A stretch of 64,000 nt of DNA. Origin: an uncultured Gemmatimonadaceae bacterium. Lineage in GTDB: Bacteria; Gemmatimonadota; Gemmatimonadetes; Gemmatimonadales; Gemmatimonadaceae. Both the position numbers and the translations under genes were made by a program. The notes beneath the pieces are model-generated. The model had not been told where the DNA came from, searched no databases, and saw only the letters and a list, made by a program, of their open reading frames with translations. The DNA lies in NCBI GenBank assembly GCA_963724885.1, contig CAVRWG010000002.1, positions 114,150-178,149 of the forward strand, given 5' to 3'. Positions within the stretch are counted from its first letter, which is position 1. Every line of letters starts with the position of its first letter. This document shows positions 1 to 64,000 of this stretch, one piece after another.

Positions 1-1335
1 CGGTGTCTTCACGGAAGCGTCCTCCGGGAGCTCCACGATCACGCGAACGCCGTACACGATGCCGCTGCGGCCCATCGCCTCGAGTGCGCGCAGCCCGCGC
101 GCGGACTCGATCGACGCCGGCAGCCAGTCGCCGCCCGGCGTGTGCGTCTCGAGCGCGCGCCACTGCCACGCAAGCGCAAGCGTCGGCGCGCCCGCGAGCA
201 CCAGCACGAGCAGCGGCCGGTTCACGATCCAGCCGCTCCAGCGTCGCCAGATATCCGCACGGTCGCGCGCGCCGGGCCGCGCGCGTCGCAGGCGCGGGGC
301 GTCGATGCGATCGCCGAGGATCGCCAGCGCTCCGGGAAGCAGCGTCGTCGCCATCAAGACGGAGACGGTGGTCACGAGCGCGCCGCCGATCGCGATGGAG
401 CGGAGGTCGGGGAGCGGCACCAGCAGGAGCGCGAGGAAGCCGACGAGCACCGCGGCGCCGGAGAGGGCGATGCTGTGGCCGGCGCGCGACGCGGCCTCGA
501 CGGCGGCCGCTTCGACGCCACCACCCCGGCGGCGGCTCTCGCGAAACCGGCTCACGAGGAGCAGCGCGTAGTCGATGCCGAGCCCCAGGCCCAGCATCGT
601 CGCGACGTTGAGCACCAGGATGGAAACGGGGAACAACCGGGCGACCAGCGCCACGACGCCCATCGTGACCGCGATCGCGAGCGCGCCGATTGCGACCGGA
701 ATGGCGGCGGCCACGAGCGCCCCGAACGCGATCGCGAGCAGCACGAGTGTCAACGGAAGCACCCGGCGCTCGGCGCGATTGGCATCGTCGGCGCTCACGC
801 GGCGCAGGTCCACCGTCAGCGGCAACTCGCCGGTCCAGAGGAGCTCCGCCCGCGGATGCCGGGCGCGCAGCTCGGCGACGAGTGCCGCGGTCGTGGCGCG
901 CAGCGACGGGAGGACGGCGTCGACGCTCGTGCCGCTTTCCCCCTCACGAAAGCCGACCATGACGAACGTGCTTCCGTCCCGTGCCGCGAACAGCGTGTCC
1001 GGCGCGTCGAGCAGGGAGAAGGTGGCCGCCACCGCGCTGTTGGCTCGCACCCGGCCGACGATCCGCGCCAGCGTCGCGCGGCCGCTGTCCTGAAACGGGC
1101 TCGGAATGCCGCGCACCACCAGCACGGCATGACGCGCGAAAGGAGATGCGAGCCGGTCGCCCATGAGCACCGCGGCACGCGCGGACTCGCTTCCCGGGAC
1201 GCGCGTGCCCGTGTCGAGCCGCTGCTCCACGCCGCGGGCGAAGGGAATCAGCGCCGCCGCAACGAGCGCCCACGCGACGAGCACGGCACGGCGGTGCCTG
1301 ACGATGAACTCCGGAAAGCGCGCCAGGTAGCTCAT
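1..1335 (-). CDS. MMPL/RND-superfamily membrane transporter (MmpL-like), N-terminal part; 3' end lies beyond the window start
   Basis: Reverse strand from ATG (rc of 1333-1335) translates MSYLARFPEFIVRHRRAVLVAWALVAAALIPF... followed by multiple hydrophobic helices and a periplasmic domain, typical of MMPL exporters. It is absent from the ORF track because no stop codon falls inside the window. The start overlaps the stop of the upstream gene (ATGA). Confidence 0.7.
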   Translation of the reverse strand, partial: MSYLARFPEFIVRHRRAVLVAWALVAAALIPFARGVEQRLDTGTRVPGSESARAAVLMGDRLASPFARHAVLVVRGIPSPFQDSGRATLARIVGRVRANSAVAATFSLLDAPDTLFAARDGSTFVMVGFREGESGTSVDAVLPSLRATTAALVAELRARHPRAELLWTGELPLTVDLRRVSADDANRAERRVLPLTLVLLAIAFGALVAAAIPVAIGALAIAVTMGVVALVARLFPVSILVLNVATMLGLGLGIDYALLLVSRFRESRRRGGGVEAAAVEAASRAGHSIALSGAAVLVGFLALLLVPLPDLRSIAIGGALVTTVSVLMATTLLPGALAILGDRIDAPRLRRARPGARDRADIWRRWSGWIVNRPLLVLVLAGAPTLALAWQWRALETHTPGGDWLPASIESARGLRALEAMGRSGIVYGVRVIVELPEDASVKTP

Positions 1336-2504
1336 CAGACGAGTGCCGTCTCGTGGTGCAGCAGCCTGCCGGAGAACATGTCGGGATCCGCGGAGCCGCG
1401 GGCGGTCGTGACGTACGCGCCGACGGCTGTCGGCTGTGCGAGCAAGCCCCGGACGGCCGCGCACATCGGGTCGCGCGCATCCAGGCCGATGGTGATGAAC
1501 GCGTAGTTCCGGCCGCAGTAGCGGCGGTACGCCTCCAGCACGAGCGCACGCAACACGTGCGTCTCCCGGGCGCAAACATGCACCGTCGCCAGCGCCGGCA
1601 GCACGGATCCCGCCGCGGGCAGCGGCACGCTGCCCACGAGCGGGGCGACGACGTTGATCGCCCGACGCACGATTGCGAGGCGCCGTGAGTAGCCTACCAC
1701 GCGCATCTGCTTGAAGGCCGCCTGGTCCCAGACGCCGAGGAACCCCCGGACGCGACCGGCGGCGTCCGTGGCCAGGAGATAGTTCGGCACCGTCAGGCCT
1801 GGCGCGCGACGGATCCAGGCGGCGAGGTGATCAGCGTCTCCCATGCCGGCGTCCGCGAACTGCCGCGTCGGGGCATAGCGCCGCCACGCCGCCGCCATCG
1901 CGTCGAGGTCGCCGTCGGTTGCCTGGCGCACGTGAATCCCCGACACGCGTTCGCGACGCTCCCAGAGCAGCGGGATGGCCCACACGGATAGCGTTGCAAA
2001 GCGCGAGAGCACGGCCGATCCGCGCGGCCCGCGCGTGCGATTCTCCATCGCCGAATTCCCGCCGAGGATCGTGCAGACGAGCGGCGCGTCCGGCCCGCAG
2101 AGGTCGGCCGCCGCCTCGCCCGCGTAACGTGTCAAGCGGTCGGCCGCACCCGAACGACGCGCACGCGGGTGCACCTTGAGGTCGCCGACATACGTGATGG
2201 GCCGCACCACGTCGTTGACGTACGCCAGCCTCCGCGCGGCGGCCACGCAGCCGACCACGTCTCCTTCGGCGTCCGGGATCACGCCGATTCGCGAGCGATT
2301 GCCCTCCAGGCGGTTGAGCGCGAAGAAGTCCGGCGAGCGGTCCATGCGCAGCGCGACGTCGCCGTGCATGGTGCACGCGGCCGTCAGCTCGATGAGAGCC
2401 TTGTTGTCCGCCGCGACGGCCTCGCGCACCCCCAGGTCTTCGCCGGAACCGGCCGGTGCCGGAGCCCGGCTCGCGATGGCCGTCATGGGCCGCTCACCCG
2501 GCAC
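1335..2504 (-). CDS. GNAT-like acyl/acetyl-transferase
   Basis: 389-aa ORF with an acyl-CoA-binding-like motif VHPRARRSGAADRL (R-x-x-G-x-A) and the size of a two-domain GNAT. It is translationally coupled to both neighbours. Confidence 0.45.
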   Translation of the reverse strand: MPGERPMTAIASRAPAPAGSGEDLGVREAVAADNKALIELTAACTMHGDVALRMDRSPDFFALNRLEGNRSRIGVIPDAEGDVVGCVAAARRLAYVNDVVRPITYVGDLKVHPRARRSGAADRLTRYAGEAAADLCGPDAPLVCTILGGNSAMENRTRGPRGSAVLSRFATLSVWAIPLLWERRERVSGIHVRQATDGDLDAMAAAWRRYAPTRQFADAGMGDADHLAAWIRRAPGLTVPNYLLATDAAGRVRGFLGVWDQAAFKQMRVVGYSRRLAIVRRAINVVAPLVGSVPLPAAGSVLPALATVHVCARETHVLRALVLEAYRRYCGRNYAFITIGLDARDPMCAAVRGLLAQPTAVGAYVTTARGSADPDMFSGRLLHHETALV

Positions 2505-4217
2505 ACGACAACACGTGGTTGCAGGGCGCTGCGATCCTCGCGGATCAACGCAGCGCCGAGCTGGCGATCCTCCTCAAGGCGTGTGCTGCCACCGGGAAGG
2601 TCTGTCCAGCCGACGAAGTTGCGGAACACGAGGCGCGCGCCCGGGGCGGCGACGCGTTCGACCTCGCGAAACAGCGCCGGGATCTCCGCCTCACTCAGCC
2701 ACTCGCAGATGTTGGACAGCGCGAACGCGTTCACCGAGCGGTCCGGCAGCGTCCGCAGGTGGTCCGTCATGCCGCCGTCCACGAGCAACAGGCTGCCGGT
2801 GCCACCCGCGATGACCCCGCACCCGCGCGCGCCGAGGTAGGGCGGCACGCCTTCCGGCTGCTCAATCCGGATACCGCCCCAGGAGCATGTGGTGCAGGAA
2901 GTAGTTGTCGGCGATCGGGATCGCGGTGAGCGCATGGCTCGCGAGCGCGCAGGAAATGTCCGGCGAAGCTCGTCTGCCCGGCGCTGCGCGAAGAAGCGCG
3001 GGTCGAATGCGCGCGACATCGACCACCGGTTGAGCAGCACCGTGAACATCCAGCGCCACCGTCGCGTGTCCCATTCGCGCGTGAAAAGGTCCTGTTGCTC
3101 CTCGAGCGAGCGGCAGGCCAGCAGGCGCTCGACGCGCGACGGCGTCTGTACGACGTGCCGCACGAACCAGCACACGAGCCGGATGAAGCGCTCGCTGACG
3201 CCCGCATTGATTGCGCCCCGCGCCACCGAGGTCGATCGTGCGTCCCAGTACGCCCGCGCCGCGTCGGTGAGCCGGGGGCGCAGCGTCCGGTACAGTTCGA
3301 TGCGTCGCCGGCCGGGCATGTCCTGCCCGCCGAGGAAGGCGATCGCGGTCTCGCGCGCGAGGCCGCAGACGGCGGCGATCTTGAGCTCGACGAGATGGTT
3401 TTGCGCGCGATTCACGTCCACGGCGTGCACCTGCACGCGCGCCGGCGCCCAGCAGCGACAGCGCCGTGCATCCGCCCGAGCTGACCACGACGACGCGGTC
3501 GCCGGGCTGCACGTCGAGCGCGTCGATCTCGACGCGCGCGTCCTCGCGCACCTGCGCGAAGTACAGCCGGTCGTCGCGCGCGCTCGGCAACGCGACACGC
3601 TCGATGCCGAAGGCGCGCCGCTGAGGGGGCGCTGGACGGTGGGTGCGGTCACGCGCCTGCCTCCATCCCAGTTCGAGCGTAAGCGTGTCGTAGACCTCGC
3701 GGTCCACCGCCGCGTAGCGCCGCATGATGTCTTTCACTTCGGCGCCGCGCACGAGCGCCTGTTCGTCGAGCCAGTCCTTCACCCAGGACAGGTGCCCCTG
3801 TTCCTCGTCGAGCATCTGGCGCAGCGTCGCCTGCACCGCCGGATGCGTTCCGGGACGGCGCAGATGCTCGGTGAAGTGCCGGTAGACACGTCGCTCGAAG
3901 ACCTGCGTCAGCGCCAGGACGTGCAGCACGCCGACCGGGTGGCCGACGACGGCCGCGTAGCGCGTCTGGTACGTGTCGCGCACCGGCTGCACGCGTCCAC
4001 CGACCGCCAGGATGGCGTCCGTCCACACCCGCGCGTGCAACACTTCCTCGGCCGAGTGCTCGAGCAGCTTGCTGGCGAGATGGCCGTCCCGCGTGCGACG
4101 CGCGACCTGTCCGAGGATCAGCCCGCCGTGCAGCTCGGACGCGCGATAGAAGTTGAGGAAGCGCAGCTCGCCCTCGGATACCTGCGGCGCACCGCGCTTG
4201 AGTGACGTCGTCGTCAT
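2483..4217 (-). CDS. Fusion protein: N-terminal ferritin-like di-iron domain plus C-terminal BtaA-like (DUF3419) SAM:3-amino-3-carboxypropyl transferase domain; apparent -1 frameshift near 3440-3460
   Basis: From ATG at 4217 (MTTTSLKRG...) one frame carries the E..EHSAEEVLH and LDEEQGHL di-iron motifs, then the BtaA N-terminal signature FAQVREDARVEIDALDVQPGDRVVVVSSGGCTALSLL. The rest of the BtaA domain (...LVDGGMTDHLRTLPDRSVNAFALSNICEWL...) continues in the frame of track ORF 2483..3652, so the reading frame is interrupted once. Confidence 0.55.
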
Positions 4218-4939
4218 ACGGCCTCCTTGAGATGATCGACGAGCCGAACGCCGCACAGGCGCTCGATGCGTCGGGCAAAGGTGCGAATCGCGAGGGGGTC
4301 GCCGGGCAGCGCGACGGGCACTTCCTCCACGGCCCGCTCGCCGAAGTGCCTGAAGTGCGTCGCGGCATCCAGGACGCGGGGAATCACCGTCGGATCGGCC
4401 GCGATGCGCTTGGCGATCAGGTCGGACGCGCTCTGCGCGTGCCGCACCTCGTCCGCCGCGATGAGCGCGAGCAGGTGCGCCAGCACCGGCTCGCGCGTCT
4501 GTTCGCCGAGCCGGCGGAAGAAATAGGACGCGAGATGCTCGCTGAGCATGAACTCGACGAGCCGCTCGATGAGATCGTAGTGGCCCTGGTCGGCATTCCT
4601 TGCAGCCCGGCGCATCTCGACGATGTCGTCGTCCGTCAGTGCCGGCTCGTAGCCCACGGCGTCGAGATACATCCGAAGCGCATGGAAGTGCTTGAAGCCC
4701 TCGTACATCTCGAGCGAGAACACGACACCGGCGTCGACGTCGTCCCACGTCTCCGCCAGGAGTCGCTGGAGATGCACCGGGTGATACGACTCGATGAGCG
4801 CGGCAATCCGGAGCGATGCATGCAGCTCGCGCTCGGGCGCGGCGGCGCCCGGGTCGATGTCGGCCCAGCGCACGTCGCGCTCGACCGACCAGCCACCGCG
4901 GTCCGCGGCGCTCGCGTGGCGCGCGTACAGGCGTCTCAT
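4214..4939 (-). CDS. Ferritin-like di-iron oxygenase/desaturase (acyl-ACP desaturase / AurF-like fold)
   Basis: Internal start MRRLYARHAS (rc ATG at 4937-4939) overlaps the stop of the upstream ligase gene by ATGA. Carries EHLASYFF...ADEVRHAQ helix motifs (E-x-x-H pairs). The long N-terminal extension shown in the track is Arg-rich junk in a GC-rich frame. Confidence 0.5.
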   Translation of the reverse strand: MRRLYARHASAADRGGWSVERDVRWADIDPGAAAPERELHASLRIAALIESYHPVHLQRLLAETWDDVDAGVVFSLEMYEGFKHFHALRMYLDAVGYEPALTDDDIVEMRRAARNADQGHYDLIERLVEFMLSEHLASYFFRRLGEQTREPVLAHLLALIAADEVRHAQSASDLIAKRIAADPTVIPRVLDAATHFRHFGERAVEEVPVALPGDPLAIRTFARRIERLCGVRLVDHLKEAV

Positions 4940-5835
4940 CGCAAAGCCTCCTCGAGCGCCGGCGCGTCCGTGGCGACCAGCGACGCCAGGAGCCAGCGCT
5001 CGAGGCCGAACGCGACGCACGCGGTGAACGCGGGCGAGCCGTCCGCCAGGCGGATGTCGAACGCCTCGCCGAAGAAACGGTCGTGCAGGTTGAATGACGC
5101 CGCCGCCACGGTCTCCCCGTCTCCGACGGGCAGCCGCAGCTCGTGCTTCAGCTCCTTGAGCCGCTGGAGCACCGCGCGGCCACGCCCCGTCGGAGCGAAG
5201 AACGGGTCCTCGGCGGGCGCGAGCTCGTGCTCGAGCTGCAGCTGCCGGGCGAACGCGCGCGCGAACGCGATGCCGCGATCGCGAAACGCGATGCACTCGG
5301 CTTCCGTCCCGATGCACACGATCTCGCGCATCGTGAACGCCCAGCCGCGTTCGAGCGGGCTGAGACGATCGCCCTCGTGCCGCCAGCAGCAGCCCTGCGC
5401 CGTCACGGTGCGTCGCGCACCGACGATCGTATTGGCGAGCGCGGCATACACGTGGTAGCACACGGCGGGTGGCAGCGCGACGCTGGCGGGGACGCCGGCC
5501 CCGCCGGCCTCACGCGCGGGGTGATCGCTCCGCGCGATCGCCTCGAGCGCGCGGGGATCCTCGGTGAGATGCGTGGCCAGCGTGAGCCACTGGGGGAACG
5601 ACGCGAAGTAGTCGGCGCGCTCGAGCACGCCGAGCGGCACGGCGGCGGGCACGGACCACTCGTCGCGCGTCTCCGCGCGACAGCGCACGGCGAGGAGCGA
5701 GTCCAGGCGCGCGAATCGCGCGCGCGTCTCGCCCGAGAGGCCCACGAGGCCGGGCGCCGGCTCCCACAGCTCGCCTCGCGCCCTGAGCCCGGCGATGATG
5801 CCGTCACGCTGCCGCATCGGCTTTCTCCAGGACAA
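4936..5835 (-). CDS. Amino acid:[carrier protein] ligase (class II aminoacyl-tRNA synthetase catalytic-core paralog, SerRS-like, no tRNA-binding arm)
   Basis: Class II motif 2-like CWRHEGDRLSPLERGWAFTMREIVCIG and motif 3-like GSPAFTACVAFGLERWLLA. About 300 aa with no N-terminal coiled-coil. It sits immediately downstream of an approximately 80-aa carrier protein, as in the Bradyrhizobium/Agrobacterium aa:CP ligase loci. Confidence 0.6.
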   Translation of the reverse strand: MSWRKPMRQRDGIIAGLRARGELWEPAPGLVGLSGETRARFARLDSLLAVRCRAETRDEWSVPAAVPLGVLERADYFASFPQWLTLATHLTEDPRALEAIARSDHPAREAGGAGVPASVALPPAVCYHVYAALANTIVGARRTVTAQGCCWRHEGDRLSPLERGWAFTMREIVCIGTEAECIAFRDRGIAFARAFARQLQLEHELAPAEDPFFAPTGRGRAVLQRLKELKHELRLPVGDGETVAAASFNLHDRFFGEAFDIRLADGSPAFTACVAFGLERWLLASLVATDAPALEEALR

Positions 5836-6073
5836 AGACTTCGGCGATGCGCTGGACCGAATGGAAGTTGTCCAGGCGGATCTGGGCGTCGGGGATCTCG
5901 CGTCCGATCTCGCGTTCGGTCCACGCGATGAGATCGAGCACCTTGATGGAGCTCACGAGGCCCGAGGCGAACAGGGGCGTGCGCGCACCGACGACGACGC
6001 CGGGGGGCGCCAGACGCGCGGTGATCCATTGCAGCATGCGCGCGACGAAGCGCGCGCGAGTGGCGGTCATCAT
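5804..6073 (-). CDS. Small acyl/aminoacyl carrier protein (ACP-like, about 80 aa)
   Basis: MMTATRARFVARMLQWITARLAPPGVVVGARTPLFASGLVSSIKVLDLIAWTEREIG...: a four-helix-sized protein with a Ser in an xGLxSSxxxLDLI context resembling a phosphopantetheine attachment site. The start ATG overlaps the reductase stop (ATGA). Confidence 0.55.
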   Translation of the reverse strand: MMTATRARFVARMLQWITARLAPPGVVVGARTPLFASGLVSSIKVLDLIAWTEREIGREIPDAQIRLDNFHSVQRIAEVFVLEKADAAA

Positions 6074-7125
6074 GCGGCCTCCAGCACCTGTGCGGTGCCA
6101 ACGAGGTGATCTGTCATGTTCGCCCAGAAGGACGCGACTGGCGGCGCGCTCTCGCCCAGCAGCGCGTCCGCGGCCCGCGTCTCGAAGCGCTTCGGGTGCG
6201 CGAGTTGCGGAACGAAGTGGCTCAGCGACTGCAGCGCCTGGCGCACGCGCGGGCTGGCGGCATCGTGCACCGCGCGCTCGAAGAGGCGGTACGTCTCGAG
6301 GTCGGTGCGCACGGGGCGCGCGATCCCCTTGCGGCGCCAGGCCGGCGCGCGAAGAAAGGCGTCGTAGCTGACGTCGAGCAGGTCGTCGAGCGGCATGGCG
6401 CCGGCGCCCGCGCAGAAGTGGAAGCTCTGGCGCGCCACATCCGGCGCCAGCGCGACGCGCGCGATCCCGCGCGCGACGTACTCGGTGGTCACGACGTCCA
6501 CGACCGACTCGTCGGTGCCGGGGAGCATCGGGGCCAGCCCGCCGAAGTAGAGGCGCAGGGCCCGATGCACGGCGTTCATTTGCGAGATCAGGCCGCGCGA
6601 GTCGTCGCAGACGATCGTGGCGGGGCGGGCGATGGCCCAGTCGGTGCGCGCCGCGCGCACCAGGTCCTCGGCCTCGGCTTTCGACTGCTCGTAGGCGTTC
6701 GCCCAGCCCGGCGGGTCCACGCCATCGTTCTCCGCGATCGATCCCGTGCGCAGGCCGGCGACGAACGCCGTGCTCACGTACACCCAGCGCGAGACATCGG
6801 GCCAGTCCGCCGACAGTTCCAGCAGGCGGCGCGTGCCATCCCGGTTGGTCCCGCGGGCGTCGTCGAGCGACTGCGAGAAGGACGTGTTCGCGGCGAGGTG
6901 AACGACCATCGTCACTTCACGCGCGAGTTGCGCGCGCACCGCCGGGCCGAGGCCCAGTCCGTCCAGGCGCAGGTCGCCCTGCAGCGCCGGAAGTCCGCCA
7001 ACGGTTTCGGGCCGCCGAGCGAGCACATACACGCGCTCGACCTCGTGGTCGGCCAGCAGGCGACGAACGACCTCGCGTCCGATCAGGCCCGTGGCGCCCG
7101 TCACGAAGCAGCAGTGTCCCGTCAT
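6070..7125 (-). CDS. NAD(P)-dependent thioester/fatty-acyl reductase (extended SDR, terminal-reductase-domain type)
   Basis: N-terminal Rossmann motif CFVTGATGLIGREVVRRLL, an YxxxK-type region (YEQSKAEAE), and a 351-aa length typical of fatty acyl-CoA reductase or NRPS/PKS R-domains. Confidence 0.6.
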   Translation of the reverse strand: MTGHCCFVTGATGLIGREVVRRLLADHEVERVYVLARRPETVGGLPALQGDLRLDGLGLGPAVRAQLAREVTMVVHLAANTSFSQSLDDARGTNRDGTRRLLELSADWPDVSRWVYVSTAFVAGLRTGSIAENDGVDPPGWANAYEQSKAEAEDLVRAARTDWAIARPATIVCDDSRGLISQMNAVHRALRLYFGGLAPMLPGTDESVVDVVTTEYVARGIARVALAPDVARQSFHFCAGAGAMPLDDLLDVSYDAFLRAPAWRRKGIARPVRTDLETYRLFERAVHDAASPRVRQALQSLSHFVPQLAHPKRFETRAADALLGESAPPVASFWANMTDHLVGTAQVLEAA

Positions 7126-7128
7126 GGC

Positions 7129-8100
7129 TCACGCCTCGAGCGCGAGGCCGGTCCAGTGCGCGCCGTACCCGTAGGAGAACAGCAGGATCCTGTCTCCGGC
7201 GTTCACGGCGCCGCCGTCCAGCGCGTCGCGCAGGTTGATGAAGTTGTCGCCCGCGAGCGTGTGGCCGATGCGGGCGATGTTGCCGCTCCAGAGCCGCGCG
7301 TTGGGAAGCGCGGCGAGCCGGAGCAGGATCTCCCAGCTCGTGGCGCTCACGTTGTGCGGCATGATCCAGTTGACGGTGTCCGGCTGCCACCCGGCGTCGG
7401 CGACGGTGCGGCGCATCACGCGCACCGCCGTGGGGAAGTACGACGCCATCACTTCGTCGCGCATCGCCGCGCCGCCGGCCCAGTAGAAGCCCTTGGTGAC
7501 CGAGGCGCCGCCGACGATGCGATTGCGCGTGGCGTCGCGCTCCACCAGCACGGCGCAGGCGGCGTCCGAGGTGCAGTTGGTGATCGCCTCCCGCCCGGCC
7601 GCCGCCGGATAGAACTCGCTCGCGACACACAGCACGCGCTCGAGCCCCTCCGCGACGCACAGCGCGCGCGCGAGCCGCACGGCGCCGAGGATCGCGGTGC
7701 AGGCCAGCTGGTCGAGGCCGAGCACCGTCGCGTGGTCGAGGCCGAGGTCGAACTGGAGCCGCGTGCCCGGATACTCGAAGCGGCCCGTGTCGCACAACGC
7801 ACTGGCTCTCGCGGCGGCGTCCCGTGGCTTGGAGAACGCGATCACGCCGGGAGCGCCGCAGTACAGCAGCGCGTCGATCGACAGCGGATCGACGTGATGA
7901 TCGCGCAGCAGGTCGGACGCGGCCGTGAGCGCGAGGTCGTACGGCGTCTCCTCGACGGCGACACCCACGCGGTCGAATCCGAAGCGCTCGAGCAGGCCGG
8001 CGTCCGACTCCAGTGATCCCGCGGCCGCCAGCTCGCGCACCGAGCGCGACACCGCGGGCACGGCGTAGGAGATGGCCGGGATGCCGGGGCGCGCGATCAT
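7129..8100 (-). CDS. 3-oxoacyl-ACP synthase III (FabH)-like condensing enzyme, atypical
   Basis: Start MIARPGIPAISYAVPAV (rc ATG 8098-8100). Thiolase-fold pattern with a Cys in LDQLACTAILGA, IMPHN and GNIARIGHT segments in KASIII-like positions, and a C-terminal YGYGAHWTGLAL. The residues deviate from canonical FabH, so a divergent KASIII-like acyltransferase is suggested. Confidence 0.5.
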   Translation of the reverse strand: MIARPGIPAISYAVPAVSRSVRELAAAGSLESDAGLLERFGFDRVGVAVEETPYDLALTAASDLLRDHHVDPLSIDALLYCGAPGVIAFSKPRDAAARASALCDTGRFEYPGTRLQFDLGLDHATVLGLDQLACTAILGAVRLARALCVAEGLERVLCVASEFYPAAAGREAITNCTSDAACAVLVERDATRNRIVGGASVTKGFYWAGGAAMRDEVMASYFPTAVRVMRRTVADAGWQPDTVNWIMPHNVSATSWEILLRLAALPNARLWSGNIARIGHTLAGDNFINLRDALDGGAVNAGDRILLFSYGYGAHWTGLALEA

Positions 8101-8693
8101 CGGATGGACTCCAGCTGGGCCACCGCGAGCACGTAGCCGGGCCACGGAGCCGTCAGCCTGGTGGCGGCGCGGAACCGCGCGCCCAGGCAGTGAACGCCGC
8201 GGACGTCGCCATCGTCGATCTCCAGCTCGAGCTCGTGAAAACCGACGCTGGAATCCAGTTCCAGCGCCTTCCACGCCGCTTCCTTCATCGCCCACAGCAC
8301 CGCGGCCGCGATGGACCCGGCGGAGCGGCGCTCGCGGGCGGTGAGGAAGAAGCGCTCGCGGGCCGGATCGATCGCTTCCAGGTTCTCGAGATCGATGCCG
8401 ATGTGCGATCCATCGGTCGCGGCGACCGCAGCCGCGAGTCCGTCGCGATGCGTCAGCGAGAGGGCGACTCTGCGACGCGCGGAACCCTCTCCGACGAGGT
8501 GCGCCAGGGGTGCGCGGTTGGCGCGGCGCTGAACCTCGATGGTTCCGCGGTCGCCGACGAGTTTACGAATGGCGCGATGGGCCGCGATGCGCGACGCGAC
8601 GAGCTCTGCGTCGGGCCTGAGGCCATCCGCCGACGGCAACTCCGCGACGGTCGCGAGCGCGACCACTGGATGACCACTGAATTGAGCCGGCAT
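8097..8693 (-). CDS. 4'-phosphopantetheinyl transferase (Sfp/AcpT type)
   Basis: HIGIDLENLEAI and WAMKEAAWKAL motifs. Likely start MPAQFSGHPV preceded by a gaggtgg RBS-like sequence. The stop overlaps the KASIII-like start. Confidence 0.6.
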   Translation of the reverse strand: MPAQFSGHPVVALATVAELPSADGLRPDAELVASRIAAHRAIRKLVGDRGTIEVQRRANRAPLAHLVGEGSARRRVALSLTHRDGLAAAVAATDGSHIGIDLENLEAIDPARERFFLTARERRSAGSIAAAVLWAMKEAAWKALELDSSVGFHELELEIDDGDVRGVHCLGARFRAATRLTAPWPGYVLAVAQLESIR

Positions 8694-8789
8694 CGTCCCA
8701 CCTCGGTGCATTGTTCGCACGTAAGGTGGGTCGTCCCAACGGCCTCAAAAATCAGTCTGTTTACGTAGCAGGAGCGGCCGAAACTACGT

Positions 8790-9746
8790 ATGGGGGCCGG
8801 GGACGTCGCCTTTCGAGGCTTTAACGGCGCGTTGCTGACTTCTCTGCACCTCGCGGAGCACTCAGCATCAAACTGCGCAGTGTGCCGCTTTCCATTTGCT
8901 ATAGTGACGCCAACCCGATCGGAGACACCGCTGGAAGTATTGGACGCGCAGCGCATCGTCGCTGGTGGTCGCCGTGGGAGCTCCCGACCCATTCTCGTCG
9001 AGACGACGGGCGGGCGTCGCCTGGTCAAGCTGCGCGGCGCCGCTCAGGGAACCGGCCCTCTCATCGCGGAAATCATCGTCGGCACGCTGGCGCAGGCGAT
9101 CGGGCTCTCTGTTCCCGGCCGCTGCCTCGTGAGACTGCGCCCCGGCATCGAGACTGTGGACGGTGACGACGAGCTCGCGGATCTGGTCGGCGCGAGCGCC
9201 GGCATCAACCTCGGCGTCGACTATCTCGACGATGCGCAGGAGATAGTCGCGTCTGATGTCGCGAGCATCCCGCTCGCGACGCAGGCCAGGATTCTCTGGC
9301 TCGACCGGCTGGTGCTCAACTCCGATCGCACTGGCCGGAACTCGAATCTCCTGAAGTGGCGGCGGCACCTCTGGCTCATCGATCACGGCGCGTCGCTGCC
9401 GTTTCAGTACGACTGGGCATCGGTGACGGAAGATCTCCCGGGGCAGCCAGGCTGGATGCGCGAGGCACATCTGTTCGAGGCATCGGTCCCGAACGCGCTA
9501 CTGTGGGAGACGGACCTGGCGCTGGGAGCGCTCCTCTCGCGCGACGTCGTCGGGTGCGCCGCGTCGCTCGTGCCGGATGAGTTCCTGCACACGCTCGATG
9601 CGTCGCAGCGTCGCCGGCGCCGCGCGGCGTTCGCAGCGTTCCTGTGGAAGCGTCTTCGAAGTCCACGACCGTTCCTCGGCGAACGGGCGTTGCCAGTCCA
9701 TCGCCCCGGCGCCAAGCCAGCATGGGTCCGGCGGAGCCCGCCCTGA
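8790..9746 (+). CDS. HipA-like / atypical kinase-fold protein (hypothetical)
   Basis: Segment LVLNSDRTGRNSNLLKWRRHLWLIDHGASL resembles the HipA catalytic loop (D-x-x-x-x-N-x-x-LL) and an IDHG (DFG-like) element, but the canonical His and Lys are replaced. Transcribed divergently from the biosynthetic operon. Confidence 0.3.
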   Translation: MGAGDVAFRGFNGALLTSLHLAEHSASNCAVCRFPFAIVTPTRSETPLEVLDAQRIVAGGRRGSSRPILVETTGGRRLVKLRGAAQGTGPLIAEIIVGTLAQAIGLSVPGRCLVRLRPGIETVDGDDELADLVGASAGINLGVDYLDDAQEIVASDVASIPLATQARILWLDRLVLNSDRTGRNSNLLKWRRHLWLIDHGASLPFQYDWASVTEDLPGQPGWMREAHLFEASVPNALLWETDLALGALLSRDVVGCAASLVPDEFLHTLDASQRRRRRAAFAAFLWKRLRSPRPFLGERALPVHRPGAKPAWVRRSPP

Positions 9747-9752
9747 CCTCGG

Positions 9753-11177
9753 TTATTTCTTCCGCGCCAGCTGCTCCACGACGTCCCACTGGAACCGCAC
9801 GAACTTGTGCAGCTCGCTCTCCAGGATGCGTTCCTGGTCGCTGTGCGCGCCGAACCCCTTGGGCCCGTCCTCGACGTCGAACGCGGGGCCGATACCGTAA
9901 CATTGCATGCCTTTCGCGCGGAGATAGGCCATGTCGGTCGCGCCGGTGAGCATGGTCGGCAGCGTCACCGTCTGATAGTGCCGCGTGACGGCGGCCTCGA
10001 TGGCGCGGAACGCATCTGTGTCGAGTCGTGCCTGGGGCGTCTCGGGACGCACGTCGCGCCGCGCGTAGGCGACGGTGATGGCCGGGTCGTTGATGACGCC
10101 GCGCACGGTCTCGAGGAACGCGGCGGTGTCCTCGCCGGGCACCATGCGGACGTCGAGCGTCGCCTTCGCCTCCGACGGGATCACGTTCACGCGGTACCCC
10201 GCCTGGACGATGTTGGGCGAGATGGACGTGCGGATGACCGACGCGTGCGCCGGCTCGAATTCGAGGAAGTACTCGTCGGTGACGGCGACGCTCGTGCCGT
10301 CGTTGCCGGTGATCGCGCGATACCGGCCGGCGCTGTCCGCGCCGGAGATGGACGCGAGCCGCTGGAAGTAGGTGCGGGTCGTCTCGTTCAGCTTGATGGG
10401 CGTTCGATACGCGGCGATCTTCGCGACCGCCTGCGCCAGGTGCGCCACGGCGTTGCCGCGCAGCGGCACGGAACCGTGGCCCGCGGGACCGCGCGCGGTC
10501 AGCTCGATGGCGCGCGGGATCTTCTCGGTGGTCGAGACGCCGGCGAACTTGACGCGCCCGCCGACGCGCGCGACGGCGCCGCCTTCGGCGAGACAATACT
10601 CCGCTTCGATCTTCGGGAAGTGCTCGCGCGTCATGTGCTGGATGCCGACGCGCGTGGAGCCCTCCTCGCCCGCTTCCGCGAGGAAAATCACGTCGCGATC
10701 CAGCGGCACCGCGAGCCGCTTGAGTGTGAGCATGAGCATCAGGGCGGCGACCACGTTGTCCTTGTCGTCCACCGCGCCGCGGCCGTAGACGTAGCCGCCG
10801 TCGCGCGTCGCGCTGAATGGCGGGTGCGTCCACTTGGCGGGGTCCACGTTCACGACGTCCGTGTGGCCCATGATCAGCAGCGGTCTTTTCGTTCCGCTCC
10901 CCTTGAGCCGGGCCACCAGGTTGGGGCGATTCGGTTCGAGGGCGAACGTCTCGACCGGAATGCCTTCCTTCTCGAGCACCTGCTTGAGGTACTCGACGGC
11001 CGCGCGCTCCGTGCCCGGGGGATCGCTGGTGTCGAACCGCAGCAACGCCTGAAAGTGTTGCATGGTCTCGGCTTCGATGCCGGGCCAGTCGGGCTGTCGG
11101 GGACGCTGGGCCGGAGCGACTGAGAATGCGCTCAGGGCCAGCGGGAGTAGCACGTATTGTCCGAGTGAGTGACGCAT
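9753..11177 (-). CDS. M20-family metallopeptidase (secreted; dipeptidase/carboxypeptidase type)
   Basis: Signal peptide MRHSLGQYVLLPLALSAFSVAPAQ, and M20 motifs HTDVV, GAVDDK, EEGS and GGAV... across 474 aa. Confidence 0.75.
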   Translation of the reverse strand: MRHSLGQYVLLPLALSAFSVAPAQRPRQPDWPGIEAETMQHFQALLRFDTSDPPGTERAAVEYLKQVLEKEGIPVETFALEPNRPNLVARLKGSGTKRPLLIMGHTDVVNVDPAKWTHPPFSATRDGGYVYGRGAVDDKDNVVAALMLMLTLKRLAVPLDRDVIFLAEAGEEGSTRVGIQHMTREHFPKIEAEYCLAEGGAVARVGGRVKFAGVSTTEKIPRAIELTARGPAGHGSVPLRGNAVAHLAQAVAKIAAYRTPIKLNETTRTYFQRLASISGADSAGRYRAITGNDGTSVAVTDEYFLEFEPAHASVIRTSISPNIVQAGYRVNVIPSEAKATLDVRMVPGEDTAAFLETVRGVINDPAITVAYARRDVRPETPQARLDTDAFRAIEAAVTRHYQTVTLPTMLTGATDMAYLRAKGMQCYGIGPAFDVEDGPKGFGAHSDQERILESELHKFVRFQWDVVEQLARKK

Positions 11178-11368
11178 CGAAGTGGCAGGGTTGCGGGTTT
11201 CCGGGCGTTGCTCGTGCTCCGCAGAAAGCTACTGCGCCGAGCGGCGTCGGGACCATCGCGCAGAAAGGTGATCACGGTCCGTGATCAACTTCCCGCGACC
11301 AGATCGTGAACCGGCTGGGTCCGCAGCGAATCTGGCGTCCCTCGCCCGCGACGGGCATTGTTCCCGCC

Positions 11369-11824
11369 ATGCGAATCCCCCTGGCGGTGCTTCACCTGTT
11401 GGCCCTCGGCATCGGTCTCGGTGCGATCTACGTACGCGCGCGGGCGCTCAACCGCGTGGGCCAGGAGCCAGAAGCGCTGCGCCGCGCCTTTACGGCCGAT
11501 ACCTGGTGGGGAATCGCCGCCATCCTCTGGATCGCCACGGGCCTCTGGCGCTGGTTCGGGCACATGGAGAAATCCGCGTCGTACTACATGACCAATCACA
11601 TCTTCTACGCGAAGATGGGGATCCTGGCCGTCGTCATCCTCGTCGAAAGCTGGCCGGCAAGGACGTTGATGCGGTGGCGCCGGGCCAGTCAGAAAGGAGC
11701 GTTGCCCGCCGACGTCGGACCCATCGCAAAGCGGCTCGCGAGAGTCTCGGACGTCCAGACGCTGCTCGTCGTGTGCATGGTCGTCGCGGCGGTCATGATG
11801 GCGCGCGGCTACGGCGCACGCTGA
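11369..11824 (+). CDS. Small integral membrane protein (DUF-type, four predicted TM helices)
   Basis: MRIPLAVLHLLALGIGLGAIYV... with alternating hydrophobic helices and no recognisable enzymatic motif. Confidence 0.4.
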   Translation: MRIPLAVLHLLALGIGLGAIYVRARALNRVGQEPEALRRAFTADTWWGIAAILWIATGLWRWFGHMEKSASYYMTNHIFYAKMGILAVVILVESWPARTLMRWRRASQKGALPADVGPIAKRLARVSDVQTLLVVCMVVAAVMMARGYGAR

Positions 11825-11831
11825 GGCATAC

Positions 11832-13364
11832 GTGGATCCCGCCGGGACACAAAAGTCGTCCGCGCTTCCTCCAGCGCCACTAACGCCCACGAGCGCCGAG
11901 TCGCCGGAAAGCCGCTCCGGACTCGAACCGTGGGTGCGCGCCGAGCTTCCCGCGCCACCGAACCCGAAGGGCCTGCAATGGCTCGGCGTGGTGGGTCCCG
12001 GCGTGATCGTGCTCGGCATCTCCATTGGCAGCGGCGAGTTCCTGCTCGGCCCGGCGGCCTTCGTGAAGCACGGGCTCTCGCTCCTGTGGGTGACGGTCGT
12101 CGCCGTCTTCCTCCAGACGATCTTCAACCTGGAGCTGATGCGCTACACGATGGCCACGGGCGAGCCGGTGTTCACCGGCTTCATGCGGACCCGCCCGTCG
12201 GCCAAAGGCTGGGCGCTGTTCTACGCGGCGCTCTACTTCCTCCAGACGGGCTGGCCGGCGTGGGCCGCCACCGCGGCGGGCGCGGTGTTCTTTCTCTTCG
12301 AGCGGCGGCTCGCCGGCCCCACCGACGCGGCCATCGTCTACTACATCGGCTGCGCGTCGTTCCTGCTGTGCGTGTTCGCCCTGTTGTTCGGCCGCCGCAT
12401 CGAGCGCACGCTCGAGCTGCTCAACTGGGCCATGGTCTCGTGCATCCTCGCGAGCTTCCTGGTGCTCTCGGTGATCTTCGCGCCTGCCGCGACGTGGGTC
12501 GCGGCCGCGGCAGGCCTCGTAGGATTCGACGCGCCGGCCGGACGCTTCGACTTTCTTCCGGCCGGCGTGGACTTCGTCCTCCTGGCGGCGCTCGTGGGCT
12601 ACGCGGGCGGTGGCGGTGTCGCGAACATCACGCTCGCCAACTGGGCGCGCGACAAGGGCTACGGGATGAGCGAGCACGCCGGCTACATCCCGGCGGCCGT
12701 CGGAGGCCGGCGCGTGAACCTGGCGCACAGCGGGTTCAGGTTCACGCCTTCGGACGAATCGATGCGGCGGTGGCGCGGGTGGTGGCGCATCGTGAAAGCC
12801 GACCAATGGGGCGTGTTCTTCATCGGGGCGCTGCTGGGCATGGTGCTTCCAGCCCTGTTGTACGTGACGTTCCTGCCGCGCGGCACGGAGATTCGCGGGC
12901 TGGGGATCGCCGCGGCGCTGGCGTCGAGCGTCGGCGCGCAGGCCGGCCCGTTGCTCGCGGGCGCCATCGCGCTCCTGGGCGTGTGGTTGCTGCTCAAGAC
13001 GCAGCTCGACAGCGTCGAGGCCATGACTCGCGCGATCACCGATATCCTCTGGACCGGCAGCAGGCGGGTGCGGGCGTGGCGCGGCGGTGACGTCCGGGCG
13101 GTGTACTACACCGTGCTGGCGGCGGTGGCGATCTGGGGGATGATCGCGCTCCGCCTGGCGCCACCGATCGTCCTGCTCCAACTTGCCGCCAACGTCGCCG
13201 GGGCCGTGTTCATCGTCTCGTCGCTGCACCTGCTGTACATCAACACGCGACTGCTGCCGGTGGAGCTGAGGCCGTCCATGTGGCGCCGGACCGCGCTGGT
13301 GGCCATGGCGGTGTTTTATGCGTTCTTCGTGACGCTCTCCCTGAGCAGGCTTCTTGGGACCTGA
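11832..13364 (+). CDS. Nramp-family divalent metal ion transporter
   Basis: GPGVIVLGISIGSGEF signature region near the N-terminus and about 11-12 TM helices across 510 aa. Confidence 0.7.
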   Translation: MDPAGTQKSSALPPAPLTPTSAESPESRSGLEPWVRAELPAPPNPKGLQWLGVVGPGVIVLGISIGSGEFLLGPAAFVKHGLSLLWVTVVAVFLQTIFNLELMRYTMATGEPVFTGFMRTRPSAKGWALFYAALYFLQTGWPAWAATAAGAVFFLFERRLAGPTDAAIVYYIGCASFLLCVFALLFGRRIERTLELLNWAMVSCILASFLVLSVIFAPAATWVAAAAGLVGFDAPAGRFDFLPAGVDFVLLAALVGYAGGGGVANITLANWARDKGYGMSEHAGYIPAAVGGRRVNLAHSGFRFTPSDESMRRWRGWWRIVKADQWGVFFIGALLGMVLPALLYVTFLPRGTEIRGLGIAAALASSVGAQAGPLLAGAIALLGVWLLLKTQLDSVEAMTRAITDILWTGSRRVRAWRGGDVRAVYYTVLAAVAIWGMIALRLAPPIVLLQLAANVAGAVFIVSSLHLLYINTRLLPVELRPSMWRRTALVAMAVFYAFFVTLSLSRLLGT

Positions 13365-13485
13365 TCCCTCGACACCTCGCTGAACCGTCTCACCTCTTCA
13401 CCGGGGTCAGGTAACCCAAGCGCCATTCCCGGTGTCGAATTCGGGCCGACCCGTTCGACTACTCGCAACCCTGAATGGAGGACCC

Positions 13486-13845
13486 ATGCGCTACCTGGCA
13501 CTAGTCTACGAAGACGAAAAACTCTGGGAGACGATGCCCAAGGACGAAGCCGAGAAAGTGTTCGGCGAATACTTCGCCTTCACGGACGGCATCAAGAAGA
13601 CCGGACATCATCTCGGGGGCGACCCGCTCCAGCCGACCACCACGGCCACGACCGTCCGCGTTCGCAACGGCAAGATCACGACGACCGACGGCCCGTTCGC
13701 CGAGACGCGCGAGCAGCTCGGGGGCTACTATCTGCTCGAGGCCAAGGACCTCAACGACGCGATCAGCGTCGCGGCGAAGATTCCCGGCGCGAAACTCGGG
13801 AGTGTCGAGATCCGGCCGGTCATGGAAGTCATGGGTCCATCGTGA
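13486..13845 (+). CDS. YciI-like (YCII-related) small protein
   Basis: MRYLALVYEDE...GPFAETREQLGGYYLLEAKDLNDAISVAAKIP, the classic YCII fold signature. A good RBS (aatggagga) precedes it, and it sits upstream of an ECF sigma factor as is commonly seen. Confidence 0.65.
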   Translation: MRYLALVYEDEKLWETMPKDEAEKVFGEYFAFTDGIKKTGHHLGGDPLQPTTTATTVRVRNGKITTTDGPFAETREQLGGYYLLEAKDLNDAISVAAKIPGAKLGSVEIRPVMEVMGPS

Positions 13846-13979
13846 GGCCTGACGTCAACGGCGTGTTCGCTGTCATGAGGCACGACCGGTGAACGGGTCC
13901 AGAATCAGGCGGTGAGGCTCCGGTCAGCGCCGCAAGGCACCTCATCCGTTACCTGATCCGGCCTGTCGGTATCCATTAG

Positions 13980-15254
13980 GTGCTCATGACAGAGAACACG
14001 CAGTTGAGCATTCATGGCCAGGACGTTCGCGAGCGCGTCGATTCGATCTACCGCTCCGATTCCCGCCGCGTCCTGGCCACCCTCATCCGCCTGCTCGGCG
14101 ATTTCGACCTCGCCGAGGAGGCTCTGCACGACGCGTTCGTCGCGGCGGTCGAACAGTGGCCCGTCGCCGGTGTGCCCGCGAATCCGCGATCGTGGCTGGT
14201 CTCGACCGGCCGGTTCAAGGCGATCGACGCGATCCGGCGGCGCGCGAAGTTCGACGCGTCCCTCGACCACATCGCGCTCGAGCTGGAACGCGGCGGCAGC
14301 GAGCAGTCGCACCACGATCCCGATGCCGTCGAGGACGACCGCCTGCGTCTCATCTTCACGTGCTGCCATCCGGCCATCCCGGCCGACGCGCGCGTCGCAC
14401 TGACGCTGCGTGAGGTCTGCGGCCTGACGACCGAGGAGATCGCGCGCGCGTTCCTGACGAGCGCCCCCACCGTGGCGCAGCGCATTGTGCGCGCCAAGAA
14501 CAAGATTCGAGTCGCGCGCGTTCCGTATCAGGTGCCGGAACGCTCCGAGCTGTCCGAGCGGCTGGACGGCGTCTTACGCGTGATCTATCTGGTCTTCAGC
14601 GAAGGGTATGCCGCGTCGTCCGGCGGCTCGTTGACGCGGCACGATCTCTCCGCCGAGGCCATCCGCCTCGGGCGGCTGCTCGTGGAGCTGCTTCCCGAAC
14701 CGGAGGCGCAGTCCCTGCTCGCGCTCATGCTGCTGCACGAGTCGCGGCGCGCGGCGCGCACGTCGTCGTCGGGGGACGTCATGCTGCTCGACGACCAGGA
14801 CCGCTCGCTGTGGAATCGCGCGCAGATCGCGGAGGGCACGGCGCTCGTGGAGCGCGCCCTCTCGCTGCGGCGCGTTGGGCCGTTCGCCGTACAGGCCGCG
14901 ATCGCGGCGGTGCACGCCGAAGGCGCGAGTGCCGACGTCACCGACTGGGCCCAGATCGTGGGCCTGTACGACGTGCTGCTGCGCCTGGACGCGTCGCCGG
15001 TGATCGAGCTGAATCGCGCCGCGGCCGTGGCGATGCGCGACGGGCCCCGCGCGGGGCTCGCGCTCATCGATGCGATCTTCGCGCGCGGCGAGCTGACCGA
15101 ATACCACCTGGCCCACTCGGCGCGCGCGGATCTGCTGCGGCGCCTGGGCGAGCCGGGTGAAGCGCGGGCGTCGTACCAGCGGGCGCTCGGGCTCGCGCGG
15201 CTCGAGCCGGAGCGCCGGTTCCTCGAGCGCCGGCTGGGCGAGCTCACCTCCTGA
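13980..15254 (+). CDS. ECF-type RNA polymerase sigma factor with extended C-terminal domain (SigJ/ECF41-like)
   Basis: Sigma-2 region (LIRLLGDFDLAEEALHDAFVAAVEQW) and sigma-4 HTH (LTLREVCGLTTEEIARAFLTSAPTVAQRIVRAKNKI) followed by an approximately 200-aa C-terminal extension. Confidence 0.75.
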   Translation: MLMTENTQLSIHGQDVRERVDSIYRSDSRRVLATLIRLLGDFDLAEEALHDAFVAAVEQWPVAGVPANPRSWLVSTGRFKAIDAIRRRAKFDASLDHIALELERGGSEQSHHDPDAVEDDRLRLIFTCCHPAIPADARVALTLREVCGLTTEEIARAFLTSAPTVAQRIVRAKNKIRVARVPYQVPERSELSERLDGVLRVIYLVFSEGYAASSGGSLTRHDLSAEAIRLGRLLVELLPEPEAQSLLALMLLHESRRAARTSSSGDVMLLDDQDRSLWNRAQIAEGTALVERALSLRRVGPFAVQAAIAAVHAEGASADVTDWAQIVGLYDVLLRLDASPVIELNRAAAVAMRDGPRAGLALIDAIFARGELTEYHLAHSARADLLRRLGEPGEARASYQRALGLARLEPERRFLERRLGELTS

Positions 15255-15288
15255 TTGCAGCGCGGCCGGTTCCGCAGCAATTTCGGGC

Positions 15289-16293
15289 GTGCAACTCGTC
15301 ACGCTCGACGACTACGAAGAGGCCGCGGAGGTGTCGATTCCCTCCGCGGCCTGGGAGTACATCCATAGCGGCGCAGCCGACGAGCACACGCTGCGATGGA
15401 ATCGCGAGGCGTTCGCGGCGCTGCGACTGAGCCCGCGCGTCCTCAACGACGTCAGCCGGATCGACACGCGCCTTCGCCTCTTCGGTCAGGACCTCGAGCA
15501 TCCGGTCATGCTGGCGCCCATCGCTGCGCAGGGTCTGGTGCATCCCGACGCGGAAGTGGCGACCGCCATCGGGGCCCATGCCGCGAGAGCGGGGATGGTG
15601 TTGAGCAGCTACACGTCCAAGCGCGTGGAGGACGTCGCCGCCATCGGCGCGGCGCCGCTCTGGTTCCAGCTCTACCTCCAGGACAGGGAAGCGACGCGCG
15701 CGCTGATTCCGGACGTGGTCGCGGCCGGGTGCACCGCGCTGTGCGTCACCGTGGACACACCGACCAGCGGCGCCCGCGACCGGCAGGCGCGCGCCGCGTT
15801 CGAGTTTCCCGCGGACCTGCCGTATCGCACGGTGGAGCCGGGCGACAATCCCTGCACCTGGGACGACATCGTCTGGATTCGAGAGCTTGCGAAAGTGCCC
15901 GTGCTGCTCAAGGGGATCATGCACCCGGACGACGCGGACCTGGCGATCCAGGCGGGAGCGGCCGGCATCGTGGTGTCGAACCACGGCGCGCGCAACCTCG
16001 ACACTGCGGCGCCGACGATCGACGCGCTGCCGGCGATCGCCGAACGGGTGGGCGGGCGGATCCCGCTGCTGCTGGACGGCGGCATCCGGCGTGGCACCGA
16101 CGTGCTCAAGGCCCTCGCGCTCGGCGCCGACGCCGTGATGATCGGGCGCCCGTACATCTACGGGCTCGCTGTCGGCGGGTCCGCGGGCGTGAGCGCGGTC
16201 GTGGACATTCTGGTGAGGGAGCTGCAGTTGGCCATGGCGCTCGTGGGGCGGCCGAGCATCGCGCGACTGGATCGCTCGGTGATCTGGACCTAG
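15289..16293 (+). CDS. FMN-dependent alpha-hydroxy-acid dehydrogenase/oxidase (L-lactate dehydrogenase / glycolate oxidase family)
   Basis: LLDGGIRRGTDVLKALALGADAVMIGRPYIYGL and VSNHGARNLD motifs. GTG start chosen after the sigma stop; the track start at 15157 would overlap the sigma gene. Confidence 0.75.
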   Translation: MQLVTLDDYEEAAEVSIPSAAWEYIHSGAADEHTLRWNREAFAALRLSPRVLNDVSRIDTRLRLFGQDLEHPVMLAPIAAQGLVHPDAEVATAIGAHAARAGMVLSSYTSKRVEDVAAIGAAPLWFQLYLQDREATRALIPDVVAAGCTALCVTVDTPTSGARDRQARAAFEFPADLPYRTVEPGDNPCTWDDIVWIRELAKVPVLLKGIMHPDDADLAIQAGAAGIVVSNHGARNLDTAAPTIDALPAIAERVGGRIPLLLDGGIRRGTDVLKALALGADAVMIGRPYIYGLAVGGSAGVSAVVDILVRELQLAMALVGRPSIARLDRSVIWT

Positions 16294-16822
16294 CTCGTTC
16301 GGCGCGGGCGAGTTCGGCGCGGTCGGCCTCCCATCGCCCACCACTCTCGAGTCGCTGCCGAGGGTTTCGCGATCAGCCACTCGCGTGGGGTCGCCCTCGC
16401 GGACCACGCTCGAGTCGCTGCGGCGTGAGGTCCCCCCGCGCGGACCACGCTGCGCTCCTCGGTCGCTCGCTGCCGCTCCGCTTCCCTGCGGTGCTCGCTG
16501 GCTGTCGGCGTCGGCGGGTGTCCGCCTCCGCCTCCAGACGGTCCGCTCAGGGGGACCTCACTCCTTCGCTACCGCGCTAGTCTCGCCACCTTCGCAGCGA
16601 AGGCGATGGCTCTCGTGCCCCCGATCGCGGCTGTGATTCAACGCCGACAGTCTTCGCCGCGCCGCACCGCAATTCCGCGAGCATGGCAGGCGATCGTGCG
16701 CCGAGTCGTGCGTGCCCAGCTCGCGTGGACTCGTGTCAGAGCGGGACCGGAGCGTGAGTTCCCTGGCCGGACCGTTGGAGCGTGAGGGCGACCCCACGCG
16801 AGGAGCCGTTAAGTTCGATTTC
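16294..16822. repeat. About 530-bp non-coding, repeat-rich gap: degenerate direct repeats (GACCACGCTCGAGTCGCTGC-like units) plus a 19-bp inverted repeat about 390 bp apart
   Basis: cactcgcgtggggtcgccctc at about 16378-16398 versus gagggcgaccccacgcgag at about 16786-16804, and repeated accac(g/t)ctcgagtcgctgc and ggagcgtgag units. There is no plausible ORF, which is unusual in this otherwise tightly packed region. Confidence 0.5.
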
Positions 16823-17317
16823 ATGCGCGAGCGTTTCCAGCTCCGGGCGTACGAGCCGGCCGACGCCGAGGCGGTCAACGCGACCGTAGTCGCGGCGTTC
16901 GGAGAGTTCGACCCGTCGCACGGCGACTGGCCGACGGCGCTGCGCAACGCGGCCGGCTCCGCGGCGCTCGCCGACGTCGGTGAGATGATCGTCGCCACCG
17001 TCGATGGTAAGGTCGTCGGGTGCATCACGTACGTCGGGCCGGGCGTCGAGAAGCAAAGCTGGTTCGAGCGGGAGTGGCCGGTGATTCGGCGTCTCGCGGT
17101 CCGCCCCGAATTGCGCGGCCTCGGCATCGGACGCGCCCTGACCGAGGAATGCATCGCCCGGGCGCGACGCGACGGCGCGGACCTCATCGCGCTCCACACC
17201 ACGCCGATCATGGACGTCGCCGTCGGCATGTACGAACGCATCGGGTTCAGCTATTTGCGCGAGGCGCCGCCAGTGGGAGACGTTCCGTACGGGATCTGGG
17301 CGAAGCGCTTACGTTGA
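16823..17317 (+). CDS. GNAT-family N-acetyltransferase
   Basis: MRERFQLRAYEPADAEAV...RRLAVRPELRGLGIGRALTEE, the canonical GNAT motif A (R-x-x-G-x-G). Confidence 0.7.
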   Translation: MRERFQLRAYEPADAEAVNATVVAAFGEFDPSHGDWPTALRNAAGSAALADVGEMIVATVDGKVVGCITYVGPGVEKQSWFEREWPVIRRLAVRPELRGLGIGRALTEECIARARRDGADLIALHTTPIMDVAVGMYERIGFSYLREAPPVGDVPYGIWAKRLR

Positions 17318-17320
17318 CTC

Positions 17321-18874
17321 ATGCGCCCGGCCGCTTACGTCGCTCTCACGCTCTGCGCCACGCTCGCGCGGGCTCAAACACCGGCGGCGCCAGTCGCCGA
17401 CACCTCGGTGCTCGCCCGGATTCGCGACGAAGGAATGAATCGTTCACGCGTGTTCGAGACCGCGGTCACCTTGTCCGACATCTTTGGTCCGCGTCTCGCC
17501 GGATCGCCGCACTACCGCGAGGCGGCCGAGTGGGCCGTGAAGGAGCTGACGTCCTACGGGCTCACGGGCGCGGCGCTCGAGCCGTGGGGGACACGCAGCG
17601 GTCGGTCCTGGACCGTGACGCGTCACTCCATCGAGATGACGGCGCCGCGCTATCAGCGCATCGTCGCGTTTCCGCGCGCGTGGAGCCCGCCGACGCCCGG
17701 TGTCGTGCGCGGGCGTCCCATCATCACGGCCATCCGCGGCGATTCCGACATCGCGAAGTATCGCGGCCGCCTCAAGGGAGCGATCATCCTCAACGCTCCC
17801 GCGCAGGTGGACGTGAACCGGTTCCGTCCCATCGCTGAGCGCTTCACGGCCGAGCAGCTCGATTCGCTCGAGCGTCTCACCGTTCCCGGCGAGCCGCGCA
17901 CGTACTGGGAGGATTCCGGCGACTACGCCGAGAACGTCCGGAAGCGACAGCACCTCCAGCAGCTCATGCGCGATGAAGGCGTCGCTGTCCTGCTCCAGCC
18001 CAGTAGCGTCACCAGCGCCGTCGCCGTGTCGAGCTACGCCGCGTACGACAGCGACGTCTCGCGCCTGGTGCCCGCGTTCGTCGTGGATCGCGGCGACTAC
18101 GACAGGCTGGTGCGACTCGTCGAGCGGGGCACGCCGCCGACGCTCGAGATCAACCTGGAGGTGCAGAGCGCGGCGCCGCGCACGCGCGTGGACTCCACCG
18201 GATACAACGTGGTCGCCGAGCTGCGCGGCACCGACCTCGCGGACCAGGTGGTCATGGTCGGCGGCCACTTCGACTCCTGGACCGCGGCGACTGGCGCGAC
18301 GGACAACGCCGCCGGGTCCGCGGTGGCCATGGAAGCGCTGCGTATCCTGCAGGCGGTCGGGGCACCGATGCGCCGCACCATTCGCATCGGCCTCTGGGAT
18401 GGCGAGGAGCACGAGGACTATTTCGGCTCGATGGGCTACGTGCGAAAGCACCTCGGCAACCCCGAGTCGATGCGACTCCTGCCGGATCACGCCAGGGTGT
18501 CGGCGTACTTCAACATCGACAACGGCACGGGGCGCATCCGCGGCCTCTACCTCCAAGGCAACACGCGCGCGCGGGCGACGTTCGCGTCCATCTTCGCGCC
18601 CCTGTCGGACCTCGGCGCGAACACGCTCACCGTGAAGAACGTGGGCAGCACCGACCACATGCCCTTCGTGTCGGTCGGGATCCCCGCCTTCACCTTTATT
18701 CAGGACCCCATCGACTACGAGACGCGCACGCACCACACGGACAAGGACGACGCGTCCTACCTGCTGCCCGACGACCTCCAGCAGGCGGCCGTCGTGGTGG
18801 CGACGGTCCTGTACCAGGTGGCAAATCTGCCCGGGCTGATCCCGCGGATGCAGCTGCCGGGTCCGAGGCGCTGA
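17321..18874 (+). CDS. M28-family aminopeptidase with PA domain (secreted)
   Basis: Signal peptide; HFDSW, DNAAGSAVAMEALR and GLWDGEEHEDYFGS motifs, the M28 zinc ligand pattern. Confidence 0.7.
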   Translation: MRPAAYVALTLCATLARAQTPAAPVADTSVLARIRDEGMNRSRVFETAVTLSDIFGPRLAGSPHYREAAEWAVKELTSYGLTGAALEPWGTRSGRSWTVTRHSIEMTAPRYQRIVAFPRAWSPPTPGVVRGRPIITAIRGDSDIAKYRGRLKGAIILNAPAQVDVNRFRPIAERFTAEQLDSLERLTVPGEPRTYWEDSGDYAENVRKRQHLQQLMRDEGVAVLLQPSSVTSAVAVSSYAAYDSDVSRLVPAFVVDRGDYDRLVRLVERGTPPTLEINLEVQSAAPRTRVDSTGYNVVAELRGTDLADQVVMVGGHFDSWTAATGATDNAAGSAVAMEALRILQAVGAPMRRTIRIGLWDGEEHEDYFGSMGYVRKHLGNPESMRLLPDHARVSAYFNIDNGTGRIRGLYLQGNTRARATFASIFAPLSDLGANTLTVKNVGSTDHMPFVSVGIPAFTFIQDPIDYETRTHHTDKDDASYLLPDDLQQAAVVVATVLYQVANLPGLIPRMQLPGPRR

Positions 18875-18915
18875 CGCGCGCGCCAGACTAGAACCGTTTT
18901 CGAAGCAGCGCTCGC

Positions 18916-19509
18916 CTAGTCCCTATACGGCGAGTCGTCCTCTTCCTCTTCCTCTTCCTCTTCCTCCTTCCGCATACCTTCGGGCGCGAGCGAGCGCGCC
19001 AGGTCGAGCAGTCCCTCGCTCAGGTGCGCGCCGAATCGCAGCAAGTTCGCGGCGCGGCTGCGCAGGCCGAGGAGGAACGCGAGCGGCGCGAGGTCGCGCT
19101 TCTTGATGTTGCAGTCGCGACAAGCCAGCACCAGGTTGTCCCGCCGGTCGTAGGCGGTCTGTCCCCGGCGCGGCGCGACGTGGTCGAGCGTGATGAGCTT
19201 CGCGGAGTAGTGGATGCCGCAGTAGGCGCAGATCGGTCCGTGCAGCCCCAGCAGCCATTCGCGAGTCGCCACGAACGCGTTGCGCGACGTGGGATGCGAC
19301 GTGAGCCCTTCGTCGGCCTTGTACGGCCCACCGCCCGCGCCCCTGCCACGTCCACCTCGACGGCGCCGCGACGTCTTCTTGCCGGTCTTCGCATGCGCGC
19401 GGGCTCCGTGCCCGGCGTGCGCTCCCGCGGCATGCTTGGCGTGCGGCGTTCCGCGCTTCTTCTTCGCGGTCTTGGATGCGGACCGCCCCCTCCCGCCCCG
19501 TCGCGCCAT
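18916..19509 (-). CDS. HNH endonuclease with Lys/Arg/His-rich N-terminus and poly-Glu C-terminal tail
   Basis: CAYCG...LTLDHV...NLVLACRDCN HNH motif. Starts MARRGGRGRS..., ends EEEEEEEEEDDSPYRD. The start overlaps the S9 peptidase stop (TGATG). Confidence 0.65.
   Translation of the reverse strand: MARRGGRGRSASKTAKKKRGTPHAKHAAGAHAGHGARAHAKTGKKTSRRRRGGRGRGAGGGPYKADEGLTSHPTSRNAFVATREWLLGLHGPICAYCGIHYSAKLITLDHVAPRRGQTAYDRRDNLVLACRDCNIKKRDLAPLAFLLGLRSRAANLLRFGAHLSEGLLDLARSLAPEGMRKEEEEEEEEEDDSPYRD
18937..18975 (-). repeat. (GAGGAA)n-type simple repeat encoding the poly-Glu tail
   Basis: The plus strand reads ctcttcctcttcctcttcctcttcctcc. Confidence 0.6.
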
Positions 19510-21605
19510 CAGACGCGACCGGGTTTGAGGAACCGGTTCAGCCAGCGCAGCTCGTTCTGCATGCGATGCACCAGGTTCCACGATCCGGTGATGCCGTGCG
19601 CCATCCCGGCGTACTGGATCATCTTCGTCTCGACGCCGTTCTTCTTGAGCGCCACGAACATCTGCTCGGCCTCCGAATACGGTACGCGCTGGTCCACCTC
19701 GCCGTGCATGAACAACGTCGGCGCCTTGACGCGGTTCGCGTACGTCAGCGGCGACTGCCGGATCATGATCTCGCGGGCCCGCTCATCCCACGGCGTGCCG
19801 AAGAACTCCGTCTCCTTGGTGCGCGCGATGTCCGCCGTGCCGTAGTCGCTCACCCAATTCACGATCCCGGCGCCAGGGATGGCCGCGGCAAACCGGTCGG
19901 GATACTGCGTGATCAGCCAGTTGGTCATGAAGCCGCCGTACGAATGGCCGATCGTCGCCACGCGGCTGCGATCGATGGGGAACCGCGAGATGGCGTAGTC
20001 GATGCCGGCAATCACATCCTCGCCGTCGCGATTGCCCCAGCCGCCCCACGTGCCCCAGAGGAACTTCTCGCCGTAGCCGGTGGAGCTGCGGAAGTTCACT
20101 TCGAGCACGAAATAGCCGTTGGCCGCGAACAGCTGGTTCTTGAAATCAAACGCGTAGCCGTCCGCCGCGTGCGGCCCGCCGTGATTGCTCACCACCAGCG
20201 GGTAGGGCCCGGCAGTCGGACGGTATCCGTGCGGCAGCATCAGCCAGCCTTCGACCTGCGTGCCGTCCTTGCTCCTGAACAGCAGCCGCTCCGCACGGCT
20301 CAGCGCCACGTCCCGCGTGAACTCGTCGTGGACGCCGGTGAGTTTCCGCTCGCCCGAGCCGTCGATGTTGGCGACGTACACCTCGGCCGGTGCCTCGAAG
20401 AGCCCCACCGTGTACGCGACGCGCCTGAACGACGAGTCGACGCTGATGGACGAGACGCGGCGTTCGCCGCGGGTGACCTGTTCCACCGCGCCGCCGGCCA
20501 CGGGGACGCGGAACAAGTGCGTCGTGCCGCCGATGCCGCCCGAGAAGTAGACGTACCTCCCGTCCGGACTCCACTGCGCGTTCGACGGCAGATAGTCCCA
20601 GTCCGCAGTCAGCAGTCGCTCGGCGCCGCCGGCTGCCGGCATGATCGCGAGATCGGTCGGTCCGCCGTGGTCGAGCCGCTTCGTGATCACCGCATCGGTA
20701 GACAGCTGCCTGGTGTAGAAAATCCAGCGCCCGTCCGGCGAGAACGAGGCGTTGGTATAGTGGTAGTCGTTGTCGGACGTCAGCCGCCGCACGTCCCCAT
20801 CACGATGCGCTACGTAGATCTCGCCGCTGCCGTAGCGCCGCTCGTCGCGGTAGCCCGAGTCGGCGGTGAACAGCAGCGTGCGCCCGTCGGGGCTCCACTC
20901 GACGCCGTTCGGACGCAGCCCGAGGCGCGTCACCTGCCGCGCGGTGCTGTCGGCCGTGCCATTCGCCGAAACAAACAGCTCCTGCGCCGGATTGACCCGT
21001 GGGTCGATGCGGTTCGGAACCGGAAACGGCTGGCCGTCGCGCTGGAAGTCGAGCCAGTCGAACTGCACGCCGCGGAACCGCTCCTCGTGACGCCGCTCGA
21101 ACTCGCTCGCGTAGGCGCGGTCCTGCCGCGGAACGATGACGTCGCGCAGCGTCGCGACGGAGCCGCCGTCGCGGCTCGGAATCGCTCGCGCGGTGCGGGC
21201 GCTTTGTGACACGCCCGGCAATTCGGCCGGCGCATCCGGCGCGGCCGGATTCACCGACCAGCGCCGGCCAGCCGCGGTGAAGGTCAGCCTGCCGTCGCGC
21301 CAGACCGGGGCCGTCGCATGCGTGCCCGCGGCGCTCACGCGTTTGTTGGTCGACGCCGCTCCTCCTGCGCTCGCCGCGACCCACACTTCGCTGCTGTCTG
21401 CGTTCGTCTCCTCGATACGACGGCTCACGGTGTACGCCACCCAGCGTCCGTCCGGCGAGATCTGTGGCGCTCCGACAGTTCGCAGACGATAGAAGTCTTC
21501 GATCGCCAGCGCGCGCGCCCCCGGCCCGCCGCCCTGCGCGAGCGCGAGTTGTGGCACGGCGCCGAGCACGAGCGCCAGATGGCGAATGGCTGGTCCACGC
21601 AGCAT
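19509..21605 (-). CDS. S9-family serine peptidase (prolyl oligopeptidase / acylaminoacyl-peptidase type with N-terminal beta-propeller)
   Basis: Signal peptide, repeated W-SPDG propeller motifs, and the catalytic GHSYGG nucleophile elbow with C-terminal Asp/His regions, across 698 aa. Confidence 0.8.
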   Translation of the reverse strand: MLRGPAIRHLALVLGAVPQLALAQGGGPGARALAIEDFYRLRTVGAPQISPDGRWVAYTVSRRIEETNADSSEVWVAASAGGAASTNKRVSAAGTHATAPVWRDGRLTFTAAGRRWSVNPAAPDAPAELPGVSQSARTARAIPSRDGGSVATLRDVIVPRQDRAYASEFERRHEERFRGVQFDWLDFQRDGQPFPVPNRIDPRVNPAQELFVSANGTADSTARQVTRLGLRPNGVEWSPDGRTLLFTADSGYRDERRYGSGEIYVAHRDGDVRRLTSDNDYHYTNASFSPDGRWIFYTRQLSTDAVITKRLDHGGPTDLAIMPAAGGAERLLTADWDYLPSNAQWSPDGRYVYFSGGIGGTTHLFRVPVAGGAVEQVTRGERRVSSISVDSSFRRVAYTVGLFEAPAEVYVANIDGSGERKLTGVHDEFTRDVALSRAERLLFRSKDGTQVEGWLMLPHGYRPTAGPYPLVVSNHGGPHAADGYAFDFKNQLFAANGYFVLEVNFRSSTGYGEKFLWGTWGGWGNRDGEDVIAGIDYAISRFPIDRSRVATIGHSYGGFMTNWLITQYPDRFAAAIPGAGIVNWVSDYGTADIARTKETEFFGTPWDERAREIMIRQSPLTYANRVKAPTLFMHGEVDQRVPYSEAEQMFVALKKNGVETKMIQYAGMAHGITGSWNLVHRMQNELRWLNRFLKPGRV

Positions 21606-21683
21606 GGTTGGGTCTCCGGTGAAGCATTAGCATATCACCCCGTACGGCATCCCTGTAGTGATGACCCGGAGAGGAGCGCGTTG

Positions 21684-23555
21684 ATGAGAGGGTGTCTGAT
21701 TGCACTGATCGTCGTCGCGGGCACCGCGTCGGCGCAGGCGGCTCGACCGGCTATTGAAGTTCACGAGGCCACCATCCCCGTTCTTCAGGCCGCGATGGCC
21801 GAAGGGAAAACGACATCGGCGCAGCTCGTGGACGCGTATCTCGCGCGCATCGCTGCCTACGACCAGCACGGCCCCGAGCTGAACACGATCATCCGACTCA
21901 ATCCGCATGCGCGCGCCGTCGCCGCGGCGCTGGACAGTGAGCGGCGGGCGGGGAAAGTCCGCGGCCCGCTGCATGGCATCCCGATCCTGATCAAGGACAA
22001 TTTCGACACCGGCGATCTCCCGACGAGCGGCGGCCTGCTTGCGCTGGCATCGATGCAACCGGCGGCCGACGCGTTTGTCGTAAAGCGGCTGCGCGACGCC
22101 GGCGCCGTTATCCTGGGCAAGACCAACCTGCACGAGCTCGCGCACGGCATCACGAGCGTCAGCTCGCTGGGCGGCCAGACGCGAAACCCGTACGACCCGG
22201 CCCGCAATCCCGGCGGCTCGAGCGGTGGCACCGGCGCCGCCATTGCGGCGAGCCTGGCCGTCGTGGGCTGGGGCTCCGACACGTGCGGCTCGATCCGCAT
22301 TCCGTGCGCCTTCAATAGTCTCGTCGGCCTCCGGCCGACGCTCGGGCTCGTGAGCCGCACGGGCATCATGCCCCTGTCGCACACGCAGGACACCGGCGGC
22401 CCGCTCGCGCGCACGGTGACCGACCTCGCCATCGCGCTGGACGCGTCGGTCGCTCCGGACACGACCGATCCCGCGACACGCGCCGTGAATGGGCGTACCG
22501 TCAGGGGGTTCGTGGACTCGCTGTCGCCGCGAGCGCTGATCGGCGCCCGCATCGGGCTGTTCAGGCCCCTGTTCGCCGACACCGACGACGAAATCGCGGA
22601 CACCATTCACCTGGCGCTTCGCGCGATGCAGGGCTTGGGTGCCGAGTTGGTCGATGTGCGGCTGGCTGAATTCGACAGCTTGATGGCGGGAACCAGTGTC
22701 ATCCCACTGGAGATGAAGTTCGACCTCAACGACTATCTCGCGCGGCAGGCAGGTGCCCCGGTCGCATCGCTCACTGCGGTGCTCGAGGCCGGGGTGTATC
22801 ACGAGGCTCTCGAGCCACGATATCGGTTGCGTGACACGATGAAGGTGCGCGACAGCGAGCCGTATAGACGCGCGCTCGCAAAACAGGCCGCGCTGCGCGC
22901 GCGGCTCGTGGCGCTCATGGACAGCCTGCATCTCGACGCGCTGGTGTACCCCACCATGCGGCAGCCACCCATGCTCATCGGCGATGCGCAGCCCGGCGGC
23001 ACCTGTCAGCTGGCCGCGAACAGCGGCTTGCCGGCCATCAGCATGCCCGCCGGCCTCACGCCGGCCGGTCTGCCCGTGGGCATCGAGCTTCTCGGTCGCC
23101 CGTTCAGTGACGTCCGCCTCGTTGCGATGGCATACGCCTTCGAGCTGGCGGGCCCGCAGCGTCGCGCGCCGATGACCACGCCTCCGCTGACCGCGGGGCG
23201 CGCGCCGGCGCCGGTCGATTTTGTCACCACCGCGCGAGCCGGCTCGGCGAGCGCGCGGGCACGGTTTACGTACGATCGCACCCGCAGTCGCCTCACGTAC
23301 GACGTCGCGATCGCAGGAGTAGCGCCCGAGCGCATCCACGCTGTCGTCCTGACGCGCGCGGATGCGGCCGGCTCGCGCGTGATTCATCGCCTCACCGGCC
23401 CGGGAACCACCGGCGGACGCGGCGTGCTGTCGCTCACCGCGACCGACAGCAAGGCGGTGATGGACGGCCGCGTCCGGCTCGCCCTGCACACACAAGACCG
23501 GACTTCCAGCGCTGGCGATGCCGCGCTGCGCCTCGCCGGAGGAAACAGGAAATGA
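21684..23555 (+). CDS. Amidase-signature family amidase (secreted) with C-terminal CHRD-like domain
   Basis: Signal peptide MRGCLIALIVVAGTASAQA, and the GGSSGGTGAAIAA amidase signature with a Ser-cisSer-Lys context (KDNFDT). The C-terminal 120 aa are CHRD-like. Confidence 0.75.
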   Translation: MRGCLIALIVVAGTASAQAARPAIEVHEATIPVLQAAMAEGKTTSAQLVDAYLARIAAYDQHGPELNTIIRLNPHARAVAAALDSERRAGKVRGPLHGIPILIKDNFDTGDLPTSGGLLALASMQPAADAFVVKRLRDAGAVILGKTNLHELAHGITSVSSLGGQTRNPYDPARNPGGSSGGTGAAIAASLAVVGWGSDTCGSIRIPCAFNSLVGLRPTLGLVSRTGIMPLSHTQDTGGPLARTVTDLAIALDASVAPDTTDPATRAVNGRTVRGFVDSLSPRALIGARIGLFRPLFADTDDEIADTIHLALRAMQGLGAELVDVRLAEFDSLMAGTSVIPLEMKFDLNDYLARQAGAPVASLTAVLEAGVYHEALEPRYRLRDTMKVRDSEPYRRALAKQAALRARLVALMDSLHLDALVYPTMRQPPMLIGDAQPGGTCQLAANSGLPAISMPAGLTPAGLPVGIELLGRPFSDVRLVAMAYAFELAGPQRRAPMTTPPLTAGRAPAPVDFVTTARAGSASARARFTYDRTRSRLTYDVAIAGVAPERIHAVVLTRADAAGSRVIHRLTGPGTTGGRGVLSLTATDSKAVMDGRVRLALHTQDRTSSAGDAALRLAGGNRK

Positions 23556-26282
23556 GAATACCTCGCGTCGCCGTCGTGCTTCTGTCCATCACGCTCGCCA
23601 CCAGCGTCGCCGCGCAGTCCGCCCGGATCACATCCCCAAGGGAAGAGTTCGGACACAACTTCGGCGACGACTACTTCCTGGCCAACTACAAGCAGATCGC
23701 GGCCTACTGGCAGAAGCTCGATCGTGAGTCCGATCGCATGGTGCTGCAGGAGATCGGCAAGACCGCGGAGGGGCGGCCGCACTACATGGCGATCGTGACG
23801 TCGCCGGAGAATCACCGGCGCCTGGCGCGTTTCAAGGAGATCTCGCGCCGCCTCGCGCTCGCTGAAGGCCTCTCGGAGGCCGAGGCGCGCGCGCTCGCGA
23901 AAGAAGGGAAGGCCGTCGTCTGGATCGACGGAGGGCTGCACGCCACCGAGACGCTCGGCGCGCAGCAGCTCGGCGAGATGGTCTACCAGATGGTGAGCCG
24001 CGACGACGACGAGACGCTGCGCCTGCTGGACGACGTCGTCATGCTGTTCGTGCACGCCAACCCGGACGGCAACGATCTCGTCGCCGACTGGTACATGCGG
24101 CGCGCGGTGCCGGAGCAGCGCAGTCTCACCGGCGTGCCGAGGCTGTACCAGAAGTACATCGGCCACGACAACAACCGCGACTTCTTCGCGTCCACGCAGG
24201 CCGAGACCGAGAACATCAATCGTGTGCTGTACCACGAGTGGTTCCCGCAGATCCTCTACAACCACCACCAGAGCGGGCCTGCCGGCACGGTGTTCTGGTC
24301 GCCGCCGCTGCGTGACCCGTACAACTACAATCTCGACCCGCTGCTCGTGCTGGGCTTCCAGTCGCTGGGGGCGGCCATGCACTCGCGTCTCGCTGTCGAG
24401 GACAAACCCGGCGCCACGATGCGCTCCGGCGGCCCGTACGACGGCTGGTGGAACGGCGGCATTCGCAATACAGCGGCGTTCCACAACACCATCGCCCTGC
24501 TCACGGAAATGGTCGGGAGCCCGACGCCGATGCGCATTCCGCTGGTGATGCAGCGGCAGCTGCCGTCGGCGGATCTCGCGTATCCCATCGCGCCGCAGGA
24601 GTGGCGCTTCCGGCAGTCGGTGGATTACTCCATCTCGCTGAACCGCGCGGTGCTCGACTACGCGTCGCGCATGCGGGAAAACGTCCTGTTCAACATCTAC
24701 ACGATGGGGCGTCGCTCGATCACGCGCGGCAGCACCGACAGCTGGACCGCGAATCCCAAGCGCTACGCGGAGGTCGCGGCGCGGCTCGGCGGCGGCGCCG
24801 CGCAGGCGGGTGGTGGCGGCGGGGGAGGCGCTGCGTCGGACGACGCGCGACGCGCGGCCGAGGCGGGGGCATGGAGCGAGCTTCGCAAGCCCGAGCTGCG
24901 CGACCCGCGCGCGTACGTCATTCCCGCCAACCAGCGCGACTTTCGCCACCGCGACAAAGTTCGTGAACGCGCTGCGCGAGACCGGGATCGCGATTCATCG
25001 GGCAACGCGCGAGTTCGCGGCGCAGGGCAGGACCTATCCAGCCGGCTCGTTCGTCGTGTGGACTGCGCAATCGTTCCGCCCGCACGTTCTGGACATGTTC
25101 GAGCCGCAGGTGCATCCGGACGTCTTTCCGTATCCCGGCTCGCCGCCGACGCCGCCGTACGACAATGCCGGCTGGACGCTGGCGTTCCAGATGGGCGTCG
25201 AGTTCGATCGCATTCTCGATCCCGTCACGATCGCGGGGCTCGAGCCCGTAAGCGTATGGAATCTGCCGATGCCACCGGGCAGCATCGCCGGCACCGGCCC
25301 GGGTGGCTACGTCATGCAGCGACGCGAGAACAACGCGTACATCGCCGCCAACCGCCTGCTGAAGGCGGGGCAGATCGTGCGCGCCATGCCCGGCGGCGCG
25401 CTGTTCGTGCGCGGGTCACCGGCCAATCGCCAGGTGGTCGAGCGCCTCGCCTCGGAACTTGGTGTCAACTTCGAGCGCACGAACACCGTCGTACCGGGCA
25501 ACGCGCCGGGCCTGCGTCCGGCCAGGATCGGTCTCTGGGACCAGTACGGCGGCTCGATGGACGCCGGCTGGGCGCGCTGGATCCTGGAGCAGTTCGAGTT
25601 CCCCTTCCAGCGGGTGTTCGCGCCGGAGCTGGACGCGGGCAATCTCAACGCAAAGTTCGACGTGCTCGTGTTCGTGGGCGGCGGAATTCCCGCACCGTCC
25701 CCGCGTCGCGGCGGCGGAGCCCAGCAACAGCCGATTCCGGACATCCCCGCGGAGTATCAGTCGCACGTCGGCCGCGTGACCGCCGAGCAGACGTTGCCGC
25801 GCCTGAAGGAGTTCATCGAGGCTGGCGGGACGGTGGTCGCGATCGGCGAGTCCGCGCCGCCCCTCGCGGCATTCCTGGGACTGCCCATCGAGAACCATCT
25901 CGTCGAGAACGGCGCTCCGCTGCCGCGCACGAAGTTGTACGTCCCGGGCTCGCTGCTCACCGCGCGCGTGGACACGACGCGTCCGCTGGCCGCCGGCATG
26001 CGACCGACCAGCGATTTCTTCTTCGACGACAGCCCCGTGTTCCGTCTGCATCCGAACTCGGCATCACTCGGCGTCACTCCGATTGCGTGGCTCGACAGCG
26101 CCACGCCGCTACGCAGCGGGTGGGCGTGGGGTCAGCAGTATCTGAAGGACGGGGTGATCGCGGCCGAGGCGAAGATCGGGAAGGGGAGGGCTATTCTCTA
26201 CGCGCCGGAGATCCTCAAGCGCGCGCAGCCACACGGAACATTCAAACTGCTGTTCAACGCGCTCTATCTGGGAGGCTTGTGA
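23552..26282 (+). CDS. M14-family zinc carboxypeptidase, large secreted type; apparent +1 frameshift near 24941 in a T-run
   Basis: The N-terminal frame (23552..) reads HANPDGN and other M14 motifs up to ...YVIPANQRDF. The protein then continues in track ORF 24810..26282 (ATATKFVNALRETG...). The reading frame is lost at gactttcgcc. Confidence 0.65.
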
Positions 26283-26675
26283 CACACCGCTTCGATGTTG
26301 TAGCCGTCCGGATCGAGAACGAACGCACCGTAGTAGTTGGCGTGGTAGTTGGGGCGCAGGGCCGGCGCGCCATTGTCCCGGGCACCGGCGGCCAGCGCGG
26401 CCGCATGGAACGCGTCAACCGAGCTGCGATCGTCGCATTGAAAGGCGACGTGGACTGAAGGGCCACCACAGCCCGACCCCGCCGTCGTCGACGCCCGGAT
26501 GCTGCCTGCCTCACCCTGCTTGATCCAGAAGTCGGGGATGAAACCCTGTCCGGAAACCGGCGCCGGAATCGGCGGTCTCCATGGCAAGCGTGTAGCCCAG
26601 GGGCGCCAACGCCCCAACGTAGAACCGCTTGCTTTGGTCGTAGTCCGCAACGCGGAGGCTGATGTGATCGAGCAC
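26264..26675 (-). CDS. VOC (glyoxalase/bleomycin-resistance fold) family protein; apparent frameshift near 26530
   Basis: The N-terminal half (VLDHISLRVADYDQSKRFYVGALAPLGY) is in one frame, and the C-terminal half (FIPDFWIKQGEAG...YGAFVLDPDGYNIEAV) is in the frame of track ORF 26264..26650. Confidence 0.45.
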
Positions 26676-26679
26676 TATG

Positions 26680-27090
26680 CTAGTCGCTCCCCAACGGATC
26701 CGAGCCAAACCGCAGAACATGCCCGTCCGGATCGCCGACCTTCATCTCGAGCGCCCAGGGAAACTTCTCCGGGGCGCGCAGGATGATCGCGCCTTTCTCC
26801 GTGTATTCCCGATGCAGCACTTCGACGTCCGAGACCCCGATCCAGGCCCATGTTCCAGAGTGACCCTGACCGCCCTCTGACAGGTAGATCGACGCGCCGT
26901 CCCGGCTCACGCACGTGAAGTCGTCACCGCCCCATTCGGCATTGGTGAAGCCGAGCACCCCGACGTAGTAGCGGAGGCTGCGCTGCAGGTCCGTGACGCT
27001 GAGTATCGGGTTCGCGTGCTCGAATGTCGCGCGTGCGATGCTTGCCTGTTCCATACGATCCAGCGGTGGAATGTTGCGTCCAGCATTCAT
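26680..27090 (-). CDS. VOC (glyoxalase fold) family protein
   Basis: ATFEHANPILSVTDLQRSLRYYVGVLGF...DPDGHVLRF across 136 aa, tandem to the preceding VOC gene. Confidence 0.65.
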   Translation of the reverse strand: MNAGRNIPPLDRMEQASIARATFEHANPILSVTDLQRSLRYYVGVLGFTNAEWGGDDFTCVSRDGASIYLSEGGQGHSGTWAWIGVSDVEVLHREYTEKGAIILRAPEKFPWALEMKVGDPDGHVLRFGSDPLGSD

Positions 27091-27333
27091 TAATCAACCC
27101 GACGACGCCGGCCGCAACAACAGGGCCGTCGTGTCGACTCCTCGACGATCAGTCCACGGCGCGTCTGATCGGGTGGGTGGCATCTGCCGCGCCGGCGAGT
27201 AACATCTGCGAAGGGCAAACTTCCCTTGTCATTCCGCGCGCGGCGAAGACCATGCGGTTCGTTGCCCCCCTTGTGGGTCTCCTCTCCGCCACCGCCACCT
27301 GCTGTTCAACGCACTCTACCAGGGAGAGGTGAG

Positions 27334-27801
27334 ATGAGACGCATCGCACTGCTGTTCGCAGCGACGGCGCTGGCCGCCTGCGCCAAGTCGGATCAACCCG
27401 CCGCCGACACCGCGGCTGCGGCACCCACGCCACCGCCAGCGCCGCCGCCGATCACGCTTGCCGACGTCGCCGGGAAATGGAACGTGAAGGGCATGAACGC
27501 CGCGGGCGACAGCACGCTGGTCACCTACGAGTTCAATGCGACGGCGGATACCAACGGTTGGAACCTCACGTTCCCGAACCGCCCGCCGGTTCCGGTTCGC
27601 GTCGTGGCGGTGGCGGGCGACAGCGTCACCATCGAGGCGGGCCCGTACGCGAGCGTGCTGCGTAGAGGCGTACAGGTTCGGACGCAAGGCGCGTTGCGGC
27701 TCGTGGACGGCAAGCTGGTCGGGATGACGACGGCGCGCTACAACGTGAAGACCGCCGATTCCGTCCGAGTCGTGCGCACGGAAGGCACCCGGGCGCCGTA
27801 G
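27334..27801 (+). CDS. Lipoprotein, function unknown
   Basis: Lipobox LAACAKS after MRRIALLFAATA, a Pro/Ala-rich linker, then a small beta-rich domain. Confidence 0.5.
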   Translation: MRRIALLFAATALAACAKSDQPAADTAAAAPTPPPAPPPITLADVAGKWNVKGMNAAGDSTLVTYEFNATADTNGWNLTFPNRPPVPVRVVAVAGDSVTIEAGPYASVLRRGVQVRTQGALRLVDGKLVGMTTARYNVKTADSVRVVRTEGTRAP

Positions 27802-29346
27802 ATGCGACGCTCGATCGCCGTCAGCCTCACCCTGGTCGCGTGCGCCGCACAGGCGCACGCGCAACGCCCCCGCATCGCCGTCACGACGAACGCGCGCTAC
27901 GACGCGTCTACCATCCAGGCGTATCGCGGCGCCCACGCCGACGTCTACGCCCACATCGACGCCAACCAGGCGGCGCACCTCGCCAACCTCCAGCGCTGGG
28001 TGAAGCAGCCCAGCGTGAGCGCCGAGAACAAGGGCATCGCGGAGATGGCCGCGATGCTGCGCGACGACCTCGCGAAGATCGGCTTCAAGGAAACGGAGCT
28101 GGTTCCCACGAAGGGTCATCCCGGCGTCTTCGGCTTCTACGACGCCGGCGCTCCGAAAACGCTGGTCATCTACATGATGTACGACGTGCAGCCGGTCGAG
28201 CCGCAGGGCTGGCGCGTGAGCGCATTCGACGGCGCCATCGTCGATCACCAGCTTGGCAAGGTGCTCATGGCGCGCGGCGCCACCAACCAGAAAGGACCGG
28301 AGCGCGCGTTCCTCAACGCGCTCGAGTCCATCATCGCGGTCCGGGGCAAACCGCCGGTGAATCTCCTCGTCGTCGCCGAAGGCGAGGAGGAGCTCGGGTC
28401 GATCAACTACCCCGAGGTCATCGCCAAGTACGCCGACCGCCTGCGCCGCGCCAACGGCGTCTTCTTCCCGTTCAACAGCCAGGGACCCGACGGACGCGCC
28501 ACGATGTCGCTGGGCGTGAAGGGCATCGTCTACTTCGAGCTGGAAGCGCGCGGCGACTCCGCGCGTGGCCCGCGCGTGGCGGAGATCCACGGCTCGTTCA
28601 AGGCCATCGTGGACGCTCCGGCCTGGCGCCTGACGCAGGCGCTCGCGTCGCTCGTGTCCAAGGACGGCAACACCATTCTCGTGCCCGGCTACTACGACGC
28701 CATCCGGCCGCCGAACGACGAGGAGCAGCGGCTCCTCAACGGCATGCTCGTCGACTTCGGGCGCGGCGAGGCGGGGCTGCGCAATGCCATCGGCGTCAAT
28801 CGCCTGATCGACGGCTGGACCGGCGCGGACGCGCTCACCCAGTACCTGTTCAACACGACGCTCAACATCGACGGCATGTGGTCGGGTTACAGCGGTCCGG
28901 GGATGAAGACGATCCTGCCGCACGTCGCGACGGCGAAGCTCGACTCGCGCCTCGTGCCCAACCAGACGCCGGACGAGGCGCTGCGCCTGATTCGCGCGCA
29001 CCTCGACGCGCAGGGCTTCAAGGACATCATCCTGCGCAAGATGAGCGGCTACCCGCCGGCGCAGACGTCGGTGAACACGCCGCTCGTGCAAGCCGCGATC
29101 GGCGTCTACAACAAGTACGGCATGACGCCGAGCATGTCGCCACGGCTCGCGGGCAGCGCGCCGTACTATGTCTTCACCGAGACGCTGCGGCTCCCGCTCA
29201 TCGCGGGCGGCATCGGCTACGGCTCGGGCGCGCACGCGCCGAACGAGTTCATGGTCGTGGAGCCGGCCGCCGGCTCGCGCATCGGGGGCCTGGCCCAGAT
29301 CGAGAAGTTCTACGTCGATCTGCTCTATGCGCTTGCTGAGAAATAG
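27802..29346 (+). CDS. M20-family dipeptidase/peptidase (secreted)
   Basis: Signal peptide, and M20 motifs (MMYDVQPVEP, GATNQKGP, EGEEELGS) across 514 aa. Confidence 0.8.
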   Translation: MRRSIAVSLTLVACAAQAHAQRPRIAVTTNARYDASTIQAYRGAHADVYAHIDANQAAHLANLQRWVKQPSVSAENKGIAEMAAMLRDDLAKIGFKETELVPTKGHPGVFGFYDAGAPKTLVIYMMYDVQPVEPQGWRVSAFDGAIVDHQLGKVLMARGATNQKGPERAFLNALESIIAVRGKPPVNLLVVAEGEEELGSINYPEVIAKYADRLRRANGVFFPFNSQGPDGRATMSLGVKGIVYFELEARGDSARGPRVAEIHGSFKAIVDAPAWRLTQALASLVSKDGNTILVPGYYDAIRPPNDEEQRLLNGMLVDFGRGEAGLRNAIGVNRLIDGWTGADALTQYLFNTTLNIDGMWSGYSGPGMKTILPHVATAKLDSRLVPNQTPDEALRLIRAHLDAQGFKDIILRKMSGYPPAQTSVNTPLVQAAIGVYNKYGMTPSMSPRLAGSAPYYVFTETLRLPLIAGGIGYGSGAHAPNEFMVVEPAAGSRIGGLAQIEKFYVDLLYALAEK

Positions 29347-29349
29347 TTA

Positions 29350-29525
29350 GCTCGTTCTCGGCGCCGCGCGTGTCCTGCAAGAGACGCGCGGCGGTATGTT
29401 CTCGGCGCGCCTTCGGCGCGGTTGGAAGCTGCCATGCGCGAAGGAAAGCTGCTACCGGCGCGGAGCGCCGCCGAGAACGTACCGCCGGCCGTGTCTTAAC
29501 GTCACGGCCGGCGCTGAGAACGCCT
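29350..29525. repeat. Intergenic inverted-repeat array built from GTTCTCGGCG / CGCCGAGAAC units
   Basis: cgttctcggcgcc and atgttctcggcgcgcc are followed by gccgccgagaacgtaccgccggc, ccggcgctgagaacgcc and cggccgccgagaacatcgccggc, at least five copies in both orientations between convergent genes. Confidence 0.5.
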
Positions 29526-29899
29526 TACGTCTCGCGGCCGCCGAGAACATCGCCGGCTTGGTCGCCGCCAGCGAGCGTCTCGCGAATGCGTTGCCAGCGC
29601 ACCTCGCCGTCGCGCTGATTGCGCTCCTGAAGGCGAACAGTGATCCAGGTCTGGAGCGCCGCGAGCCCGAGCATGACCGGGAAGAACCACAGCGTCCGGA
29701 CGGTCAGGACCTTGTCGGGCTTGGCCAGAATGCCGCCGATGGTGAAGACGAGAAACATCGGTAGCCCCTGCCGCAGGATCACTCTGCGCACGAGATCGCG
29801 GCGCTTCACGCGCCACCACTGCTTCTCCTCGTCCGTGATCGGCGGGTCGAGCGGGAACTCCTTGCCCGAGGGATGGACAAACTCTACCTCCGGTCTCAC
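29525..29899 (-). CDS. Small membrane protein (two TM helices), hypothetical
   Basis: LPMFLVFTIGGILA and WFFPVMLGLAALQTWITV helices. Translationally coupled to the upstream gene. Confidence 0.35.
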   Translation of the reverse strand: MRPEVEFVHPSGKEFPLDPPITDEEKQWWRVKRRDLVRRVILRQGLPMFLVFTIGGILAKPDKVLTVRTLWFFPVMLGLAALQTWITVRLQERNQRDGEVRWQRIRETLAGGDQAGDVLGGRET

Positions 29900-30894
29900 G
29901 ATGCCTCCCCGGATTTGAGCCGCGCCAGCTGCTGCATCACCGTGGCTGGCAGGAACATCTCGTCAGCGATGCGGGCGACTTCTTCGGCCAAATGCCATTC
30001 GTCAGCCAGCGCGGTCAGTTCGCCCTCGAGCGCCGCGCGCTCGGCTTCCTCGTGCAGCGCCATCTCGAGCGCCAGCCGCACCTCGGGGGGCAGGAGCCCG
30101 AGGTTGCCCGCGCCGTGCGTCTTCCCGGCCTCCGCCACCCGCGCCAGAAAACGTCCGGGATCGCGCTGAGTGCCGAGCAGCGTGGTCGCTTCCGCGATTT
30201 GCGCCCTGCGTGCGCCAAAGAAGTTGAGCGCGGTCAACACGCCGCGGAGCCCGTGCGTCGCCGCGATACCCCTGGCGAGTGAGGAATCACCCTCATGCGT
30301 GACCTTGAGCGACCATCCGTGTTCGGCGTCCGGCTCCAGCTGCACGTCCTTGCCGCTGCTGTGGCGCACTGTCGCGACGCGACCACCCGGAAGCATCACT
30401 TTCACCCGCGAGCGATACCGCTCGGTCAGCACCGCCGCCCCAGTCATGGCCGCGATGAGCCCTACACTGGTTGGGCCGCCGAGGACCTGGGCCTGCATGA
30501 GCAGCTGGATGCCGTAGCCGCTGACCGCCAAGGTGCCCAATGGAATGGCCCGCGTCTGCCAGCGCTTGTGCAGCGACGCGCCGTACCGCCAGGCGGCGAA
30601 TTCGGGCAGCCGCGGCGCGCCGACGCGCACGAGGTCGAGACCCTCGGGCACTCGCGCTAGCGCGATGTTCTCGCTGGACGCGCGCATCCGCGTTCGCGAG
30701 AAGGCGCGCTCGCACTCCTCGATCGCCTCCCAGCGCTCTTCCAGCGGCGTGAGATTCCAGCGGCGGCACTTGTCGCACACCACCCACAGGCGGCCCTTGG
30801 CCGAATCGAACGCGAGCCGGCGGCCGACGGGGAAGTGCTCGACTACCTCGTTCGCGCCGAGCGCCGTGTGGCAGTGGAGGCAGGTGGTGAACAT
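29896..30894 (-). CDS. Hypothetical protein with N-terminal zinc-ribbon (CxxH..CxxC)
   Basis: Internal start MFTTCLHCHTALGANEVVEHFPVGRRLAFDSAKGRLWVVCDKCRRWNL, with no other recognisable domain. Confidence 0.4.
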   Translation of the reverse strand: MFTTCLHCHTALGANEVVEHFPVGRRLAFDSAKGRLWVVCDKCRRWNLTPLEERWEAIEECERAFSRTRMRASSENIALARVPEGLDLVRVGAPRLPEFAAWRYGASLHKRWQTRAIPLGTLAVSGYGIQLLMQAQVLGGPTSVGLIAAMTGAAVLTERYRSRVKVMLPGGRVATVRHSSGKDVQLEPDAEHGWSLKVTHEGDSSLARGIAATHGLRGVLTALNFFGARRAQIAEATTLLGTQRDPGRFLARVAEAGKTHGAGNLGLLPPEVRLALEMALHEEAERAALEGELTALADEWHLAEEVARIADEMFLPATVMQQLARLKSGEAS

Positions 30895-30898
30895 GCCG

Positions 30899-31489
30899 CT
30901 AGCGGGTGCCCGACGCTCGCCCGGCGCGCTCCGTGAGCGCCGCGCGGAGTCGTTCGGCGCGTGCGGCCGCTGGTCCCGGCGACTTTGGCCCGGGGCGTCC
31001 CGGCACCGGCACGACGTCGAGCCACACGAGCGTCGGGCCCTCGACGTCCAGTACCCTGGCGACATTGGCGGACCAGTCGTGGGCGCTCTCGAAGTGATGC
31101 ACCGAGGCGAAGCCGCTGGCGCGCGCCAGGCCCGCGAAGTCCGCCCGTCCGGGCACGGGCTGCGCTCCGGTCACCTCGTACACGCCGTTGTCGAGCACGA
31201 TGACGCACAGGTTCTTCGGCGCCGCCGCCGCGATCGTCACCAGCGAGCCGAGGTTCATGAGCATCGAACCGTCGCCGTTGCACACGATGACGCGGCGATC
31301 CGGCTGCGCCAGCGCGATGCCGAGCCCGAAGGACGTCGCGTGCCCCATGCAGGACGGCACGAACACGAGGTCGAGCGCGTGAGTGCCCATTTCCATCCAC
31401 GCGCGTGCCGCGGCCATCGTCGTGATGACCACGTCGTCGTCGCGGCGGATCGCGCGAATCGGAGCCAGGGCGTCGGCGAGCTCGATCAC
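30899..31489 (-). CDS. TPP-dependent decarboxylase, beta (TPP/PP-binding) subunit: sulfopyruvate/phosphonopyruvate decarboxylase-like
   Basis: GDGSMLMNLGSLVT...NLCVIVLDNGVYEVTG thiamine diphosphate-binding motif across about 196 aa. The GTG start overlaps the alpha-subunit stop. Confidence 0.6.
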   Translation of the reverse strand: MIELADALAPIRAIRRDDDVVITTMAAARAWMEMGTHALDLVFVPSCMGHATSFGLGIALAQPDRRVIVCNGDGSMLMNLGSLVTIAAAAPKNLCVIVLDNGVYEVTGAQPVPGRADFAGLARASGFASVHHFESAHDWSANVARVLDVEGPTLVWLDVVPVPGRPGPKSPGPAAARAERLRAALTERAGRASGTR

Positions 31490-31971
31490 GCTTTCCCCTC
31501 GCCGATGAGCGCGACGCCCGCGCGCCCGGCCGCGCGACATTCCCGATAGTGCTCGTCGATGATGCCCAGTTGCGACGCATCCGTGATCAGCCGGACGTCC
31601 AGCTTCCAGGCCGCGAGGATCGGTTCGGTGAAGACGAGGCTCGTGTCGCCCGGCAGCGTGTCCTGGTTCAGGTAGCTGCGATAGCCGATGACGCTGTAGA
31701 CCGGCAGCCGCCACTCGTGGATCACGTTGCGCAGCGCGTCGCCCGACTCGAACAATCCGGTGCACTGGATCATGACGAGGGGCGAGGCGCCGCCGAGATG
31801 GAGCCCTCCGGCGACGGTCCACGCCTCGCCTTCGCGGCAGACCCGCACGAGCGTGATGCCCGTCGCCTCGATGTCCCGCTCCCATCGCCCGATGGTGCTG
31901 TCCGGCACCGTCACGACGTGCGTCACGCCGAGCGACGCGAAAAGGGACGCGATCTGTGCGCCGGAGAACAT
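31486..31971 (-). CDS. TPP-dependent decarboxylase, alpha (PYR-domain) subunit: sulfopyruvate/phosphonopyruvate decarboxylase-like
   Basis: MFSGAQIASLFASLGVTHVVTVPDS...EGEAWTVAGGLHLGG..LVMIQCTGL, matching the split ComD/ComE architecture. Confidence 0.6.
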   Translation of the reverse strand: MFSGAQIASLFASLGVTHVVTVPDSTIGRWERDIEATGITLVRVCREGEAWTVAGGLHLGGASPLVMIQCTGLFESGDALRNVIHEWRLPVYSVIGYRSYLNQDTLPGDTSLVFTEPILAAWKLDVRLITDASQLGIIDEHYRECRAAGRAGVALIGEGKA

Positions 31972-32083
31972 TGTGGTGGCGTCTCGGGAGAGTCTCTTTA
32001 CTGTGCGTCGGGAGCGGCGCATAGTTGATGGCGCCCGCCTACACTGGCGTGGACAAGATAGGCCATCACCACTGGAGACGTCG

Positions 32084-32353
32084 ATGTTGATCGTTCTGGG
32101 TGTCGCGCTGGCAGTTCTGATCCTGTTTGCGGTCCAGCGGAGCCTCGCCGGCCATGTGACGTCCCGACGCTCGGATTCGAACGGCTCGACGCCGATGTAC
32201 TATGTCGCGGTCAGCAGTGGCCATGACAGGGAATCCCGTGACGATCCGGGGAACGACTCCCACGGCCACGGCGACGGGGTCGGTAGCGACGGCGGCGACA
32301 GTGGTGGTGGCGGTGGTGACGGCGGTGGGGGGGACGGCGGCGGCGGCGAATGA
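32084..32353 (+). CDS. Small protein: one TM helix plus a Gly/Asp-rich C-terminal tail (hypothetical)
   Basis: MLIVLGVALAVLILFAV... then ...DSHGHGDGVGSDGGDSGGGGGDGGGGDGGGGE. The DNA is a (GGN)n simple repeat. May not be expressed. Confidence 0.25.
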   Translation: MLIVLGVALAVLILFAVQRSLAGHVTSRRSDSNGSTPMYYVAVSSGHDRESRDDPGNDSHGHGDGVGSDGGDSGGGGGDGGGGDGGGGE

Positions 32354-32390
32354 CGTCGCAGCCGGCTCCCGCTGACGTTCCCGCACGGAC

Positions 32391-33206
32391 GTGAAGTTTT
32401 CTCCGGTCAGGTCCCGCAAGCAGATCCGCCTCTCCGACGCAGACGCCGTCCCCGGCGATGTGGCGAAGGAGGGCAAGGAGCTCGAGCGCGCGATCAAGGG
32501 CCAGGTGAGTCGTGTAGCCGAGCTGCAGCGCCTCCTGTACGCCGACGGGCGCTACGCCCTCCTGTGCGTCTTCCAGGGTCGGGACGCGTCGGGCAAGGAC
32601 GGCACCATCAAGAAGGTCTTTCGCGACGTGACTCCCCAGGGCCTGGTCGTGACCGGGTTCAAGGCGCCGTCCGCCGAAGAGCGGCGTCACGACTTTCTCT
32701 GGCGGGTCCACGCGCGCGTGCCGCCACATGGCACGATTGGGCTGTTCAGCCGGTCGCACTACGAGGACGTGCTCGTGCCGCACGTGCACCGCCTCCTGCC
32801 GCGCACGACGCTGCGCGCGCGCTACCGCCACATCAACGACTTCGAGCGCATGCTCGTCGAGAACCAGGTCGTCGTCCTCAAGTTCCTGCTGCATATGTCG
32901 CGCGACGAGCAGCGCCGCCAGCTCCTCGAGCGCCTGGAGGATCCCGCGAAAAACTGGAAGTTCCGCGAAGACGATCTCGACGATCGTGACAAATGGGACC
33001 GGTTCACCGCGGCGTTCCGGGACATGATCGCAACCACGAGCACGCGGTGGGCTCCCTGGTACATCGTGCCCGCCGACGACAAGGACGCGCGCGACTACCT
33101 CGTCGCGCGTACGGTGGCGGCGACCCTGATGAGGCTCGACCTGCGCTGCCCGCCGGCAGACCCCGCGCTCATCAAACGGGCGGTGCAGCGGTTGACGTCG
33201 CGCTAA
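32391..33206 (+). CDS. ppk2: Polyphosphate kinase 2 (PPK2) family
   Basis: Walker A-like FQGRDASGKDGTIKKV, lid motif HYEDVLVPHVH, and a 271-aa length. Confidence 0.8.
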   Translation: MKFSPVRSRKQIRLSDADAVPGDVAKEGKELERAIKGQVSRVAELQRLLYADGRYALLCVFQGRDASGKDGTIKKVFRDVTPQGLVVTGFKAPSAEERRHDFLWRVHARVPPHGTIGLFSRSHYEDVLVPHVHRLLPRTTLRARYRHINDFERMLVENQVVVLKFLLHMSRDEQRRQLLERLEDPAKNWKFREDDLDDRDKWDRFTAAFRDMIATTSTRWAPWYIVPADDKDARDYLVARTVAATLMRLDLRCPPADPALIKRAVQRLTSR

Positions 33207-33326
33207 CGGCCATCCTGTCCGGACGCTACTTTGTCCCCCCGATGAATCAAAATGGCCGTGTCGCACGTATTGCGCAGAAGTTCGATCACTTTCGATTCGT
33301 TCCGTAGCGCGCGTTCGCGCTCAGAA

Positions 33327-33911
33327 ATGTTCGCGTTCTATCTCTTCGCGGTAGTCGTTGGTGGCGCGTTGCTGCTGTTCTCCCTCGTCGGAGGACACGA
33401 CAGTCACGGCGGGGACATCGGGCACGTTGGTCATCACGACGTGCACCACCACGGTGCTGGCGAATGGCTCTCCGTCCGGACGCTGACCTATTTTCTCTTC
33501 GTGTTCGGCGGCGTGGGTGCCGTGCTCACGAAGACGATGCCCTCGGCGCTCGCGCCGCTCGTGGCGCTGGTTGCGGCGCTCGCCGGGATCCTCGTCGGCG
33601 GCCTGGTGGCGGCGGCGTTCAAGTATCTCCGCCGATCGGACTCGGGCCTCCGCGATACCGACGACAGTTTCATAGGCCTCACCGGGACCATCACGCTGCC
33701 GATCGGCGTCAGCGGAAAGGGCAAGGTGCTGGTACAGCGCGCCGATCGCACGTACGAGCTGCTGGCGAGCCCCCTCGACGCCAGCGCACAGGGATCATCG
33801 ACATGGAAGGCCGTGATCGTCGTGGAGATGCGCAAGGGAATCGCGATCGTGGCGCCGCTCGACGACCCGGCAGTTCGTGAAATCTCATCTTTGACGCATT
33901 CGCAGGAGTGA
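33327..33911 (+). CDS. NfeD-like membrane protein (partner of SPFH/flotillin)
   Basis: N-terminal TM helices and a C-terminal OB-fold-like segment GKGKVLVQRADRTYELLASP... Sits immediately upstream of, and overlapping, the flotillin gene. Confidence 0.55.
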   Translation: MFAFYLFAVVVGGALLLFSLVGGHDSHGGDIGHVGHHDVHHHGAGEWLSVRTLTYFLFVFGGVGAVLTKTMPSALAPLVALVAALAGILVGGLVAAAFKYLRRSDSGLRDTDDSFIGLTGTITLPIGVSGKGKVLVQRADRTYELLASPLDASAQGSSTWKAVIVVEMRKGIAIVAPLDDPAVREISSLTHSQE

Positions 33912-35257
33912 TGGAAATGGAAGCAATCATGGGGACCCTGATCGCCGCCGGCGTCGTCGTCGCCGCGCTCATCGCGCTGCTGATCACGATCAAGTCGTTG
34001 ATCGTGATCGTGCCGCCGAACAGCGCCGCCGTCATCACCGGACGCAGTCGCCAGCTCGCCGACGGGAAGGGGGTCGGCTATCGCACGGTCATCGGCGGCC
34101 GCACGCTCCGCATCCCCATCATCGAAGAGGTCGCGTGGATGCCGCTCGCGACGATCCCGATCGAGCTGAACGTCCAGAACGCCTTCTCCAAGGGCGGCAT
34201 TCCGCTTTCCGTGCAGGCGGTCGGCAACATCAAAGTGGCGTCCGAGCCGGAATCGACGTTCAATAACGGCGTCGAGCGTCTCCTCGGCAAGAACGTGGAC
34301 GAGATCGAGGCGCTCGCCAAGGAAACGCTTTCCGCCAACCTCCGCGGCGTGCTCGCGAGCATGACGCCGGAGGAAGTGAACGAAGACCGGCTCAAGTTCG
34401 CCGCCCAGCTGCTCGAGGAGGCCGATCAGGATCTCCAGAAGCTCGGGTTGCAGCTCGACACCTTGAAGATCCAGAACGTTACCGACGAAGTGGGCTACCT
34501 CGCCGCCGTGGGCCGCGCCAAGACGGCGCAAGTGCTCAAGGAGGCGCAGATCGCCGAAGCGAAGAACCAGGCGGAGACGAAACAGCGACAGGCAGAAGCG
34601 ATGCAGGTTGCCGAGGTCTCCAAGGCTCAGGCTGACATCGCCGTCGCCGCCGCGCGCAATGAGCTTCGCGTCCGCCAGGCGGAACTCGATCGAAAGGCCG
34701 ACACCGCCGAGCGCGTGGCGAAAGTTGAGGCGCAGCGCGCCGAGGTCGAAGCCCAGCAGAACCTCGAGAGCCAGCGCGTCGAGCTGCAAAAGCGCAGACT
34801 GCTCGCCGACGTCGTCGAACCGGCCGAAGCCCAGCGCAAGGCAGCCGAGCTTCGCGCGCGCGCCGACGCCGCGCCGATCCTCGAGAACGGGAAGGCGCAG
34901 GTAGAAGTCCTCAAGCTCCTCTACTCCCAGATCGGCAGCGCAGGCGAGCAGGGCTTCGCGATCTTCATGGCAGAAAAGCTTCCGAACCTGCTCCACACCG
35001 CCGTCGACGCAGTGAAGGGAATCGAGATCGACCGCCTGGTGGTGATGGACGGCAGCGGAGGCGAAGGAGTGGCGAACGCCGCCAACCAGCGCGTCACCGC
35101 GGCGTTCAAGACACTCGAGGGGATTGGCTCCGCGTTCGGCATCGACATACAGCAGGTGCTTCAGGCGGCCGCCAAGCGGGTCGATCGCGCGCCGATCCCG
35201 GCCGCAATTGCGGCCTACCCGGAAAACGAGGGCCGGACCAGCTCCAAGAAATCGTAG
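33908..35257 (+). CDS. Flotillin-like SPFH/band-7 protein
   Basis: N-terminal TM, an SPFH domain, then a long Ala/Glu-rich coiled coil (EAQIAEAKNQAETKQRQAEAMQVAEV...). Confidence 0.75.
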   Translation: MMEMEAIMGTLIAAGVVVAALIALLITIKSLIVIVPPNSAAVITGRSRQLADGKGVGYRTVIGGRTLRIPIIEEVAWMPLATIPIELNVQNAFSKGGIPLSVQAVGNIKVASEPESTFNNGVERLLGKNVDEIEALAKETLSANLRGVLASMTPEEVNEDRLKFAAQLLEEADQDLQKLGLQLDTLKIQNVTDEVGYLAAVGRAKTAQVLKEAQIAEAKNQAETKQRQAEAMQVAEVSKAQADIAVAAARNELRVRQAELDRKADTAERVAKVEAQRAEVEAQQNLESQRVELQKRRLLADVVEPAEAQRKAAELRARADAAPILENGKAQVEVLKLLYSQIGSAGEQGFAIFMAEKLPNLLHTAVDAVKGIEIDRLVVMDGSGGEGVANAANQRVTAAFKTLEGIGSAFGIDIQQVLQAAAKRVDRAPIPAAIAAYPENEGRTSSKKS

Positions 35258-35405
35258 CGCGATCATCCTGTCATCGCCACCCGCGTCGAGTGAGCCGCAC
35301 AGACCGAAGAACTGCCTGAGCGCGGATGATGTGATCCCTCCGAGGCCGGCTGTCACGATTCCTGCGACGGTCTGTGAATGAACCGCGGAAAGGCAGGGTC
35401 TTGTC

Positions 35406-35804
35406 ATGAATCGTTACAGCGCAGCCATGCTCATCGGGCTCGGGCTGCTTGCGGCTTCAGCGCGCTTCGCCGCAGCCCAGGGCCCCGGGGCGTTGGTGCT
35501 CGCGCCCGGTGACACCGTTCAGGTGGTGGGCCATCGCGTGCACGAAGGCGGCCCTGCCATGAGTGTTCCCGGCCGGCGACTCGATGTGTTGTACATCACG
35601 CGGATCGCGGCAAGCAATGTCTCCGAGCGTCGTGCCCAGGCGGACCGGGCCGCGCATCTGTTCGGGCCGCGCGCCGTCGAGATCGGCGCGCGCAGGCTGT
35701 CGATCGGCATCTGCGACTCGCGTGAGTGCGCCGAGCGCAAGCATCCGCCGGCCGAGTGGTACCTCTACGAACGCACTGATGATGGATGGCGGCGGGTAAG
35801 GTAG
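35406..35804 (+). CDS. Secreted hypothetical protein
   Basis: Signal peptide MNRYSAAMLIGLGLLAASARFAAAQ, and a 132-aa length. Confidence 0.4.
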   Translation: MNRYSAAMLIGLGLLAASARFAAAQGPGALVLAPGDTVQVVGHRVHEGGPAMSVPGRRLDVLYITRIAASNVSERRAQADRAAHLFGPRAVEIGARRLSIGICDSRECAERKHPPAEWYLYERTDDGWRRVR

Positions 35805-35814
35805 TTTCCACCTC

Positions 35815-38016
35815 GTGACCGACCACGAGAACGACGACATCTCGGGCGTTGCGATCGACTCCGTGATCAATCGCGCGGGGAGCGTACCCGCCGCGGCGTC
35901 GGTCGCGCCTCCGGTCACACGCGAGTCGTCCGCGTCGGGAGTCGAGCCCGACGCCGAGTCGGGGGTGCTCCAGCCGGACAACCCGTTGCTGCGGGCGTGG
36001 GAAGGTCCCTACGGAGGGGTCCCCCCATTCGACAGGATCCGCGTGGCGCACTTCGTTCCGGCGATCGAGGCCGGCATGCGGGAGAACCTCGCCGAGATCG
36101 ATCGCATCGCGGCCGATCCCGCGCCGCCCACGTTCGAGAACACGATCGCGCCGCAGGAACGGTCCGGCCGCGGCATCACGCGTGTGCTGGCCGCGTACGG
36201 CGTGTGGAGCGGCAACCTGAGTACGCCGGAGTTCCAGGCGGTGGAGCGCATGATGGCGCCGAAGCTCGCCGCGTTCTCCGACCGGATCACGCAGAACGCC
36301 GCGCTCTTCCGCCGCATCGACGCCGTCTTCAACTCGCCGGACAAGGCGCGTCTGAGCCCCGAACAGCAACGCCTGGTCTGGCTGTACCACACGACCTTCG
36401 TGCGGGCCGGGGCGCGCCTGGATGACGCCGCGCGAAAACGTGTGGCGGACATCAACGAGCGCCTGGCCACGCTCTTCACGGTATTCAGCCAGAACGTGCT
36501 CGCCGACGAGGCGAGTCGCTACCTGGTGCTCGAGAGCGACGCGGACCTGTCGGGGCTGCCGCGCTTCGTGCGCGACGCGGCCGCGGCGGCGGCCGCCTCC
36601 CGCGAATTGACAGGCAAGTGGGTCATCGCCAACGCGCGGTCCGCGATGGAGCCGTTCCTGTCATTCTCCAGCCGGCGCGATCTGCGTCAACGGGCATGGC
36701 GGCTGTTCGTGAGAAGGGGCGACAACGGCGATGCGCACGACAACAACCGGGCCATCGCCGAGATCCTCGCGCTCCGCGCCGAGCGCGCGAAGCTCCTCGG
36801 CTACGCGAGCCACGCCCACTGGCGCGTCGAGAACACCATGGCCGGGACGCCCGAGCGCGCGCTCGAGCTGATGCTCGCGGTCTGGCGTCCCGCCGTCGCG
36901 CGCGTGCGCGAGGAAGTGGCCGACATGCAGGCCATCGCGGACGCGGAAGGCGCCGGGATCACCATCGAGCCGTGGGACTACCGCTTCTACGCCGAGAAGG
37001 TGCGCAAGGCGAAGTACGACCTCGACGAGAACGAGATCAAGCCGTACCTCCAGCTGGAGCGGTTGCGCGACGCCATGTTCTGGGTGGCGGGCGAGTTGTT
37101 CGGATACCGGTTCTCGCAAGTCATGAACGTTCCGGTGTTCCACGCGGACGTGACCGTCTGGGAGGTGACGCACCCCGAGTCGGGCCGACACGTCGGCGTG
37201 TGGTACTTCGATCCCTACGCGCGGGCGGGCAAGCGCTCCGGCGCCTGGATGGACGCGTACCGCTCGCAGGAGCGCTTCGACGAGGCCGTCGCGACCATCG
37301 TCTCCAACAACTCGAACTTCCAGAAGGGCAGGCCCGGCGAGCCGGTGCTCGTGTCGTGGGACGACGCCATCACGCTCTTCCACGAATTCGGGCACGCGGT
37401 GCACGGTCTCGCGTCGAACGTCAACTATCCGTCCGTCTCCGGCACGGCGGTGCCGCGCGACTACGTGGAGTTTCCTTCACAGCTCCTGGAGCACTGGCTC
37501 CCGACGCCGGAAGTCCTGCGCCGCTTCGCGCTGCACCACGAGACGGGGGAACCGCTCCCCGAAGCGCTCGCGGAACGCATTGCCCGCGCCGCAACGTTCA
37601 ACGAGGGCTTTGCGACGGTGGAGTACCTCTCCGCCGCGCTCGTGGACATCAAGCTCCACCTCGCCGGCGAGTCGCTCGGCGACCCCGCGGCGTTCGAGCG
37701 CGAAACGCTCGCGGAGCTGGGCATGCCGCGCGAGATCGTCATGCGGCACCGCACGCCGCACTTCCTCCACGTCTTCTCGAGCGACAGCTATTCGGCGGGC
37801 TACTACAGCTACCTGTGGAGCGATGTGATCACCGCGGATGCGTTTGGCGCGTTCACGGACGCGGGCGGGCCGTACGATCCCGAGGTCGCGCGCCGCCTCG
37901 AGCACCTGTTGTCGCTCGGCAACACCGTCGATCCTGCCGAGGCGTATCGCGAGTTTCGTGGACGGGACCCGAGGGTCGAGGCCCTCATGCGGAAGCGCGG
38001 GTTTACGGCGAAATAG
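35815..38016 (+). CDS. dcp: M3-family peptidyl-dipeptidase Dcp / oligopeptidase
   Basis: HEFGHAVH zinc-binding motif and full-length M3 architecture (about 733 aa). Confidence 0.85.
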   Translation: MTDHENDDISGVAIDSVINRAGSVPAAASVAPPVTRESSASGVEPDAESGVLQPDNPLLRAWEGPYGGVPPFDRIRVAHFVPAIEAGMRENLAEIDRIAADPAPPTFENTIAPQERSGRGITRVLAAYGVWSGNLSTPEFQAVERMMAPKLAAFSDRITQNAALFRRIDAVFNSPDKARLSPEQQRLVWLYHTTFVRAGARLDDAARKRVADINERLATLFTVFSQNVLADEASRYLVLESDADLSGLPRFVRDAAAAAAASRELTGKWVIANARSAMEPFLSFSSRRDLRQRAWRLFVRRGDNGDAHDNNRAIAEILALRAERAKLLGYASHAHWRVENTMAGTPERALELMLAVWRPAVARVREEVADMQAIADAEGAGITIEPWDYRFYAEKVRKAKYDLDENEIKPYLQLERLRDAMFWVAGELFGYRFSQVMNVPVFHADVTVWEVTHPESGRHVGVWYFDPYARAGKRSGAWMDAYRSQERFDEAVATIVSNNSNFQKGRPGEPVLVSWDDAITLFHEFGHAVHGLASNVNYPSVSGTAVPRDYVEFPSQLLEHWLPTPEVLRRFALHHETGEPLPEALAERIARAATFNEGFATVEYLSAALVDIKLHLAGESLGDPAAFERETLAELGMPREIVMRHRTPHFLHVFSSDSYSAGYYSYLWSDVITADAFGAFTDAGGPYDPEVARRLEHLLSLGNTVDPAEAYREFRGRDPRVEALMRKRGFTAK

Positions 38017-38019
38017 GGC

Positions 38020-38066
38020 TCGGTGCTTGGGGCTTGGCGCCAAGCTCAAAGCCCCAAGCCCCAAGC
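38020..38066. terminator. Bidirectional hairpin terminator (13-bp perfect stem) between convergent genes
   Basis: gcttggggcttgg - 16-nt loop - ccaagccccaagc lies immediately after the dcp stop and the stop of the minus-strand gene. A GC-rich stem with no U-tract fits a high-GC genome. Confidence 0.5.
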
Positions 38067-38070
38067 TGCC

Positions 38071-38331
38071 TTACTTCCAGCTTCCAGCCTCGCGCAGCTG
38101 CTCCACTGACTCCGGCTGGACGGAAATCATGTGGTCGCACCGCGGGCACACGTCCACCAGCACGTGAGGCACCACCAGGCGCGTGCGCGCCAGCTCCACC
38201 GATCTGCGCATGAGCTTCGCGCGGACTATGCTCTTGCAGCGCGGACAGGCGCTCGTGACGAACTCACCAGCTTCCGGACTTGCGATCATGGCCCTCTCCT
38301 TCGGGTAGAAGACGCCGACTCGCGTCATCAC
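38071..38331 (-). CDS. Small zinc-ribbon protein (two CPRC motifs), hypothetical
   Basis: ACPRCKSIV...VCPRCDHMISV across 86 aa. Confidence 0.4.
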   Translation of the reverse strand: MMTRVGVFYPKERAMIASPEAGEFVTSACPRCKSIVRAKLMRRSVELARTRLVVPHVLVDVCPRCDHMISVQPESVEQLREAGSWK

Positions 38332-38496
38332 GTCCCGACCTACGGCGCGGCGAACTTAAAGATTCAGCGAACCGTCGAAACACGCGGTTATGACGGTCCC
38401 CTCACCATTCGCGCGCGCGGCTCAGTCAGGGCGGAGCGACGGCACAAATCACGCACTGCGCACCCTGCGGCCCCCTTGGCCCACGGAGTGGCAGGA

Positions 38497-40428
38497 ATGA
38501 AATCGCAGCACGACACGCTGAGCCTGGATGCCCTCACCGAGCGCTACGAGGTCATGGGCGAGCTCGCCGGCAGGGACGACGCGCGGACATTCATCGGACG
38601 ACGCCGCGACGACGGCGTCGACGTGCTCATCGCGGTTTCGCGAACGCCCGAAGGCGACGAGGGCAACGCGCTCAGCCACGTGGCGTCGGACGCGCAGTTG
38701 CTGGCGGCACAACCCCATCCGAACGTCGTTCCCGTCCTCGATGGCCAATGGGTGGGAACGGATGCGTTCGCCGTCGTCAGCGAACGATCGGGCGCTCCAT
38801 CCGTGAAGGACATCCTGGCGCGTCGCGACGAGGAGTTCCCCTTTCCCCGCATCGCCGCGATTCTCCAATCAGTCAATCATGCGCTCGAGTGGGCTCGCGA
38901 GCGCAAGATCGTGCATCGCGGCGTCGCGCTGGACACGTTGTTCATCGAGCCCGGCAGCGACCACGTACGTGTGACGTTCGCCGTGCAGGCGCTGCCGCGC
39001 TCGGGCATGCCGGGCGCCGAGACCGACGCGCGAACGATCGCCGGCCTCGCGCGGGCGATGATGACGCGCAGCGCCGCCGATCCGGAGCGTGACAACCGTC
39101 CGCTGGTGGAGGTCCGTCCCGGGCTGCCCGCGGCGTTGATCGCGCAGACGGAGGCGCTGCTCGGGAAGTCACGCTCCGGCCAGGCACCGCCGGACGTGTC
39201 GGGATACATCGCCTCGCTCGCGATGGCCGACGCGCTCAAGTCGGGCGAGACCCACCTTGAGAAGACGCGCCACATCATCGAGGAGCAGCGGCGCCTGCAT
39301 CGCGAGCATCTGGAGAAGGAGCGGCGGCAGCACGACGAGCATCTGGCGGCCGAGCGGGCCGCGCATCAGGAGGAAGTCGCCGAACAGGCAAGGCGTTTCG
39401 AGAAGGAGCGCGACGACTTCGCGATCGCTCTCGGGAAGGAGCGCACGAGCCTCGAGCGGGAGCGCCAGAGCGTGGCGAAGGAACGCTCCGCGCACGCCCG
39501 CGACTGCGCGACGCTCAAGCGCGAGCGGGAAGCGCACGAGCGCGACGTGGCCGCGATGCGGGAGAAGCTGGAGTGGGAGAGCGCCGCGTTGAAGACGCAG
39601 GCCGAACGCTTTGCCGGAAAAGGCGAGCCGGAGACGGACCTGGTGCTGTCGGATCTGGATCGCGAGCTGGACCGGGAGCTGGACCGCGAGCTGGACCGGG
39701 AGCCGGACCGCGAGCCGGACCGCGAGCCGGACCGCGAGCCGGGCCGCGAACGGGACCGTCCACGCCGCGCCGCACCTGTCCCGACCCCAAGGCCCGTGTC
39801 GCCGGAACCGGTGTTGCTGAACCCGGCCGCGCCCACGTGGATGACATCGAAGCGCCCATCGTCGCGAAAGACAAAGACCGGCCCGTCGCTCTGGACGCGC
39901 GCGACCGCGCTCGTGCCGCGGTGGAAGCGGTCCTGGACGGTCCCGGCGGTCGCGGGCGGTGTGCTTCTGGTCGTGGCTGGAGCCGCGATCGGCCTCAGGC
40001 GCGAGGCAACCGTTGCAACGAAGCCGCCGGGCCGCGTCGTGGATTCGGTTGCCGGCGCCGTGCGGGTCGAGACGCTCCGGGTAGCCCCGCGGCCCGATAC
40101 GTCGGGTGTTGCGGGCGTGCCAACCGACCTCATGACCGGTGTTGCGGGCCGGGCCGACTCGGCGCCAACCAGCGAACCGTCCGACGCCCCCTCGTCCCAG
40201 CCGACCACGCCCACCGAGCAACCGGTCGACGTCGAACCGGCGCCACGGCGGGAGGAACGCGCCTACGATACGGCCGCCCAACGTCCTACGCGGGGATCCG
40301 GGAATACCATGTACATCCCGTCAGTGGGTGAAGTCCGCGTGGACAGCGTGCGGCGCGGCGGCGTCATGTACCGGCCCGGCGAGCCCGCTGGTGGCGACTC
40401 ACTGATCCCACGGATTCCACCGCGTTAA
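38497..40428 (+). CDS. Ser/Thr protein kinase-like (probably pseudokinase) membrane protein with ER/K-rich coiled coil, DREL/DREP tandem repeat and single TM
   Basis: The kinase-like N-domain (YEVMGELAGRDDARTFIG...KIVHRGVALDTLFI) has HRG in place of HRD. It is followed by a long charged helix, (DREL)3(DREP)4, the TM WTVPAVAGGVLLVVAGAAIGL, and a Pro/Ser/Thr-rich extracellular tail. Confidence 0.55.
   Translation: MKSQHDTLSLDALTERYEVMGELAGRDDARTFIGRRRDDGVDVLIAVSRTPEGDEGNALSHVASDAQLLAAQPHPNVVPVLDGQWVGTDAFAVVSERSGAPSVKDILARRDEEFPFPRIAAILQSVNHALEWARERKIVHRGVALDTLFIEPGSDHVRVTFAVQALPRSGMPGAETDARTIAGLARAMMTRSAADPERDNRPLVEVRPGLPAALIAQTEALLGKSRSGQAPPDVSGYIASLAMADALKSGETHLEKTRHIIEEQRRLHREHLEKERRQHDEHLAAERAAHQEEVAEQARRFEKERDDFAIALGKERTSLERERQSVAKERSAHARDCATLKREREAHERDVAAMREKLEWESAALKTQAERFAGKGEPETDLVLSDLDRELDRELDRELDREPDREPDREPDREPGRERDRPRRAAPVPTPRPVSPEPVLLNPAAPTWMTSKRPSSRKTKTGPSLWTRATALVPRWKRSWTVPAVAGGVLLVVAGAAIGLRREATVATKPPGRVVDSVAGAVRVETLRVAPRPDTSGVAGVPTDLMTGVAGRADSAPTSEPSDAPSSQPTTPTEQPVDVEPAPRREERAYDTAAQRPTRGSGNTMYIPSVGEVRVDSVRRGGVMYRPGEPAGGDSLIPRIPPR
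39658..39750 (+). repeat. Tandem 12-bp repeat (GACCG[CG]GAGC[TC]G) x about 8 within the coding sequence
   Basis: gatcgcgagctggaccgggagctggaccgcgagctggaccgggagccggaccgcgagccggaccgcgagccggaccgcgagccgggccgcgaa. Confidence 0.7.
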
Positions 40429-40548
40429 CCCGCCAATTCCGGCGTTGAAGCGCGGGGGTGGAGAAACGAGTCTCGTTTCCACGCCCGCGCTTCTGTCGTC
40501 TTCTGCCGTCACCTCCCATTCCGAGATTACGCCCTCACAACGGCGCTC

Positions 40549-42291
40549 GTGACGAAGCAGAAAAGTGTGTCCGCGGTCACGCAGGTAACGCAGTTCCTGA
40601 GGGTGCCGCGCTTCGACAGCATCAAGAGCCGGATCCTCGTGCTCGCTGTCGTCGGCGCGCTGCTTCCGGCTGGCACCATGCTCGGCGTCGCCTACCGCCA
40701 GACGCGCAACGCACTCGAGGACAGGATCACCGACGACCTCGTGACCGAGAGCAGCCAGACGGCGCGCGGTGTCAACGTCTGGCTCAAGGAACGCCTTTAC
40801 GATCTGCGGATCTTCGCCGCCTCGGAGGAGGTGGTGAGCAACCTCGGGCGTTCGTCCCGCCAGGGCGAGGGCAGCACCCGGTTGCGCGACTATCTGCGCT
40901 CGCTCCACGCGCGCATCCCGGACTTCGAGCAGTTCTACGTTCTCGACGCGAAGGGACGCGTGCTCGCTTCGAGCGGCGCCGAGTCGCGCGGCGTGAAGCT
41001 GCCCGGGGACTGGCAGCGGGCGTTCCGTACCGCGGGTCAGGCGGTGGGCGACGCCTACTGGGACACCCGCGCGGCGAAGGGCAAGATGATCGTCGCGGTT
41101 CCCGTGCAGCTGGCGGGCGGCCAGGTGGCCGGCGCGTTCGCGGCCGAGCTGAGTCTGGCGCCGCTGCAGGCGACCATCCGCGAATTCGCGCGCGATACCT
41201 CGGTCAACGGCGTCTACCTCGCCAGCGACAGCGGCCACGTGCTCGCCAGGACTGGCGAAGTCTCCAGGCGTCTGCTGAACATCCGGCTCAATCCGGTGAC
41301 GATGCAACGGCTGGCGCGGCGGGAGAACGTCGCGACCACGTATGTGAACTTCGAGGGCCGCGAAGTGCTCGGCACGCTCGAGCGGGTGCCCCAGACGCAG
41401 TGGAGCGTGATCGCGGAAGTCCCGATCGACGTCACGTTCGCCGAGGTGCGCAACTTCCGCAACTTCGGGCTGCTCGTTGGCGCGTTTGTGCTCCTCATCG
41501 TGGCGTGGACGGCCTACCGGCTCGGCATCCTCATCGTGCGGCCGCTGGAGCGTCTCGCGGCCGGCGCGTCCGAAGTGGCTCGCGGCGATCTCGATGTGGA
41601 TCTCCCCGATGCCGGCGGCGCCGGTGAAGTGGGCGTGCTCACGACGGTCTTCAACGGCATGGTGCAGCGCCTGCGCGGCGGGCGGCAGCAGCTGGCGAGC
41701 GCCAACGAAACGTTGCGCAACAAGAACGAAGAGCTGGAGCGCCTGTCGGTGACCGACGGCCTCACGGGGCTGGCGAACCACCGCGCGCTGATGCAGCGCC
41801 TCACCGAGGAAGGCACGCGGTCAATACGGAACAAGCGCGGCTTCGCGGTGATCATGTGCGACGTGGATCACTTCAAGCAGTTCAACGACGAGTTCGGGCA
41901 CCCGGCCGGCGACGAAGTACTGAAGCTGGTGGCCGGCCTCGTGCGCGACTCGACGCGCACGGTGGATTGCGCCGCCCGGTACGGCGGGGAAGAGTTCGCG
42001 CTGCTTCTCCCGGAGACCGATCTCGCCGGGGCGCTGGAGGTGGCGGAGCGCATCCGGTCGCGCGTGGAGCGTCGCGACTTCCCCGGACGCAAGATTACCG
42101 TGAGCCTTGGCGTGGCGGAGTACCCGAAGCACGCCAGAACGCCGCAGGAGGTCGTCGCGGAGGCGGACGCGGCGCTCTACGAGGCCAAGCGGGCCGGCCG
42201 CAACCAGGTGAAGTGGGCGAAGACGAGCCGCACGCCAAGGGTCCCTACGGCGCGGCAGCCGCGGTCCGTCGCCGTCCGAAAGAAGGGCTGA
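40549..42291 (+). CDS. Diguanylate cyclase (GGDEF) with N-terminal periplasmic Cache-like sensor and HAMP
   Basis: RYGGEEF active-site motif, two TM helices flanking an approximately 270-aa periplasmic domain, and a HAMP-like linker (VARGDLDVDLPDAGGAGEVGVLTTVFNGMV). Confidence 0.8.
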   Translation: MTKQKSVSAVTQVTQFLRVPRFDSIKSRILVLAVVGALLPAGTMLGVAYRQTRNALEDRITDDLVTESSQTARGVNVWLKERLYDLRIFAASEEVVSNLGRSSRQGEGSTRLRDYLRSLHARIPDFEQFYVLDAKGRVLASSGAESRGVKLPGDWQRAFRTAGQAVGDAYWDTRAAKGKMIVAVPVQLAGGQVAGAFAAELSLAPLQATIREFARDTSVNGVYLASDSGHVLARTGEVSRRLLNIRLNPVTMQRLARRENVATTYVNFEGREVLGTLERVPQTQWSVIAEVPIDVTFAEVRNFRNFGLLVGAFVLLIVAWTAYRLGILIVRPLERLAAGASEVARGDLDVDLPDAGGAGEVGVLTTVFNGMVQRLRGGRQQLASANETLRNKNEELERLSVTDGLTGLANHRALMQRLTEEGTRSIRNKRGFAVIMCDVDHFKQFNDEFGHPAGDEVLKLVAGLVRDSTRTVDCAARYGGEEFALLLPETDLAGALEVAERIRSRVERRDFPGRKITVSLGVAEYPKHARTPQEVVAEADAALYEAKRAGRNQVKWAKTSRTPRVPTARQPRSVAVRKKG

Positions 42292-42292
42292 G

Positions 42293-42997
42293 CTACGGGC
42301 GCGTGATCAGCGTGCGGTAGATCCAGCCGCTGCGCCCGCCGTCGTCGATTACGCGCACCCACTCGTCCGTATACGCGAAGCCGGTGAGGGCGTTGCCGCC
42401 TTCCACCGCGAACGCCACGTCGAAGTTGGTGCCCGGGCCTTCGCGCACGTTGCCGCGGTTCGCCACCTTGAGGCGGATGGGCAGCGCGAACGGCGTCTCG
42501 CCCGGCCGTGCCGCGCCGCGCTGCCCACTGGACAGCCGCGCGCGTCCCGCTGTCGCGGCGCTCTTCGCCTCGGCCGCGAGATACAGCGCGCCGCCGTAGT
42601 TCTGCTTGTTGAACTCGGCCGTGCTGTGCTGCACCAGCCGCTGCGTGCGGGCCAGTTCCGGGAGTTGGCGCGCGCCATCGCTGTTGCGCAGCGACTGCAA
42701 CGCCACCTCCGCCTCCGCCATCGCGGACGCGGCCTCGGCGCGGCTCGCCAGCGTCTCGAGCTTCGCCATCGTCCGCACTACTTCCTCGCGCGCGTCGCTC
42801 AGCCGCGTCTCCAGTTCGTCCACCTGCGCTTCCTTCTCGAGCAAACGCAACTCGAGCCGCGCCGCGCGCCGCTCCAGGTCCCGTACGGTCACGGTCTCGC
42901 GCGGGCCCCGCGATCGCGAAGTCCCTGAAGGATTCGTCGAAGCGCACGCGGACAGGGCCGCGGCGGCCAGGAACAGGACAGCAGCGCGCAAGGGCAT
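42293..42997 (-). CDS. Lipoprotein with coiled coil and C-terminal bacterial SH3 domain
   Basis: MPLRAAVLFLAAAALSACAS lipobox, a heptad-rich middle region, and a C-terminal SH3b-like segment VANRGNVREGPGTNFDVAFAVEGGNALTGFAYTDEWVRV. Confidence 0.5.
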   Translation of the reverse strand: MPLRAAVLFLAAAALSACASTNPSGTSRSRGPRETVTVRDLERRAARLELRLLEKEAQVDELETRLSDAREEVVRTMAKLETLASRAEAASAMAEAEVALQSLRNSDGARQLPELARTQRLVQHSTAEFNKQNYGGALYLAAEAKSAATAGRARLSSGQRGAARPGETPFALPIRLKVANRGNVREGPGTNFDVAFAVEGGNALTGFAYTDEWVRVIDDGGRSGWIYRTLITRP

Positions 42998-43149
42998 ACC
43001 GGACAGCGGCAGGAATGAACCTTCGGGAGTGATGGTCGTCGCACTCGGACAACCAGAATCCAGACGATCCGGGCTCATTGCCGCCACGCCCGGGACTCCC
43101 CCAGGGAGGGAGCCGCGCGATGGGAAGCCCCCAGATCTCCTTCCGACTG

Positions 43150-43330
43150 GCGTAAGGCTATCGCGGACCACGCGGAACACGCGGACAACTGACGCGGACC
43201 TTCAACAGCCGGTCCTTGCCTTGCGCGACTGACTCTCCCGCAAAAACCAACAGAAGCAGTTGCAGGTCCGCGTGTTTTTTCCGCGTCGTCCGCGTAGTCC
43301 GCGTTAACCGTACGCCACCGGGAGCTCTGA
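43150..43330. repeat. Intergenic palindromic repeat element, copy A (ACGCGGA x3-4 ... GCAGGTCCGCG ... TCCGCGT x3)
   Basis: ctatcgcggaccacgcggaacacgcggacaactgacgcggacc ... gcagttgcaggtccgcgtgttttttccgcgtcgtccgcgtagtccgcg. Shares architecture and motifs with copy B at 49160-49330. Confidence 0.55.
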
Positions 43331-43425
43331 AGAACGACCTTGAACCGCCGGCTCGCGATATCCGGTGGCAGAGCAGTATCATCAGGGGCCCTCCTTCACA
43401 CTTTCACACTCGGACAGGTGCAATC

Positions 43426-44886
43426 ATGGCAGCTGCTCGCGGCTCGGCGCTCGTCATCCCCTTCGTGCTCGTCCTGGCAACAACGGCGGCACGGCAGCTC
43501 GCGGCGCAGCGTCAAACCGGATACGCGTCCGGGTCGCTCACGGCGCACCAGCAGCTCACGCGCGACATCTACAAGCAGCTCGTCGAGATCAAGAGCACCG
43601 TGTACACCGGGAACATCACGCACGCGGCGGTCGCGATGGCGCAGCGGTTCCGCGAGGCGGGGATTCCCGAGGCGGACATCTTCGTCGGCGGCCCCAGGCC
43701 CGAGAAGCACAACGTGGTCGCCCGCGTGCGCGGCAGGCCGGGCTCCGCGCGCAAGCCGATCCTGCTGCTCGCGCACCTCGACGTCGTGGAGGCGCTCAAG
43801 GAGGACTGGTCGCCCGACCTCGACCCGTTCGTGTTCGTGGAGCGCGACGGCTACTACTACGGCCGCGGCACGTCGGACGACAAGGCGATGGCCGCGATCT
43901 TCGTCGCCAACGTCTACCGGATGAAGCAGGAGGGCTTCGTCCCCGATCGCGACATCATCATCGCGCTCACGGCGGACGAGGAGGGCGGCCCCGCGAACGG
44001 CGTGGACTGGCTGCTGAAGAACCACGCCGACAAGATGGATGCGGCCATCGTGCTCAACGAGGGCGGCGGCGGCACGCACAAGAGCGGCAAGCCGATGTAC
44101 AACTCGGTGCAGGCGACGGAGAAAGTGTTCGCCAACGTGGTGCTGCGCGCCACCAACCGCGGCGGACATTCGTCGGTGCCGCGTGCCGACAACGCGATCA
44201 CCGCGCTCTCCGAGGCGCTTGTGAAAGTCGGACGCCACAGCTTTCCGGTGCAGTTCAACGAAGTGACGCGCGAGTTCTTCAGCAAGACAGCGCTCATCGA
44301 GGCGCCGGCAATGGGTCGCGCGATGCGCGCGCTGGTCGCCAACCCGAACGACGCCGCCGCGCTCGCCGTCGTCGCCGCGGACCCGCGCTACAACTCGATG
44401 CTGCGCACCACGTGCGTCGCGACGCTGCTCAGGGGCGGCCACGCCGAGAACGCGCTGCCGCAGCTGGCGGAGGCCAACGTGAACTGCCGCATGTACCCCG
44501 GCGCCACGGCGGAGCAGACGCGCGCCGCGCTCGAGCGCGTCGTGAACGACACCAGCATCGCGGTCACCGCCTCGTTCGAGAGCCGGCCGCCGGAGCCGCC
44601 CACGCGGCTGCTGCCCGAGGTCATGGAGCCCATCGCGCGCATCACACGCGAGATGTTCGGCGACATTCCCGTCATCCCGACAATGTCCACCGGCGCCACG
44701 GACTCGCGCTACTTCAGGCAGCGCGGCATCCCGGCGTTCGGCGTTTCCGGACTGTTCAGCGATCCGGCGGTGGACGCGAGGGCGCACGGCCGCGACGAGC
44801 GCATGCGGGTCCAGTCGCTCTTCGAGGGACAGGAGTTTCTCTATCGACTGACCAGGGCACTGACGACCTCCAGCGTGACCCCATAG
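43426..44886 (+). CDS. M20-family peptidase (secreted), third paralog in the window
   Basis: Signal peptide, and LAHLDVV, GTSDDK, ADEEGG and NEGGGG motifs. Confidence 0.8.
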   Translation: MAAARGSALVIPFVLVLATTAARQLAAQRQTGYASGSLTAHQQLTRDIYKQLVEIKSTVYTGNITHAAVAMAQRFREAGIPEADIFVGGPRPEKHNVVARVRGRPGSARKPILLLAHLDVVEALKEDWSPDLDPFVFVERDGYYYGRGTSDDKAMAAIFVANVYRMKQEGFVPDRDIIIALTADEEGGPANGVDWLLKNHADKMDAAIVLNEGGGGTHKSGKPMYNSVQATEKVFANVVLRATNRGGHSSVPRADNAITALSEALVKVGRHSFPVQFNEVTREFFSKTALIEAPAMGRAMRALVANPNDAAALAVVAADPRYNSMLRTTCVATLLRGGHAENALPQLAEANVNCRMYPGATAEQTRAALERVVNDTSIAVTASFESRPPEPPTRLLPEVMEPIARITREMFGDIPVIPTMSTGATDSRYFRQRGIPAFGVSGLFSDPAVDARAHGRDERMRVQSLFEGQEFLYRLTRALTTSSVTP

Positions 44887-45092
44887 CCGAATGGCTCCAC
44901 GTCCGACGGGAATGGCTTCACAGTCCGAAGGGTTGATGCGGATTCAGGCCGATTCTGACCGATCACGCCGATAGAGAAGGACAAACGTGCCGGCCTTCAG
45001 CTCGCATGGGCTCCATCGGCGAGAATCGGCTCGATTCGGCGTCAATCCGCGTGGCCCTTCGGGCTGTGGGGCCTTTCGCTAACATTCAGAGC

Positions 45093-45749
45093 ATGAGGAA
45101 GCGAGATCGCCACGCTGAATCCGATCCCCGTCCCCCAGCGCCCGAAGCTCAGGGCGACGGCGAGCCGGTGTCCGACGTGCCTGATGCCGACGCGTCGAGC
45201 GCTCATGCGGCGTCAGACGACGAGACCAACGAGGCCGAGATGGACGCGAGCCCTCAGACGCGCGGCGGGGCACGTGTGGCGAACGCGGAGCCGATGCATG
45301 ACGAGCTGACGCGGCAGCTCAACGACCAGCGCGACCGGTACCTGCGGCTCGCCGCCGAGTACGACAACTATCGCAAGCGCACCATGAAGGAGCGCTCCGA
45401 GGCCGGCGCCCGCGGGCAGGCGGACCTCGTCACCAGGATGCTCGAAGCGATCGACGACCTCGCGCGGTTCGCCCATATCGATCCCGCGAGCACGGACGCG
45501 ATGACGCTGCACAAGGGCATCGAGATGGTCGAGCAGAAGATGCTCAAGTTGCTCGGAGGGGCGGGGCTCGAGGTCATCAACCCGATCGACCAGACGTTCG
45601 ATCCCACCGTGCACGAAGCCGTCACGACCGAGCCGGCGCTCTCTCCCGAAGACGACGACACCGTCGCGAGGGTCTTCCTGCCCGGGTACCGCTTCAACGG
45701 CCAGCTCCTGCGTCCGGCGCGCGTGGTCGTGAAGCAGTGGCAAGGCTGA
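45093..45749 (+). CDS. grpE: Nucleotide exchange factor GrpE
   Basis: LRLAAEYDNYRKRTMKE, the conserved GrpE core, with an acidic N-terminal tail. Confidence 0.85.
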   Translation: MRKRDRHAESDPRPPAPEAQGDGEPVSDVPDADASSAHAASDDETNEAEMDASPQTRGGARVANAEPMHDELTRQLNDQRDRYLRLAAEYDNYRKRTMKERSEAGARGQADLVTRMLEAIDDLARFAHIDPASTDAMTLHKGIEMVEQKMLKLLGGAGLEVINPIDQTFDPTVHEAVTTEPALSPEDDDTVARVFLPGYRFNGQLLRPARVVVKQWQG

Positions 45750-45764
45750 GCACGTACTGACTCT

Positions 45765-46889
45765 ATGGCGCAGAACAAGGACTACTACGCAGTCCTCGGC
45801 GTCTCCGCGTCCGCGTCCCAGGACGAGATCAAGAAGCAGTATCGCAGGCTCGCCGCGAAGCACCATCCCGACAAGAACCAGAACGACGCCAAGGCCGCGG
45901 AGCGCTTCAAAGAGATCTCCGAGGCGTACACCGTCGTCGGCGATCCGGAGAAGCGGAAGCAGTACGACGAGATGCGCCGCCTGGGCGCGTTCGGCGGGTT
46001 CGGTGGGGCGCCCCGGGGCACTCGTCAGCCGGGCGCGGGTGCGCCTCCCGGAGGCTTCGGCGGGGGCGGGTTCCGTTTCGAGGAGGTGGACCTCGGCGGG
46101 CTTGGAGGGCTCGGCGACATCTTCAGCTCGATGTTCGGCACCGGCGGGCGCAAGACCGCCCAGCCGGAGCGCGGCCAGGACGTGGAGGTCACGCTCGAAG
46201 TCCCGTTCCGAACCGCGATCCAGGGCGGCAAGGTCAACATCGATCTCGAGGTCAACGAGGAGTGCCCCGTCTGCAAGGGAAGCGGGGGCGCGCCGGGAGC
46301 CAAGATGCAGACGTGCCCGGAGTGCGGCGGGCGCGGCTCGATCTCGTTCGGCCAGGGCGGGTTCGCGGTGCAACGCCCATGTCCCCAGTGCCTGGGACGC
46401 GGGCAGATACCGTCGGAGCGCTGCAAGAACTGCGGCGGGGCTGGCGAGGTTCGCGCGCGCCGCAAGATCGCCGTCACCGTTCCTGAAGGCACGGACACGG
46501 GCACGAAGATCCGGCTGCGCGGGCAGGGCGGGCACGGCTCCCGCAGCGGCCCCCCTGGCGACCTGCTCATCAACTTCGTGGTGCAGCCGGACCGCTTCTA
46601 CAAGCGCGAGGGCCTCGACCTGGTCGCGACCGTTCCGATCAACATCGCGCAGGCCACGCTGGGCTCCAAGGTCAACGTGAAGACGATCGACGGCAAGAAG
46701 GTGTCGATCCGGATTCCGGCGGGAACCCCATCAGGCAAGCGCTTTCGCGTGCGCGGGCAGGGCGTGAAGAAGGGCGAGCAGCGCGGCGATCTCATCGTCG
46801 AAGTGGAGATCGTCGTTCCCGAGAAGCTCACCGAAGAGCAGGAAAAGATGATGCGGGAGTTCGCCGAGGCCGGGGGTCTCAAGTACTAG
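45765..46889 (+). CDS. dnaJ: Chaperone DnaJ (type I: J-domain, G/F region, CxxCxGxG zinc finger x4)
   Basis: KDYYAVLGV...HPDKN J-domain, and four CxxCxGxG repeats (CPVCKGSG, CPECGGRG, CPQCLGRG, CKNCGGAG). Confidence 0.85.
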   Translation: MAQNKDYYAVLGVSASASQDEIKKQYRRLAAKHHPDKNQNDAKAAERFKEISEAYTVVGDPEKRKQYDEMRRLGAFGGFGGAPRGTRQPGAGAPPGGFGGGGFRFEEVDLGGLGGLGDIFSSMFGTGGRKTAQPERGQDVEVTLEVPFRTAIQGGKVNIDLEVNEECPVCKGSGGAPGAKMQTCPECGGRGSISFGQGGFAVQRPCPQCLGRGQIPSERCKNCGGAGEVRARRKIAVTVPEGTDTGTKIRLRGQGGHGSRSGPPGDLLINFVVQPDRFYKREGLDLVATVPINIAQATLGSKVNVKTIDGKKVSIRIPAGTPSGKRFRVRGQGVKKGEQRGDLIVEVEIVVPEKLTEEQEKMMREFAEAGGLKY

Positions 46890-46908
46890 CTGCCCACGCC
46901 GGCGACGC

Positions 46909-47460
46909 TCAGGGCTGCAACTGAACCTTCAAGGTTGTCAGCAGCTGCTGCTCGAGTGCGCTCTTGGACGTGCACGGGCGGTATTCTCCCGCGAAGGCCA
47001 CTGGCTTGGCCAAGGCGCTGACCCGCGTGGCAATGGTGGTCTTGGTCGTGTCCGATCTGGATCGCTGGAGCGTCGTCAGCACGGAAAGCCGGACTTCGTA
47101 CGAGTCCGCGTTCGGCCCGATCTGCGTGGTACCGCAGTCGATCAGACGCATGAGCGGCGTCTTGCCCAGTCTGCGATAGAGCTTCAGGTCTTCGTTGCCG
47201 ATCGCGTTCTGCTCGGCATCGAAGGTGCCGATGGGGATCTCGAGGAGGCCGTACACGGCAGGGAGTGCCTTCCAGACACGGTCGATCGGGACCCACAGCG
47301 TGTCCACCTTTGCTCCGCCGGACGACGACATCCTCAACCCGCTCGCGGAATTTCCCTGGCCGATGGTCACGCTCTGGGGCTCGGGGCTCCCGGCACGGGC
47401 CCCGCCCTGACTGCCGCAGGCCGTGAGAACGACTACCGCGACCGCCAAGCTTCGTTGCAT
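46909..47460 (-). CDS. Lipoprotein, hypothetical
   Basis: MQRSLAVAVVVLTACGS lipobox. Confidence 0.4.
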   Translation of the reverse strand: MQRSLAVAVVVLTACGSQGGARAGSPEPQSVTIGQGNSASGLRMSSSGGAKVDTLWVPIDRVWKALPAVYGLLEIPIGTFDAEQNAIGNEDLKLYRRLGKTPLMRLIDCGTTQIGPNADSYEVRLSVLTTLQRSRSDTTKTTIATRVSALAKPVAFAGEYRPCTSKSALEQQLLTTLKVQLQP

Positions 47461-47544
47461 CGCCGATCCCTCCGCCATGACCCTTGGTCCGTTGTGGTGA
47501 CACCGCGAACGCGACATGACAATGCCTCACGGCCCTGCGGCCGG

Positions 47545-48048
47545 CTAGGGTTGGGGTGCCGTTCGCGCTTGCCGCAGGACTGCCTGGATGAACGGACCCT
47601 TGTCCGCGAGGTACCGCTTGCGGTCATTCGCGTGCGCGATGGCGAGCTGCCGCTTGAGGATCTCGTACTCCAGCATCACGGTCGCGTTGGTGCGAAGGTA
47701 GTCGCGAAAGAGCAGGTGGTCGCGCCAGAGGGCGCCCGACCAGCTCACCAAGTGGACGTGATGCGACCGGGGGTTTCCCCGGCGAAAGTAGTCGCGGCCG
47801 CGTATCCCGTTCGAGCCCAAATGCTCGTAGCCGATTTCCTTGAGCGCCTGGATGTACGCGTCGCGCCTCGCGCGCGGTGGCACGCCTGCGAGGATGTCGA
47901 TGACAGGTTTTGCGGACAGGCCGGGCACGGCGGTGCTTCCGACATGCTCCACGCGTATTTCGAGGTCGTCGCAGACGCTCCGGATGCGATCCGCCTCGAC
48001 ACGGAACTCCTCCGGCCACAGCGGGTCGTACGCGGCAAGATAGACCAT
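47545..48048 (-). CDS. GrpB-family protein (UPF0157, nucleotidyltransferase-like)
   Basis: YDPLWPEEF...VEHVGSTAVPGLSAKPVIDIL, the GrpB signature. Confidence 0.7.
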   Translation of the reverse strand: MVYLAAYDPLWPEEFRVEADRIRSVCDDLEIRVEHVGSTAVPGLSAKPVIDILAGVPPRARRDAYIQALKEIGYEHLGSNGIRGRDYFRRGNPRSHHVHLVSWSGALWRDHLLFRDYLRTNATVMLEYEILKRQLAIAHANDRKRYLADKGPFIQAVLRQARTAPQP

Positions 48049-48066
48049 GGCTTAGAATACTGACGC

Positions 48067-49146
48067 ATGCATCCTGCCTTCACAGCCCGGCTCGTAACGT
48101 TCGCGGCCGCCGCGACGCTCGTGGCATGCGCCTCCAGAGGCGCAGGCGCGCCCCAGGGCGGGCCGACGTGGCCGCAGCAGCTGGCCTTCGAGTTCGCACG
48201 CATGCCCGACACAGTCCCCACGCGCTGGGGCGGCCTGATCGGCGAATACGGTCAGGATACGACACGCCGCTGGTACGTGCTCGAGCGCGAGCGGCGCCTC
48301 TGGGTTCTGGACCACCGCGGCAACTACGTGCCGCTCGCCGAGCGATCGGACTCCGTATTCGACGCCCCGTTGTCCACGGCCGCGGTGTCGGGGGAGCTGC
48401 GCTTCCGCCGCGACGGGACAGGCCGGGCCGTCGTGATCCAGGCCGGCGATGTCACGATGCCGCGGCGGAACATCGAGCCGCCACCGGGAGCCACACAGCT
48501 TCGTATTACGCCAGTCAGGGCGATCGAGGACTTGAGACGGGAGGCGCTGGCGGCCACACCGCCGGCCGAGACCGGATCCTTCAAGCAGCCGGACCTTGTG
48601 GAAATCCGCGCGCTGGACAGCACGATCCGTTTGGACATCCGGTACGCGACCGAGAACAATTTTCTCGGTACGCGCCTCTACGAGCAGCCGCGGGCGTTCC
48701 TGCAGCGTCCCGCCGCTGAAGCGCTGGTCCGGGCGCATCGCGCGCTGTCCCGGCTCGGCTACGGGCTGCTGGTCCACGACACCTACCGGCCCTGGTACGT
48801 GACCAGGGTGTTCTGGGATGCGACGCCCGACAGCCTGCGCTGGCTCGTGGCGAATCCGGCGCAGGGATCGAAGCACAATCGGGGCGCGGCCGTGGACCTC
48901 ACGCTCTTCGATGTCGAAAGCGGCAAGGTCGTGGAGATGACGAGCACGTACGACGAGAGCACCGGCCGCGCCAACGCGACGTATCCGGGCGGTTCAGCGC
49001 TGCAACGCTGGCATCGCGGCATGCTGCGCCGGGCGCTCGAGCACGAGGGATTCGCGGTGACTCCGCTCGAGTGGTGGCACTTCGACTACAAGGACTGGAA
49101 GAGCTACCCGATCGGCAACCAGCCCTTCGATCGGCTGACGCCCTGA
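48067..49146 (+). CDS. D-alanyl-D-alanine dipeptidase (M15D, VanX/DdpX-like) lipoprotein with N-terminal extension
   Basis: HNRGAAVDLTL...EWWHF zinc-ligand pattern of VanX-family enzymes, and a lipobox LVACAS. Confidence 0.75.
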   Translation: MHPAFTARLVTFAAAATLVACASRGAGAPQGGPTWPQQLAFEFARMPDTVPTRWGGLIGEYGQDTTRRWYVLERERRLWVLDHRGNYVPLAERSDSVFDAPLSTAAVSGELRFRRDGTGRAVVIQAGDVTMPRRNIEPPPGATQLRITPVRAIEDLRREALAATPPAETGSFKQPDLVEIRALDSTIRLDIRYATENNFLGTRLYEQPRAFLQRPAAEALVRAHRALSRLGYGLLVHDTYRPWYVTRVFWDATPDSLRWLVANPAQGSKHNRGAAVDLTLFDVESGKVVEMTSTYDESTGRANATYPGGSALQRWHRGMLRRALEHEGFAVTPLEWWHFDYKDWKSYPIGNQPFDRLTP

Positions 49147-49159
49147 GCCTCAAAGGCCC

Positions 49160-49330
49160 CTAACCGCCGAAGTCTATCGCGGATGACGCGGAGCACGCGG
49201 AAACAACACGCGGACCAGCCACTGCTGCTATTGGTTCTTGGCGAGCGAGCCCAGTCGCGCGAGTGAACTAGCAAGTTTTTGCAGGTCCGCGGCAGCTGTC
49301 CGCGTGCTCCGTGTCGTCCGCGATCAGAGT
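49160..49330. repeat. Intergenic palindromic repeat element, copy B (ACGCGGA x3 ... GCAGGTCCGCG ... TCCGCGT-like x3)
   Basis: ctatcgcggatgacgcggagcacgcggaaacaacacgcggacc ... tttttgcaggtccgcggcagctgtccgcgtgctccgtgtcgtccgcg, lying between convergent genes. Confidence 0.55.
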
Positions 49331-49349
49331 CAGCGCGAGAAAGCCAGGT

Positions 49350-50489
49350 TCAGGCCGCGAGGACCGGAAGGAGCGAACGCTGCCCGCGAGCGGATTCGAT
49401 GACGCCGCCGCCCAGTACGCGCTCGCCGTCGTAGAACACGACGCTCTGGCCGGGCGTAATCGCCGCCACGGGCTCGTCGAGCGCCAGCTCGACCTCGCAA
49501 TCGTCGGCTCGAATGATCTCCGCCGCAACCGCGGGGGCACGGTGCCGGACCTGGACCTGCACGTGACGTCCTACGTCTGACGTTTCACGTCCCACGTTCG
49601 ACGTTGGAGGTCCTCCGTCGGATGCCAGCCAGTTGACCTCGCGAGCCACGAGCCCGCGCCCCAGCAGCTCCTCGCGCGGCCCGATCACGACGGCCCGGTC
49701 CGAGGGACGAATCGCGACGACGAACATCGGCTCGCGGAAGCCGCCGGGCACGCCGCGGCGCTGCCCGATCGTGAACCGCGCATATCCGTCGTGCTCACCG
49801 ATCACCCTGCCGCTCGACAGCACGAATGGTCCGGCGCTGAGCGCCGGCGCGTCGGGGCCCAGCTTCTTGCGGATGATCTTCGTGTGGTCGCCGTCGGGCA
49901 CGAAGCAGATGTCCTGGCTCTCGACCTTCTCGGCCACGACCTCGAGCCCGAGTCGGTGCGCCACCGCTCGCGTCTCGGCCTTCGTCTGAGCCCCGACCGG
50001 GAGCAGCATGCGCGACAGCACCGCCCGATCGATGCCCCACAGGAAATACGACTGGTCCTTGGAGCGGTCCACGCCGCGATGCAACTCGCTCGCGATCACG
50101 CGGGCGTAGTGGCCGGTGGCGATGAACCGCGCGTCGATGGAATCCGCCTTCTTCACCAGGTCGCGGAACTTGGTGAACGTGTTGCACCGCACACAGGGGA
50201 TCGGTGTGCGGCCGCGCGAGTATTCGTCCACGAAGTTGTCCACCACGTCGTGGCCGAACGCGCTCTCGAGATTGAGTACGTAGTGCGGCACGCCGAGCTG
50301 CTGGCACACGCGCCGCGCGTCGTTGATCGAGTCGAGCGAGCAGCACGGACGGTCGGGCACGTCCTCTCCGTAACAAAAGAGCTTCATCGTTGCGCCCACG
50401 ACGTCGTAGCCCTGCTCGACGAGCAGCGCCGCGGCGACGGACGAATCCACGCCACCGGACATCGCGACGAGAACGCGATCCTTAGTCAT
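49350..50489 (-). CDS. mnmA: tRNA-specific 2-thiouridylase MnmA
   Basis: VLVAMSGGVDSSV PP-loop and the catalytic cysteines in CCS.. and C..C contexts, across 379 aa. Confidence 0.85.
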   Translation of the reverse strand: MTKDRVLVAMSGGVDSSVAAALLVEQGYDVVGATMKLFCYGEDVPDRPCCSLDSINDARRVCQQLGVPHYVLNLESAFGHDVVDNFVDEYSRGRTPIPCVRCNTFTKFRDLVKKADSIDARFIATGHYARVIASELHRGVDRSKDQSYFLWGIDRAVLSRMLLPVGAQTKAETRAVAHRLGLEVVAEKVESQDICFVPDGDHTKIIRKKLGPDAPALSAGPFVLSSGRVIGEHDGYARFTIGQRRGVPGGFREPMFVVAIRPSDRAVVIGPREELLGRGLVAREVNWLASDGGPPTSNVGRETSDVGRHVQVQVRHRAPAVAAEIIRADDCEVELALDEPVAAITPGQSVVFYDGERVLGGGVIESARGQRSLLPVLAA

Positions 50490-50522
50490 GCTGAGCGAAG
50501 CGAAGCATTTGCAGTTTCGACC

Positions 50523-51689
50523 TCAGGACGGCACCGTGGCCATCCGGCGCGCCTTGTTCACGAGCTTCGCGAACACATCCACGACGCGGTCCACGGATTC
50601 CGCGTCGCTCATGGAACCGAGGCTCATGCGGATCGCGGCGCTGGTCAGATCGCGGGTAACGCCGATCGCCGACAGCACATGCGAGGGGCTCGAGCTTCCG
50701 CTCTGGCACGCCGATCCGCCGGAGCAGGCGACGCCCTGAAGGTCGAGGGCCATCAGCATGGATTCCGTGTCCGTGCCGGGGGCCGAGACGTTGACGATGT
50801 GGGGCGCCCGGTGCCTTGCGCCGGCGCCGTGAATCACCGCGTCCGGCACACGCTCGCGGATCCCGCGCTCGAGACGCTCCCGCAGCGAGCGCAGCCGCTC
50901 GCCCTCTGTCTCTCGCTCGGCCGTTGCCAGCTCCGCGGCCCGCGCCAGTCCGACCGCGGCCGCGACGTTCTCGGTGCCGGGCCGCTTGCCGCGCTCCTGC
51001 GATCCGCCGAAGAAGAGCGACTCGAGCACGGTGCCGCGCCGCACGAACATCGCCCCGCACCCCTTGGGCGCGCCGATCTTGTGGCCGCTGATCGCGAGCG
51101 CGTCGAACGGCACCCTCCGGGCATCGATCTCCAGCTTCCCGAATGCCTGGACCGCGTCCGTGTGAAAGAGCGCGCCCCGCGACTTCGCCACCGCCGCCAA
51201 CTCGCCGACCGGCTGGATGGTGCCGATCTCGTTGTTCAACCACATCACCGACACCACCGCAACGTCCGGGCGCGTCAGGGTCTCGAAGGAGGCCAGATCG
51301 ACCACGCCGTTGGCATCGACGCGACAAAGACGCTCCTCGGCGCCCTCGCGCACGGCCTGATGCACCGCGCCAAGAACCGCCTTGTGCTCGATGGGCGTCG
51401 AGACCACCGCGTTGCGGCCTTCGCCGCGGCGGGCGCGCCAGGCGCCCAGGATGGCGATATTGTCGGCCTCGGTACCGCCCGACGTGAAGCACACCTCGTC
51501 CGGCCGGGCGCCGAGGCAATTGGCCAGCTTCTCCCGGGCCTCATCCAGCGCCGTGCGCGCTTCGCGCCCCCAGCGGTGCAGGCTAGAGGGGTTCCCGAAA
51601 CGGGGTCCGTAGAACGGCGCCATGGCCTCCACGACCTCGGGTCGCACCGGGGTCGTGGCTGCGTGGTCCATGTAGATAGGCTCAGGCAT
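50523..51689 (-). CDS. iscS: Cysteine desulfurase (NifS/IscS class V PLP enzyme)
   Basis: YMDHAATTP, SGHKIGAPKG (PLP lysine), and the catalytic SACQSGS loop near the C-terminus. Confidence 0.8.
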   Translation of the reverse strand: MPEPIYMDHAATTPVRPEVVEAMAPFYGPRFGNPSSLHRWGREARTALDEAREKLANCLGARPDEVCFTSGGTEADNIAILGAWRARRGEGRNAVVSTPIEHKAVLGAVHQAVREGAEERLCRVDANGVVDLASFETLTRPDVAVVSVMWLNNEIGTIQPVGELAAVAKSRGALFHTDAVQAFGKLEIDARRVPFDALAISGHKIGAPKGCGAMFVRRGTVLESLFFGGSQERGKRPGTENVAAAVGLARAAELATAERETEGERLRSLRERLERGIRERVPDAVIHGAGARHRAPHIVNVSAPGTDTESMLMALDLQGVACSGGSACQSGSSSPSHVLSAIGVTRDLTSAAIRMSLGSMSDAESVDRVVDVFAKLVNKARRMATVPS

Positions 51690-51876
51690 GGCAACAATAT
51701 ACGACGTTTTGGGGCTGCTCTGGTAATACCGATTTGGGCGGAAGAGGCACTCGAGACGCCTGCCGTCGGACGTCTGACGACGGGAGCCGATCAGGGAACT
51801 TTCGACCGGCCGCGCTCGTCATTAGCGTAGGTCCAGCCGCAGTTCCTTCCCCATAGACCGACGTCCGACGACCAGA

Positions 51877-52627
51877 GTGCTCATCCTACGAAGCGCGCTA
51901 TTACTAGCGTTCCTTTCCTCGTCGGCGGCGGCCCAGATCTTCGGCTCCCGGCCCAACAAGGCGTCAGACCAGTGGATTCTCAACCTGTCCGCTCTGGCCG
52001 GCATCCCCGTCGGGGACTTCCGCAAGGACGAGAAGCTCGGCGGCGGGCTGGAAATCGCGGTCGGGTACCAGCCATTCCGACGCCAGCCGCTCGTCCTCCG
52101 CGGCAGCCTGGGCGGGCTGATGTATGAGCGGTACAACAACGACTACCATGGCGTCGAGGTGTGCGACTTCTTCGGCTTCAACTGCACGGAGGAGATCCTG
52201 TTCTACGACTCGCAGAATCACTACATGTCGTTTGTCCAGGCGGGACCGGAGATCATGGCGACCGACGGCACGTGGCGCCCGTACGCGTACGCCCTGACCG
52301 GCTTCACCTTCTTCAACAGCACGGTGGCGTTCGGTGATGCGCGGGTCGTCCTCGTCCAGTACCAGAAGTCTCTTTTCGTCGCGCAACTTCTCGACCAGCT
52401 ACGCTCTCGGGGTGCGCCGGGTGACCTCGAACTTCGGGCGCGAAGGGGGAGTGGACATTTCCGTCCGCTTCACGCGCAACGCCAAGGCGCGGTACCTCAC
52501 GGAAAAGGGCGTCTACCGCGACGACAACGGCAGCTACGCCATCTCGCCGCGCGCCGGTGCTGCCAACATGGTCTTCATCCAGATCGGCTTCACCGGCGGT
52601 CCATTCGTCAACTGGAACGAGCGCTAG
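51877..52627 (+). CDS. Outer-membrane beta-barrel-like protein; apparent frameshift near 52350 at a T-run
   Basis: A signal peptide and alternating-hydrophobic beta strands in frame 1 (51877..) continue in the frame of track ORF 52334..52627. The frame is lost around ctcttttcg. Confidence 0.35.
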
Positions 52628-52673
52628 TCGCCATGACCCGAGCGCTCTTCGTGATCCCGAGCGCTCGTCGCCG

Positions 52674-53966
52674 TCATCCCGAGCGCAGCGAGGGATCCGC
52701 CGTTGTGACGTACTTCCTGACCGCGGTCACGACCCGGTCCATCTCGTCCATCGTGTTGTAGAAGTGCGGCGATAGGCGCACGCCGGGACGCGCCGTTCCG
52801 CCGGACGCGGCGCAGGCGATCCGGTCCTTCTCGTACAGGGTGGCGGCGAGCTTCCGCGGGTCCAGCGCCCCGGGCTTGAAGACAATGATGGCCGCCGAAC
52901 GCGCGGCGTCCGGGTTCGTCCAGAGCGTCACTCCGTCGATGCGCTGGAGCTGCGTGGCGAGGTGCGTCGCCAGTTGCCGCGCGCGTTTCTCGATGGCCGC
53001 GCGGCCGATTTCGTCCTGGAGCTTCAGCGCCGCGCCCAGCGTGGCGAGCGCCGCCTCGTCGCGCTGGCCGAACGCTTCGTGCGTGCGGGAGATCCCGACC
53101 GCGCCGCCGTAGAGGCTCACGATGCTGGGCGCGATGCGGTCGTGCACTTCGCGGTCCACGTACAGGACGCCGATCTCCTTCGGAGCGCAGGGCCATTTGT
53201 GCGCCGAGCCAGAATAGAAGTGCGGCCGCATCTGGGTCAGGTTGACGTCGAGGACGCCGAACGATTGCGCGCCGTCCACCAGCGCGAACACGCCACGCTC
53301 GCGCGCCACGCGGCAGAGGTCCGCGACAGGCAGCATGTCGCCCATCGTGTTGGTGACGTGGGTGACCGCGAGCACGCGGGTTCTCGGCGTGATCGCTCGC
53401 GTGAATGCCTCGACGTAGGCGGCCGGCCCGGGATGCGGGTTCGTCACCGCGACCTCGACGACCGTGAACCCGAACCGCTTCGCCTTCTCGCGCCAGGCGT
53501 TCAGGTTGCTCGGGTGGTTGTCGGCGAAGATCACCACTTCGTCGCCCGGCGAGAGCTGGAGCCCGCTCGAGACGAGGTTGTTCGCCTCGCTGGTGTTGCG
53601 CGTGATGATGATCTCTTCCGGCGTGACCTGAAGTGCGCGGGCCACGAGGCGGCGGGCCTCCTCGCGTCCCTCGGTCAGCTTCGCCCGGCTCGCCGAAGAC
53701 GGGTTGCCGTCGAGGAAGCGCGTGTTGCGCTCCAGCGCCTCGATGACCGGGAGGGACGTGGGGCAGAGATTGGCCGCGTTCACGAACGCGAAGTCCGGCG
53801 GCATCAGGAACCGGGCGCGAACCTCCTTCCAGAACTTCTCGTCGGGCTCCGTGGGCGTCGGCGGCAGCGGCGTTCCGATGAGGCGCATCGGAAGGCCCGG
53901 CAGGAAAGCCGCCGAGCCGGTGAGCGCGAGAAGCCGGGTAAAGTCGCGTCGCGAAACAGCGGTCAT
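52674..53966 (-). CDS. Class V aminotransferase-fold PLP-dependent enzyme with Tat (twin-arginine) signal
   Basis: Internal start MTAVSRRDFTRLLALTGSAAFLPG (the RRDF Tat motif) and SGSAHKWPCAPKEIGVLYV (PLP-lysine region). Its start overlaps the stop of the TDO-like frame by ATGA. Confidence 0.6.
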   Translation of the reverse strand: MTAVSRRDFTRLLALTGSAAFLPGLPMRLIGTPLPPTPTEPDEKFWKEVRARFLMPPDFAFVNAANLCPTSLPVIEALERNTRFLDGNPSSASRAKLTEGREEARRLVARALQVTPEEIIITRNTSEANNLVSSGLQLSPGDEVVIFADNHPSNLNAWREKAKRFGFTVVEVAVTNPHPGPAAYVEAFTRAITPRTRVLAVTHVTNTMGDMLPVADLCRVARERGVFALVDGAQSFGVLDVNLTQMRPHFYSGSAHKWPCAPKEIGVLYVDREVHDRIAPSIVSLYGGAVGISRTHEAFGQRDEAALATLGAALKLQDEIGRAAIEKRARQLATHLATQLQRIDGVTLWTNPDAARSAAIIVFKPGALDPRKLAATLYEKDRIACAASGGTARPGVRLSPHFYNTMDEMDRVVTAVRKYVTTADPSLRSG

Positions 53967-54728
53967 GCAGCGTCGACTCGCAGGCGTAGCGTCGTTGAAG
54001 AACTTCGCCCGCACTTCGGCGAGCTTCGGGAAGTAGCGAATGCTCGTGGTGCGATGCAGGAAGCTTGCGCCCTTGGAGCCACCCGTACCAGTGGTGCCCG
54101 GGCCCAGCATGCGCTCCACGAGCTGGGCGTGCTGAAAACGCCACTGTCCGAACTCCATCTCGTACTCCAGCAGCGCTTCGGCGATGAAGAAGTGCAGCTT
54201 CGGGCCCGGGCCGAGGTACAGCTGGTCGAGCGACGTGCCCTCCTGTCTGCAGAAACTCGAGGAACATGTCCTGCAGGGACGGACGGTCGAGCCACCGCTT
54301 GATGCTCGGCCGGGATCGCGCCCTGCTCCTCGAGCAGCTCGACGAACCACGGCTCGCGCAGTCCCGACGCCGCTTCGATGGCGCGGAACTGCATGCTCTG
54401 CGATCCGCTGGACGTGCCGAGGTTGGCGCGGAACGCCGCGAAGTGCTGCGGCGGCAGCAGCGCGAGCGACGCCAGCTGCGCCGACACGATGCGCATGATG
54501 CCGTTCACGCGCTGGAGCTGCCAGAGCGCGAGCCCGGCGTCGCGCCTCGTGAACGCGCCGGCGAGCGTGTCGAGGTCGCGCAGCAGCACCTTGAACCACA
54601 GCTCGCTCGACTGGTGCACGACGATGAAGAGCAGCTCGTCCGGGTGCTCCGGGGCTGGAGCGCGGGCGCTGGAGCGTCAGCAGCTCGTCGAGCGCCAGGT
54701 AGCTGGGGTAGGTGACTTCGTCGGTCAA
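53963..54728 (-). pseudogene. kynA: Tryptophan 2,3-dioxygenase (kynA-like) interrupted by at least two frame changes
   Basis: TDO signatures sit in three different frames: YLALDELLTLQ (N-terminus, frame of 54728), HQSSELWFKVLLRDL...SGSQSMQFRAIE (frame of track ORF 53963..54619), and LYLGPGPKLHFFIAEALLEYEMEFGQWRF (back in the first frame). A tandem duplication-like sequence at about 54640 (ggagcgcgggcgctggagcg) and an odd segment at 54245-54300 coincide with the breaks. Confidence 0.55.
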
Positions 54729-55462
54729 AAGGTCGAGACCTCGAGCGCGGCGATGTCGTCCACGCGCATCGTTTCCGTGGTGAAGAACGGCTCGCCGTAC
54801 CGCGCGCGGATCATCGAGCCGTAGTAGGCCGAGTAGTGCCGAATCGCGTCGTACAGCGGCTCGCCGTTGGGGTACACCTCTCCCGCCTGCGTCGCGCCCC
54901 CGAACTGCGTCTCGAAGCAGCGGATCGCCGCGATCTTCTCGTCGAACTCGTCGGAGATGTCCACGACGAACGTCGGCTTCTCGAAGTCCTGCCGGAAGCT
55001 GACGCAGTGGACGACCTTGTGCGGCCGGTGCTTGGGGACGTCTGGCGCGACCTTCGCGAGCCCCGCGATGAAGCAGGCGTCGCGCACCAGCTCGGCGGTG
55101 ACGCGATGGTCCGGATGCCGTCCCTGACGCGCCGGCGCGATCACGACGCGCGGCTTGAACCGCCGGATCGCCCGCGCCACGAGCTCGCGCGTGGCGGGTC
55201 GTTGACGATACCGGCGTCCGGCAGGCCGAGATTCTCGCGCGCCGAGAGCTTCATGATGGTTGCGGCTTTCGCCGCTTCCTCGCGCGCGACTCTTCGCGTC
55301 GCCCTTCGTGCCCATCTCGCCGGCGGTGAGATCGATGACCGCCGTCTTGCGCCCCTGCTTGGCCGCCTTGATCAGCGTCCCGGCGCAGGTGAGCTCGACG
55401 TCGTCTCGATGCGCGGCGATGGCGAGGAGATCGATCATGCAGAGAGAGAAGGCGGAAGGCAA
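54725..55462 (-). CDS. PIG-L/LmbE-family N-acetylglucosaminyl deacetylase (BshB1-like); two compensating frameshifts at about 55190-55275
   Basis: MIDLLAIAAHRDDVELTCAGTLIKAA is the family signature. An internal stretch reads correctly (EEAAKAATIMKLSARENLGLPDAGIVNDP) only in a shifted frame, and the original frame then resumes. Confidence 0.55.
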   Translation of the reverse strand: MPSAFSLCMIDLLAIAAHRDDVELTCAGTLIKAAKQGRKTAVIDLTAGEMGTKGDAKSRARGSGESRNHHEALGARESRPAGRRYRQRPATRELVARAIRRFKPRVVIAPARQGRHPDHRVTAELVRDACFIAGLAKVAPDVPKHRPHKVVHCVSFRQDFEKPTFVVDISDEFDEKIAAIRCFETQFGGATQAGEVYPNGEPLYDAIRHYSAYYGSMIRARYGEPFFTTETMRVDDIAALEVSTF

Positions 55463-55500
55463 AAAGGCGGAAGGCAGAGGGAATGCAGAATTGAGAATGC
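55441..55500. repeat. Left inverted repeat flanking four-helix-bundle cassette 1 (AGAAGGCGGAAGGCA-type purine-rich units)
   Basis: cagagagagaaggcggaaggcaaaaaggcggaaggcagagggaatgcagaattgagaatg is the imperfect reverse complement of 55937-55994. Confidence 0.6.
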
Positions 55501-55567
55501 GGTTGCGCTCGAATGATGATGTGAGGTGCCTCCAGCGCGTGCAGAGTGATAGCTAGGGAGGAGGCAT

Positions 55568-55936
55568 TTGGTGTCAACGGGAAGCTATCAGGATCTGATC
55601 GTGTGGCAGAAAAGCGTGCGCCTGGCCGAGGTCATTTACAATCTCACTGCGCGCTTTCCCGCCGAAGAACGATATGGCCTCGTGTCCCAACTCCGACGCG
55701 CATCCGTGTCCATTTCCGCGAACATCGCGGAGGGCTGGGGTAGGGGTACCAGGCCGGAGCTTCGCAATCGCCTGATGATTTCCCGCGGATCGGTCGACGA
55801 AACGGAATCGGATCTCGTGCTTGCCGAGAAGCTCGGCTTTGCCAGGAGCGGCGAGTTACAGGAAGCCAGAGCCTTGATCATCGAGATCCGCCGAATGCTG
55901 GTAGCGCTCCGCCGAAGCCTGTTGCGACAGTCGTAG
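55568..55936 (+). CDS. Four-helix-bundle protein (TIGR02436 / 23S rRNA intervening-sequence protein family)
   Basis: YQDLIVWQKSVRLAEVIYNLTARFPAEERYGLVSQLRRASVSISANIAEG, the canonical family signature. A strong RBS (gggaggagg) precedes it, and inverted repeats flank it. Confidence 0.75.
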   Translation: MVSTGSYQDLIVWQKSVRLAEVIYNLTARFPAEERYGLVSQLRRASVSISANIAEGWGRGTRPELRNRLMISRGSVDETESDLVLAEKLGFARSGELQEARALIIEIRRMLVALRRSLLRQS

Positions 55937-55994
55937 CAGGCGCATTCTGCATTCTGCTTTCGCTCTGCCTTCTGCCTTCTGCCTTCCGCCTTCT
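55937..55994. repeat. Right inverted repeat flanking four-helix-bundle cassette 1
   Basis: caggcgcattctgcattctgctttcgctctgccttctgccttctgccttccgccttctcta abuts the stop of the downstream permease gene. Confidence 0.6.
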
Positions 55995-57249
55995 CTACTC
56001 GTACCGCAGCGCCTCGATGGGGTCGAGACGCGCCGCGCGCCGCGCCGGAAGCAGACCGAACACGATGCCGATACCGACGGAGACGAACACCGCGAGAATC
56101 GTGAGATCGAGCGGCGGCACCGAGTCGATGTTCATCGCCACGTTCGCCAGGCGCCCGAGCATGAGCCCCGTCCCGATGCCAGCGATGCCGCCGATCCCCG
56201 TGAGCGTCGCCGCCTCGATCAGGAACTGCTGCAGGATGTCGCGGCGCGTCGCGCCCACCGCCTTGCGGATGCCGATCTCGCGCGTGCGCTCCGTGACGGA
56301 GATCATCATCACCGCCATCACGCCGATGCCGCCGACGAGCAGCCCGACGGCGCTCAGCGCCATCATCACGAGGAAGAACGCGCCGGTGATCTTGTTGAAC
56401 AGGTCGAGGATCTGGTCCTGGGTGATCAGGTCGAACGTGTTGCGGATCGGCGGGTCGCAGGTGCCGCAGCTCGCGCAGCGCGACGGTCACGGCGTTCTGC
56501 GCATCGCTCGACGCGTCGACGCCCGGCGCGCGGCTTCACCGAGATGAACAGCGCGTTCGTCTTGTCGATCGTGAACTGATGGTCCAGCATCTGGAACGGG
56601 ACGATCGCGCGAACTGCTCCTGCCCCGGCGGCTCGAAGATGTTCGCCGCTGCCTGGTAGATACCGATGACCTTCGCGGGCCGCCCGCCGATCGCGGATGC
56701 GTCTTGTCGATCGGCTGGATGCTGCCGAACAGCTTGATGGCCACGTCGCTCTCGAGCACGACGACGGCCGCGCCGCTCGCCATCTCGGACCTGGTGAACC
56801 AGCGGCCGGCGGACAAGTTCGCCGCCGTAGATCTCGGGGTAGCCGTCGTCGGCGCCCGTGATCAGCCGCCAGTCCCGTACGCGTGCCGCCGTACTCGAGC
56901 CGGTTGAGGATCTGCCCCCAGAGCGACGCGTACTGGATTTCCGGCAGCGCCGCGATGCGCTCGCCCTCCGGCCGCGGACAGCACCGGGCGGATGCGCACC
57001 CACTTGGGCAGGTTCTCCGGATTGAGCGGCGTCTGCGAGAAGACCTTCATCACGTAGAACGTCGTCGGCCCGGCGATCTCGATCGTGCGCACGATCTGGT
57101 CGCTGGATGCCGTGCACGATCGACGCCATCGCCATCACGTACGAGACGCCGATGACGACGCCGAGGATCGTGAGCGCCGAGCGCATCTTGCTGTGCGCGA
57201 GCGTCGAACGCGACCGCAACGTTCTCCTGAACGTATCGATGAGGTTCAT
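55995..57249 (-). CDS. ABC-transporter permease, FtsX/MacB-like family, paralog 1; internal frameshifts
   Basis: An intact C-terminal FtsX domain (55995..56369; ...[16 protein letters not shown]) and an N-terminal TM at about 57249 (MNLIDTFRRTLRSRSTLAHSKMRSALTILGVVIGV). The middle lies in other frames. Confidence 0.6.
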
Positions 57250-57298
57250 CGGACATCGGATGGTCGGATGACGGACGCGGATGGCAGAGACGCGCATC

Positions 57299-58550
57299 TC
57301 ATTCGGCCCGCAACGCGTTGATGGGATCGAGCCGCGCCGCCCGCGTGCGCCGGATACACGCCGAACAGGACGCCGACGCCCGCGCCGAAGTCCCAGCGCG
57401 AGCAGCGACCGACCAGATGGTGACCCGCGCCGGCAGCGGCGACACCGCCGCGATCAGGCGTGGCGAACAGCACCCGCCCCACGGCACGCCGATCGCGCCG
57501 CCGAGCGTCGCCAGCAGCGTCGCCTCGGCGAGGAACTGCCGACCGATGTCCCGGTGCGTGGCTCCCACCGACTTGCGCAGGCCGATCTCGTGCGTCCGCT
57601 CCTTCACGGACATCAGCATGATGTTCATGATCACGATGCCGCCGACGACGATGCCGATGGCGACCATCGCCGGCACGACCGCGAACAGCACGCTCGTGAG
57701 CTGCTTCCAGAAGCTCACCAGCGCGTCCGCCGTCTCGATCGAGAAGTCCGGCTCCTCGGTCGGGCGCAGCCGGTGCGCGACGCGCATCGCCTCCTCGGCG
57801 CGCGTCATCGCCGTCGCCACCTCGAGCGGCCGTGCGGCATCTTCACCGAGATCGTCGTCGTCTGGCGCCGGCCGTAGATCGACTCGAACGTCGTGATCGG
57901 CATCATCACGAATCCGTCGAACGACTGTCCCAGCACGCGCCCCTTCGCGCGCCACGACGCCGACGATCGTGAACAGCTCGCCGCGAATGCGGACCTGACG
58001 GCCCACCGGATCGACTTCCTCGAACAGTTTCTTGGCGACGTCGGCGCCGATCGACCAGCGACGTGCGACGCTGGCGCACGTCGATCTCGGTGAGCGGCTG
58101 CCCGCTGGAGAAGCGGTAGTCCTGCACCACCTGATGCTCGGGGCTCACGCCGAAGATCAGCACGTCGCCGAGCGTCCGGTTGCGCCACACGACGTCCGAT
58201 TGCGGCGTCGGCCAACCCGACGTGATGCTGATCGCCTCGGCGTCCGGCAGCGCGTGCCGCACGACCTCGGCGTCGGCGTGCGTGATCTTCGGGCGACGCT
58301 GCATGCGCCGCCACTCCTCGTCGTCGATGAGGCCGAAGTTGATCGGCGTGCGGCGGACCTGGAACGAGTTGGAGCCGATCATCGCGTCGGCGACGTTCTC
58401 CTTCACGTACGCGTTCATCCCCTGGATGATCGCGATCACGGCGACGAGGAACGCCACGCTGACGATGATGCCGAGCAGCGTGAAGAAGGACCGCAGCTTG
58501 TTGGCGCGGATCTGCGTCAGGGCGGTGAGGAGGACGTCGGCAAAGCGCAT
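57299..58550 (-). CDS. ABC-transporter permease, FtsX/MacB-like family, paralog 2; internal frameshifts
   Basis: N-terminus MRFADVLLTALTQIRANKLRSFFTLLGIIVSV plus the periplasmic domain (track ORF 57906..58655 frame), and the C-terminal FtsX domain in track ORF 57299..58006 (...RLDPINALRAE*). There is a frame break near the end and another mid-gene. Confidence 0.6.
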
Positions 58551-58551
58551 G

Positions 58552-58830
58552 GAACCGCCGGCGCTTCGCGCCGGATAGCTGCCGGCCCGTTTGCGGCCGG
58601 AGAACTGCCCCTGCGGGCCGGACGACTGCCGGCGCTTCGCGCCGGAGAACTGCACTTCGATTTACACGAGTGCGTGCCGGCGGAGCCGCGTGTCTCAGCA
58701 TGCCAACGCTGCGGTCGTCTGCGGCGATAGCCGCAGCGTTGTCCGCACCGAAGGCGCGGCAGTTGTCCGGCGTAGCCGGCGATTCCCGCCGCGAAGCGGC
58801 GGCCGTTGTCCGCGGCTACGCCGCGGCCGT
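58552..58830. repeat. Intergenic cluster of GC-rich palindromes/hairpins (REP-like)
   Basis: The palindrome gccggcgcttcgcgccgg occurs twice about 75 bp apart. There is an 11-bp perfect stem caacgctgcgg...ccgcagcgttg and a repeated gttgtccg motif. Confidence 0.5.
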
Positions 58831-60106
58831 TCACTCGTATCGCAGCGCCGCCACCGGATCCAGCCGCGCCGCACGCATCGCGGGCAGCAGTCCGAACAGA
58901 ATCCCCGTGAACGCCGACACGCCCAGCGCTGCGACGACCGAACCCACGGGCGTCGAAGCGGGAATCGCGGGCCACATCGTGCGCACGCCGACCGCCACCA
59001 GAATCCCCAGAATCAGCCCCACCGACGCACCGATGCCGGTGAGCGTCACCGCCTCGACCAGGAACTGCCACAGGATCGTTCCCCTCGTCGCGCCCAGCGC
59101 CTTGCGTACGCCGATCTCGCGCGTGCGCTCGGTGACCGAGATCATCATGATCGCGATCACGCCCACGCCGCCCACCAGCAAGCCCACCGACGACAGCGCC
59201 AGCCCGACCACGAAGAAGGTGCCGAAGAGCTGGTTGTAGATGCCCATCAACCGGTCCTGCGTGATGATGGCGAAGTTGTCGGGCTGTGACGGACGCAGCC
59301 CGCGCATCGCGCGCAGCAGCGCGGTCACCTCGTCCGTGGCCTGCTCGACCGACACGCCCTTACGCGGCTTCACGATCAGGTTGTTGCCGCGCATCCAGAA
59401 GTCCAGATGCCGGCGAGCGGTTTCCCAGGGCACGATGGCCTTGGGCGAGTCGCCGCCGCCCGCGGACGTCGGCGTGCCCATCGGGCTCGCCGTGTAGTGA
59501 TAGATGCCGATCACCCGAAGCCGCACGCCGCTGCTGACCTCGACTTCCTTGTCGATCGGGTCCGAGTCGCCGAACAGCTTCTCCGCCAGCTTTTCGTTCA
59601 GGATCACGACGCGCGCGGCATTCTCGTTCTCGGCGTCGGTGAAGCTGCGTCCGGGATAGATGTCGCCACCGTCCACCGCAGTCCAGTTGGCCGTGTAGCC
59701 TTCGACGCCGGCGCCGAGCTCGCGGTCCTTGTAGCGGAACCGCAAGCCGTTGGCCACATGCGATGTGACCGCGAGGATGCTGGGCAGGCGCTGGATCGCG
59801 TCCGCTTCGCTCATGCGGATCATCGGGTTGCGGCGCTCGGGACAGGTTTCGTCGGTGCCGTCGCACACCTGGAAGCCGCCGATGTTGCGGCGGTAGATGA
59901 AGAACGACGTCGGCCCGGCGGCCTCCACGTCGCGAGCGAAGCTCTCGTTGATGCCGCGCACCACCGACGACAGCGCGACGACGACGAAGACGCCGACGGC
60001 GACGCCCATGATCGTGAGACCCGCGCGCACCTTGTTGGCGCGCATCGCGTCCAGCGCGATGCCGACGCCTTCGAGCGCGTGCGAAGACCTTCGTGCCGAT
60101 GCTCAT
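58831..60106 (-). CDS. ABC-transporter permease, FtsX/MacB-like family, paralog 3 (essentially intact; possible frameshift near 60080 at the extreme N-terminus)
   Basis: The 404-aa track ORF carries the N-terminal TM ([22 protein letters not shown]), a periplasmic MacB-like domain and the FtsX domain ending [12 protein letters not shown] conserved ...[11 protein letters not shown]... leader appears only after a frame change upstream of 60045. Confidence 0.75.
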
Positions 60107-60123
60107 CGCATCTATCTCCTGCC

Positions 60124-61354
60124 TCAGCGCTTCGATGGGGTCGAGCCGCGACGCCCGCGTCGCGGGATACACGCCGGACACGATGCCGACGACGGTGCCC
60201 GAGCAGCGTGGCCGCGACCAGCGACCACGGCGCCACGGCGGCGGGCAGCGGCGTCTGCGCTTCGACGATCTTGGCGCCGCAGCAATCCCAGCGCGATGCC
60301 GATGATCGCGCCGAGGGTGCTGAGCGTCGCCGCTCTCGACCAGGAACTGGCTGCAGGATGTCGCGGCGCCGCGCGCCGAGCGACTTGCGGATGCCGATCT
60401 CGCGCGTGCGCTCGGCGACCGCGACGAGCATGATGTTCATGATCACCATGCCGCCGACGATGAGGCCGATGGCGGGGAGCGCGGTGCCGGCGATGGTCAT
60501 GACGTCCATCGTCTTGTTGAAGCACCACGAGCGCGGACGCCGACGTCTCCATGACGAAGTTGTCGGGCTGCGACGGACGCAGCCGACGGTGCCCGCGCAG
60601 GATCTCCCGCGTGAGCTCCATCATCTCGTCCATCATCAGCGGCGAGCTGGCGACTTCACCATCATGCCGTCGATGTCGCCGCGCGGGTTGGTGAGGCGGT
60701 GCAGCGGCGAGTTGAACGGCGCGATCGCCAGCTTGTCCATCGAGAGGCCGAAGAGCGATCCCTGTTTCTCGATGACGCCGATGACGGTGTAGGGAACGCC
60801 GCCGATGCGCAGCTCGCGTCCGAGGGGGTCGAGACCCGGATAGAAGTACGTCGCGACCTCGGCGCCGATCACGACGACGTTGCTGCCGAGGTCCATCTCC
60901 TGCTGCGTGAACGCGCGCCCGGCCGTCAGGTCGTACTGCTTGATGGTGAAGTAGTCGCCCTCGACGGCGTGGGCGTCCACCTGGCGGGGACGCGCCCACT
61001 GGGTCTGGGCCCACGCCTGGTTCTCGCTCTCCACCGCCCAGCGGATGTCGGACGGGAGCGCGCCGGCTACGATCCGAACGTCCTTCTGGTAGAAGCGTGG
61101 CCGCCGGACCCATTCGCGCCAGTCCGCATCGGTGCCTTCGGCGAACCAGGGGAAGCGCCGCACGTGAACGTGTTGGCGCCGAGCATGCGGCCGATGAAGT
61201 CCCGCTCGACGTAGCGGCTCATCCCTTCCACGATCGAGACGACGGCGATGAGGAACATGACGCCGATCGTGACGCCGAGCAGCGTGAAGAAGCTCTTGAG
61301 CTTCTGGACCCGGATCTGGGCCAGTGCCAGGCGGACGGCTTCGAAGATGGGCAA
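60124..61354 (-). CDS. ABC-transporter permease, FtsX/MacB-like family, paralog 4; multiple frameshifts
   Basis: The N-terminus [39 protein letters not shown] (61354), the periplasmic domain in track ORF 60636..61163, and the C-terminus ...[12 protein letters not shown] (about 60124) are spread over three frames. Confidence 0.55.
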
Positions 61355-61396
61355 GAGAGGGAGGAGGGAGGAGGGAGGAGGAGGAGGGAGGAGGGG
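61350..61396. repeat. Left inverted repeat flanking four-helix-bundle cassette 2 ((GGGAGGA)n purine tract)
   Basis: gggcaagagagggaggagggaggagggaggaggaggagggaggagggg is the reverse complement of the (CCCTCCT)n tract at 61829-61871. Confidence 0.6.
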
Positions 61397-61468
61397 TTAG
61401 GGGCGCGATCGTTTGATGACGGTTTTAGGGGATTCTCGGCGATTGTTGGGCAACTTTACCAACGCCGC

Positions 61469-61828
61469 GTGACACACAACGGATATCGCGAGCTAAAAGT
61501 TTGGCACAAGGCAGTCCGACTTGTGGTCAATGTCTATCAGGCGACCCGGAGGTTTCCGCCGGACGAGCGCTACGGATTAACGACCCAGATTCGACGTGCA
61601 GCGGTATCGATCGTGGCAAACATCGCTGAGGGTCATGGCCGAACGACGAGAGGCGAATACCGTCAGCACTTGTCATTCGCCCGCGGTTCGCTGAAGGAAG
61701 TAGAAGCCCTCTGCGAGGTCTCGCGCGAGCTGTCCATCATGGATCACTCGACCTACGATTCCCTCCAGGAGCCCTGCGTGGAAATCAGCAAAATGCTCAC
61801 GGCTCTGAAGCGCTCCCTGGCACCCTAG
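61469..61828 (+). CDS. Four-helix-bundle protein (TIGR02436 / 23S rRNA IVS protein family), second copy
   Basis: YRELKVWHKAVRLVVNVYQATRRFPPDERYGLTTQIRRAAVSIVANIAEG, collinear with the copy at 55568 and with about 45% identity by eye. GTG start assumed. Confidence 0.7.
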   Translation: MTHNGYRELKVWHKAVRLVVNVYQATRRFPPDERYGLTTQIRRAAVSIVANIAEGHGRTTRGEYRQHLSFARGSLKEVEALCEVSRELSIMDHSTYDSLQEPCVEISKMLTALKRSLAP

Positions 61829-61871
61829 GTCCCTCCTCCCTCCTCCCTCCTCCCTCCTCCCTCCTCCCTCC
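61829..61871. repeat. Right inverted repeat flanking four-helix-bundle cassette 2 ((CCCTCCT)n)
   Basis: ccctcctccctcctccctcctccctcctccctcctccctccc abuts the stop codon (cta at 61872-61874) of permease paralog 5. Confidence 0.6.
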
Positions 61872-63122
61872 CTATTCGTATCTCAAAGCCTCTACCGGGT
61901 CGAGTCGCGATGCCTTGAGGGCCGGGAGCATCCCGAAGACGATTCCCGCAAAGGCGCTCGTCGCGAGCGCCATCGCGATGGCCAGCGGCGGTGTGGCGGC
62001 CTCGATCGGCGTCGTGCTGCGGATCAGGAGGGTCAACGCGCCGCCGACGATCAGGCCGACGATCGCGCCCACGAGGGTGAGCGTCGCGGCCTCGACCAGG
62101 AACTGCCAGAGAATAGTCCCTCGCGTGGCGCCCAGCGCCTTGCGGACTCCGATCTCGCGCGTGCGCTCCGTGACCGAGATCATCATGATCGCGATGACGC
62201 CGACGCCGCCGACCAGCAGGCCGATCGCCGAGAGCACCATCATGACCAGGAAGAAGACGCCGACGATGCGGTCGTACAGCTGCATCAGCCGCTCGGGTGT
62301 GGACACGAAGAAGTCGTTGATCTGGGCGGGCCGGAGATGCCGGGTGATTCGCAGGGTCGCGACCACCTCGTCCATCACCGCGTCGCGATTGACGCCGTCG
62401 CGCGGCTTCACGGTGATGTCCATCCAGTCGACCCACGTGTTCAGGCGCCGCTGCGCGGTATTGAACGGAACGATCACCTTGCCGCGATTACCGCTGTCGA
62501 AGACGTTCGCGATCGGCTTGTAGACGCCGATGACGGAGAAGAGCTTGCCCCCGAGCCGCACTTCCTTGCCGACGGCCTCTTCGCCGAGGGACAGCTTCTC
62601 GATGACCTTTTCGTTGACGAGCAGCACGTGCGCGGCGGTCTCGTTCTCGAGCGCCGTGAAGTTGCGGCCGGCGATGATGTCGCCGCCGGTGACGTCGAAC
62701 CACGCGGGTGTGTAGGCGTCCACCGTGACGCCGGGAAGCTCCCGGTCGGCGAACTTGATCGGCGCGCTCGTGCCGATGTGCCCGGTGACGCCTTTGATGT
62801 CCGGGACGCGCTCGATCTCGCGCACCGTCTCGAGGGAGAGCGGCGAGTTCCTCCGCCACGGACAGCTGTCCGCCGAGCCGTTGCACGAGGTGATCTCGGC
62901 GGGCCAGCGCGTGATGAAGAACGTCGTGGGCCCTGCCGCGGCCATGCTCTTGGAGACGCCCGCGTTGATGCCGTGCACCGCCGCGGACATGACCGTCACG
63001 ACGAACACGCCAACGGCGATCCCGAGGATCGTGAGTCCCGCCCGCACCTTGTTGGAGCGGATGGCGTCCAGGGCGATGAGCACACCCTCGAAGATGCTGC
63101 TGAGACGCGTCGGCAGGTTCAT
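61872..63122 (-). CDS. ABC-transporter permease, FtsX/MacB-like family, paralog 5 (intact)
   Basis: The 416-aa ORF carries the N-terminal TM ([22 protein letters not shown]), a periplasmic domain, and an FtsX four-TM domain ending RLDPVEALRYE*. Confidence 0.8.
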   Translation of the reverse strand: MNLPTRLSSIFEGVLIALDAIRSNKVRAGLTILGIAVGVFVVTVMSAAVHGINAGVSKSMAAAGPTTFFITRWPAEITSCNGSADSCPWRRNSPLSLETVREIERVPDIKGVTGHIGTSAPIKFADRELPGVTVDAYTPAWFDVTGGDIIAGRNFTALENETAAHVLLVNEKVIEKLSLGEEAVGKEVRLGGKLFSVIGVYKPIANVFDSGNRGKVIVPFNTAQRRLNTWVDWMDITVKPRDGVNRDAVMDEVVATLRITRHLRPAQINDFFVSTPERLMQLYDRIVGVFFLVMMVLSAIGLLVGGVGVIAIMMISVTERTREIGVRKALGATRGTILWQFLVEAATLTLVGAIVGLIVGGALTLLIRSTTPIEAATPPLAIAMALATSAFAGIVFGMLPALKASRLDPVEALRYE

Positions 63123-63124
63123 GG

Positions 63125-64000
63125 CTACTCCTGCCGCATGGCGTAGATGGGGTCCAGCCGCGCTGCGCGGCTCGCGGGGTACGCTCCCGCGATGATCCCG
63201 ACGCCGGCGCCGATGATCACGGCCATCACCACGGACCAGGGCGCGACAGTGGCAGGGAGCGGGGAGAGAGCGGCCACACCCTGCGACAGGCCGACCCCGA
63301 GCGCGACGCCGAGCCCCGCGCCAACGACGCTGAGCGTCGCGGCCTCGACCAGGAACTGCGCCAGGATGTCACGCCGCTTGGCCCCGATGGACTTGCGAAT
63401 GCCGATCTCGCGCGTGCGCTCCGCCACCGCGACCAGCATGATGTTCATGATCACGATCGCGCCCACGACCAGTCCGATGGCCGGGAGCACCATGCCGGCG
63501 AGAATCAGGAAGCGCCGGATGCCGTTCCACGACGTCAATGCCGACTCGGAGGACTCGAAGACGAAGTCGTCCGCCTCGGCGGGGCGCAGCTTGTGCCGGC
63601 GGCGCATGACCTCGCGGACGATCTCCTTGGTGTTCTCGATCGCCGCGGTATTCGGCGCCTGGATCACGACACCGTACAGGTTGAGCCGCGCGCGCGTGAT
63701 GGTGGACATGTGCGAGTTGAACGGCGCGATCACCTGGCGGTCGAGATTCAGCCCGAACACCGACCCCTGCTTCTCCAGCACCCCGATGATCCTGAACGGA
63801 AAGCGCTGGATCTTCAGCTCGCGCCCGATCGGATCGAGGTTCGGGAAGTAGTGCTCGGCGATCTCGGATCCGACGACGACGACCGGCGACCCGAGCTGCT
63901 CGTCGAGATCGCCGTGCGCCCGGCCCTTGGTGACGACGAGGTCCTTGATGCTGAAATAGTCGGGCGTCACCGCCTGCGCGATGACCTGCGCGCCGCCGTT
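63125..64000 (-). CDS. ABC-transporter permease, FtsX/MacB-like family, paralog 6 (5' end beyond window)
   Basis: Periplasmic domain and FtsX domain ending RAARLDPIYAMRQE*. The stop TAG is 2 nt upstream of the paralog-5 start. Confidence 0.75.
   Translation of the reverse strand, partial: NGGAQVIAQAVTPDYFSIKDLVVTKGRAHGDLDEQLGSPVVVVGSEIAEHYFPNLDPIGRELKIQRFPFRIIGVLEKQGSVFGLNLDRQVIAPFNSHMSTITRARLNLYGVVIQAPNTAAIENTKEIVREVMRRRHKLRPAEADDFVFESSESALTSWNGIRRFLILAGMVLPAIGLVVGAIVIMNIMLVAVAERTREIGIRKSIGAKRRDILAQFLVEAATLSVVGAGLGVALGVGLSQGVAALSPLPATVAPWSVVMAVIIGAGVGIIAGAYPASRAARLDPIYAMRQE

Follow-up and report, generated by a model that had tools for sequence, protein, structure and literature searches.

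A putative carrier-protein-templated biosynthetic operon with an aminoacyl-tRNA synthetase-derived loading enzyme in Gemmatimonadota

A soil Gemmatimonadota genome encodes an operon that, we are inclined to think, assembles a metabolite of amino acid origin, probably lipid-like, on a dedicated carrier protein (CP) and then exports it. Judging from the protein families involved, this would be a carrier-protein-templated biosynthesis in which loading is performed by a derivative of an aminoacyl-tRNA synthetase (aaRS), within a complete-looking operon for which we infer both the product and the order of the steps. A literature search found no paper describing this pathway.

The operon lies on the minus strand at positions 1-8693 of the window (the entire analyzed stretch of 64,000 nucleotides), where it was mapped by GC3 frame analysis and ORF translation; domains were assigned to the proteins with Pfam, NCBIfam and PDB searches. 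The genes are joined by ATGA overlaps at the junctions between the phosphopantetheinyl transferase (PPTase) and the KASIII-like enzyme, the thioester reductase (TR) and the CP, the ligase and di-iron protein 1 (DI1), DI1 and di-iron protein 2 (DI2), and the DUF3419 and GNAT genes, by TGATG at the GNAT/MMPL junction, by a 14-nt overlap between the CP and the ligase, and by a 3-nt gap between the KASIII-like enzyme and TR. They form one translationally coupled operon, as an earlier note on this DNA had proposed. The gene identities given there agree with the domain searches except for a purported di-iron/BtaA-like fusion; the co-direction and overlaps of its nine genes stand, although the count is ten in relatives, where DI2 and DUF3419 are separate, and its view of a complete-looking pathway that ends in export is supported.

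The arrangement is widely conserved. An independent 1.25-Mb contig, with a ligase 76% identical to that in the window, has the same gene order and overlaps; the ten genes of loci L001 and L002 show this order and these overlaps; ten genes in identical order are present in ~35 Gemmatimonadota genomes, and ~40 Gemmatimonadota loci have either the whole set or part of it, their ligases being as little as ~50% identical. Since order and overlaps recur in the 1.25-Mb contig and in dozens of genomes, the arrangement is far beyond chance, and the synteny on which the earlier note had made its proposal depend is found in many relatives. The core (KASIII-like enzyme, reductase, CP, ligase and di-iron protein) extends to at least seven phyla besides Gemmatimonadota. 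Of 83 sources, 54 have the KASIII-like enzyme, TR and ligase together, and these range over Myxococcota, Actinomycetota, Acidobacteriota, Eisenbacteria, Gammaproteobacteria, Nitrospira and Sericytochromatia. PPTase orthologues hold the first operon position in relatives. At the other end, some loci of Gemmatimonadales and Longimicrobiales (L025, L033, L034 and L043) lack DUF3419, GNAT and MMPL 3' of the core, so this decoration and export module is accessory.

The Sfp-type PPTase (8097..8693, 198 aa, with an alternative start at 8711; PF01648 ACPS, E=1.3e-8, and a weak match to PF17837) would, as its family suggests, convert the CP (5804..6073, 89 aa) to the holo form. The CP matches PF00550 (E=3.3e-4, 21.3 bits, the cut-off being 20.8) and, weakly, NF005480, the ACP partner of the family of ligases that join amino acids to carrier proteins (aa:CP ligases); its Ser42, invariant in 43 of 43 orthologues, is likely the phosphopantetheine attachment site. 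Loci L047 and L054 encode the CP fused to the ligase. Membership of the ligase (4936..5817, 293 aa) in the aa:CP ligase family is shown by profile comparison: it matches Bll0957 (PDB 3mey) with E=2.9e-33, the catalytic part only of the methanogen-type SerRS 3w3s with E=2.9e-11, and NF005479 with E=4.4e-47, and C121, E166 and C268, invariant in 29 homologues, align to the 'aCY', 'MRE' and 'GCVAFG' motifs of Bll0957. Because its alignment is confined to the core of methanogen-type SerRS that carries catalysis and to Bll0957, the ligase has no tRNA-binding domain. Thus, the carrier has a conserved serine and the ligase is not a housekeeping synthetase, two further points on which the earlier proposal had rested.

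The closest characterized relatives are Bll0957 and Bll6282 of Bradyrhizobium and Atu2573 of Agrobacterium, reportedly studied with their partner carrier proteins by Mocibob et al. in 2010 and 2013. They share with the window ligase the truncated methanogen-type SerRS core devoid of a tRNA-binding domain, the Cys/Glu/Cys zinc site and a small adjacent carrier with a conserved serine. However, the window ligase is only ~30-35% identical to them, scores 160.6 bits against the NCBIfam equivalog cut-off of 357, and belongs to a fixed operon of 7-10 genes that includes a KASIII, a reductase and di-iron enzymes, whereas the characterized ligases have no established metabolic context (PMC9437257). 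This zinc-dependent enzyme would use ATP to activate a small amino acid, which it would attach to the CP as a thioester; the characterized members suggest Gly or Ala, although, the score being so far under the cut-off, the substrate need not be either. The earlier note described the metabolic role of aa:CP ligases as open, in agreement with a 2022 review according to which it 'remains unknown' (PMC9437257), and our literature search returned nothing later on this role.

The gene that follows the ligase encodes DI1 (4214..4939, 241 aa), an acyl-ACP-desaturase-like ferritin-fold protein and putative oxygenase of a small family that has no Pfam model. Given that its nearest fold is that of acyl-ACP desaturase, DI1 could desaturate or hydroxylate carbon instead of oxidizing nitrogen, and a sequence relationship to AurF-like proteins is not detectable (hhalign probability 0.2%). 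In sister clusters, the DI1 slot is occupied by an AurF-like gene (PF11583, E=1e-28 to 6e-41); one or the other is present in 52 of the 54 core-containing sources, the remaining two being contigs that end at the ligase, and both together in none of the 54. A Streptomyces type II KS/CLF cluster likewise contains an AurF-like/ACP/ligase/PPTase cassette. This mutually exclusive replacement suggests oxidation of a tethered amino acid, so that DI1, together with DI2 or followed by it, would oxidize the CP-bound amino acid, most likely at nitrogen. AurF-family enzymes (HamC/PvfB) N-oxygenate carrier-tethered valine, which is then reductively released (PMC11659414), and another article describes the conversion of NRPS-loaded glycine to an aldoxime or nitronate by a di-iron oxygenase (PMC9967187, citing He & Ryan 2021). 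Because the AurF-family oxygenases, which fill the DI1 slot in sister clusters, are known to work on amino acids still tethered to a carrier, ahead of release, the step order of the earlier note, with oxidative tailoring after condensation and release, is not favoured. DI2 (3655..4217, ~187 aa, with no stop codon here) is a COQ7/rubrerythrin/symerythrin-like four-helix bundle, with weak matches to PF03232 COQ7 and PF02915 Rubrerythrin and profile matches in the PDB to Dps-like proteins, symerythrin and MiaE; among the ligands, E28, E58-x-x-H61 and E139-x-x-H142 are invariant and E108 nearly so. It is 77% identical to a separate 190-aa gene product of L001 and, in L054, forms a fusion protein with a PP-binding domain.

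The divergent KASIII-like enzyme (7129..8100, 323 aa) resembles the starter-unit KASIIIs of type II PKS/FAS, such as DpsC and FabH, in its thiolase fold, the ACP_syn_III_C domain (PF08541, E=1.1e-12) and the nucleophilic cysteine (Cys134), invariant among 41 orthologues, in most of which His249 is conserved as well; the orthologue profile matches Aquifex FabH (2ebd) with E=1.8e-32. Accepting an unusual carrier-bound starter is, by this analogy, a plausible role. Unlike DpsC and FabH, the window family has an invariant histidine (His280) at the FabH Asn274 position, with 'GHT' opposite FabH 'GNT', and either His or Gln at the FabH His244 position, the canonical histidine being lost in the sister clade; nor does the operon include a cognate KS/CLF or elongation genes. 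Two hydrogen-bond donors are kept at the decarboxylation/oxyanion positions. The enzyme, with its Cys/His/His triad, would link the amino acid unit to an acyl chain via a C-C bond; the unit would be an unusual starter that malonyl-ACP extends, or else a carbanion that accepts a fatty acyl group. The stand-alone TR (6070..7125, 351 aa; NAD_binding_4/SDR; PF07993, E=6e-40; TIGR01746, E=3e-29, under its cut-off), in which the TGxxGxxG and YxxxK motifs are intact and conserved among 52 orthologues, would then free the product in aldehyde or alcohol form. The analogy with sphingoid-base assembly drawn earlier is not supported, the operon having no PLP enzyme and the KASIII no canonical Asn.

In most Gemmatimonadaceae, the released product would be decorated. 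DUF3419 (2483..3652) is, by sequence, a BtaA-like member of the SAM-dependent 3-amino-3-carboxypropyl transferase family and would add the SAM-derived 3-amino-3-carboxypropyl group; betaine-lipid synthase bears the DUF3419 annotation (PMC10685587). The next gene, called simply a GNAT in the earlier note, which had the family right, is actually a tandem (double) GNAT N-acyltransferase (1335..2486, 383 aa), as close in resemblance to N-myristoyltransferase as to any other tandem GNAT, and would N-acylate an amine; a DUF3419-GNAT fusion protein in L056 supports this joint step. Export would be performed by the MMPL-family RND transporter (1..1335, the N-terminal ~445 of ~734 aa, cut at the window edge; PF03176, E=1.6e-35, with TIGR00833 and MmpL3-domain matches), for which L001 has a full-length 734-aa orthologue at the equivalent position. 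Elsewhere, FAAL-type AMP-binding genes lie near the core in four lineages, an Archangium cluster includes a DesA-family membrane-desaturase-like gene, and ABC-2 exporters occur in sister clusters. These fatty-acyl-AMP ligases and lipid exporters indicate a lipid product, as do the MMPL transporter, the desaturase-like gene, the kinship of DUF3419 with betaine-lipid synthase and that of the GNAT with N-myristoyltransferase; the Gemmatimonadota operon has no FAAL and so does not specify the source of the acyl chain. The DUF3419 and MMPL genes at the operon end recall BtaA-dependent betaine-lipid (DGTS) synthesis and actinobacterial MmpL lipid export, but neither a BtaB methyltransferase nor diacylglycerol-forming genes are present, the acceptor would be a reductase-released alcohol, and DUF3419 is coupled to a tandem GNAT and, in the window, frameshifted.

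Indeed, the DUF3419 frame is broken by four single-base insertions within ~570 bp, near 3433, 2987, 2951 and 2866, in contexts that are not homopolymers, and PF11899 matches in two frames (126 bits, profile positions 54-336; 36 bits, positions 8-50). In relatives, DI2 (190 aa) and DUF3419 (386 aa) are encoded separately, their genes overlapping by 4 nt; here DI2, its stop codon gone, reads in frame into the DUF3419 N-terminus, so the sequenced ORF (4217..2862) consists of DI2, ~70 DUF3419 residues and out-of-frame sequence, and the fusion gene of the earlier note is rejected. Elsewhere in the window, a tryptophan 2,3-dioxygenase gene (53963-54676) is split relative to the 52674-55250 frame, and MacB/FtsX at 55995-57453 is also divided between frames. 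Either the decoration step is lost in this genome or, more likely, the assembly contains indel errors, as the other split genes indicate; the four insertions are probably such errors. It appears very improbable that the cluster is a decaying, non-functional relic whose BtaA-like gene is a genuine pseudogene. The clustering of four frameshifts in one gene, the non-homopolymeric contexts and the lost DI2 stop codon are what such decay might leave behind, but once the frameshifts are allowed for in the alignment, a protein of 386 aa emerges with no in-frame stops and with 75% identity to its L003 orthologue, each of the four lesions is a +1 insertion, while deletion is the main route by which bacterial pseudogenes decay, and the remaining eight operon genes are intact. 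Moreover, some relatives carry no DUF3419/GNAT/MMPL module at all, so the core could work without it.

Two other readings concern the product itself. A small signal or metallophore made by a Pvf/Ham-like route, rather than a lipid, seems unlikely: the ligase, CP and TR would replace an NRPS A-T-R in trans, the di-iron enzymes would N-oxygenate the tethered amino acid, and reductive release would yield an amino aldehyde or alcohol bearing an N-hydroxy or nitroso group, leading, for example, to pyrazine N-oxides, a diazeniumdiolate or, after GNAT acylation, a hydroxamate for export by MMPL. N-hydroxylation followed by GNAT acylation is the standard hydroxamate route, MmpL4/5 export mycobactins, and the lack of a FAAL in the Gemmatimonadota operon fits as well. 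The pathways to valdiazen, fragin and pyrazine N-oxides share the logic of amino acid loading, di-iron oxidation of the tethered residue and reductive release, and the AurF-like/CP/ligase/TR arrangement of sister clusters, in which a true AurF-family gene adjoins the CP and ligase, has its parallel in HamC/HamD and PvfB/PvfC, in which tethered Val undergoes N-oxygenation before an R domain releases it (PMC11659414). However, in place of an ANL adenylation domain the loader here is a relative of class II aaRSs, three separate proteins supply the A, T and R functions, counterparts of HamA/B/E/F/G are missing, DI1 is desaturase-like and outside the AurF family, and the always-present KASIII has no equivalent in ham/pvf; FAALs, a desaturase-like membrane gene, a BtaA-like head-group transferase and lipid-type exporters recur near the core. 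The routes to enteromycin carboxamide, althiomycin and akazaoxime, in which, according to PMC9967187, NRPS-loaded glycine is oxidized by a di-iron oxygenase and then linked to a further unit in a ketosynthase or condensation reaction, come close too, and in an L054-type variant the ligase and DI1 flank a SAM methyltransferase. Those systems are modular NRPS/PKS, whereas the parts are discrete here, with an aaRS-derived loader, reductive release and Gly as a candidate substrate.

Rather less likely still is an N-acyl amino alcohol or aldehyde lipid formed without N-oxidation. The KASIII would be an acyltransferase, not a condensing enzyme, as the missing canonical Asn (and, in the sister clade, His) allows, and would N-acylate aminoacyl-S-CP with a fatty acyl group; TR would release the N-acyl amino aldehyde or alcohol, DI1 would desaturate or hydroxylate the carrier-bound chain, and the BtaA-like protein and GNAT would make the homoserine-ether head group of what would be a membrane lipid free of phosphorus. 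The kinship of DI1 with acyl-ACP desaturases, the matches of the KASIII profile to the acyltransferases CerJ and ChlB3 (E=1e-13 to 1e-16), the betaine-lipid synthase family of DUF3419 and the MMPL exporter are all consistent with such a product, but the KASIII is in sequence far nearer to FabH, its two retained donors argue for condensation, and the complementary distribution of DI1 and AurF is hard to explain if DI1 is a chain desaturase. Under the reading that we prefer, an oxidized, carrier-bound amino acid joined to an acyl chain, the operon gives the orphan ligase-CP pair a biosynthetic setting, so that its biological role becomes directly testable.

Because the G+C content of the operon region of the window is about 72%, raw ORF lists are crowded with spurious frames; the gene map described here is based on third-position GC by frame, translation and start-codon mapping, the first of which reveals that the minus strand codes without a break between position 1 and about 8700. 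In transcription order, the genes, all on the minus strand, encode a PPTase (8693, or 8711, to 8097), a KASIII-like enzyme (8100-7129), a thioester reductase (TR; 7125-6070), a carrier protein (CP; 6073-5804), a SerRS-like ligase (5817-4936), two di-iron proteins, DI1 (4939-4214) and DI2 (from 4217), a BtaA-like DUF3419 protein (down to 2483), a GNAT protein (2486-1335) and an MMPL exporter (1335 to beyond position 1, cut by the window edge). The PPTase/KASIII, TR/CP, ligase/DI1, DI1/DI2 and DUF3419/GNAT pairs are joined by ATGA overlaps and the GNAT/MMPL pair by TGATG, the CP and ligase genes overlap by 14 nt, and a 3-nt gap separates the KASIII and TR genes. The domain assignments of the earlier note were borne out by Pfam and NCBIfam searches. 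Upstream, the operon adjoins a divergently transcribed gene for a HipA-like kinase (8790-9746, plus strand; PF20613, E=1e-14), followed by an M20/M28 peptidase gene (9753-11177, minus strand), neither of which is kept beside the operon in relatives. Since these flanks are unrelated to the operon and differ from those of the relatives, the operon can be delimited: it starts at about 8700 and extends leftwards out of the window. No Rfam family, riboswitch, consensus promoter or terminator was detected in the operon leader.

The best solved relative of the ligase is the glycine-specific ligase of amino acid and carrier protein (aa:CP ligase) Bll0957 (PDB 3mey; E=2.9e-33), and the type-2 (methanogen-type) SerRS 3w3s (E=2.9e-11) is aligned only over its residues 311-491, that is, the catalytic domain. 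The matches span residues 28-286 of the 293-aa protein, the homologues of which are 272-316 aa long, and the N-terminal tRNA-binding domain, the presence of which would have been expected of a true synthetase, is absent. A housekeeping SerRS is therefore rejected, given that the ligase consists of the core domain only and is paired with a CP. The match to the NCBIfam model NF005479 (E=4.4e-47; 160.6 bits) is under the equivalog cut-off of 357, so that, by its profile scores, the operon ligase is a divergent subfamily of the NF005479/Bll0957-type aa:CP ligases. The residues C121, E166 and C268, which align to the zinc-site motifs of Bll0957, are invariant in 29 ligase homologues, and the Cys/Glu/Cys metal site is predicted to be kept. 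Gly or Ala is the amino acid loaded by those aa:CP ligases that have been characterised (PMC5370406), and for the operon ligase an ATP-dependent aminoacylation of the holo-CP with one of these two is presumed. The CP, encoded directly upstream, is an 89-aa PP-binding protein that scores barely above the PP-binding threshold, and its Ser42 is invariant in 43 sequences, so the carrier serine anticipated in the earlier note is in place. A link to the ornithine-lipid OlsHI system, suggested by a weak match of the CP to NF052616 (E=6.5e-4), was dismissed because no GH3-like gene is present; this match looks like generic ACP similarity.

At a threshold of E<=1e-10, more than 1200 relatives of the ligase are found in the database, and those nearest to it are annotated as Gemmatimonadaceae. 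The scan for relatives covered one genome per GTDB species and confirmed 569, from which 80 loci were retained; for the survey of gene order, the ten operon proteins of L001, a 1.25-Mb metagenome contig with a ligase 76% identical to that in the window, were mapped onto all numbered loci. Provided that the contig is of sufficient length, the full order PPTase-KASIII-TR-CP-ligase-DI1-DI2-DUF3419-GNAT-MMPL recurs in Gemmatimonadaceae, other Gemmatimonadales and Longimicrobiales; the synteny that the earlier note had proposed to look for is found in many relatives. A few variants lack DI2 (L031, L038, L046) or the DUF3419/GNAT/MMPL tail (L025, L033, L034, L043), and several Gemmatimonadota operons contain between the GNAT and MMPL genes an extra radical-SAM/SPASM gene of about 335 codons that is not found in the window (L020, 14470-15474; L041, 14561-15559; L038, 13951-14967; L013, 14375-15529). 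KASIII, TR and the ligase co-occur in 54 of the 83 sources, which include the cultured myxobacteria Archangium violaceum Cb vi76 and A. lansingense, as well as Actinomycetota, Acidobacteriota, Eisenbacteria, Gammaproteobacteria, Nitrospira and Sericytochromatia. The parts of the system are further tied together by fusion proteins, namely, CP-ligase (L047, L054), DI2 with a second PP-binding domain (L054) and DUF3419-GNAT (L056).

The loci that depart from the common arrangement are diverse. In a second Gemmatimonadaceae variant (L054, 9623-13353; also L047 and L071), in which the CP-ligase fusion ORF is 417 aa long, a SAM-dependent methyltransferase gene sits between the ligase and DI1 genes and is reminiscent of the nitronate O-methyltransferase of enteromycin-type pathways. 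In the Acidimicrobiales MAG locus L056, the DUF3419-tandem-GNAT fusion (765 aa; 3861-6155, minus strand) is divergent from an operon that encodes AMP-binding, KAS, AurF-like, ligase, TR, PPTase and DI2 proteins. The myxobacterial version (L053; A. violaceum Cb vi76, NZ_JPMI01000378.1, 4074-16267) comprises genes for an FAAL, PPTase, KAS, TR, CP, ligase, DI1, a DesA-family desaturase-like protein, a second, DIP2-like FAAL and an FAD amine oxidase, and is devoid of DI2, DUF3419, GNAT and MMPL; a 388-aa Archangium ORF considered as a divergent tandem GNAT turned out to be the DesA-desaturase-like protein instead. At 19 loci (L044, L048, L050, L057, L058, L062, L064, L066, L067, L069, L070, L072, L075 and L077-L082), which include Sorangium chromosomes, Bryobacterales and Acidobacteriaceae, a ligase homologue occurs with no KAS, TR or di-iron gene within 10 kb, so the ligase family serves further contexts too. 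On the Streptomyces clavuligerus megaplasmid (L084; e.g. NZ_CP065235.1, 327165-345950), a ligase homologue with 35.5% identity, a small CP-like ORF and a PPTase adjoin genes for a condensation-domain protein, a phytanoyl-CoA dioxygenase-family protein, DUF6271 and an MFS transporter; the loading pair recurs here in other surroundings.

DI2 is a ferritin-like four-helix bundle with invariant E, ExxH and ExxH motifs and a nearly invariant fourth Glu. DI1 belongs to no Pfam family, and its profile matches Mycobacterium tuberculosis DesA2 (E=5.8e-10); with 234 cluster representatives among 1.84 billion, it represents a tiny di-iron family for which no model existed and which is defined by the present analysis. 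The richest clue to the mechanism comes from a sister clade of clusters, with the order KAS-X-CP-ligase-TR-DI2, in which gene X clearly encodes an AurF-family di-iron oxygenase (PF11583, E=1e-28 to 6e-41). DI1 itself falls outside PF11583, and the possibility that it is a divergent AurF was discarded because the AurF-like proteins showed no sequence relationship to it in profile-profile comparison. Of the 54 core-containing sources, 52 encode DI1 or else an AurF-like protein and none encodes both, the two exceptions being contigs that end at the ligase. This exchange looks like non-orthologous displacement within a single putative functional slot, in which DI1 appears to have displaced AurF-type oxygenases. 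In a cultured strain, Streptomyces sp. NBC_00335, a plasmid (L083; NZ_CP108007.1, 140279-159088) carries a cassette of an AurF-like di-iron oxygenase, an ACP, an aaRS-related ligase and a PPTase, surrounded by genes for type II KS/CLF-type ketosynthases, two more ACPs, two AMP-binding enzymes, FabI and a FabG-like reductase; together they form a biosynthetic gene cluster that has yet to be characterised.

The KASIII-like protein has the thiolase fold with the ACP_syn_III_C domain (PF08541, E=1.1e-12), and the profile of its orthologues is closest to a genuine FabH (2ebd; E=1.8e-32). Its Cys134 is invariant; the canonical Cys-His-Asn triad is absent, however, as His280 occupies the position of FabH Asn274 in all 41 orthologues and the position of FabH His244 is taken by His in 33 and by Gln in 8. 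The type of reaction that we attribute to this enzyme is a conjecture. The TR (PF07993, E=6e-40; TIGR01746 score 102, under the cut-off of 213) retains the Rossmann TGxxGxxG motif and the catalytic YxxxK motif in 52 orthologues and hence is probably redox-active, its two- or four-electron mode of reduction being a matter of supposition. For the same reason, a redox-dead TR that functions as a Dieckmann cyclase in tetramate formation is unlikely.

The earlier note had described a di-iron-BtaA fusion, which dissolves on closer comparison: in L001, DI2 (190 aa) and DUF3419 (386 aa) are two genes with a 4-nt overlap, and in the window the DUF3419 coding sequence switches frames, as indicated by tblastn and DNA alignment. 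The PF11899 match is split across frames, with no single intact full-length frame; the DUF3419 orthologues in 30 loci are intact. DI2 lacks a stop codon and shares its frame with the first ~70 residues of DUF3419, so that ORF 4217..2862, as sequenced, consists of DI2, an N-terminal piece of DUF3419 and out-of-frame sequence. Frameshift-aware alignment recovers a full-length DUF3419 protein that is 75% identical (289/386) to its closest orthologue, in L003, but only if one surplus base is left out at each of four sites, near 3433, 2987, 2951 and 2866. A locally decayed operon is one of the main rival explanations, and the insertions lie in non-homopolymer contexts. All four lesions are +1 insertions, the corrected frames are free of stop codons, the other eight operon genes are intact, and at least two unrelated genes of the window are likewise frame-split; an assembly indel error is the more likely cause, compared with true pseudogenisation. 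One of these genes, for tryptophan 2,3-dioxygenase, is split on the minus strand between frames at 52674-55250 and 53963-54676, with Pfam profile positions 40-143 in one frame and 283-343 in another, and its C-terminal part continues in frame into a class-V (kynureninase-like) aminotransferase; this is probably a further assembly indel. The other, a MacB-type permease (55995-57453, minus strand), has its MacB_PCD domain (56536-57453) in one frame and its FtsX C-terminal domain (55995-56486) in another, separated by a stretch where the coding signal is confused, and is a candidate for another frameshift. In locus L042 (MFD09206.bin.1.40 contig_10819), tblastn covers nearly every operon gene in fragments (22-91%), which would fit a long-read assembly rich in indels and may be a parallel to what is seen in the window.

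In the simplest reading of the pathway, the ligase, CP and TR would together correspond to an NRPS A-T-R unit, in dissociated form and derived from an aaRS; the tethered amino acid would be oxidised by one or both di-iron enzymes, at a site on the substrate that we can only infer, and KASIII, which is always present, would then join the oxidised unit to a carbon chain. There are precedents for such logic, since enzymes of the AurF family are known to work on amino acids tethered to a carrier: HamC/PvfB oxidise Val on the A-T-R protein HamD/PvfC, with subsequent reductive release (PMC11659414), and PMC9967187, citing He & Ryan 2021, describes the conversion of NRPS-loaded Gly to an aldoxime or nitronate by di-iron oxygenases, followed by extension. 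A small Pvf/Ham-like signal or metallophore is among the main rivals as a product. Several features point to a putative lipid-like product, judging from gene content: the AMP-binding genes of FAAL type (Archangium, two loci of Actinomycetota and one of Polyangiaceae), the DesA-family desaturase-like gene in Archangium, the MMPL or ABC-2 exporters at the clusters (in the operon, MMPL domain PF03176, E=1.6e-35; the orthologue is 734 aa long) and the pair of BtaA-like and tandem-GNAT proteins. Betaine-lipid synthases carry the annotation DUF3419 (PMC10685587), the family of SAM 3-amino-3-carboxypropyl transferases, and the GNAT protein is modelled confidently as a tandem GNAT (pLDDT 90.1), its sequence-profile match to human NMT1 being marginal (E=5e-4). 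The acceptors of these two enzymes and the structure of the final product are surmised here. Another main rival is an N-acyl amino-alcohol lipid, with DI1 as a chain desaturase and KASIII as an acyltransferase.

A more specific and improbable scenario can be envisaged, in which the di-iron enzymes would convert glycyl- or alanyl-S-CP to a nitro/nitronate thioester. Its acidic alpha-carbon, comparable in this to the malonyl-ACP enolate, would be the nucleophile that attacks a fatty acyl group held on the Cys/His/His KASIII, in a Claisen condensation that is non-decarboxylative. After reductive release and reduction, the product would be a sphingoid-like, 2-nitro- or 2-amino-1,3-dioxygenated long-chain base; in Gemmatimonadota, this base would receive a homoserine ether head group, itself N-acylated, as a cap and be exported by MMPL to the outer membrane. 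The Spt-dependent bacterial sphingolipid pathway differs in its requirement for a PLP enzyme, which the operon does not supply: no aminotransferase or AOS-family domain, as expected of a PLP-dependent alpha-oxoamine synthase, was found in the ten gene products or in L001. Should this unlikely scenario be true, it would constitute a PLP-independent, aaRS-primed route to sphingoid-like lipids.

Our literature search found no description of this gene set. All parts of the operon are within known superfamilies, and because, in addition, the logic resembles that of known thiotemplate pathways, the pathway is not categorically new. Its significance lies with the aa:CP ligases, the clearest living link between the worlds of aminoacyl-tRNA synthetases and thiotemplate synthesis, for which crystal structures and in vitro activities are available and the biological role has been unknown since 2010 (PMC9437257). 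In at least eight phyla, this orphan family now gains fixed partners, namely, KASIII, a thioester reductase, di-iron oxygenases and genes for lipid head groups and export, and its role becomes testable in carriers that can be cultivated, Archangium violaceum Cb vi76 and the strain Streptomyces sp. NBC_00335 among them. For the abundant but little studied soil Gemmatimonadota, exported compounds of a new class, either lipids derived from amino acids or N-oxygenated metabolites, are predicted.

What the first reader, a model, noticed from the sequence alone, without database searches (positions are those of the whole stretch)
4936..6073. aaRS-paralog ligase and its dedicated carrier protein as the loading module
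The roughly 300-aa protein keeps class II motif 2/3-like segments (RHE...TMREI and GSPAFTACVAFGLERW) but has no N-terminal tRNA-binding coiled coil. The adjacent ORF is an approximately 80-aa helical protein with an SS-containing LDLI motif, as expected for a phosphopantetheine site. This is the hallmark of aa:CP ligases and gives the cluster its distinctive chemistry.
Basis: partly seen in the sequence, partly recalled or inferred. Interest (0 to 1): 0.7.

Follow-up and report, generated by a model that had tools for sequence, protein, structure and literature searches.

The report
aaRS-like ligase with its carrier protein
Two overlapping genes encode a tRNA-synthetase-derived enzyme that most likely loads a small amino acid onto its own carrier protein; the enzyme family is known, but here it sits in a conserved Gemmatimonadota lipid-type operon that could reveal what the family is for.

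Summary

**The ligase.** Window 4936-5817 (-) encodes a 293-aa protein.
- It matches the solved Bradyrhizobium Bll0957 glycine:[carrier protein] ligase (E 2.9e-33).
- The AF2 model has pLDDT 93.7 and matches Bll0957 over its full length (TM 0.82).
- It has the methanogen-type SerRS catalytic core but no tRNA-binding domain.
- The zinc ligands (C120/E165/C267) and the motif 2/3 arginines are conserved.

**The carrier protein.** Window 5804-6073 (-) overlaps the ligase start by 14 nt and encodes an 89-aa carrier protein.
- The attachment serine is Ser42, the second S of "SS". It is invariant in 74/74 relatives.
- A carrier gene lies directly upstream of the ligase in all 74 assessable related loci and in more distant contexts.
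- Four relatives are natural carrier-ligase fusions.

**The operon.** Ten translationally coupled genes run PPTase, KASIII-like, thioester reductase, CP, ligase, two diiron proteins, BtaA-like DUF3419, tandem GNAT, MMPL exporter. The arrangement is conserved across Gemmatimonadota and differs from the Bradyrhizobium context.

**Not determined.** The amino acid loaded and the final product are unknown. An exported amino-lipid is my inference.

This is a new, divergent member of a known family. Its value lies in the operon, because the biological role of aa:CP ligases is reported as unknown.

The parts
4936..5817 (-). amino acid:[carrier protein] ligase, 293 aa. Class II aaRS catalytic core of the methanogen-SerRS type, with no tRNA-binding domain.
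   Evidence: PDB Bll0957 E 2.9e-33. NCBIfam NF005479 E 4.8e-47. AF2 pLDDT 93.7. Foldseek 4H2S_B E 1e-26, TM 0.82/0.81. The ATG start at 5817 equals database protein P0001.
5458..5460 (-). Cys120 codon, zinc ligand 1 (= Bll0957 Cys131)
   Evidence: Alignment. Conserved 100% in near and 99% in distant relatives. Codon checked.
5323..5325 (-). Glu165 codon, zinc ligand 2 (= Bll0957 Glu176), within FTMREI
5017..5019 (-). Cys267 codon, zinc ligand 3 (= Bll0957 Cys279), within TACVAFGLER. Motif 3 Arg274 lies at 4996-4998.
   Evidence: Invariant column in alignment A1..
5374..5382 (-). Motif 2 R146-H-E148 (= Bll0957 R159/E161), the ATP/adenylate-binding element
5152..5193 (-). Residues 209-222, PTGRGRAVLQRLKE: a basic helix. 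It is equivalent to the Bll0957 segment that differs between the wild-type and 'engineered' PDB sequences.
   Evidence: The 3MEY and 4H2W alignments differ only in this segment. The model predicts a helix at 209-221. The segment is strongly conserved within the near family. That this segment sets carrier specificity is from my memory of Mocibob 2013, not tested here.
5804..6073 (-). Dedicated carrier protein, 89 aa. Its stop overlaps the ligase start by 14 nt.
   Evidence: PF00550 E 3.3e-4. Best PDB matches are free-standing type II PCPs. Conserved immediately upstream of the ligase. Fused to the ligase in P0135, P0189, P0170 and P0202.
5948..5950 (-). Ser42 codon, the predicted 4'-phosphopantetheine attachment site (second S of GLVSSI)
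   Evidence: Invariant in 74/74 cluster carrier proteins. The preceding position is D43/N22/S7/T2. It aligns with the DS serine of PCPs and of fusion protein P0135.
8097..8720 (-). Sfp-type 4'-phosphopantetheinyl transferase, first gene of the operon. Expected to convert apo-CP to holo-CP.
   Evidence: PF01648 E 1.3e-8 and PF17837. ATGA overlap with the next gene. PPT-CP-ligase occurs as an isolated trio in L047.
7129..8100 (-). KASIII (FabH)-like thiolase-fold enzyme with a Cys134-His249-His280 triad
   Evidence: PF08541 and PF08545. PDB FabH alignments. Triad invariant in 70 cluster homologs.
6070..7125 (-). Stand-alone thioester/acyl reductase (NAD_binding_4)
   Evidence: PF07993 E 6e-40. 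TIGR01746 E 3e-29. Best PDB matches are the MxaA terminal reductase and a fatty acyl-CoA reductase.
4214..4939 (-). Diiron-carboxylate protein resembling acyl-ACP desaturases. Its start shares an ATGA overlap with the ligase stop.
   Evidence: PDB M. tuberculosis DesA2 E 5.6e-7. PF03405 weak match. Junction.
3650..4217 (-). Second ferritin-like diiron domain (weakly COQ7-like). In this window it is in frame with the N-terminus of DUF3419.
   Evidence: NF033656 E 4e-4. Frame analysis. It is a separate gene in relatives.
2483..3620 (-). DUF3419 (BtaA-like, SAM-dependent) protein, with an apparent 1-nt frameshift near 3431
   Evidence: PF11899 E 2.2e-36. Frame switch in a GC run. Relatives read through the junction in one frame.
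1335..2486 (-). Tandem-GNAT acyltransferase, 383 aa
1..1338 (-). MMPL/RND-type exporter; the N-terminal 445 aa lie in the window and the gene runs off the left edge
   Evidence: Translation. NCBIfam MmpL3 domain E 7e-35 and TIGR00833. Conserved at the operon end.

Best explanation
Genes 4936-5817 and 5804-6073 (minus strand) form an amino-acid loading module of the aa:CP-ligase type.

Proposed steps:
1. The operon's own Sfp-type PPTase (8097-8720) converts the 89-aa carrier protein to its holo form on Ser42.
2. The 293-aa zinc-dependent SerRS-like ligase activates a small amino acid with ATP as an aminoacyl-adenylate.
3. The ligase transfers the amino acid to the pantetheine thiol of that carrier, giving aminoacyl-S-CP, without any tRNA.
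4. Translationally coupled neighbours then process the tethered amino acid: a KASIII-like Cys-His-His enzyme, a thioester reductase, two diiron proteins, a BtaA-like DUF3419 protein and a tandem GNAT. An MMPL transporter exports the product, probably a lipidated amino-acid or amino-alcohol derivative.

Shown here: homology, fold, catalytic and zinc residues, the carrier serine, synteny, gene fusions and gene overlaps.

Inferred: the ligase activity itself, by homology to the solved Bll0957-CP complex.

Inferred with low confidence: the substrate. Gly or Ala is favoured only because Ala269 matches Bll0957 Ala281, and the role of that residue is from my memory of the literature.

Also low confidence: the order of downstream steps and the lipid nature of the product.
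For: Sequence, family and fold:
- phmmer E 2.9e-33 to Bll0957 'Amino acid--[acyl-carrier-protein] ligase 1' over 242 residues, and E 2.8e-11 to type-2 SerRS.
- NCBIfam NF005479 E 4.8e-47.
- The AF2 model (pLDDT 93.7) superposes full-length on Bll0957 in complex with its carrier (4H2S_B, E 1e-26, TM 0.82/0.81). It covers only the catalytic half of SerRS.

Catalytic residues:
- Zinc ligands C120/E165/C267, motif 2 R146/E148 and motif 3 R274 are conserved at 95% or more in 118 near and 130 distant relatives.

Carrier protein:
- PF00550 hit and free-standing PCPs as the best PDB matches.
- Ser42 is invariant in 74/74.

Linkage of ligase and carrier:
- The carrier is directly upstream of the ligase in 73/74 loci with at least 41% identical ligase, and by Pfam in the remaining one. 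Percent identities of ligase and carrier across loci correlate (r = 0.71).
- A carrier is also adjacent in Sorangium, Streptomyces and Bradyrhizobium.
- Four natural CP-ligase fusion proteins exist.
- A PPTase-CP-ligase trio occurs alone in L047.

Operon:
- ATGA or short overlaps link all ten genes.
- The operon is conserved: KASIII 66/68, reductase 69/71, diiron 62/64, MMPL 39/46.
Against: - There is no biochemical evidence for this protein.
- It is divergent: 32-37% identity to Bll0957, no Pfam hit at E 0.01 or better, and an NCBIfam score of 160 against an equivalog cutoff of 357.
- The carrier is only marginally above the Pfam threshold. It is not detectably related to the Bradyrhizobium carrier (E 0.62) and lacks the canonical Asp before the serine.
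- Amino-acid specificity cannot be read from the sequence.
- The DUF3419 gene appears frameshifted in this window, so the pathway could be partly defective in this organism, or the assembly may carry an error.
- The gene context differs from that of the characterised enzymes, so downstream chemistry cannot be transferred from them.
Confidence: 0.85

Rival explanations
1. The carrier protein carries an acyl chain made or primed by the KASIII-like enzyme and released by the reductase. The SerRS-like enzyme makes an aminoacyl-adenylate but transfers the amino acid to a different acceptor, such as a lipid hydroxyl or amine or a small molecule, rather than to the carrier.
For: KASIII-like and fatty-acyl-reductase-like genes flank the carrier. 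The operon has only one carrier gene. aaRS paralogs with non-tRNA, non-CP acceptors are listed in the review PMC9437257.
Against: Natural CP-ligase fusions exist. The carrier stays next to the ligase in contexts that lack KASIII and the reductase (L022, L047, L080, L083). The closest solved homolog was crystallised bound to its carrier (4H2S). The segment that differs between the wild-type and engineered Bll0957 sequences is retained without gaps.
Confidence: 0.08
2. It is a split or truncated seryl-tRNA synthetase that still charges a tRNA, possibly with a partner that supplies tRNA binding.
For: Several sources name the relatives 'seryl-tRNA synthetase'. The catalytic core is SerRS-like.
Against: There is no tRNA-binding domain. 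No tRNA or other Rfam family lies in 1-10000. The gene is embedded in a PPTase/CP/reductase operon. The review PMC9437257 states that aa:CP ligases have lost canonical tRNA aminoacylation activity. The source names look like automatic transfers.
Confidence: 0.02
3. It is a catalytically inactive pseudo-enzyme or scaffold retained in the operon.
For: Low similarity to Pfam tRNA-synt_2b (no hit). One neighbouring gene appears frameshifted.
Against: All zinc, ATP-binding and other core residues are invariant or nearly so across hundreds of relatives. The model is confident and superposes on the active enzyme.
Confidence: 0.02

Closest known systems
Bradyrhizobium japonicum Bll0957, glycine:[carrier protein] ligase 1, with its carrier protein (PDB 3MEY, 3MF1, 4H2S)
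   Same: Same fold and size. No tRNA-binding domain. Same Cys-Glu-Cys zinc site and the same motif 2/3 residues. The segment that differs between the wild-type and engineered Bll0957 sequences is retained. A small dedicated carrier protein is encoded nearby.
   Different: Only 32-37% identical and below the NCBIfam equivalog cutoff. The carrier is of a different sequence type (E 0.62) and lies directly upstream with an overlapping stop and start. The Bradyrhizobium neighbours are an acyl-CoA-dehydrogenase-like protein and a 294-aa unknown protein, not PPTase, KASIII, reductase, diiron and MMPL genes.
Methanogen-type (type-2) seryl-tRNA synthetase (PDB 3W3S, 2CIM)
   Same: Homologous zinc-dependent class II catalytic domain (E 2.8e-11; TMq about 0.8).
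   Different: SerRS carries a large N-terminal tRNA-binding domain (TMt about 0.5; 477-527 aa against 293 aa) and charges tRNA. The window protein lacks that domain and is paired with a carrier protein.
Stand-alone NRPS adenylation enzyme plus type II peptidyl carrier protein pairs (e.g. PltL and PigG systems; DltA/DltC)
   Same: Same logic: ATP-dependent activation of an amino acid and thioesterification to a free-standing carrier for downstream tailoring. The window carrier's best PDB matches are such PCPs.
   Different: The activating enzyme is a class II aaRS fold, not an ANL-superfamily adenylation domain.
LbH (hexapeptide) transferase-CP-ligase-GNAT clusters in Sorangium and Bdellovibrionota
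   Same: A homologous ligase with a carrier immediately upstream and a GNAT downstream. One relative is a ligase-GNAT fusion (P0212).
   Different: Those ligases often carry an extra N-terminal domain of about 90 aa. Those clusters also lack the KASIII, reductase, diiron and MMPL genes.

Membership tests
amino acid:[carrier protein] ligase (aa:CP ligase; SerRS-like class II aaRS homolog) | Class II aaRS catalytic core homologous to methanogen-type SerRS | tested here: met
   E 2.8e-11 to 3W3S and 4.5e-5 to 2CIM. Foldseek E 7e-20 to 1e-17, TMq about 0.8.
amino acid:[carrier protein] ligase (aa:CP ligase; SerRS-like class II aaRS homolog) | Absence of the N-terminal tRNA-binding domain | tested here: met
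   293 aa. The model aligns end to end with Bll0957 (TMq 0.82, TMt 0.81) but with only about half of SerRS.
amino acid:[carrier protein] ligase (aa:CP ligase; SerRS-like class II aaRS homolog) | Active-site zinc triad Cys-Glu-Cys (Bll0957 C131/E176/C279) | tested here: met
   C120, E165 and C267 align exactly and are at least 95% conserved. The Bll0957 residue numbers come from my recollection of Mocibob 2010; they fit the PDB sequence index minus a 20-residue tag.
amino acid:[carrier protein] ligase (aa:CP ligase; SerRS-like class II aaRS homolog) | Motif 2 and motif 3 arginines for ATP/adenylate binding | tested here: met
   R146/E148 and R274 are conserved at 99-100%.
amino acid:[carrier protein] ligase (aa:CP ligase; SerRS-like class II aaRS homolog) | Carrier-recognition helix (the segment exchanged in the engineered Bll0957, PDB 4H2W) | tested here: inconclusive
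   The segment is present without gaps, is a predicted helix (209-221), is basic and is family-conserved. Contact with the carrier was not modelled.
amino acid:[carrier protein] ligase (aa:CP ligase; SerRS-like class II aaRS homolog) | Dedicated small carrier protein with a pantetheinylated serine encoded next to the ligase | tested here: met
   89-aa PF00550 protein overlapping the ligase start, with Ser42 invariant. Adjacency holds in 74/74 assessable loci, and fusion proteins exist.
amino acid:[carrier protein] ligase (aa:CP ligase; SerRS-like class II aaRS homolog) | ATP-dependent aminoacylation of holo-CP and no tRNA aminoacylation | not testable with these tools
   Requires enzyme assays and mass spectrometry.
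NCBIfam NF005479 equivalog (Bll0957-type amino acid--[ACP] ligase) | Score at or above the curated cutoff of 357 bits | tested here: not met
   160.5 bits, E 4.8e-47. The protein is a homolog but not a member of that equivalog; it belongs to a divergent subfamily.
Seryl-tRNA synthetase (the name several sources give to relatives) | tRNA-binding N-terminal domain and equivalog-level score | tested here: not met
   The domain is absent. Scores are 63.6 bits against a 611-bit cutoff (NF002120) and 52.7 against 489.55 (TIGR00415).
Phosphopantetheine-binding carrier protein (PF00550) | Pfam gathering score and a conserved attachment serine at the start of helix II | tested here: met
   21.3 bits against 20.8, which is marginal. 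Ser42 aligns to the DS serine of solved PCPs and is invariant in 74 relatives. The usual Asp at -1 is Ser here.

The most novel reading that the evidence does not exclude
The conserved Gemmatimonadota operon is an undescribed carrier-protein-dependent amino-lipid pathway. It comprises PPTase, KASIII-like (Cys-His-His), thioester reductase, CP, aa:CP ligase, two diiron oxygenases, BtaA-like DUF3419, tandem GNAT and an MMPL exporter.

In this reading the aaRS-derived ligase supplies the amino-acid head group as aminoacyl-S-CP. The head group is then C- or N-acylated, reductively released as an amino aldehyde or alcohol, tailored and exported. One possible outcome is a PLP-independent route to a sphingoid-like or N-acyl-amino-alcohol lipid. 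Such a lipid could correspond to the unidentified major 'aminolipid' reported for Gemmatimonas groenlandica (PMC7844134).

This would give aa:CP ligases their first physiological role.
Probability: 0.3. Interest if true: 0.75.

Novelty: new member of a known kind. Interest (0 to 1): 0.5.

Why it matters
aa:CP ligases link ribosomal-type amino-acid activation to carrier-protein thioester chemistry. [quoted passage not shown]

The window's module is an ordinary member of the family in its own anatomy. Its setting is what makes it useful:
- It sits in a tightly coupled ten-gene operon conserved across Gemmatimonadota. The set includes a MAG labelled Gemmatimonas aurantiaca, a species that has been cultured.
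- The operon carries its own PPTase, a condensing or acyl-transfer enzyme, a reductive release enzyme and a lipid-type exporter.

That gives a concrete system, testable genetically and biochemically, for finding out what the aminoacyl-carrier is used for.

The analysis also corrects a widespread mis-annotation of these genes as "seryl-tRNA synthetase" or "hypothetical protein".

Tried and rejected
1. Exact look-ups of the 299-aa and 293-aa ligase in the contig index found nothing. Context therefore came from homologs.

2. I suspected that the many relatives of about 395 aa were all carrier-ligase fusions. Pfam found no PP-binding domain in 10 of them. phmmer with the window carrier found only four true fusions. 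The rest carry an uncharacterised N-terminal domain of about 90 aa.

3. My first query for the 'ferritin-like' gene (3649-4248) was in the wrong frame, and its tblastn hits were off-frame artefacts of conserved GC-rich DNA. The frame analysis and a repaired query replaced it.

4. The carrier's weak hit to 'ACP_for_OlsHI' led to the planctomycete GH3-dependent ornithine-lipid pathway. That pathway uses unrelated enzymes, so I dropped the lead.

6. The primary papers (Mocibob 2010 and 2013) are not in the library. Searches for Atu2573/Bll6282 and for any biosynthetic role of these ligases found nothing useful.

7. The afdb50 fold library was unavailable.

8. Amino-acid specificity could not be assigned. 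Only the Ala269 = Bll0957 Ala281 identity was noted.
Full report
**What is at the coordinates**

The region 4936-6073 holds two minus-strand ORFs.

The longer one is listed from a TTG at 5835 (299 aa). The public gene model starts at the ATG at 5817 and gives 293 aa (P0001, 100% identity; sequence).

The shorter one, 5804-6073, encodes 89 aa. Its stop overlaps the ligase start by 14 nt. This exact protein is a called gene in public records, and JGI names close relatives 'acyl carrier protein'.

The assigned frames show the codon-position GC pattern of real genes in this 70% GC sequence: GC3 is 0.91 for the ligase and 0.84 for the carrier. ORFs overlapping them on either strand have GC3 of 0.51-0.82. 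No RNA family is detected in 1-10000.

**The ligase**

Similarity evidence:
- Pfam finds nothing at E 0.01 or better.
- phmmer against PDB sequences gives E 2.9e-33 to Bll0957, 'Amino acid--[acyl-carrier-protein] ligase 1', over 242 residues. It gives 2.8e-11 and 4.5e-5 to the type-2 (methanogen) SerRS.
- NCBIfam's aa--[ACP] ligase model NF005479 matches with E 4.8e-47. The score of 160 bits is well below the 357-bit equivalog cutoff. SerRS models score far lower.
- An AlphaFold2 model built on 65 sequences is confident (pLDDT 93.7, pTM 0.90).
- Its best PDB matches are all Bll0957 entries, led by the ligase-carrier complex 4H2S (E 1e-26, TMq 0.82, TMt 0.81).
- Methanogen SerRS matches only with its catalytic half (TMq about 0.8, TMt about 0.5). 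The protein is therefore the bare class II core without a tRNA-binding domain.

Catalytic residues:

| Role | Window residue | Bll0957 residue |
|---|---|---|
| Zinc ligand 1 | C120 | C131 |
| Zinc ligand 2 | E165 | E176 |
| Zinc ligand 3 | C267 | C279 |
| Motif 2 | R146 / E148 | R159 / E161 |
| Motif 3 | R274 | R286 |

- The Bll0957 numbers are PDB sequence indices minus a 20-residue tag. The identity of the three zinc ligands comes from my recollection of Mocibob 2010.
- All of these residues are at least 95% conserved in 118 close and 130 distant relatives.
- The segment that distinguishes wild-type from 'engineered' Bll0957 in the PDB corresponds to window residues 209-222, PTGRGRAVLQRLKE. 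It is a basic predicted helix and is highly conserved within the Gemmatimonadota family.
- From memory of Mocibob 2013, that segment sets carrier specificity.

**The carrier**

- PF00550 is matched just above threshold (21.3 bits against 20.8).
- The best PDB matches are free-standing type II peptidyl carrier proteins (2MY5, PltL, PigG). In those alignments the window's GLVSSI lines up with G(V/I)(I/L)DS(L/M).
- In 74 carrier sequences from related loci, Ser42 is invariant. Position 41 is Asp (43), Asn (22), Ser (7) or Thr (2).
- The attachment site is therefore the second serine, and the 'SS' is a variant of the canonical 'DS'.
- The carrier is not detectably related to the Bradyrhizobium carrier (E 0.62).

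**Is the pairing conserved?**

A scan of one genome per species returned 156 relatives, of which 80 loci were kept. Nearly all are Gemmatimonadota.

- Among loci whose ligase is at least 41% identical and that have enough upstream sequence, 73 of 74 have a detectable homolog of the window carrier ending a median of 8 nt before the ligase.
- The one exception, a Bdellovibrionota genome, has a hexapeptide-transferase::PP-binding fusion protein in that position.
- Percent identities of ligase and carrier across loci correlate (r = 0.71).
- In Sorangium, where the ligase is 40% identical, a 75-aa PF00550 protein (E 5.8e-12) sits immediately upstream.
- In a Streptomyces locus the carrier is just downstream.
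- In Bradyrhizobium it is two genes away.
- One Gemmatimonadaceae genome has PPTase-carrier-ligase as an isolated trio.
- Among 150 representatives at 50% identity, four proteins are natural carrier-ligase fusions. Their N-termini match the window carrier at E 7e-17 to 7e-12, and the fusion shown (P0135) carries a canonical DS motif.

**The operon**

| Gene | Coordinates (minus strand) | Evidence (calls) |
|---|---|---|
| Sfp-type PPTase | 8097-8720 | 3 |
| KASIII-like enzyme | 7129-8100 | 3, 34, 42 |
| NAD_binding_4 thioester reductase | 6070-7125 | 3, 31, 82 |
| Carrier protein | 5804-6073 | 3, 19, 29 |
| aa:CP ligase | 4936-5817 | 4, 31, 49 |
| Acyl-ACP-desaturase-like diiron protein | 4214-4939 | 35 |
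| COQ7-like ferritin domain | about 3650-4217 | 24, 31 |
| BtaA-like DUF3419 protein | 2483 to about 3620 | 3, 24 |
| Tandem GNAT | 1335-2486 | 3, 68, 84 |
| MMPL exporter (runs off the window) | 1-1338 | 15, 31 |

- Every junction that could be read is an ATGA or similarly short overlap, or a 3-nt spacer. The ferritin/DUF3419 boundary is instead continuous in frame.
- The same order is seen in a 59%-identical homolog on a 285-kb contig. There a radical SAM/SPASM gene replaces the second ferritin gene.
- Conservation across related loci: KASIII 66/68, reductase 69/71, diiron 62/64, DUF3419 45/53, GNAT 43/50, MMPL 39/46.
- The reductase's best solved relatives are the myxalamid MxaA terminal reductase and a fatty acyl-CoA reductase.
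- The KASIII-like enzyme has an invariant Cys-His-His triad rather than the FabH Cys-His-Asn.
- The context of characterised Bll0957-type enzymes is different: carrier, acyl-CoA-dehydrogenase-like protein, ligase and a 294-aa unknown.

**Mechanism**

The most likely sequence is:
1. The PPTase makes holo-CP on Ser42.
2. The ligase forms an aminoacyl-adenylate at the zinc site.
3. The ligase thioesterifies the amino acid to the pantetheine arm.

These steps are inferred from homology to the solved complex. They are supported by residue conservation, synteny and the fusion proteins, but were not tested.

The amino acid is unknown. Ala269 equals Bll0957 Ala281, which from memory restricts that enzyme to small substrates. 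Gly or Ala is therefore a weak guess.

Downstream steps are speculative. The thiolase-fold enzyme could acylate the tethered amino acid on C-alpha or on N, or it could move it to an acceptor. The reductase could release an aldehyde or an alcohol. The diiron proteins, the BtaA-like protein and the GNAT would tailor the product, and the MMPL transporter would export it. A GNAT using a carrier-tethered donor has a precedent in SbzI (PMC11685415, abstract seen). Gemmatimonas groenlandica is reported to have an unidentified major aminolipid (PMC7844134); this is compatible with the idea but does not demonstrate it.

**Comparison and novelty**

As a ligase-carrier pair this is a new, divergent member of the aa:CP ligase family described in 2010-2013. 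It is not a new kind of system.

It fails the NCBIfam equivalog cutoff and is annotated in public sources as 'hypothetical protein' or 'seryl-tRNA synthetase'.

What I could not find described is the conserved Gemmatimonadota operon around it. I searched the held library, which is incomplete, so absence there is not proof. [quoted passage not shown] The operon therefore offers a direct way to test that question.

**Verdict**

| Item | Assessment |
|---|---|
| Observation | confirmed |
| Confidence in the loading-module explanation | 0.85 |
| Interest | 0.5 |
| Most novel reading still open | a carrier-dependent amino-lipid pathway that gives this enzyme family its first physiological role |
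| Probability of that reading | about 0.3 |

Noticed in passing
window 3425-3445 (minus strand), within the DUF3419 gene 2483 to about 3620: There is an apparent 1-nt insertion in the GC run GGCGCCGGCGCGCG. The N-terminal 55 or so residues of DUF3419 (…SSGGCTALSLLGAGA) are in one frame and the rest (VQVHAVDVNRAQNHL…) in another. Relatives read through this point in a single frame. It is either an assembly error or a real frameshift/pseudogene.
   Followed up: partly
window 3650-4217 (minus strand): A ferritin-like, weakly COQ7-like diiron domain runs without a stop codon into the N-terminus of DUF3419. In relatives the two are separate genes in different frames. In L001/L002 the ferritin gene is absent and a radical SAM/SPASM gene sits between the GNAT and MMPL genes.
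   Followed up: partly
window 7129-8100 (minus strand): The KASIII/FabH-like enzyme has a Cys134-His249-His280 triad instead of the FabH Cys-His-Asn. The triad is invariant in 70 cluster homologs. A KAS I/II-type triad in a KASIII-type sequence is unusual, and its chemistry is unknown.
   Followed up: partly
[not shown]
   Followed up: partly
window 1-8720 (minus strand): All ten genes from the PPTase to the MMPL exporter are joined by ATGA or TGATG overlaps, a 14-nt overlap or a 3-nt spacer. This suggests a single translationally coupled operon.
   Followed up: yes
L022:8852-10885; L080:8551-11921; protein P0212: The ligase-carrier pair has a second recurrent context. In Sorangium it is hexapeptide (LbH) acyltransferase, CP, ligase, GNAT. 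In a Bdellovibrionota genome it is a JmjC-like gene followed by an LbH::CP fusion. P0212 is a 743-aa ligase-GNAT fusion protein.
   Followed up: partly
proteins P0129, P0132, P0134, P0140, P0146, P0149, P0164 (relatives, not in the window): Many relatives of about 380-410 aa carry an N-terminal domain of about 90 aa. It has no Pfam match and is not a carrier domain. Its function is unknown.
   Followed up: no
L047:9010-10903: One Gemmatimonadaceae genome carries PPTase, CP and ligase (57% identical) as an isolated trio. It is flanked by an amidohydrolase gene and a large LuxR-type regulator gene, without the rest of the operon.
   Followed up: partly
window 8790-9746 (plus strand): A HipA_2-like kinase gene (PF20613, E 1e-14) is transcribed divergently from the operon, only about 70 bp from the PPTase start. 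No link to the operon was examined.
   Followed up: no

Follow-up and report, generated by a model that had tools for sequence, protein, structure and literature searches.

The 529 nt that separate an FMN-dependent alpha-hydroxy-acid oxidase gene from a GNAT acetyltransferase gene in this uncultured Gemmatimonadaceae bacterium are a real, non-coding, and probably functional element, not a missed gene. The interval is an insertion relative to related lineages, it carries repeats that exceed shuffled controls, and it is predicted to fold with unusual stability, the minus strand more so than the plus strand. As judged from alignment, two blocks within it are conserved above the synonymous rate in a second lineage. 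We tentatively favor the explanation that it is a clade-specific cis-acting spacer or leader that uncouples the GNAT-M28 genes from the sigma-oxidase operon; this is a real possibility, and four other readings are weighed against it below, together with a variant in which the element is an RNA switch.

Gene neighborhood of the interval

By "the window" we mean the whole 64,000-nt stretch of DNA that was analyzed. The genes around the interval, assigned by Pfam, are as follows.

13432-13845: YCII gene, upstream
13980-15254: ECF sigma factor gene with DUF6596 and TPR, upstream
15289-16293, plus strand: left flank, FMN_dh (alpha-hydroxy-acid/4-hydroxymandelate oxidase-like), 334 aa (PF01070, E 2.5e-119)
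16294-16822, no strand assigned: the whole non-coding spacer, 529 nt, from just after the oxidase stop codon to just before the GNAT ATG
16823-17317, plus strand: right flank, GNAT acetyltransferase, 164 aa
17321-18874: M28 peptidase gene, 3' of GNAT
18916-19581, minus strand: HNH protein gene
19509-21605, minus strand: S9 peptidase gene

Both flanking proteins have identical counterparts: P0121 is 100% identical to the window FMN_dh over 334 aa and P0001 to the window GNAT over 164 aa. The GC content of the window, initially given as 70%, measures 68.3%, and that of the interval measures 70.9%. No tRNA or tmRNA genes were found in the window, and its best protein relatives point to an uncultured Gemmatimonadaceae bacterium. 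Gaps between its genes had been described as mostly shorter than 100 bp, which is roughly right, although the crude ORF map contains about a dozen other gaps of >300 nt; two of these are gene cassettes (see below), and most of the others are probably genes absent from that map.

The interval is non-coding and is not an assembly artifact

GC content by codon phase is flat over 16300-16780, with a spread of ≤0.15 versus 0.4 to 0.5 in the flanking genes, and 16305-16755 is the longest low-periodicity run in the window. The six frames of the interval matched no Pfam family at E ≤ 1, and a six-frame query against 5.8e9 proteins returned no match at E ≤ 10. These results agree with the original description of an interval of about 530 bp without a credible ORF, and on the same grounds (flat codon-phase GC, no Pfam family in six frames, nothing among 5.8e9 proteins) we rejected a pseudogene or decayed gene.

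A decayed first copy of GNAT, left by tandem duplication, was considered as a special case. The idea had some appeal in that a GNAT gene plus its spacer would span about 510 to 560 nt. It was rejected: bit scores against a GNAT protein HMM were negative in all frames, and neither nhmmer with a DNA HMM nor Smith-Waterman alignment against the GNAT DNA did better than with shuffled sequences.

An independent Logan assembly, ERR12040024, spans about 16536-18964 and encodes an identical 187-aa ORF that reads through 16754-16822, so the right end of the interval, including most of the right arm of its outer inverted repeat, is not an artifact of one assembly. An assembly chimera is ruled out by this independent coverage together with the P0002 contig, which has the same flanking genes. 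The left 210 nt, with arms a1 and b1 and the direct repeats described below, are known from a single assembly. Both k=31 Logan contigs, that of this assembly and L082 (see below), end within the element, one at about 16504 and the other at about 16536; these breaks are equally explained by coverage dropout in a hairpin of 75 to 80% GC or by a repeat.

Related lineages lack the spacer

In related lineages the distance from the oxidase gene to GNAT is −4 to +2 nt, and the 529-nt spacer is absent from four. On the P0002 contig, whose gene order (YCII, ECF sigma, FMN_dh, and GNAT, then HNH and S9 on the minus strand) is that of the window, oxidase and GNAT overlap by 4 nt. The gap is 2 nt in L083-85 and the overlap is again 4 nt in L086; in L087, GNAT overlaps by 1 nt an upstream gene that is cut at the contig edge and whose product was not identified. 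The closest GNAT relatives, encoded on these contigs, are 59 to 69% identical to that of the window over their full length.

Contig L093, with an oxidase 85% identical to that of the window, shows where the homology stops: it ends at 16295, 2 nt past the stop codon, and an unrelated 142-aa ORF lies 3' of the oxidase. Together with the compact junctions elsewhere, this break indicates that the oxidase 3' boundary is a recurrent breakpoint and that all 529 nt are extra DNA compared with these lineages. The closest FMN_dh relatives, P0122 and P0123, belong to lineages without the element. Downstream of the oxidase, gene order differs in every lineage seen. Relatives collected from GTDB genomes by means of the M28 protein (L001-L080) showed no synteny with the window locus.

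Inverted and direct repeats

The interval contains an outer and a nested inner inverted repeat, each with arms designated here by letter, and several direct repeats.

16297-16325, plus strand: 15-nt tandem duplication, GTTCGGCGCGGGCG / GTTCGGCGCGGTCG, directly 3' of the oxidase stop codon
16331-16358, plus strand: direct repeat copy 1, CCATCGCCCACCACTCTCGAGTCGCTGC, 28 nt
16380-16406, no strand assigned: outer inverted repeat arm a1, of which 16380-16398 is the perfect 19-mer CTCGCGTGGGGTCGCCCTC
16394-16421, plus strand: direct repeat copy 2, 86% identical to copy 1, overlapping the inner end of arm a1
16422-16446, no strand assigned: inner inverted repeat arm b1, 25 nt, 88% with b'
16435-16451, plus strand: direct repeat partial copy 3, 17 nt, 94% identical to 16394-16410
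16540-16564, no strand assigned: inner inverted repeat arm b', inside conserved block A (see below) and also complementary to 16761-16775
16776-16802, no strand assigned: outer inverted repeat arm a', of which 16784-16802 is the exact reverse complement of CTCGCGTGGGGTCGCCCTC; also complementary to 16720-16733

The two 19-mer arms are separated by 385 nt, and none of 60 dinucleotide shuffles contained a perfect inverted repeat of more than 13 nt, compared with the 19 nt observed. The outer repeat extends to 27 nt at 89% (16380-16406/16776-16802), with weak inverted similarity continuing onward to 16494/16664, for about 115 to 140 nt per arm. The initial annotation was exact about the perfect 19-bp inverted repeat but placed it at the borders of the interval, whereas the left arm lies 86 nt and the right arm 20 nt inside them. 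The degenerate direct repeats that it mentioned are present, as the 28-nt repeat at 86% with its third partial copy and the 15-nt tandem; the nested inner inverted repeat (16422-16446/16540-16564) was absent from it. A longer direct duplication of a module, 16380-16450 versus 16720-16805, was rejected, its score of 23 not being significant against 15.7 ± 3 (maximum, 26) for shuffles; only the short repeats D6 and D8 stand.

A partial homolog in a second lineage contains two conserved blocks

The GNAT gene closest to that of the window at the DNA level (79.7%) lies on L082, a 4.6-kb Logan contig. There, a non-coding stretch (1-365) is followed by genes for Gluconate_2-dh3, a GMC oxidoreductase, and GNAT, and then by HNH-like and S9 genes on the minus strand. 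A collinear homolog in L082 covers the right ~300 nt of the interval and includes two conserved blocks, neither assigned to a strand.

16506-16576: block A, the conserved core of the non-coding element; 87% identity to L082 3-69, including one indel of 1 nt
16719-16748: block B, GCTCGCGTGGACTCGTGTCAGAGCGGGACC, of which the BLAST segment 16719-16743 is 88% to L082 157-180; contains a2, a copy of the arm motif (16720-16733)

The 67 nt at the start of L082 (3-69) match 16506-16573 (E 1e-14 to 3.5e-19), and in a global alignment a looser collinear match continues as far as about L082 280. Outside blocks A and B the alignment is mostly near neutral, with many indels, and the right arm a' is not conserved in L082. 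Relative to the genes that follow, both blocks are oriented alike in the two lineages.

Third-codon-position identity between the window and the L082 lineage is 59% for GNAT, 65% for HNH, and 62% overall, and it reaches at most 72% in any 68-site window; against these positions, the binomial P for block A is 8e-6. By this comparison block A is as conserved as the best 4 to 8% of coding windows, and its 1-nt indel argues against a hidden small ORF. A candidate third lineage is represented by the P0104 contig, on which a 51-aa partial gene is followed by a 534-nt gap, a truncated GMC gene, GNAT, M28, and APP1 (minus strand), an arrangement compatible with the presence of the same element and a stepwise deletion of two dehydrogenase genes. 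The element is seen, then, in two, perhaps three, uncultured lineages.

These comparisons bear on the reading that the interval has no function and arose as a by-product when genes were rearranged, in the form of junction DNA left by shuffling and deletion of the Gluconate_2-dh3, GMC, and GNAT genes and then expanded by local duplications, direct and inverted (slippage or template switching). The variability of downstream gene order noted above would suit such an origin, as would the near-neutral, indel-rich alignment outside the blocks and the similar divergence of the direct and inverted repeats (6 to 14%), which is what one burst of local duplication would leave. However, blocks A and B are 87 to 88% identical, versus 62% at synonymous sites; compact genomes have retained ~0.5 kb of non-coding DNA since a divergence deep enough to leave GNAT third positions 41% different; and no similarity to GNAT or neighboring DNA that would reveal the source of the interval was found. 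Insertion, retention of ~0.5 kb of non-coding DNA, and constrained blocks argue together against a neutral remnant, and we hold the by-product explanation to be quite improbable. Lack of conservation and of other copies had initially been named as the signs of such a remnant; other copies are missing (see below), yet conservation is present in the L082 blocks.

Predicted folding and the case for an antisense RNA

The most stable local fold predicted within the interval is the following.

16415-16572, minus strand: long b1/b' hairpin domain, with a nested hairpin at 16506-16535

This domain has a predicted energy of −97.2 kcal/mol (z −7.0) on the minus strand and −85.7 kcal/mol (z −4.0) on the plus strand. 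When the whole interval is folded, the minus strand gives −286.7 kcal/mol (z −4.05) and the plus strand −267.9 kcal/mol (z −1.59), with equal shuffled means; 16375-16807 on the minus strand has a z of −4.9. In the sliding window 16400-16599, z is −6.4 on the minus strand versus −1.8 on the plus strand, and in neighboring coding windows it stays within about ±2. The minus strand is G-rich over 16300-16700, and the C/G ratio of the plus strand is 1.1 to 1.5 from 16290 to 16727. By inspection, the nested hairpin (16501-16534) of the minus-strand fold has two symmetric GA/GA internal loops. Two of the arms could each pair in two ways: a' with a1 (19 perfect bp) or with a2 at 16720-16733 (12/14), and b' with b1 (22/25) or with b2 at 16761-16775 (13/15).

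The L082 partial homolog lacks the 5' partners of both long helices, which lie in the left half of the interval, beyond the end of that contig, and its fold does not differ significantly from shuffles (z −1.4 and −0.3). By inspection of the alignment, L082 does not preserve helices I7 and I8, and the short helix 16720-16733/16789-16802 shows in this single partial homolog one possible compensatory change, G-C to A-T, plus a new mismatch.

Searches with Rfam 15 over 15500-17500 gave a sole match at E ≤ 10, a chance match of 14.7 bits (gathering score, 34.7), and there were no matches in L082 1-420, while no match anywhere in the window reached its gathering score; the covariance-model scan suggested in the initial annotation therefore assigns the interval to no family. 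A consensus scan of the interval found no sigma-70-like promoters or intrinsic terminators. The motif TGTCGAATTC-N13/14-TCGAC, which we take to be the ECF42 consensus, occurs in the window at 13433-13459 (plus strand) and 22650-22677 (minus strand). An ECF42-type promoter in block B was considered and rejected, as block B (TGTCAGAGCG...) does not fit the motif; a loose ECF42-type pattern was found 3 times versus 1.2 expected, an enrichment that is not significant.

The strand bias raises the question of whether the interval is an independent structured ncRNA gene of ~430 nt, encoded on the minus strand antisense to the operon, with a1/a' as its closing stem and b1/b' as its core. Such a gene would account for the clearly better folding of the minus strand in the face of equal shuffled means, for the G-richness of that strand and the GA/GA internal loops of the nested hairpin, and for the position of conserved block A inside the b1/b' hairpin domain. 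Against it, no Rfam family beyond the chance match above was found at E ≤ 10 at the window locus or in L082, promoter- and terminator-like sites are absent, and the L082 partial homolog is not significantly structured on either strand. Moreover, the wobble-compatible single mismatches of the two long helices are, by inspection, split one per strand, and low fold z-scores are also expected from DNA palindromes that are not RNAs. We rate an antisense RNA gene as unlikely; the structured ncRNA initially suggested is favored by the stable, strand-biased fold and disfavored by the lack of an Rfam match and by an L082 homolog that folds no better than shuffles.

A variant that we regard as distinctly doubtful makes the element a clade-restricted Gemmatimonadaceae structured RNA of ~430 nt, either antisense or a cis leader, in which alternative pairing would serve as a switch for read-through from the ECF-sigma/oxidase genes into GNAT-M28. 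In that case a' (16776-16802) would pair with a1 or a2, and b' (16540-16564) with b1 or b2.

No second copy or mobility gene was found

No second copy of the interval was found in the 64-kb window (by BLAST), in 0.93 Mb of related loci, in viral contigs, or in plasmids and phages, where the one match was a 65-nt chance match in Halobaculum; a 19-mer scan of JGI metagenomes gave five unrelated chance matches and no second copy. Nor did the six-frame query of 5.8e9 proteins reveal further copies annotated as spurious ORFs. There is no target-site duplication beside the arms, whose flanks, CGATCAGCCA and GAGCCGTTAA, share only an offset AGCC. The window ORFs that were compared with Pfam include no transposase and no serine or tyrosine recombinase.

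These results weigh on the suggestion of a decayed MITE-like element, in the form of a non-autonomous foldback element that landed at the oxidase-GNAT junction in an ancestor of the sub-clade and is now immobile. The interval is a long quasi-palindrome with a 27-nt terminal inverted repeat (89%, 19 nt perfect) and inverted similarity decaying inwards, and its insertion into a tightly packed operon junction left the ORFs on either side intact. The breaks in the two independent k=31 Logan assemblies are of a kind that repeats can cause, but poor coverage of the 75 to 80% GC hairpin explains them equally well. The arms, however, do not bound the inserted DNA: they stand 86 nt (left) and 20 nt (right) in from its edges, leaving about 106 nt of extra DNA outside them, and the target-site duplication, second copy, and transposase are all missing from the material searched. 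L082, in addition, keeps internal blocks and not the right arm, the opposite of the usual MITE pattern. The suggestion is weakened by the lack of another copy and of a target-site duplication and by the non-conservation of the right arm, and we give it a low probability.

Perfect 19-bp inverted repeats, 385 nt apart and immediately upstream of a gene, could also mark an inverton, with a site-specific recombinase flipping the 385-nt segment and so switching GNAT-M28 on and off. Neither a recombinase (among the scanned window ORFs) nor a promoter-like site (within the segment) was found, the GC content is 71 to 75% rather than AT-rich, L082 does not conserve the right arm, and in both lineages blocks A and B point the same way relative to the downstream genes. 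We consider an inverton very improbable.

A possible cis-acting spacer

The cis-acting spacer or leader that we favor would have arisen as follows. GC-rich spacer DNA would have become inserted at the oxidase 3' boundary when the downstream gene order was rearranged or replaced, breaking the tight coupling of oxidase and GNAT that elsewhere takes the form of a 4-nt overlap or a 2-nt gap. It would belong to the 5' side of the downstream unit, which is GNAT-M28 here and gluconate-2-dehydrogenase subunit 3, GMC oxidoreductase, and GNAT in L082. Behind the ECF-sigma/oxidase genes it would place about 400 nt of untranslated, C-rich RNA with very stable long-range hairpins (a1/a' and b1/b'), through which read-through transcripts could be terminated, processed, or shielded. 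GNAT-M28 would, in addition, obtain its upstream and leader region from the spacer. We infer the action at the RNA level, its strand, and the insulation of the two units or the carriage of a promoter.

The element always lies 5' of a GNAT-containing unit whose first genes differ in the two lineages, which favors an element that acts in cis and is tied to its locus over a mobile one. Among the functions initially proposed, a regulatory leader for the GNAT/M28 genes fits best, because the L082 element is likewise upstream of that lineage's version of the downstream unit; overall, that first interpretation is partly supported.

Several observations count against a spacer or leader. The consensus scan found no promoter- or terminator-like site; block B does not fit the ECF42-type motif; the more stable fold is that of the minus strand, antisense to the genes supposedly served; and the L082 partial homolog folds no better than shuffles and has not kept helices I7 and I8.

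Comparison with known intergenic elements

ERIC/IRU, REP/BIME, pneumococcal BOX, and mycobacterial MIRU are intra-operon palindromic elements that are multi-copy, 35 to 150 nt long, and cotranscribed with their operons. Like them, the interval is non-coding and hairpin forming, fills exactly the space from one gene's stop codon to the start codon of the next, co-directional gene, and consists of short modules in direct and inverted orientation; an effect on mRNA stability or polarity is plausible in both cases. It differs in its length of 529 nt and in that no second copy was found. REP/BIME in particular are short (20 to 40 nt) imperfect palindromes that occur in many copies, often with a RAYT transposase; the window holds no short-palindrome family elsewhere and no Y1 transposase among the scanned ORFs, and neither a REP-like 5' GTAG motif nor a RAYT gene was seen.

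MITEs and foldback elements (e.g., Correia elements) share with the interval a terminal inverted repeat of 19 to 27 nt, a sub-kilobase length, an intergenic position, and the lack of an ORF, whereas the interval comes without a target-site duplication, other copies, or a related transposase, and L082 keeps its internal blocks and not the terminal arm. Invertible promoters (fimS, Bacteroides invertons) also have short perfect inverted repeats spaced by a few hundred bp and located immediately 5' of a gene; the interval departs from them in being GC rich, in showing no promoter-like site and no recombinase among the scanned ORFs, and in having a repeat that is not conserved in L082.

The window itself offers a further comparison.

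55463-55994 (532 nt) and 61355-61871 (517 nt): inverted-repeat-bounded PF05635 ("23S rRNA intervening sequence protein") cassettes

These cassettes are near-equal to the interval in length, fill the whole gap between co-directional genes, and are bounded by long inverted repeats, and in both cases the strand that is functional or folds more stably runs antisense to its neighbors. The cassettes, however, have an intact gene of 119 to 121 aa, PF05635 being a family of four-helix-bundle proteins, 58 to 60% GC, and purine-rich simple-repeat arms, whereas the interval has no ORF, 71% GC, and non-repetitive arms. A decayed PF05635 cassette was rejected, as tblastn of both intervening sequence proteins of the window gave only noise (best E, 0.03; 610-nt target).

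The interval is an unclassified case of a well-known type, the structured element between genes of one operon; only size, fold stability, and the conserved core set it apart.

Significance

The practical weight of the finding is small: the element is attached to no phenotype or wider pathway in the uncultured lineages that carry it. Gemmatimonadota have few cultured members, and as far as we found no non-coding elements have been described from them, a literature search having returned only general papers on the phylum; against this background, a 70-nt conserved core with an exceptionally stable predicted hairpin is a reasonable candidate for a cis-regulatory or small-RNA motif. If the element works as proposed, a structured non-coding spacer would have split a tightly coupled gene pair into separately controlled units, and this spacer, with its conserved core, would then have been retained through further gene shuffling.

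Gene order around the oxidase gene

Translated mechanically, the oxidase ORF begins at a GTG at 15157, which gives it a 98-nt overlap with the sigma-factor gene. The true start is almost certainly the GTG at 15289; the resulting protein has 334 aa, as do the database entry and relatives. We compared the gene order of window 15157-19600 with that of the related loci L081-L087 and L093 and of the P0002 and P0104 contigs. By this comparison, the region 3′ of the oxidase gene is a hot spot for gene-order change: depending on the lineage, the genes that come after GNAT are HNH/S9, Gluconate_2-dh3/GMC, or M28. In L082, both dehydrogenase genes (Gluconate_2-dh3 and GMC) precede GNAT rather than follow it. 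Among the compared loci, just the window and the P0104 contig have the M28 peptidase gene next to GNAT.

L082 (SRR15183929), which carries a partial homologue of the hairpin-rich spacer between the oxidase and GNAT genes, and a 2,429-nt contig (ERR12040024) are independent Logan assemblies (k=31) that end ∼30 nt apart, at positions corresponding to ∼16504 and ∼16536. Both ends fall in the GC-rich hairpin domain of the spacer; coverage dropout or a repeat could be the cause.

Peptidase genes are unusually abundant across the window.

Peptidase genes in the window
9753-11177, M20/M28-type peptidase gene
17321-18874, M28 peptidase gene
19509-21605, S9 peptidase gene
27802-29346, M20/M28-type peptidase gene
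35815-38016, M3 peptidase gene
43216-44886, M20/M28-type peptidase gene
48067-49146, M15 peptidase gene

A crude GC3-based ORF map left large gaps (0.7 to 1.4 kb) at 1576-2888, 22607-23982, 27091-27801, and 56370-57298, where there may be genes whose codon bias is weaker, or additional non-coding elements. Codon periodicity is low across 27045-27450, which is the second-longest such run in the window.

Motifs resembling an ECF42-type promoter

The motif TGTCGAATTC-N13/14-(T/A)TCGAC, which we take to resemble an ECF42-type promoter, occurs in two near-identical copies.

13433-13459, + strand, just upstream of the YCII gene or at its start
22650-22677, − strand, upstream (∼45 nt) of a 249-aa ORF without annotation (21857-22606, − strand)

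The YCII gene precedes the ECF42-like sigma-factor gene (13980-15254). A loose form of the pattern yielded a third match, within the oxidase gene (15974-16002).

PF05635 cassettes

Two further intergenic gaps in the window are spanned completely, over 532 and 517 nt, respectively, by cassettes encoding a PF05635 (“23S rRNA intervening sequence”) four-helix-bundle protein.

PF05635 cassettes in the window
55441-55997, first cassette; gene 55571-55936, + strand; E = 3e-34
61355-61871, second cassette; gene 61469-61828, + strand; E = 2e-36

The two proteins are 45 to 46% identical, and that encoded by 61469-61828 has an additional weak bAvd-like match. Each cassette (58 to 60% GC) lies between co-directional minus-strand genes, PIG-L and FtsX for the first and MacB-type permease genes for the second, and is antisense to both neighbors. 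The bounding inverted-repeat arms, ∼45 to 55 nt by reading of the sequence with longest exact runs of 17 to 25 nt, are purine-rich simple repeats (AAGGCGG/AAGGCAG; GGAGGGA). These cassettes look like insertions of a type defined by architecture, not by conserved ends.
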